A DNA stretch of 21,224 nucleotides from Paramoeba atlantica. Lineage: Eukaryota; Protista; Discosea. A program made the translations under genes and the position numbers. Within the stretch, counting starts at the first letter, position 1. Each line of letters begins with the position of its first letter. The notes under the pieces are model-generated. The model ran no database searches and was not told the origin of the DNA. It saw only the letters and a program-made list of their open reading frames with translations. The DNA is taken from positions 1 through 21,224 of the forward strand of contig CDRNVI010000231.1 of assembly GCA_977017575.1 (NCBI GenBank), written 5' to 3'. Of this stretch, positions 1 through 21,224 are shown in pieces.

Positions 1-600
1 CCTAAACCCTAAACCCTAAACCCTAAACCCTAAACCCTAAACCCTAAACCCTAAACCCTAAACCCTAAACCCTAAACCCTAAACCCTAAACCCTAAACCC
101 TAAACCCTAAACCCTAAACCCTAAACCCTAAACCCTAAACCCTAAACCCTAAACCCTAAACCCTAAACCCTAAACCCTAAACCCTAAACCCTAAACCCTA
201 AACCCTAAACCCTAAACCCTAAACCCTAAACCCTAAACCCTAAACCCTAAACCCTAAACCCTAAACCCTAAACCCTAAACCCTAAACCCTAAACCCTAAA
301 CCCTAAACCCTAAACCCTAAACCCTAAACCCTAAACCCTAAACCCTAAACCCTAAACCCTAAACCCTAAACCCTAAACCCTAAACCCTAAACCCTAAACC
401 CTAAACCCTAAACCCTAAACCCTAAACCCTAAACCCTAAACCCTAAACCCTAAACCCTAAACCCTAAACCCTAAACCCTAAACCCTAAACCCTAAACCCT
501 AAACCCTAAACCCTAAACCCTAAACCCTAAACCCTAAACCCTAAACCCTAAACCCTAAACCCTAAACCCTAAACCCTAAACCCTAAACCCTAAACCCTAA
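1..600 (+). repeat. Telomeric array (CCCTAAA)n, i.e. TTTAGGG on the minus strand, ~86 units
   Basis: Uninterrupted 7-mer repeat from base 1 to 600, ending CCCTAA|TTAAAAT. A C-rich plus strand at the window start is the expected orientation for a left chromosome end. Confidence 0.99.
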
Positions 601-639
601 TTAAAATAAAGAAAATCAATTTGAGATTTATCTATTTTG

Positions 640-1210
640 TTTTTATGTAGGGAGTAATAATATTATTTGTTATAATAGGGAAACAGAGCCAAAAGTTCTA
701 AAAGTATGTTTACAAAAGGATGCTGTAAAAATCTCTCAATATTAAAAAATGAAAAATAAAAATAATAAGGTAGTGTAAAAACATGAAATTAATCTATATT
801 TAAAGAAAACTTTGAAAATTTTTATATATTCCCCTATTATGTAGGTACCAATTCATTGATGTTTTTTTATATGTAAAATACATAGAAAAAATACTCATAT
901 TTTTGAACTCTATAAAAATCTCTCAAAATTAAAAAATAAGAAATGAAAATAATAAAATAGTGTAAAAACATGAAATTAATCTATGTTTAAACAAAACCAT
1001 GAAAAATTTTATATATGACCTGATAATGTAGGGAGGAGACTAAAATTATATGTTTGTATGTAAAAATCATATAAATGTTTTCTCAATTATTTTTGTTCTA
1101 TGAGACAAAATCAAAAATCTGGCTGGTTCAAGTTTTAGAAAATAGTTTTTTTTATTATGTTATCAAAAAAAATGAGTCCCAGCTCACTTGTTTCCTCAAT
1201 ATGTAGGGTG
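640..1210. repeat. Degenerate subtelomeric tandem repeat, period ~175-195 bp
   Basis: ATCTCTCAA at 731 and 918 and ACATGAAATTAATCTAT at 781 and 968 give an offset of 187. ATGTAGG(G) recurs at 645, 839, 1026 and 1201. Confidence 0.75.
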
Positions 1211-1402
1211 CCACTTTAAAGTTCTATCATTATATGTGAATTTCATACATAAGACCTCTTCATAAACTGCCTATAACTTTTTGTGACATATTCGGATTTT
1301 AAAAAAAAATATGCCATTAGGAAGACAAAAATGAGGCGCATCTTTCTACCAGTCTTGATTTTCCGAATTATGAAAAAAAGTAGTTCAAAACGAAGTAATT
1401 AG

Positions 1403-1416
1403 ACCCTAAACCCTAA
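1403..1416 (+). repeat. Interstitial telomeric remnant ACCCTAAACCCTAA
   Basis: Two telomere units in the same orientation as the terminal array, followed by T9. It sits at the boundary between the AT-rich subtelomere and the CT-rich domain. Confidence 0.75.
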
Positions 1417-4084
1417 TTTTTTTTTAGCTACCAAAACAACAAAACATGATTTTTTTTAGTTCTTTTTTATTTATTCCTTTTTTTTTCACTGCCACTCCAA
1501 CAGTGAGTGTTGCTCATTTCTTTCTTTTTTCTCTCCCCCCTAATCCCATCCTTGATCTTTCTCTCACTTTTATTCTTTCATTAATTTTTCATTCCTTCTT
1601 TTCCCTTTTTTTTTTTTTTTTTCTTCTTTTCTCTCTTTCCATTCTCTTTTTCTTTTCTCTCTTTTCTCCTTTCCCCTTTCTCTTCTCTCTCTTTTTTCAA
1701 AACATAAAGCAAAGAACAAAGATTCAATATTTTGCACATACACATAACACTGCTGTATCTATGAATCACTTTTTTTTTGGGCTCACTATTTGTTCTATTG
1801 ATCTGTCACCTCAGATTCTTTTATTATTTCAAAAAAGGTTTTCTCTTTCTTTCTTTTTATTTTTTTTTGTTACAAATATTTCCTCACTTCTCTCTTCTCT
1901 TCTCTCTCTTCTGATTTATTTCCAATTTTCCTTGTTAATTTCTCCACAATATTTTCCTGTTGATTTCTTTTGGAATTCCTCTTCAATATTTCTCTGCTTG
2001 CTCCCTCTCTCTGGTTTCTTTCTCTCTCTCTTTCTTTTCTCTTTCTCTTTCTCTTTCTCTTTCTCTTTCTTTTTCTCTTTCTCTTTTTTTGATTGAACAG
2101 AAATAAAAAGATTTTCTGATTCCTTCACCAATCTCAATCTCTCTGCCAATTATTTCTTTGCTGGTTCCTCTGTCAATTTATTTACCAGTTTCTCTGCAAT
2201 ATTTCTCCACCAATTCCCCTACCAAGTTGTTCACCTTTTTTCTCTGTCAATTCCTCTGCAATGTTTTTCTGCCAATTCTTCTACTGATTCTTCTCTCTCT
2301 GGTGTGTGTGTTTATCTTTCTTTCTTTTTTTTCTTTTTTTTTTCTCTTTTTTTTTTATTATTTTATTCTCATTTTCTTTTTTTTTTCTCAAAACAAAGAA
2401 CAAGTTCAAAGTTGCATGCACACAACACCATGTGTGGGGGGGTGTGTTCTTTTTTTCACCAGTCAAAACACCACAATGTGATTTTTTTTCATGTCCTCTT
2501 TTTCACCACTTTGCAACCTTCTTCCTTTTTTCAGGTTTCTTTTTTTTTGATTTCTTTCTTTGGTTTCTCCCTCAATTTTTTAGTTTTCTCTCTCTCTCTC
2601 TTTCTCTCTTTCTCTCTTTTTTTTTTTTTTTTTCATTTTTCTCAAAACACAAAACACAGAACAACAATTGTATTCCACCAATTTTTTTTGTGTTGATTTC
2701 TCTTGGAATTTCTCCTCTAATTTTTGTTTACCTTGGTTTTTTTTTCTTTCTCTCTTTTTCTTTATTTTTCCTTTTTTTTTTCTCAAAAAAAAACACAATT
2801 CACAAAGAACAAACCCAAAACTCCATTTTTTGTATTTTTCTCTTTCCTCTCCCTCACTGAATTCTCATTTTTCTTTTAATATTTTCAGATGAATTTTACA
2901 TAATGGAGAAAATTGTCTTCAGAACACTTTTTTTGTTTTAAAACTTCTTTCACCAAATTCTAAAATGAATTGATTCACAGAAAAGGTTTCATTTCATTTC
3001 TCTCTTTCTCTTTCTCTTTTCTCTCTTTCAAGTTTTCAAGTTTTTCAATTTGGTTGTTGGTTTGTTGGTTTAGTTTATAAAAAGAAAAATGAATTTTTCA
3101 GTTTTGGTTTTTCTTTTCTAACCACACTTCTTTTTCCTTCCTTTTCTTTCAATTTTTATTATTTTAGTTTCATTCTCTGCTGCTGCTGATTTAGTTTTTG
3201 ATTTCCTCACTGAGTTTTCTTTGCTGTTGATTTCTCCACTGATTTTTGTTTTTTGTTGTTTGTTCTCCTCCTCTCCCCTTGAAGCCCTCTCTTCTAGTTT
3301 TTCTCTCTTTTTTTTCTCTTTCTTTTTTTTTCTTGTCTCATCCTCTCTCTCTTATTAAATTATATTCTTTGTTTCAGTAAAGTGGAAAGAAAAATATAAT
3401 GATGTTTAATGACTCTTTTCTAAGTTCAATTTTTTGAATTATTTTTTTATTTTTTCCTCTCTCTCTCTCTTTTTTCTCTTTTTTTTTTCTTATTTTTTCT
3501 TTCAAAATACAGAACAAATAACATCATTGAATGAGCTCTCTTCTTGTTGATTTCTCCTCCAATTTCTTTTTTGCTTTTTCTGCTCCCTCTCTCTCTGGTC
3601 TCTCTCTCTCTCTCTCTCTCTATTTTCTCCCCTGTTTTCTCTCCCTCAAATTTCTCTCCTCTTTTCTTCTTTCTTTGTTCTTTCTCATTTTCTTTCTTTT
3701 CAAAATACAGAACAAACAAAAATTAAAAGTTCTTTTTGTACTAATTGATGTGTATTTATTATTAAATGTTGTGAGATGTTGTGAGATGCTTCTTCAATTT
3801 TTCTCACCTGCTTTCTTTTTGATTTTCTCTGAGCTTTCTCTGCTTTCTGTTCTTGTTTTTGGTTTCTCTTTCTTCCTCTCTCTTTTCTTTTTCTTTTCTT
3901 TTCTCTGCTTTCTCCTCTCATTTTCTTTCTTCTCAATACACAAAAAAACACAAAAAAAAGAAATTTCCTCTCTAATTGAACATTCAAGAGTGTTCACCTC
4001 CTTTTTTTCATCACCCCTCCTCTCCTTTGAGGTTTTTCTTAATTTTTTTTCTTTCCTCTCTCTCTCTTTCTCTCTAAAATACAT

Positions 4085-4975
4085 GTATTTCCTTAAGTGT
4101 AGTATGTTTAAATGAATAAGTTTTCTCTTCTCTTTCTTTTTCTTCTCTTTTCTCTCTTCTCTTTTCTCTTTCTTCTCTTTCATTCTTATTAACCTTCTTT
4201 GGTACAGAGGAATATTTTTGGATGGTTCAAATCTCAAATGAATTAAAATTAATTGTTTCCAAAGTTTCTCCTCTTTTTCTTTTTCTTTTTTTTTTCTTTT
4301 TCTTCTCTGTTTTTCTTCCCTTTTGATTGACTAATATATCCTCTTTCTTCTTTTCTCTTCTTCTTTTCTCTTTTTCTTCTTCTTCCTTTCTCAGAAAGCA
4401 TGTATGCACACATGAGAGAAGTTCTTATTTGTAAATAAATGTTACTAGTAATATCAAAAGGGTTATGTTTCTAGGATTTCTCTTCTCTTCTCTTCCCTTC
4501 TCTTCTCCTCTCCTCTCCTCTCTCCCTCTCTCCTCTCTTTTTCTTCTCTTCTCTTATCTTCTCTTCTCTTTCTCTCTTCTCTCTCTCTTTTCTCTTTTTT
4601 ATCTTCAAGGAATTATTTTTCTAATCCTTTTTTCTCTTTTTTTCTCTTTCTCTCCTCTCCCCTTTAATCTCTTCTCTCTCTTTTCTTTTTCTCCAGATGT
4701 GTATGCAACAAAGAGAGTGTTAACTGAGGTGAGAATTGTTTTTGGTGGAGAAATGACTCTCTTGGTTCTTTTTTTCTTTTCCCCTCTTCTCTTTCTTTCT
4801 CCTCTTTCTCTCCTCTTCTTCCTCTTTCTTCTTTCTCTCTTCTTTTTCTAAAATAATAAATAAATAATAATAATTTTCTGATAGAATGTGTATGAACCAC
4901 CCAAAACCCTTATCTTATATTTTGGAGCATAAGGATTGGTCTTTTCAAGTTAAAAAAGCAATGGTTTTCTTTTCT
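4085..4975 (+). repeat. Segmental duplication, copy 1 (partner ~6920-7635)
   Basis: Islands shared in the same order: GGTACAGAGG..GGTTCAAATCTCAAATGAATTAAAATTAATT; CAAGGAATTATTTTTCT; CTCCAGATGTGTATGCAACAAAGAGA..; AAAATAATAAATAAATAATAATAATTTTCTGATAGAATGTGTATGAACCAC..CAAGTTAAAAAAGCAAT. Confidence 0.9.
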
Positions 4976-5568
4976 CTCTCTTTTCTCTCTTCTCTTCTCT
5001 TCTCTTCTCTTCTCTCCTTCTCTCCTTCTCTTCTCTCTTCTCTTCTCTTTTCTTTTCTTTTCTCTTTTCTCTTCTCTTCTTCTCTTCTTCTCTCTTCTCT
5101 TCCTTCTCTTCCTTCTCTTCCTTCTCTTCTTTCTCTCTTCTCTTCCTTCTCTCTTCTCTTCTCTTCTTTCTCTCTTGTCTTCTCACTTCTTTCCTCTTTC
5201 CCTTTCTTTTTCCCTCTCTTTTTCCCTTTTTTTCTCTCTTTTCTTTCTTTATTCTTTGTTCTTTTCTCTTTTTTCATTCTCTCTTCTCTCTCTCTCTCTC
5301 TCTTTCTTTTCTCTTCTCTTCTCTTCTCTTTCCACTCTTCATTCTTTAAAATATTTTATTTGATAAAATAGAAAATGAAACTGATGAAATGATTCAATAA
5401 TTTAATTTTCTTCTCTCCATAGAGAAAAAGTTTTTTTCTTTTCTTTTTTTTCTTTTTCTATTCTTATTTTTCTTTTTCTCTCTCTCTTTCTTTCTTTCAT
5501 GCACATAAAACTGAGAAAAATATATTTCTGAAAAATTAAAAGGTTTTTTTTCTCTCTCTTCTTTCTCT

Positions 5569-5989
5569 TTTTTTTTTTTTTTGAGGCAGACTTTATTCAA
5601 TTAGTAGTTCTTAATCTAAGCCATTTGAATTACATTAAATTATGTTTGTTTTTAACCTCTAACGAGAGGTGAAGTTTTAAACTTCAGCTTAGTTCAGTCG
5701 GTCTTTATGCTGAACTTTAGAACTTCTGCAAGTTCAGGCTGGAGGATGCACATCAGAAGGGAGAATAATCCAAAGCTCCTTCCAAGGGAATTTATCCTCA
5801 ACTTTTTAGCAGACAGGGCTGAGATGTAACCTGTTCCGATTTTCACACTTCTTCAAGAGCTCCTCACTCCAATCAAATCACTCTACAGCACCAGAAAAAT
5901 TTTCTATAATATCGAAAAACTGGGATTTGAACTCGCCCCCCCGGGGTTGGACATAGTCGAATTTACGACTAAACTACGGGCACCAACCC
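5569..5989 (-). mobile_element. SINE-like retroposed element (~420 bp) with Pol III type-2 promoter head, AATAAA, poly(A) tail and 17-bp target-site duplication
   Basis: On the minus strand: A-box-like TAGTTTAGTCG (5976-5966), B-box-like GAGTTCAAATCC (5934-5923), AATAAA (5597-5592) and A14 tail (5582-5569). CTCTCTCTTCTTTCTCT is directly repeated at 5552-5568 and 5990-6006. The element retains CpGs, unlike its flanks. Confidence 0.8.
5923..5976 (-). promoter_or_regulatory. Internal RNA Pol III promoter (A box + B box)
   Basis: The A box starts 13 nt from the inferred 5' end and ends 31 nt before the B box, which is tRNA-like geometry. Both match consensus with 1-2 mismatches. Confidence 0.65.
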
Positions 5990-6369
5990 CTCTCTCTTCT
6001 TTCTCTGTTTTTTTTTTCTTCTCTCCTCTCCTCTCTTCTCCTCTCCTCTCTTCTCCTCTCCTCTCCTCTCCTCTCCTCTCCTCTCTTTTCCTCTCTTCTC
6101 CTCTCCTCTCCTCTCCTCTCCTCTCCTCTCCTCTCCTTTTTTCTGATTTTTATTTTTATTTTTATTTTTATTTTTGTTTTTTAATATTTTTTGTCCCACT
6201 GGACAAAAAGAAAAATGTTTTCTTTAGTTTTTTCTCATTTTTTTTTTTTATTTTCTCTTCTTTCAATTTCTTTTCTTTTAAATCTTTGTTTGATTCATTA
6301 CTCCTTACTTTTAAATTGGACTCTATTCTTGTTCTCTTTTTTTCTGGTTTTTTCTTTTTTCTCTCTCTC

Positions 6370-6402
<33 letters not shown>

Positions 6403-6656
6403 CACCAAAAATAATCTTAGTTCTTTTCTTCTTCTCTCTTCTCTCTCTTTTCTCTCTTTTCTCTTTTCTTCTTTCTCTTCTTTCTCTTCTCTCTCTTCTT
6501 CCCTCTTCTCTCTCTCTTCTCTCTCTTTCCTCTTCCCCTCTTCCTCCTTTTCTCTTTTTTCTTCCTTTTCTTTCTTTCTTTTTCTTTCTTTTTCTTTTCC
6601 CTCTTTTTTCTTTCTCTTTCTCCCTTTCTCTCTTTCTTCTCTTTTTCTTTCATTCT

Positions 6657-6689
<33 letters not shown>

Positions 6690-6690
6690 G

Positions 6691-6776
6691 ATTTGAATTT
6701 GGAGATCAATCTTTTTTGGTGCCTCTTGCAAGAAGTATGAATGTGTTTATGATTCTGAAATGCAATATTTATGAAG
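6691..6776 (+). other. Candidate (pseudo)exon, duplicated at 8218-8297
   Basis: (CT)n-CAG acceptor, AAG|GT end and open frame FEFGDQSFLVPLARSMNVFMILKCNIYE. The paralog reads FEFGNQFFFSAKSMNVLMVLKCNIYE, differing by a 6-nt frame-preserving indel. Confidence 0.4.
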
Positions 6777-6919
6777 GTTTTTTCTCTTTCTCTCTCTCTT
6801 TCTCTTTTTTCTTTTTTCTTTCTCTTTCTTCTTTCTCTTTCTTCTTTCTTCTTTCTTCTTTCTTCTTTCTTCTTTCTTCTTCTCTTTTCTCTCCCTCTCT
6901 CTCTCTTGATTTTTTATTT

Positions 6920-7635
6920 TCTTGAGTGTGTATGTTTAAATTAACAAATTTTCTCTTTTTTTTCTTTTTCTTCTTTTTTCTCTCTTCTCTTTTTTCTCTT
7001 CTCTTTCATTCTTATTAGACTTATATGGTACAGAGGAAATATGGGTGGTTCAAATCTCAAATGAATTAAAATTAATTAGTATTTACAAAGTCTCTCCTTT
7101 CCTCTTCTCTTCTCTTCTCTTCTTTGTTCTCTCTATTTCTCTTCTCTTTTTCTTCTTATCTCTCTCTTCTCTTCTCTTCTCTTCTCTTCTCTTCTCTTCT
7201 CTTCTCTTCTCTTCTCTTCTCAAGGAATTATTTTTCTCATCCTCTTTTCTCTTTTTTTCCCTTTCTCTCCTCTCCCCTAATCTCTTCTCTCTCTTTTCTT
7301 TTTCTCCAGATGTGTATGCAACAAAGAGAATGTTAACTGAGGTGGGGATTGTTTTTGGTGGAGAAGTGACTCTCCTAGTTCTTTTTTTCTCTCTTTCTTT
7401 CTCCTCTTCCTCTCCTCTTCCTCTCCTCTTCCTCCTCTTTCTCCTCTCTCCCTCTCTCCCTCTCCCCTCTCTTCTCTCTCCCTTCTCTCTCTTCTCTTTC
7501 TTTTCTCTTTAAAATAATAAATAAATAATAATAATTTTCTGATAGAATGTGTATGAACCACCCTAAACCCTTATCTTCTGTTTTGAAGCATAAGAATTGG
7601 TCTTTTCAAGTTAAAAAAGCAATAGTTCTTTTCTC
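6920..7635 (+). repeat. Segmental duplication, copy 2 (partner ~4085-4975; lacks the ~4290-4600 segment)
   Basis: Same ordered islands as copy 1, with point differences and different CT-spacer lengths. Confidence 0.9.
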
Positions 7636-8107
7636 TCTTCTCTCTTCTCTCTTTCTGTTCTCTTTTTGTTCTCTTCTCTCTTTCTTTCTTTTTTTTTTCT
7701 CTCTCTTTTCTTTTCTTTTCTTTTCTTTTCTCTTTTCTCTTCTCTTCTTTTTTCTTTTCTTTTTCTCTTTTTCTTTCAGTCAATAACAAAAAAATAAAAT
7801 AGATTTTGATTAATAAAATCAGAGGAGAAAAATATCATCATAGTATTACAACAAGGTTTTTTTTTAACTTTCTCTTTCTTTCTTTCTTTTTCTTTCTTTT
7901 TTCTCTTTTTTTTTCTTTCTTTTTCTTTCTTTTTCTTTCTTTTTCTTTTTCTTTCTCTTTTTCTTTCTCTCTTTCTTTTTCCCCTCTCTTTCTTTCTCTC
8001 TTCTCTTTTCTTCCTTCTCTCTTTTTTTTTTTCATAATGGTTCTCACTTTTTTTTTTTCATAATGGTTCTCACTTTTCTTTCTTTTTTCTTTTTCTTTTC
8101 TCTTTTT

Positions 8108-8138
<31 letters not shown>

Positions 8139-8217
8139 CTTCTCTTTCTCTCTCTCTTCTCTTTTTCTTTCTTTCTTCTTTCTCTCTCTTCTCTTTCTCT
8201 TTCTCTCTCTTTCTTAG

Positions 8218-8297
8218 ATTTGAATTTGGAAATCAATTTTTTTTTAGTGCAAAAAGTATGAATGTGCTGATGGTTCTGAAATGCAATATTTATGAAG
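8218..8297 (+). other. Candidate (pseudo)exon, paralog of 6691-6776
   Basis: Pyrimidine tract-TAG acceptor, AAG|GT end and the same open frame as its paralog. Confidence 0.4.
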
Positions 8298-8893
8298 GTC
8301 TTTTCTCTCTCTCATCTTTCTCTTTCTCTTTTTCTCTTTCTTCTTTCTCTTTTTCTCTTTCTTCTTTCTTCTTTTTTCTTCTTTTTTCTTCTTTTTTCTT
8401 TTCTTTTTCTTTTCTTCTTTTCTTTTCTTTTTTTTTTTTTTCCTTTTTAATTCACTTTCATTGAATAAGATAATATGGTATTTTTGTGAGTTTTTTCTTT
8501 TTCAACTTTCTTGAACACAAAAAAGACAATAATACAGAAAAGTTTTTTTTTTCTTTCTCTTTTTTTTTTTCTTTTTTCTTTTTTCTTTTTTTTTTTAAAT
8601 ACTTTTTATTTAAGTGAATCATTAATCCTTCCCTACCCACCTTGAATTTGATGCTCTTTTTCTTTCTCTCTCTCTTTGTGTGTATGTGTGTGTTCTCTTC
8701 ACATTGATTGATTATTGGTTTTTTTTTCTTTTCTTTTTTTCTTTTTTCTTTCTTTCTTTTTCTTTCTCTTTCTTTCTCTCTTCTTTTCTTTTCTTCTCCT
8801 TTTTCTCTCCAATGCTCTCTCTTTCTCTCTTTCTTTTCTTTCTTTCTTTTTCTTTTTTTCTCACTTAAATTCTCTTTTTCATTTTATTCCTAG

Positions 8894-8989
8894 GATTTGT
8901 GAAATATCTTTCTAATCTTCAAAAAGATTCAGTTTTCATTTCAATAATTCTGTGTACAATACACAACACTCCTCTTCATTCCAAAGGAG
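8894..8989 (+). other. Candidate 96-nt phase-1/phase-1 (pseudo)exon
   Basis: TTCCTAG| acceptor and GGAG|GTAACA donor. The open frame (G)FVKYLSNLQKDSVFISIILCTIHNTPLHSKG is phase-compatible with 8218-8297. Confidence 0.35.
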
Positions 8990-9181
8990 GTAACAATTTA
9001 ATTCTTTTTCTTTTTTTTTCTTTTTCTTTCTCTCTTCTATCCTTTCTTTCTTTTTCTCTTCTCTCTTTTCTTCTCTTTTTCTCTTTTTCTCTTTCTTTTT
9101 TTCTCTCTTTTTTTCTTTCTATTCCTTTTTCTTACAACCATCTATTTTGAATAAAAATCTCTTTCATTGAAAAAAAAAAAA

Positions 9182-10465
9182 TGATTTCCTTGAGAAACAA
9201 GCAATTTCCAATGTTTTTGTTAAGTTTAAAGCCAAACTTAACATTAAGTGGAAGATTGCAGAAACAAAAAACCTATCCTTTCACCAACTCCTCACTAGGC
9301 TCACCAATCTACTCCTAGAATCCAACTACTCAGCAGCTCTCAAGTATCAAAAGAAGCTCACCAGCTATCAGTTTCAAGAAAACAGAAAAAAGATAATTCA
9401 AAATGATAACTTTATTCTACTGCAAACTGTGCTCTGAGAGAATGAAGCTGGTCCAATTTCTCATGTGTGGATAACAGCCTACCCAAATTCTGAGGGAGAA
9501 GATATTCACTACAATAGACCAGATTTTTTAGATGTTGAGGAGTATTGCTTTGCTTATTGGTGCTGCTTTGACATCACAGATCCCACCCTCTTGTCTCTCT
9601 CAAGTCAAGGCACTGTCACTTGCAAGGCTTGCTCCAAACTTGTGCCAAGTTCCCTCCACCTCTCTGACTGTGTGAAATACAACTAAGGTATGAATAACAG
9701 GCATCATCATTTTATGAAACAGCTTCTCCAAATCTCCAAACTTACACAATTTGATGTGGTTTCAAATAGCCATTTCTCTTCCATTGGTCATTGCAACAAG
9801 AAGCCAAACTTAACTTTTAAACATTGGCAAGGTGGGAAACACTTGTGTCTGGATGCTACAGTTACTTCAGCCCAAGGCAGGAATGTAATATTTAGGTTTC
9901 AAGGTATGGCAACAGGCACATCAAATATGTGCAATCTCAGGAATTTACTTGCAATTCCACATATGGTGAGAATCTGAAAGCTGAATGAATATCTACCAAA
10001 ACACCTACACAGCAAAATGTTGAATGCAAGAAGAGATAACAACACCCCTGAAGAAGTAAGAACCTTTAAAGAAATTAAATTGTTCAACTTTTTAAGTGTG
10101 GAAGTTCTCTTTTTTTTTATGTTAATTTCATCAAGCAGTGCAGTTTCACCAGATGTAACAAGCTTCTTGAAGTGCATTACCTTTGAGGTTTTGCAAGAAG
10201 GTATGATATTAGATTAAGATCTCTATTGAACCTTCTTGCAATATACACAGCAATGACTTTCTGTTGCATTCATTGGCAGCATGGTGAGAAACATGAGATT
10301 TATTCAGCAAGGTCTTCACATCTCTTCTTTTTCTCCTTCTTTGAACAATCTGCCATAGCAAACTTTATACTCTAAGAAGCAAAGTCTTTAAGTGCTCCTC
10401 TTTAAAGATATTCAAAATGTTTTATCTTTCTTTTTCTCCTTTGTTTACAATTAAAATAAATTAGA

Positions 10466-10506
<41 letters not shown>
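9182..10506 (+). mobile_element. 5'-truncated, decayed non-LTR retrotransposon of the restriction-like endonuclease type (CRE-clade-like) with poly(A) tail
   Basis: Begins right after an A-run and ends with AATAAA (10455-10460) and A36 (10471-10506). Encodes the C-terminal motifs listed for 9183-9977. Confidence 0.7.
9183..9977 (+). pseudogene. C-terminal part of an RLE retrotransposon ORF: CCHC zinc knuckle plus PD-(D/E)xK-type endonuclease relic
   Basis: One continuous frame with stops at 9435 (TGA) and 9684 (TAA). It reads AGPISHVWITAYP...CKAC-x7-HLSDC...RHHHF...KPNLTFKHWQGGKHLCLDATVTS, matching the pattern AW..A.P / C..C..H..C / RH / RPD..W.GG..L.LD.TV.S that I recall for CRE-type elements. 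Confidence 0.7.
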
Positions 10507-10509
<3 letters not shown>

Positions 10510-10581
10510 AAAATTAAAATTTTTTTTTTTTTAATTTGCTTCAGAAAACAAGTTTAAACAAATAAACAAAAAAAACTACAG

Positions 10582-10593
10582 CCTAAACCCTAA
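10582..10593 (+). repeat. Interstitial telomeric remnant CCTAAACCCTAA
   Basis: Same orientation as the terminal array. It supplies the TAG stop (10590-10592) of the minus-strand ORF1. Confidence 0.7.
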
Positions 10594-11993
10594 TTAGTTT
10601 TAATTTTCGAAAAGATTTTGATCCTGATGGGAGAAAACGAACTCATCTTACTCAGAGCTGCAGCATCACGCTTGACTGGACCCACAGAGGAACTCCTTTG
10701 GACAGTTGATCCCTTAGTTGTGGAAGAAGGTACTTTGAAGTTATTGGGTACAACTTCATAGCTCTTCTTCACAGGAGGGGGGCCCTTCGGAGGGGTAGGT
10801 TCAGCAGGAATAACATTAAGTGAGTGAAACACCAACCCTTGGCCACCAACATTACGCGCAGGTAAATTTGAACCATCTTTTTTAACACCAATGGGGGAGA
10901 GACCTTCAGCAGGCTTAGAAGCTTGTGACTTGGGGGAAGTTTGATCTTTTTTCTCAGGGCCCACCACCATAAACTTACCAGTATTACCGAGGGGGGCACA
11001 GGATGAGGGGACTCCTTCAGGTGAGACAAAGTTAAATTGCACACCATCTCTGGCAGCTTGTTTTCTTATCTTAACTCCTTTGGGGTTGTGGGTGTTGATT
11101 GAGTACATTTCCGTTCTCGCCATATTGCCAACTTCACTTGGATTCTTTTTTTGTAAAATTTCAAATAAACAATCCAAACAAGCAGGATGGTTAATTTGGC
11201 AAGTGAGGCATTTCACCACTTTATCAAAGGGCCTCGATGGGGTCCAAACAGAAACTCGAGCTTGAGTATCGCTAATCTCCAACCACCCTTTGGTGTGGGC
11301 GATGAGATGGACAAAGTTAATGAAGATTTGGGTGTAAACCAAAACAATACAATTTTGGGCTATTTGAACTACTTCCTTCAAGTTATGTCTCGGAAGAGAA
11401 TTTGGGCCAGCAAAAAGATTCTGGATCCACTCCACACCCTCGGCTTCGAAGGGAACCCTGATTTTGAGCCTCCACAATTTTGCGTCCTCGTTGTTCCTCC
11501 AGACAAAGGATTTCTTGAGTTTTTTTGCCAATTCGTCGCCTTTGTTCAAAAACTCTTTTTCTATACTGGTAGCATCTATGTTTTTGAGCACTGAGATCAC
11601 AAAATGGCCCTGCTTGACATTCACAAAAATCTTCCCTTTAAGAGAAGTCACATTTTCAATTGCTTTGATAACCTCGTTGAAGTTGGGAAGTCCCGGTCTA
11701 AAATCCAGTGATCTCACTAACTTTGTTGGTCTTGACTTGGCTCCAACAACAGTTTTTGGGTTCAGGCGCATGACTAAACCTTGGTATAGTCTGACATTGT
11801 TTCAATCAATCTCGTGTAACACATCACTGAGACCTTTGGAGGCTGGAAAGCCTTCCTTGGTTTTGAGAGGTCTTTTCTTTCTCTCACTTTTTTTAACAAC
11901 TTGAGCAAATGATTCACTATCCGCTCATCCTGACCAGGTGTTTCTGGCAGGAAAACCCTCTCCTTCCTTTACACTGGGTGAAGAGGTTTCCAT
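10590..11993 (-). pseudogene. LINE ORF1 (gag-like, zinc knuckle), 468 codons with 2 in-frame TGA
   Basis: ATG at 11993 is in frame with track ORF 10590-11771, with TGA at 11927-11925 and 11804-11802. It is homologous to unit A ORF1 (FVWRNNEDAKLWRLKIRVPF vs FVWKNNQDWNLWGFKLCVPF; CLTCQINHPACLDC vs CQVCEISHSRHLKC). Confidence 0.85.
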
Positions 11994-14629
11994 AATATTT
12001 TTTGTGGCAACCAGCCACAAGAATACACACTACAATAAAAGATAGGAAATTCAGACAATTGTATCTTGAACCCTCTATTTTTTTTTTTTTTTTTTATACT
12101 CTTCAACCAATGGTTCCTTGCTTGCTCGTACTCCTCTCTCCATTTTCGGTTTTCTTTTTTAACAAAACTTTCTAACATCTCTCCAAGTGCAGCTCTTTCT
12201 GGAAACCACTTAACAATATCATCTGAAATGAACACAGGAGAAATCATCACCCCATCCAGTGCAGCTTGTACTGGGAAGTAAACATTATTAGTTGTAATCA
12301 CCTTGTCCTTAAATCTCCTTTTAAACTGAACTTTCTTCACAGGGAAGCTCCAATCCAAATCCAATGGTTCCATCACCCACTTCCACAGCTTTGAATTCTC
12401 AATAATCCATTCCTCACTGGTTGTTGCTAGTTGTTTCGATCTTGGATCCCAGTTTCTATCAAACATGACTTCCATCCCATCCTCTTCAAAGTGACTTGCT
12501 GCTGTTGCAATCGCATCTGACCTCTTGTTGAATTTGCAATACACATGAGTATACTTCACTTTGGCAAATTTACTCTCAGCAATATTTCTGATCTCAGATA
12601 GGATCTCATTGAGCTCAAAGTTATCAATCGGTTTCATCTTAGGCACTGCCTCAGTTAGAATTTTACAATCTTCCACCATCTCTACATGTTGCCCAAAGCC
12701 AATAACTTGTTGTAGACCAGCTAAACATCCCGAAAACTCACCCAAATTATTTGAGCCTAGTGGGATTGTTTCAAATCCACCTTCAACCTCCAAACTTTCC
12801 TTAATAATCACATATCCAGATCTCCCAATGTGGGGGTCTACACACCCAGAGCCATCATAAAACACTTGCAAGACAGAGTACTTGAACTTTGGTTGTTTCA
12901 CTTCTCTTTTACCTTTGGGGGGAGCCTTTCTTATAGTTTGTTTGGGGATCATCTTATTTGTCTTAGCAATTTCATCAAAAATTTTAACAGCAAAGCTTGA
13001 GGACTTCGATCCTTCTGCACATACAGTGATCCACAAGCTCAATAGGGCTGCACTCACTGCAGATGCTTCAGCCTTCTTTAGATACTGGTTTGTAAATCCA
13101 CATACAAAGTCGGCACTCTCCCACCCAGGAATCTTTAAAACAAAACATTTCTTCCCAATAGTTTTCAAAATTGCCTTAGCTTTCAGACATTCTTCAAGGA
13201 GGTACACCTTTGACTCTTTGGCTTTCCTACACAGCTGACAAAGTGGACTCACAGATGTAAAATGGGCAATCTTATCCACAGTTGGGAGACCCCTCAAAAA
13301 AAACTTCAAAAGGTTCTGCTTAATCTGGGGTCTTTGTGGAAGAGACAAATTATAGATCACACATTTCAAGCACCCATCCCCCACATAGAAATTCTCCACT
13401 CCCATAGAAATGTTCTGAGAGAGGAGAGAGAAGGATCTCTTGGTTTTGGAGCCCATCCTTACTTGTTCTGAGATAGCACCACTAGCTTCCAAAGCATCAA
13501 TCCTCATGGCCCCAATGGACAATGGATTCCTATAATGATCTTGGAGAGGTTTCTTCAATATCAGCAGAGCCCAGTTAAACAGAATAAAGTGTCTAACTTG
13601 GGGTTTTTCAAAGAAAGGGGGACAAAGAGAGGTCATTACACAGGATTTTAGATTTGTATATGCGCCTAAGGCTGAATGAATGGCCTTCCACATCTTCAAG
13701 GAGACAGCTTTTGAGATAAGCTTGAATCTTGCCAAATAACCCATACAAGGAATAAGGTAAGTATTGATCATCCAGACTCTCTCCTTGAAGCTGCCTTTCC
13801 TTTGCTTAATTGCTGTTCCAACCTTCCACATTTTCTTGATCACCCCTTCCCAGTCTTTAGTTAGGTTCATTCTTTGAGAAATTGTAACTCTCAAGTACAC
13901 AGTCTTCTCTCCCAAATAATTAACTGAAGGCATTTCAACCCAAGGGCCCACAGGAGCGAATTTTTCAGTTGACAATACAAAGCATTTGTTGTAGTTGAGT
14001 TTGGCTCTGGTTCCTTGTTCATATTCTTGGAAGGTTGAGGTCAAGGAATTTATGGATTGAACCCTGTGAAGGAGAAGGGCTAAGTCATCTATGAACCCAG
14101 CAAGCTTCTCAAGGTCACCCCCATTGTTCAAACTAACCAATAAAACATCAAAAAGGATAATGAACAAAAGAAGTGAAATGGAGCAACTTTGTTGCACACC
14201 AGTCCAGCTCTTGATGGCTTCCTTTTGTGTCTTATCATTCAATCCTACAGTTGGGAGCCATGTATCTGACTCTCGCAGAACTTTAGATACAACTTCAAGA
14301 GCTTGGGGTGGAGCATTCAACCCAATCAGCAACTTCATAAGGGCTTCACAGTTAACATAATCATAGGCCTTACAGAAATCAGTTTGGAGGATGGTCATGT
14401 CTTTGCCCTCTGCTACCGCTTCCATAAACCCATCATGTATTGATTTCACTGCATTATCAATGGACCTTCCAGCAAATATAGCATTTTGTTCTAGGGAAAT
14501 CACCTCTCTAGCACTCTCTATCAGCCATTTGGCCCAATATCTCATCACAATCCGATAATCAGAATTGGTAATATTTATTGGTCGAAATTGGTCAGAATGA
14601 GGAATATTCTCAATCTTAGGTAGTAACAC
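11969..14629 (-). pseudogene. L1-like ORF2 fragment: reverse transcriptase, zf-RVT and RNase H
   Basis: RT motifs LLPK..FRPI, DFCKAYD, GVQQSCSISLLLF (decayed GxxQGCPxSPLLF) and FIDDL; zinc motif CQLC..ES..YLLEEC; RNase H motifs FYDGS, SNNLGEF, EDC and HVYCKFNKRSDAIA. No stops, but 5'-truncated and several conserved residues are altered. Confidence 0.92.
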
Positions 14630-14631
14630 AA
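12078..14631 (-). mobile_element. LINE unit B, 3' part (RT, zf-RVT, RNase H, C-terminus, A18 tail)
   Basis: Open frame from 14629 into the A18 run at 12095-12078. The upstream continuation lies inverted at 20820-20976. Confidence 0.92.
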
Positions 14632-14643
14632 CTTAAAAAAAAA
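14617..14643 (+). repeat. Left inversion breakpoint: P (TAGGTAGTAACACAA, 14617-14631) + Q (CTTAAAAAAAAA, 14632-14643)
   Basis: The exact reverse complements occur at 20962-20976 (P) and 20980-20991 (Q). Confidence 0.9.
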
Positions 14644-14747
14644 TCAGGTTGGTTCAAGGAAACTTTCCTTGCCTAATCTGATTTTCTTTCCTTCACCTGC
14701 TGTGTTGGTGAAACCTTGCCTAGTTGAGCACTTCAGAGAAATCTGTT

Positions 14748-16781
14748 ATGTCCAGTGGAAAGAGTACATCCTCTTCCCCTAAGGGCTCCCAGAATGGGTC
14801 CCACCCCCCCTTGTATTTGAAGAACGAACAAAAAAATGCAAACCCAAGTGGGAATTCTGAAGAAATTCCAATCAAATCAACCTCGAAGAGAGCGCCTGAG
14901 GAAGGATGGTGGTTGTGAGTCAAGAAAGAAATACTGAAGACCTTGTCCCATATTGGAACTGAGGTTAACTCTGTGAAGAACAATACAATAATCTGCCCCA
15001 TCTTTGTAATGGGTTCCTTTTGTTTCTATGAAGGAATGCCAAACTATCAAAGAGTGATGGCCACACTCAACAAAGTCCCTAAGCTGAGAGGGAACTTCCT
15101 CTTGTGTGTTATGAAAGGCCACCTCAACATGGCCACCTTTGATGAAGAAACACACAAACCCCTAGAGAAAGTCATTCTGGAAAATGGTTCCTTCCTCACA
15201 ACCGGTTTTGGAAAGCCCTTTGTCTGGAAGAACAACCAAGATTGGAATTTATGGGGCTTTAAACTCTGTGTCCCCTTTTTAATTAAAGGGGAAGAGTGGA
15301 TCCAAAGATTGTTTATTGGTGAATCTGCTCTTCTTTGCCATGGATTAAAAGAGGTGGCTCAGATCAGCAATGATTGTATTGTCATCTTCTATAATGTAAT
15401 TCCTCTTATTCTGACACATATTATTGCCAAGCACAGAGGTTCTTTTATTATTAACAATGAGTTCCAAGGTAGGATCTCTCTGTGGACCCCTATGAGTCCC
15501 TTTCACGAGAAAGTAAATTGTCAAGTGTGTGAGATTTCACACTCGAGACATTTAAAATGTGTGAAGGAGATTGTGGACAAGGAAGGAGAGGGAGGAATCA
15601 TCAAAAAGTTAAATAATGAGACAGACTCTTGGAGGAAATGTCCTTTCTGTCCTGTGACAATCATGAAATTGAGGGAACAGTTACATAAAAGATTTATTAT
15701 TCCTACAGAGTCCTTGACGAATCAAGGGAATCAAGGTACAAATCTCTCTTTGTTCCAATTTCCCATATTACCAAATCCCAATCAGAGGGCACCACCCTCA
15801 ATGAAGTCTGCTGACCCTCGTCTCTCATCTACAACCCCAATGGAGGTTGATCAAAGCACAAACGTGAGGGAAACCGCTCTTCAAGAAGGTTTCTCCAAGG
15901 AAAAATCAGCCCCTTCAAGAAGTAACCAACCCAAATCTTCACTCAAAACTACTAAACCTCATAAGGAATCACCCTCCCAAACTCTGGCCACATCATCTCG
16001 CTCAGACAGTACATCAGAAACCCCAACAATCCCTCAAAAAGATATGATGGATTTCCTTGAAGATATTATTGCTGAAACTGACACTGAAAGGGGGGTTATT
16101 TTAATTGAGGATGAGGACAAGATTTCCCCAGATGTGAACAGACCTCGATTCTCAACTGATCCAATTTCTGGAAGCAAATGGTCGATGACTATCCACAACA
16201 CTGAAGGGGCTTGGAAAATATTAGATGGGGTGAATTTCCAGTGTGAGTGGGAGAGGACTGAAGATAGCCTTGGGAAGTTGAAGAGCGAGTTGGAAAAAGG
16301 ACAGCTTAAATGGGAATTGAGTTTTGATGCAGACTTCCTTGGTCACATTATTGATCGGGTGGTTGAGGAACTGAAATTAAAGCTGAAATCCAAACTGAGG
16401 AAGAGGGTAGTGTCGGAAGAGACAGTTGAGGAGAAGGAACCAACTTCTACTGGGACCAAACTATTACCTGTAACCAAGAAGCCAGCGAAGAAGAAGAAAA
16501 AGAAAAGTAGGAAAGAGAAGAAAGGGAAAGAGGAGATAGAAGAAGAGAAAGATGAAGAGGAAAAAACAAAGGAAAATGACCATGATAAGAGTGTCCCCAC
16601 TAGTGTCTTCGGGAAGGAAAAAGCAATTTATCCTTTTTTGGAGATCCCCACCTCAAACGGTTTCACAGTTCTTGGAGATTTGCATCAAATAGAATGGGGT
16701 GAGACAGTGTTGATGATGGATAGTGCTCGATTCCCTGAGTCAAGCAATGTTTCATCTTCCTCTTCTTCCTCCCCCTCATAA
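14748..16781 (+). pseudogene. LINE ORF1 (gag-like, zinc knuckle, K/E-rich C-terminal stretch) with 1 in-frame TGA
   Basis: Track ORFs 14724-14918 and 14943-16781 are in one frame, split by TGA at 14916-14918. Likely start is ATG 14748 and the terminal stop is TAA. Motifs CQVCEISHSRHLKC and CPFC. Confidence 0.85.
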
Positions 16782-17017
16782 AGGAAAGAATGAAAGGAAA
16801 GAAAAACAACAACAATTTAAAATCTTTCTTTCCACCACTGAAGAACCCTTGTGCTTCCTTTGACTCTTCTGTTATTGATCTTCATCAAAAAACAAACCTT
16901 GCCTCTCCAACCTCTCAAGCATCTGTCTTGGAGTTCCAACCCCCTTCATCTTCTTTCCTTCCTCCCTTCCCTGCGCCTTCGCTTCCAAACCTGTATCAGT
17001 ATAACAAATTCCCAGAC

Positions 17018-20000
17018 ATGAGGATTTTATCATGGAACATCAATGGTGTTCATAATGATGAAAAACTTAACCTTTGCTATAGAATGGCTGCAAGTTGCTG
17101 TCCTCTGTTTATTTTGCTCCAAAAAACCCATGCCACATCTGAAAAAGATCTTGATCATCTCAAGAATTGTTTGAGGAAATATTTGTGGTTCAAAGACCCC
17201 TTCTCGGAACAAAAGCAGGGCCTTGCCATTGGAGTCAAAAGAATGGAAGGCCTTCATGATATAGAACCATACTCAATTGAAAGCTCTGAGAGTGGTTTGT
17301 TTGGACTGAGAATCAAGATTTTCAATACTGAATATGCTGTGATGAATGTCTACCATCATTGCAATTTGAAACTTTCCTTTATGCAAGACCAAATCGGAAA
17401 GTTCTTCTCCAAAGATGGACTGAACGTTCTGGGAGGTGACTTCAACTGGGATCTTAATGAACCCCTTTTTAAAGAGCTCACAGAATCCTCTGAATCTTGG
17501 AATTTATCAAAACTGGGGTGGTCAGAACCAACCCATTTCCAAGGACAATGTATTGATCATGTCTTTATTCCCTCGAATGCTCCTAGCAAAAGAATTTTTG
17601 TTAATGCAATCCCTTCAGGCTTTAAGGACCATGTGATGATCGTAGGTGGAACTAGTATTAAAGAATGGGAGTTGAAATCTAACAAGAAGAGAATCCCTGA
17701 ATACCTCATTAAAGATCTTAAATTTATTAATACCCTCATTAATGAAGTTGGGGACTATGTGGAAGGTGATCCTGTCAGTTGTCTTATTAAACTCAAGGAG
17801 AAGGTGTGGGAATTAGTCCCTCTGTGGAAAGACAAAGGGAAAGAAGCTCATCTTTTCAAAGAACTATGGAAACTCCAAACAATCATCAAATGCCTTGCAA
17901 AGACCCAGATTTTAAGGAAAACTTCAGCCATACACTCATTCTCTTTGTTGAAACTCAAACTCCTTCATACAGCTGTAATAGGATGGAATGGCTCTTGAGA
18001 TGACAAGAAATGGAGAATCAAAGCTATTCCTAGAATGATCAAAGCTGGGATGGATTGAATTGCAGTTCTTGAACAACAACTCGGAATTTTTGTGGATGAA
18101 CACCCCTCGTGCCCTGGTCATAAATCTTCTCCCCATGTTAAAGGTGTAATTGTAGATGGAGTGATCTCTCGTGATGATAATGTGGTTAAAAAAGCAATTA
18201 AGGACTTTTGAGAGAGCCTTCTCAGTACAGAAAGACCATATAACAAGGATTCTCTTGACGAACTGATTGCTGACCATCATCCTCACTTTCCCCCAGTTGA
18301 GAGACATGATGTTGACAGGAAGAAAGTTGATAAACTTCTTCAGAGAACCAATAACACCAGTGCAGGACCCGATGGTATTCCCTTCTCTTTATATAAGGTG
18401 ACACAAAAAAAGTATTTTGACATGTGGGTGGAACTAATTCAACAAGTGGGTGAGATTATGGAGTTCCCCCCCTCTTTTGGTGAGAGCCAACTCTGTTTGA
18501 TTCCCAAAGTCGAGAATATCCCCCATCCTGACCAATTTCGACCAATCAGTGTTACCAATTCAGATTATTGGATTGTGATGAGATATTGGGCAAAATGGCT
18601 GATGGAGATTGCAAGTGGAGTAATTTCTAAAGAACAGCATGCAATGTTTAAGGGGAGGTCAATTGACGAAGCAGTAGAATCAGTGTATGACTTTTTTTAT
18701 GAAGCTCTGGCAGAAGGGAAAGATGTGACCCTCCTCCAAACAGACTTTTGCAAGGCATATGACTATGTGAATTGTGATGCACTTCTTCATATTCTCAAAG
18801 ATTTGAACACCCCCCCTCAAGCAATCTATATTGTTGAAAAGGTGCTTTGAGAATCTGTAACCTGGCTGCTGAATATTGGTGGATTCAAGAGGGGAGGCAA
18901 CAATGAATCAATCCAAAGTCGAACTGGTGTCAAACAAGGATGCTTGATCTCCCCCCTTTTGTTTGTAATTGTGTTTGACATCCTCCTGGTGAGCTTGAAG
19001 AAGAAATACAACCTCCAAGACTTATCAGGCTTTATGGATGACTTGGGAATGGTGATTCAGAAAGCTGAAACCATCAATTCTCTCACTCCAACCTTCAAGA
19101 AATATGAAGAAGCAACTGAAGCTAAACTGAACTTTAATAAGTGCTTTGTCCTCTCAACTGAGTCTTTCAAACCTGTAGGCCCCTGGGCTGAGATGGCAAG
19201 GTCCAATTACTGTGGTGATGAAACTGTATATCTGGGAGTGAGGTTGAGTAAATGGTTATCTCCTCTTAAGGATTGAGAGAAAGTGATCCTAAAGATGAAG
19301 AAAGTTGGAGCAGCAATCAAAAAAAGGGGTGGCAATTTTCGCTCAAGAGTAAGGATGGTCAATACCTATCTAACTCCATGCATGGGATATTTAGCGAGAT
19401 TCAAACTGATTCCAAAATCTGTCACCTCCTTGATGTGGAAATCCATCTGCTCAGCTCTGGGTGCCTATGCCAACACAAAAACCTCCATTCTTACCTCATG
19501 CTATCCTCCTTTGGACTCAAACCCCCAACTGCGCCACCCAATTGTTTTTAACTGGGCCCTCCTCACTTCTTGTCCACTGATGAGGAGTGATTATTGGAGT
19601 CCTCTTTCCATTAGAGCCATGCGAAAGGATGCCCTTTTTGCAGCCCAAAGCCTCTCTGCCAAGGTTATGTTTGGTCAAGCCACTCGAGTTGCTTATTTCA
19701 ATATGTCTTGAGTAATCCCCATTGAAATCAAGGATCTGTATGTGGGTGAAGGAAGAGCTGAATGTGTGGTGTACAACTTGGCACATGCAATTAGACCCCA
19801 ACTTAAGAGGAATTTGATTAAATTCCTAATAAGAGGGCTGCCTACAAGAGACAAGTTGGCTCACTTCACAAACCAAAACTCAAGTTGCTGACTCTGTCAC
19901 TGAGAAAAGGAGTCGTGAACTCATCTTCTGGAGGAATGTTCTGTGGCTGAGGACCTCCTCCAAGCAATGGGAAGGAAATGTATTTTGTTGAATGTATCCA

Positions 20001-20819
20001 GCTGGCAAGAAACTAAGAATGTGTGTGGCCTTGTCTCAAATTTTCTCACCAGACAAGAAACCTCTGTGGTGAGTGTTGCTTTGTTGAGTTTGTGGCTCAC
20101 AGTGTGTGTGGAAGGATCAAAATCACCCCAGTATGCTACTGAAATTTTCAAAAAAATCCTGAGAAAGAACAAAATCTTCCCTTGGCCCCCAAGAACTCAA
20201 ACAAAGAAAAGAACCAAAGAGAAGGAAAGTTTTAAATTTAAAGGCTTTCAAGTGTTTTATAATGGCTCAGGCTGTACAGACCCTCATCTAGGGGGTGTAG
20301 ACTTTGCAGTTTTCAAGGAAGGGAAAGAGATATATAGTGGGTTTGAAACCATCCCTCTTGGGTCCAACAATATTGGTGAATTTACAGGTTGTCTGAAAGG
20401 AATGCAATGTATCAGATCAATGACAAATGAGATTGAAGTTGTCAGGGATTGTATGATTCTCATCAAGGCTGCACCCAAAACCCATGCCATCAAAAACTAT
20501 ACCTTGAATGAACTACTTTGTGAAATCTATAAGTTAGCAATGTGCTTTGATAAGATAGAATTCATCCATGTACCCTGAGAACTTAACAAGTGAGCTGATG
20601 CAATTGCAACTGCTGCAAGTTGGTCTAAAGAGGATGGAACATGTGCTGTGAATGACCATCATTGGGATCCAAGATCACAACATGTTGCAGAAACCAGTGA
20701 AGAGTGGATTATTTTGAATTCAACCCTGTGGAACTGGATCAATTCCCCTCTCACCTGTGACTGGACTTTCTCCATCCCCCCAGGGAATTTTGTAAGGAAA
20801 TTCCAAGGAGTGATGGTGC
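17018..20819 (+). pseudogene. L1-like ORF2: APE endonuclease, RT, zf-RVT and RNase H, with 11 in-frame TGA and no frameshift
   Basis: Endonuclease motifs MRILSWNING, LQKTH, GDFNWD, IDHVF and DH; RT motifs SAGPDG, LIPK..FRPIS, DFCKAYD, GVKQGCLISPLLF and FMDDL; zinc motif C*LCH*EKES*THLLEEC; RNase H motifs FYNGS, SNNIGEF and HVP*ELNK*ADAIA. The frame is open upstream to ATG 16790. Confidence 0.93.
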
Positions 20820-20976
20820 AATAATTCAAGTGCTGGCCCAGATGATATTTCCTTTGTTCTCTACAGAGTGACAAGTGAACAGCTGTGTGATATGTGGTGT
20901 GAACTTATCCAGAGAGCTGGGGAATCAATGGATTTCCCTGAGTTGTTTGGGGAGAGTCAGCTTGTGTTACTACCTA
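20820..20976 (+). pseudogene. LINE unit B, 5' part (start of RT region), inverted relative to its 3' part
   Basis: Translates NNSSAGPDDISFVLYRVTSEQLCDMWCELIQRAGESMDFPELFGESQLVLLP. This is homologous to unit A at ~18350-18505 and ends at the VLLP where the minus-strand ORF at 14629 begins. Confidence 0.9.
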
Positions 20977-20991
20977 TTTTTTTTTTTTAAG
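20962..20991 (+). repeat. Right inversion breakpoint: rc(P) TTGTGTTACTACCTA + T12-AAG containing rc(Q)
   Basis: Inverted copies of 14617-14631 and 14632-14643. Confidence 0.9.
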
Positions 20992-21224
20992 GTTTAGACA
21001 CCAGGTGCTATTTATTAGAATTAAAAACCATCTCTAGGATGGAAAAGAGGGGGGAAGAAAGAGGGGGGGGAGGGGAGATAAGTTAAGAGTTAGATTCAAG
21101 GATCTCTTCAGCATGGAATGCATTGGAGTTTCTTTACCAACTTTAGTTCTCACTAAGGGGTCTGCATTTGATTGTCCATCTTCTAAAACCAGGGAGTGAA
21201 TTCAGTTTGGAGGTTTCTATGAAG
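20977..21224 (-). mobile_element. 3' end of a further polyadenylated unit (D), probably a retroelement or retrocopy, extending beyond the window
   Basis: On the minus strand a reading frame ends in TAA, followed by AATAAA (21016-21011) and then, about 22 nt later, A12 (20988-20977). Too short to assign a family. Confidence 0.45.

Follow-up and report, generated by a model that had tools for sequence, protein, structure and literature searches.

The window is the whole of contig C231, the 21,224-bp stretch of DNA that was analysed here. One of its ends is telomere repeat, so the locus sits at a chromosome end, a fact that we take as context only. The pieces of the window were mapped against full-length genomic copies of two LINE families, family A and family B, and the features that matter for the argument are as follows.

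1–600, plus strand: telomere repeat (CCTAAAC)n, period 7, 85.7 copies, 100% matches
10597–12077, minus strand: unit C, family-B LINE positions 1–1481 (running from 1481 to 1), 96.1% identity to a full-length family-B copy
12078–12097, minus strand: 5' oligo(A) run (A18) and 2-nt filler (AT) of unit C
12098–14631, minus strand: B3', family B positions 6701 to 4168
14617–14631: P copy 1, family B 4168–4182, probable 15-bp target-site duplication (TSD) at the 5' junction of a family-A insertion
14632–14643, plus strand: Q copy 1, probable 3-nt filler CTT and 5' oligo(A) run (A9) of a family-A copy
14644–20809, plus strand: unit A, family A positions 1 to 6149
20812–20976, plus strand: B5', family B positions 4018 to 4182
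20962–20976: P copy 2, probable 15-bp TSD at the 3' junction of the family-A insertion
20977–20988, minus strand: poly(A) tail (A12) of unit D, which provides the A-run of Q copy 2
20980–20991: Q copy 2, with the A-run from the unit D tail and CTT (20989–20991) in unit D
20989–21224, minus strand: unit D, family A positions 6556 to 6320

The observed order is thus rcB3'-P-CTT-A9-A(1-6149)-B(4018-4182)-T12-AAG-rcA(6556...). The A|B junction lies 415 bp, and the right P junction 248 bp, from the contig end. A search of the whole assembly found the A|B, left P and right P junctions each to be unique to C231.

Family B is present on both sides of unit A. B3' comprises the RT and RNase H part of the element with its reading frame intact (RVT_1, E=2e-17; RVT_3, E=2.5e-9), and it is 95.4% identical to the family-B reference. 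B5', which when counted from 20810 covers family B from about 4016 to 4182, is 95–96% identical to at least 13 B copies. The first-pass annotation, which had explained the locus as an inversion of 14632–20976 between two staggered breaks, implied that this fragment should group with 12098–14631 and not with another family, and indeed both belong to the same LINE family. It had also claimed that flipping 14632–20976 rejoins B, and this is borne out: the two pieces overlap by exactly 15 bp (family B 4168–4182), and at least 13 other B copies with identity of at least 93% are uninterrupted at P. B is likewise uninterrupted across 4017|4018 in 19 copies. In the window, the corresponding junction with unit A (20809|20810) is clean, with no filler and no microhomology, and its sequence has the look of a 5' junction left where a 5'-truncated B landed inside an older copy of family A. 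L002 holds a comparable case of a 5'-truncated B within family A.

The 3' side of B is broken at 12097/12098 by unit C, which consists of the 5' end and part of ORF1 of a family-B LINE that lies inside unit B and breaks off at 10597. The A-run at 12078–12095 had been taken for the poly(A) tail of B. However, in four other copies family B runs some 235 bp beyond the 12078–12097 point and terminates in ...TCTAAAATT(A)n. Because the true family-B 3' end lies that much further on, the run is the 5' A-run of the nested copy instead. What had looked in this subtelomere like a 'head-to-tail chain on poly(A) tails' is thus a product of nested insertion.

Unit A, which stops 407 bp short of the element's 3' end, contains ORF1 followed by ORF2 (APE, RT and RNase H) and is 94.4% identical over 6166 bp to a TSD-bounded 6556-bp family-A copy. 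It carries 11 in-frame TGA stops; CpG decay explains the TGA stops in the window. Unit D, with 93% identity to the family-A reference, ends in the canonical ...AACCTT and continues into the contig end. At other loci the 20600–20809 segment and the unit D segment lie on one strand, in that order and about 170 bp apart. Both termini of family A are well defined: 12 of 13 copies terminate in AACCTT plus poly(A), which makes CTT a conserved last triplet, and each of the 16 family-A loci with the exact 5'-end motif has an A-run ahead of its 5' end (11 of these were read out).

Elsewhere in the genome, seven TSD-bounded insertions of the two families share one layout, namely a TSD (13–16 bp overall), 0–4 filler bases, oligo(A), element, 3' end (CTT in family A), poly(A) and TSD. 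Locus by locus, the TSDs measure 15 bp at C184, 9–13 bp at C199, 16 bp at C142, 15 bp at C154, 13 bp at C180, 13–17 bp at C177 and 14–15 bp at C140. The A-run lies inside the TSD in all seven, with fillers that are absent or read AT, GGTT, C or TT. The TSD edges of these insertions gave no usable consensus for an endonuclease site and no TT/AAAA preference. LINEs have also entered other LINEs in antisense, with 5' junctions of the same form as 14631|14632 at C154 and C183, and with an antisense 3' junction in L002. C154 had been considered a precedent for insertion-coupled inversion, with the inversions arising within one insertion event, but a copy nested in antisense together with a deletion of 4.5 kb is the simpler explanation. 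C183 was likewise dropped as a second case of a 'CTT + A-run' filler; the CTT there is host sequence.

With this grammar in hand, the two repeated sequences at the junctions can be read. P (TAGGTAGTAACACAA, 14617–14631) is the exact reverse complement of 20962–20976, and Q (CTTAAAAAAAAA, 14632–14643) that of 20980–20991, with three extra T at 20977–20979; both coordinates and matches are exactly as first described. The match of P is far beyond chance. That of Q, which had been put forward as a second duplication, is not, because an A-run is expected at the family-A 5' end and again as the poly(A) tail, and CTT is the conserved family-A end. Nine of the 12 bases of Q are A-run, leaving three (CTT) that are informative.

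Seen in this way, the two standard junctions of family A are both present: the 5' one at 14631|14632 (...ctcaatct|TAGGTAGTAACACAA|ctt-A9-TCAGG) and, on the minus strand, the 3' one at 20976|20977 (...AAACCTT-A12|TAGGTAGTAACACAA|gctgactc). As such, they are indistinguishable from the canonical 5' and 3' junctions of one family-A LINE, and the proposal that they are the breakpoints of a staggered-break inversion loses its footing. The sequences that flank the two P junctions are contiguous antisense B: brought together around one P, they give antisense B 4198..4138, as in the family-B reference and at least 13 other copies. Relative to the element, P is in direct orientation at both family-A ends, which argues that it is the TSD of a family-A copy, and its 15 bp fit the TSD lengths of the seven bounded insertions. 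On the evidence of these sequences, we somewhat favour the view that P arose as a TSD when a family-A copy entered B backwards, and that it is not an inversion scar. By the same balance, Q would belong to the element itself, as its 5' A-run at one junction and as its poly(A) tail at the other. Of the earlier staggered-cut idea, one part stands. The 15-bp B overlap has the size of the family TSD, so the stagger at P was made by an element-encoded endonuclease; the inversion by two breaks and fill-in does not follow.

One feature of the locus does not fit a simple insertion. The family-A head (14644–20809, plus strand) and tail (20989–21224, minus strand) face each other, with B 4018–4182 between them. 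Since head and tail are not collinear, something more must be invoked, either one additional exchange or a fault in the assembly, and in this respect the earlier note was right that the observed order requires some flip.

We propose, as the account that we lean towards, that nested insertions plus one exchange between inverted family-A copies explain the locus. The steps are read from the junction anatomy and would run as follows. First, an old family-A copy, E1, would have taken up a 5'-truncated B (starting at B 4018) at its position 6149 and in the same orientation, giving the junction 20809|20810. Second, another family-A copy, E2, would have entered that B backwards by target-primed reverse transcription, its endonuclease making the usual 15-nt staggered cut at B 4168–4182. 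This would yield a normal 5' junction (P, filler CTT, A9, TCAGG...), now at 14617–14660, and a normal 3' junction (...AACCTT, A12, P), now at 20962–21000 read on the minus strand. Third, E1 and E2 would then form 6.1-kb inverted repeats about 180 bp apart, and a single homologous-recombination exchange between these inverted arms would flip the centre to give exactly the observed order. When worked through by hand, token by token, nested insertions plus one arm exchange should indeed give the order of the window. The second family-A copy is inferred: the contig holds only 236 bp of the right arm (6320–6556), and these do not overlap the left arm (1–6149).

Several observations weigh against parts of this history. 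The exchange creates no new junction sequence, and arms that are about 5–6% diverged recombine less readily than identical ones. For the nested insertions, the filler CTT equals the last three bases of family A, a coincidence of about 1 in 64 unless fillers are copied from RNA tails. A sliding-window search for the crossover point in A found none, the divergence from four other copies being uniform in 500-bp windows. Nor did CpG decay and stop codons, used to rank the insertions by age, recover the predicted series of E1 older than B older than E2. The pieces are similarly old, with CpG decay of 73–100% and non-CpG divergence of 2.5–4.3%, and this similarity in itself speaks for the account.

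Another way to account for facing ends is that the path of the assembly is wrong. The true locus would then be a full-length family-A copy between the P copies inside B, beside an inverted older family-A copy, and the assembler would either have crossed from one inverted family-A arm to the other or have finished on a read with poor support. In keeping with this, the whole 21-kb contig stops 415 bp past the A|B junction and 248 bp past the right P, and no reciprocal junction was found in the assembly among the candidates scored. Furthermore, both orientations of the central segment should use the same three junction sequences, so that only reads longer than about 6.3 kb would discriminate between them. 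However, a difference of about 5% between family copies usually allows long-read assemblers to separate the arms, and the contig lacks the perfect palindrome that a fold-back read would make. The right-hand piece has the locus-specific P junction, which excludes a random chimera. We regard an artefact of the assembly path as unlikely, and its origin by arm switching or a poorly supported last read as no less so.

A single family-A element would also suffice if a small inversion followed its insertion. Units A and D would be one element that entered B backwards, with P as its TSD, and a two-break end-joining inversion of about 590 bp would then have turned round A 6150–6556, the tail, one P and B 4167–4018 (165 bp of B and the last 407 bp of A), with 20809|20810 as the one visible breakpoint. 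This keeps the canonical reading of 14631|14632 and 20976|20977, and L1 insertions with local inversions of flank plus part of the insert are known in human cells and tumours (bioRxiv 10.1101/2024.12.14.628481). Against it, 20809|20810 has no microhomology and is explained equally well as a plain 5'-truncated nested insertion, and the predicted reciprocal junction (A 6150 beside B 4017) was not found in the assembly by searches with B 3720–4140 and family A 5999–6339 as queries, 40 of the 69 candidates being scored in one search. The 19 other B copies are continuous at 4017|4018. The only contig-end copy, C193, which starts in antisense B at 3805, was rejected as the continuation: its CpG decay is 35% and its non-CpG divergence 1.2%, versus 73–76% and 2.7% for B in the window, and CpG decay is consistent along other copies. 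Both the event and the extent of the flipped segment strike us as rather unlikely.

The staggered-break inversion itself starts from an ancestral order of D-tail, A::B, cut with a 15-nt stagger at P and a 12-nt stagger at Q (possibly by a LINE endonuclease), filled in, and re-ligated with 14632–20976 inverted. Its topology matches the window exactly, it accounts for the CTT ahead of the A-run without coincidence, and P has the family stagger length. Precedents exist both in Drosophila inversions with inverted duplications (PMC1885836) and in human cells, where exchange between ORF2p-made breaks yields inversions (bioRxiv 10.1101/2024.12.14.628481). Yet Q offers just the three informative bases, one breakpoint must land by chance within the 15 nt between two elements, and an extra rare event is needed beyond the same nested insertions. 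The TT/AAAA in Q had been offered as a pointer to the endonuclease, but the seven TSDs show no such preference. The 'restored' junction of D tail to A head is also without precedent: a family-A tail joined to a head, sought as the pattern AACCTT-A(5+)-N(0-30)-GGTTGGTTCAAG, has 0 matches in the 45.7-Mb assembly. An uninverted paralogue or source locus was likewise sought across the assembly, with both junction regions and the B fragment as queries, and none was found. We consider this inversion improbable.

Twin priming would take the following course. B RNA would be copied from its tail to 4168, while the nicked poly(A) tail of a pre-existing D primes a second cDNA at B 4182; this cDNA would switch to family-A RNA at 6149 and reach its 5' end, after which the two cDNAs are joined. 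The topology matches 5'-inverted L1 insertions, in which an inverted 5' part sits beside the upstream target and overlaps slightly where the orientation changes; the model for these was reportedly put forward by Ostertag and Kazazian in 2001. The cDNA end also bears the usual A-run. As in twin priming, one part of a LINE lies inverted beside its 3' part, but the inverted part here comprises 165 bp of B and then 6149 bp of family A, so that it is mostly from another family and does not derive from one RNA. The 3' side of B, where an outer TSD would be expected, is interrupted by unit C at 12097/12098. Moreover, the process would require an internal-to-internal template switch and priming without complementarity between the A-tail primer and the RNA, the 15-nt overlap would equal the TSD length only by chance, and both outer junctions resemble plain insertion junctions of the other family. 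The apparent precedents within the families, C154 and C183, are more simply antisense nested insertions. Such a course, in its priming as in its template switch, is improbable in our judgement.

The nested insertions and arm exchange that we favour can be placed among known systems. LINE insertion by target-primed reverse transcription leaves a staggered cut as a direct duplication (here 15 bp) flanking the insert, poly(A) at the 3' junction, and 5'-truncated copies, also inside other LINEs. The present families differ in having 5–50 nt of oligo(A), often with 1–4 filler bases, between the 5' TSD and the first base of the element, and at this locus the ends of the insert are no longer collinear but point towards each other. 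Inversion by ectopic recombination (NAHR) between inverted transposon copies is known for L1 and Alu in primates and for Galileo in Drosophila. As there, two inverted copies of the same family would flank the flipped segment, and no new junction sequence arises. Unlike there, the spacer is only about 180 bp, making a near-palindrome; the second arm lies outside the contig, and no crossover tract is visible. The staggered-break inversions with inverted duplications at both breakpoints described by Ranz et al. 2007 (PMC1885836) resemble the locus in that short sequences, single in the presumed ancestor, occur twice and inverted at the ends of the flipped segment. Here, however, one duplication is a standard LINE TSD and the other three bases plus a homopolymer. 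Recombination of breaks induced by L1 ORF2p gives inversions beside an insertion, with TSD-like overlaps of 13–15 bp between primary and reciprocal breakpoints (bioRxiv 10.1101/2024.12.14.628481), and an inversion next to an insertion with a TSD-like overlap is what the window offers as well. Those events are, however, somatic and from human cells, the reciprocal junction they predict was not found in the assembly here among the candidates scored, and nothing at C231 demands such a mechanism.

All told, it is a little more probable than not that the locus consists of ordinary LINE insertions stacked inside one another in a subtelomere, and so of ordinary transposon debris. That the LINE machinery itself made the flip, through two endonuclease staggered breaks (at P and between D tail and A head) or a remodelled intermediate that was misjoined in the germ line, seems quite unlikely to us. 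If true, it would be a germ-line inversion by a retrotransposon endonuclease in a free-living protist, a natural, fixed counterpart of the ORF2p-driven inversions that so far come from human cell models and tumours. For annotation of this genome, the analysis supplies rules by which the junctions of two abundant LINE families can be recognised: a TSD of about 15 bp, 0–4 filler bases, oligo(A) at the 5' end and defined 3' termini. The locus matters mainly as a caution: in LINE-rich regions where elements nest both ways, TSDs and homopolymer ends can together mimic the scars of staggered-break inversions.

The window is one whole contig (C231, 21,224 bp) of a protist assembly of 45.7 Mb in 248 contigs, and no part of it points to a human or viral origin. 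Telomere repeat, (CCTAAAC)n, fills its first 600 bp, and retroelements make up the window from ~9.1 kb on; the ~8.5 kb that separate the telomere from the first retroelement (600-9100) are CT-rich, strongly strand-biased low-complexity repeats, with GC skew to -0.74. Open frames at 12-21 kb encode an apurinic-type endonuclease, a reverse transcriptase and an RNase H-like domain, and the units there are thus LINE-type elements. For coordinates of the two LINE families, A and B, full-length copies outside the window that are bounded by target-site duplications (TSDs) served as references, namely a 6556-bp family-A copy from contig C184 and a 6936-bp family-B copy from contig C180.

Units of the window, mapped to the reference copies
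10597-12077, minus strand: unit C, family B 1481 to 1
12098-14631, minus strand: unit B3', family B 6701 to 4168
14644-20809, plus strand: unit A, family A 1 to 6149
20812-20976, plus strand: unit B5', family B 4018 to 4182
20989-21224, minus strand: unit D, family A 6556 to 6320

Ahead of these units, a 1.47-kb repeat (9130-10596) is found at at least 10 other loci with 81-96% identity. It contains an A36 run, its first 52 bp are found again at ~25 or more further loci, and it terminates in the telomere-like CCTAAACCCTAA precisely at the cut-off point of unit C. This repeat is a candidate subtelomeric or telomere-associated element.

Seven insertions of these families could be bounded by TSDs.

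TSD-bounded insertions, by contig
C184: GACTCTCTCACCTTC, 15 bp
C199: 9-13 bp (5' and 3' flanks combined)
C142: 16 bp (5' and 3' flanks combined)
C154: TATTTTCAAACTAAT, 15 bp
C180: 13 bp
C177: 13-17 bp
C140: 14-15 bp

All seven follow one order: TSD, a filler of 0-4 nt (absent in three; AT, GGTT, C and TT in the others), oligo(A) of 5-50 nt, element, 3' terminus, poly(A), TSD. The 3' terminus reads ...AACCTT in 12 of 13 family-A copies and ...TCTAAAATT in family B, and the A-run is present at 16/16 family-A loci having the exact 5'-end motif. Its position inside the TSD, before the first element base, implies that the 5' run arose as part of the insertion, perhaps when the reverse transcriptase jumped from the RNA 5' end onto a poly(A) tail. 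Such runs of 5-50 nt occur in both families (window 14635-14643 and 12078-12095; loci L014-L024 and L038-L042), often behind 1-4 filler bases that are mostly T-ended. Taken together, the seven TSDs show no preference for TT/AAAA, the motif that the first-pass annotation noted in Q when naming the element's endonuclease as a candidate cause.

That annotation had also described a 6.3-kb inversion (14632-20976) with inverted duplications at both breakpoints, P (15 bp; 14617-14631, reverse complement at 20962-20976) and Q (12 bp; 14632-14643, reverse complement at 20980-20991). Direct sequence check confirmed both sequences and their coordinates, and the pattern holds; the interpretation as breakpoint scars is not supported, as the junctions match ordinary family-A insertion ends. 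The left junction, read on the plus strand, runs from antisense B (...ctcaatct) through TAGGTAGTAACACAA, ctt and A9 into the family-A head, TCAGGTTGG... The right junction, read on the minus strand, is ...GGTGTCTAAACCTT, A12, TAGGTAGTAACACAA and gctgactctcccc..., where antisense B goes on. The 15-bp TSD is direct relative to the family-A element at both junctions, and intact B copies run uninterrupted through its flanks. The two are textbook 5' and 3' junctions left by a family-A element that entered B in reverse orientation, and LINE-LINE junctions of exactly these forms exist elsewhere (antisense 5' at C154 and C183; antisense 3' in locus L002).

The overlap between B3' and B5' is 15 bp (family B 4168-4182), that is, P. 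At least 13 other B copies carry the two segments contiguously with a single P at identity of at least 93%; the B5' fragment therefore belongs to B, as first annotated, rather than to another family. Although P is highly significant, what it represents is a target-site duplication. On one side Q consists of the element's 5' A-run with a filler of three bases, on the other of its CTT-poly(A) tail; since both junctions match those of family A, the element's own ends explain it, and its only informative bases are the three of CTT. A ~190-bp deletion in another family-B copy (C234:13900-14182; ~B 4183-4372) starts a few bases from the P site, which may be coincidence or a fragile spot.

At the third junction, 20809|20810, family A halts at 6149, 17 nt past the ORF2 stop, and B begins at ~4016-4018 on the same strand with neither filler nor microhomology. 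Judged by sequence, this looks like a family-A copy into which a 5'-truncated B has inserted, a type also seen in L002. In an assembly-wide search, junctions 14631|14632, 20809|20810 and 20976|20977 were each found in this contig alone. The run at 12078-12095 was considered as the poly(A) tail of B and rejected, as family B extends 235 bp further in four other copies; with the real 3' end there, the run belongs to unit C, nested in B, as its 5' A-run (filler AT). Nested insertions are a better reading of the apparent head-to-tail chain on poly(A) tails. Antisense nesting with deletion is exemplified by C154:15361-24063 (L043 and L051), where a family-A copy with a 15-bp TSD holds a second, antisense family-A copy (4508 to 5) and ~4.5 kb is missing across one junction.

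The three canonical junctions cannot all fit one collinear structure, because a contiguous unit A would be both host of B and insert in B. Two family-A copies would resolve this most simply. One (E1) would be the host of truncated B; the other (E2) would have inserted backwards into B, 165 bp from its start, giving two 6.1-kb inverted arms with a ~180-bp spacer. A single arm-to-arm exchange would then produce rcB3' - P - CTT - A9 - (E2 head / E1 rest to 6149) - B 4018-4182 - T12 - AAG - rc(...E2 tail), and token by token this predicted order is exactly that observed. Since no new junction sequence arises, the exchange would not be visible locally, and an assembler path crossing between the arms would look identical. 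The contig stops 415 bp past the A|B junction, before it has left the short central segment; this is consistent both with a difficult near-palindrome and with weak support at the contig end.

Drosophila provides established cases of staggered-break inversions with inverted duplications (PMC1885836), and the first-pass model of two staggered breaks and fill-in is topologically equivalent. Its sole advantage is to account for CTT without coincidence, and it is weaker on four counts: the ancestral family-A tail would abut a family-A head, with no other case in the genome; a breakpoint must land exactly in the 15 nt separating two elements; the second 'duplication' amounts to three bases; and the same B-in-A nested insertion is still required. 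Twin priming, described with its variants for L1 (PMC2837659), would demand an internal template switch here, a chance match between the overlap and the TSD length, and priming in the absence of complementarity. A small two-break inversion of ~590 bp (family-A 6150-6556, tail, P, B 4167-4018) is possible and has parallels in L1 biology, where ORF2p-made breaks in human cells lead to inversions with TSD-like overlaps (bioRxiv 10.1101/2024.12.14.628481); its reciprocal junction was found in the assembly neither by a family-B-side search nor by a family-A-side search in which 40 of 69 candidates were scored. The only candidate neighbour, the start of C193, was rejected because its decay level is unlike that of window B. 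None of these three processes is needed at this locus.

All the window pieces rank with the oldest copies, and their ages reveal no order of insertion: family CpG sites are lost at 84-94% in A, 3/3 in D, 73% in B3' and 5/5 in B5', with non-CpG divergence of 2.5-4.3%. Unit A is evenly diverged from end to end. In the ORF2 of unit A (16739-20590), which has no frameshifts, all 11 in-frame stops are TGA. Aligned codons in other copies are CGA, CAA, TGG, CGT or CAT, and TGA in some, so most of these stops are C-to-T changes at CpG. Across copies, CpG loss spans 6-94%, against a non-CpG divergence of just 0.2-3.4%; together with the origin of the stops, this points to decay of the LINE copies by a methylation-type or RIP-like process rather than a variant genetic code. 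The locus is ordinary nested LINE debris that includes one orientation flip, whose reality is uncertain.
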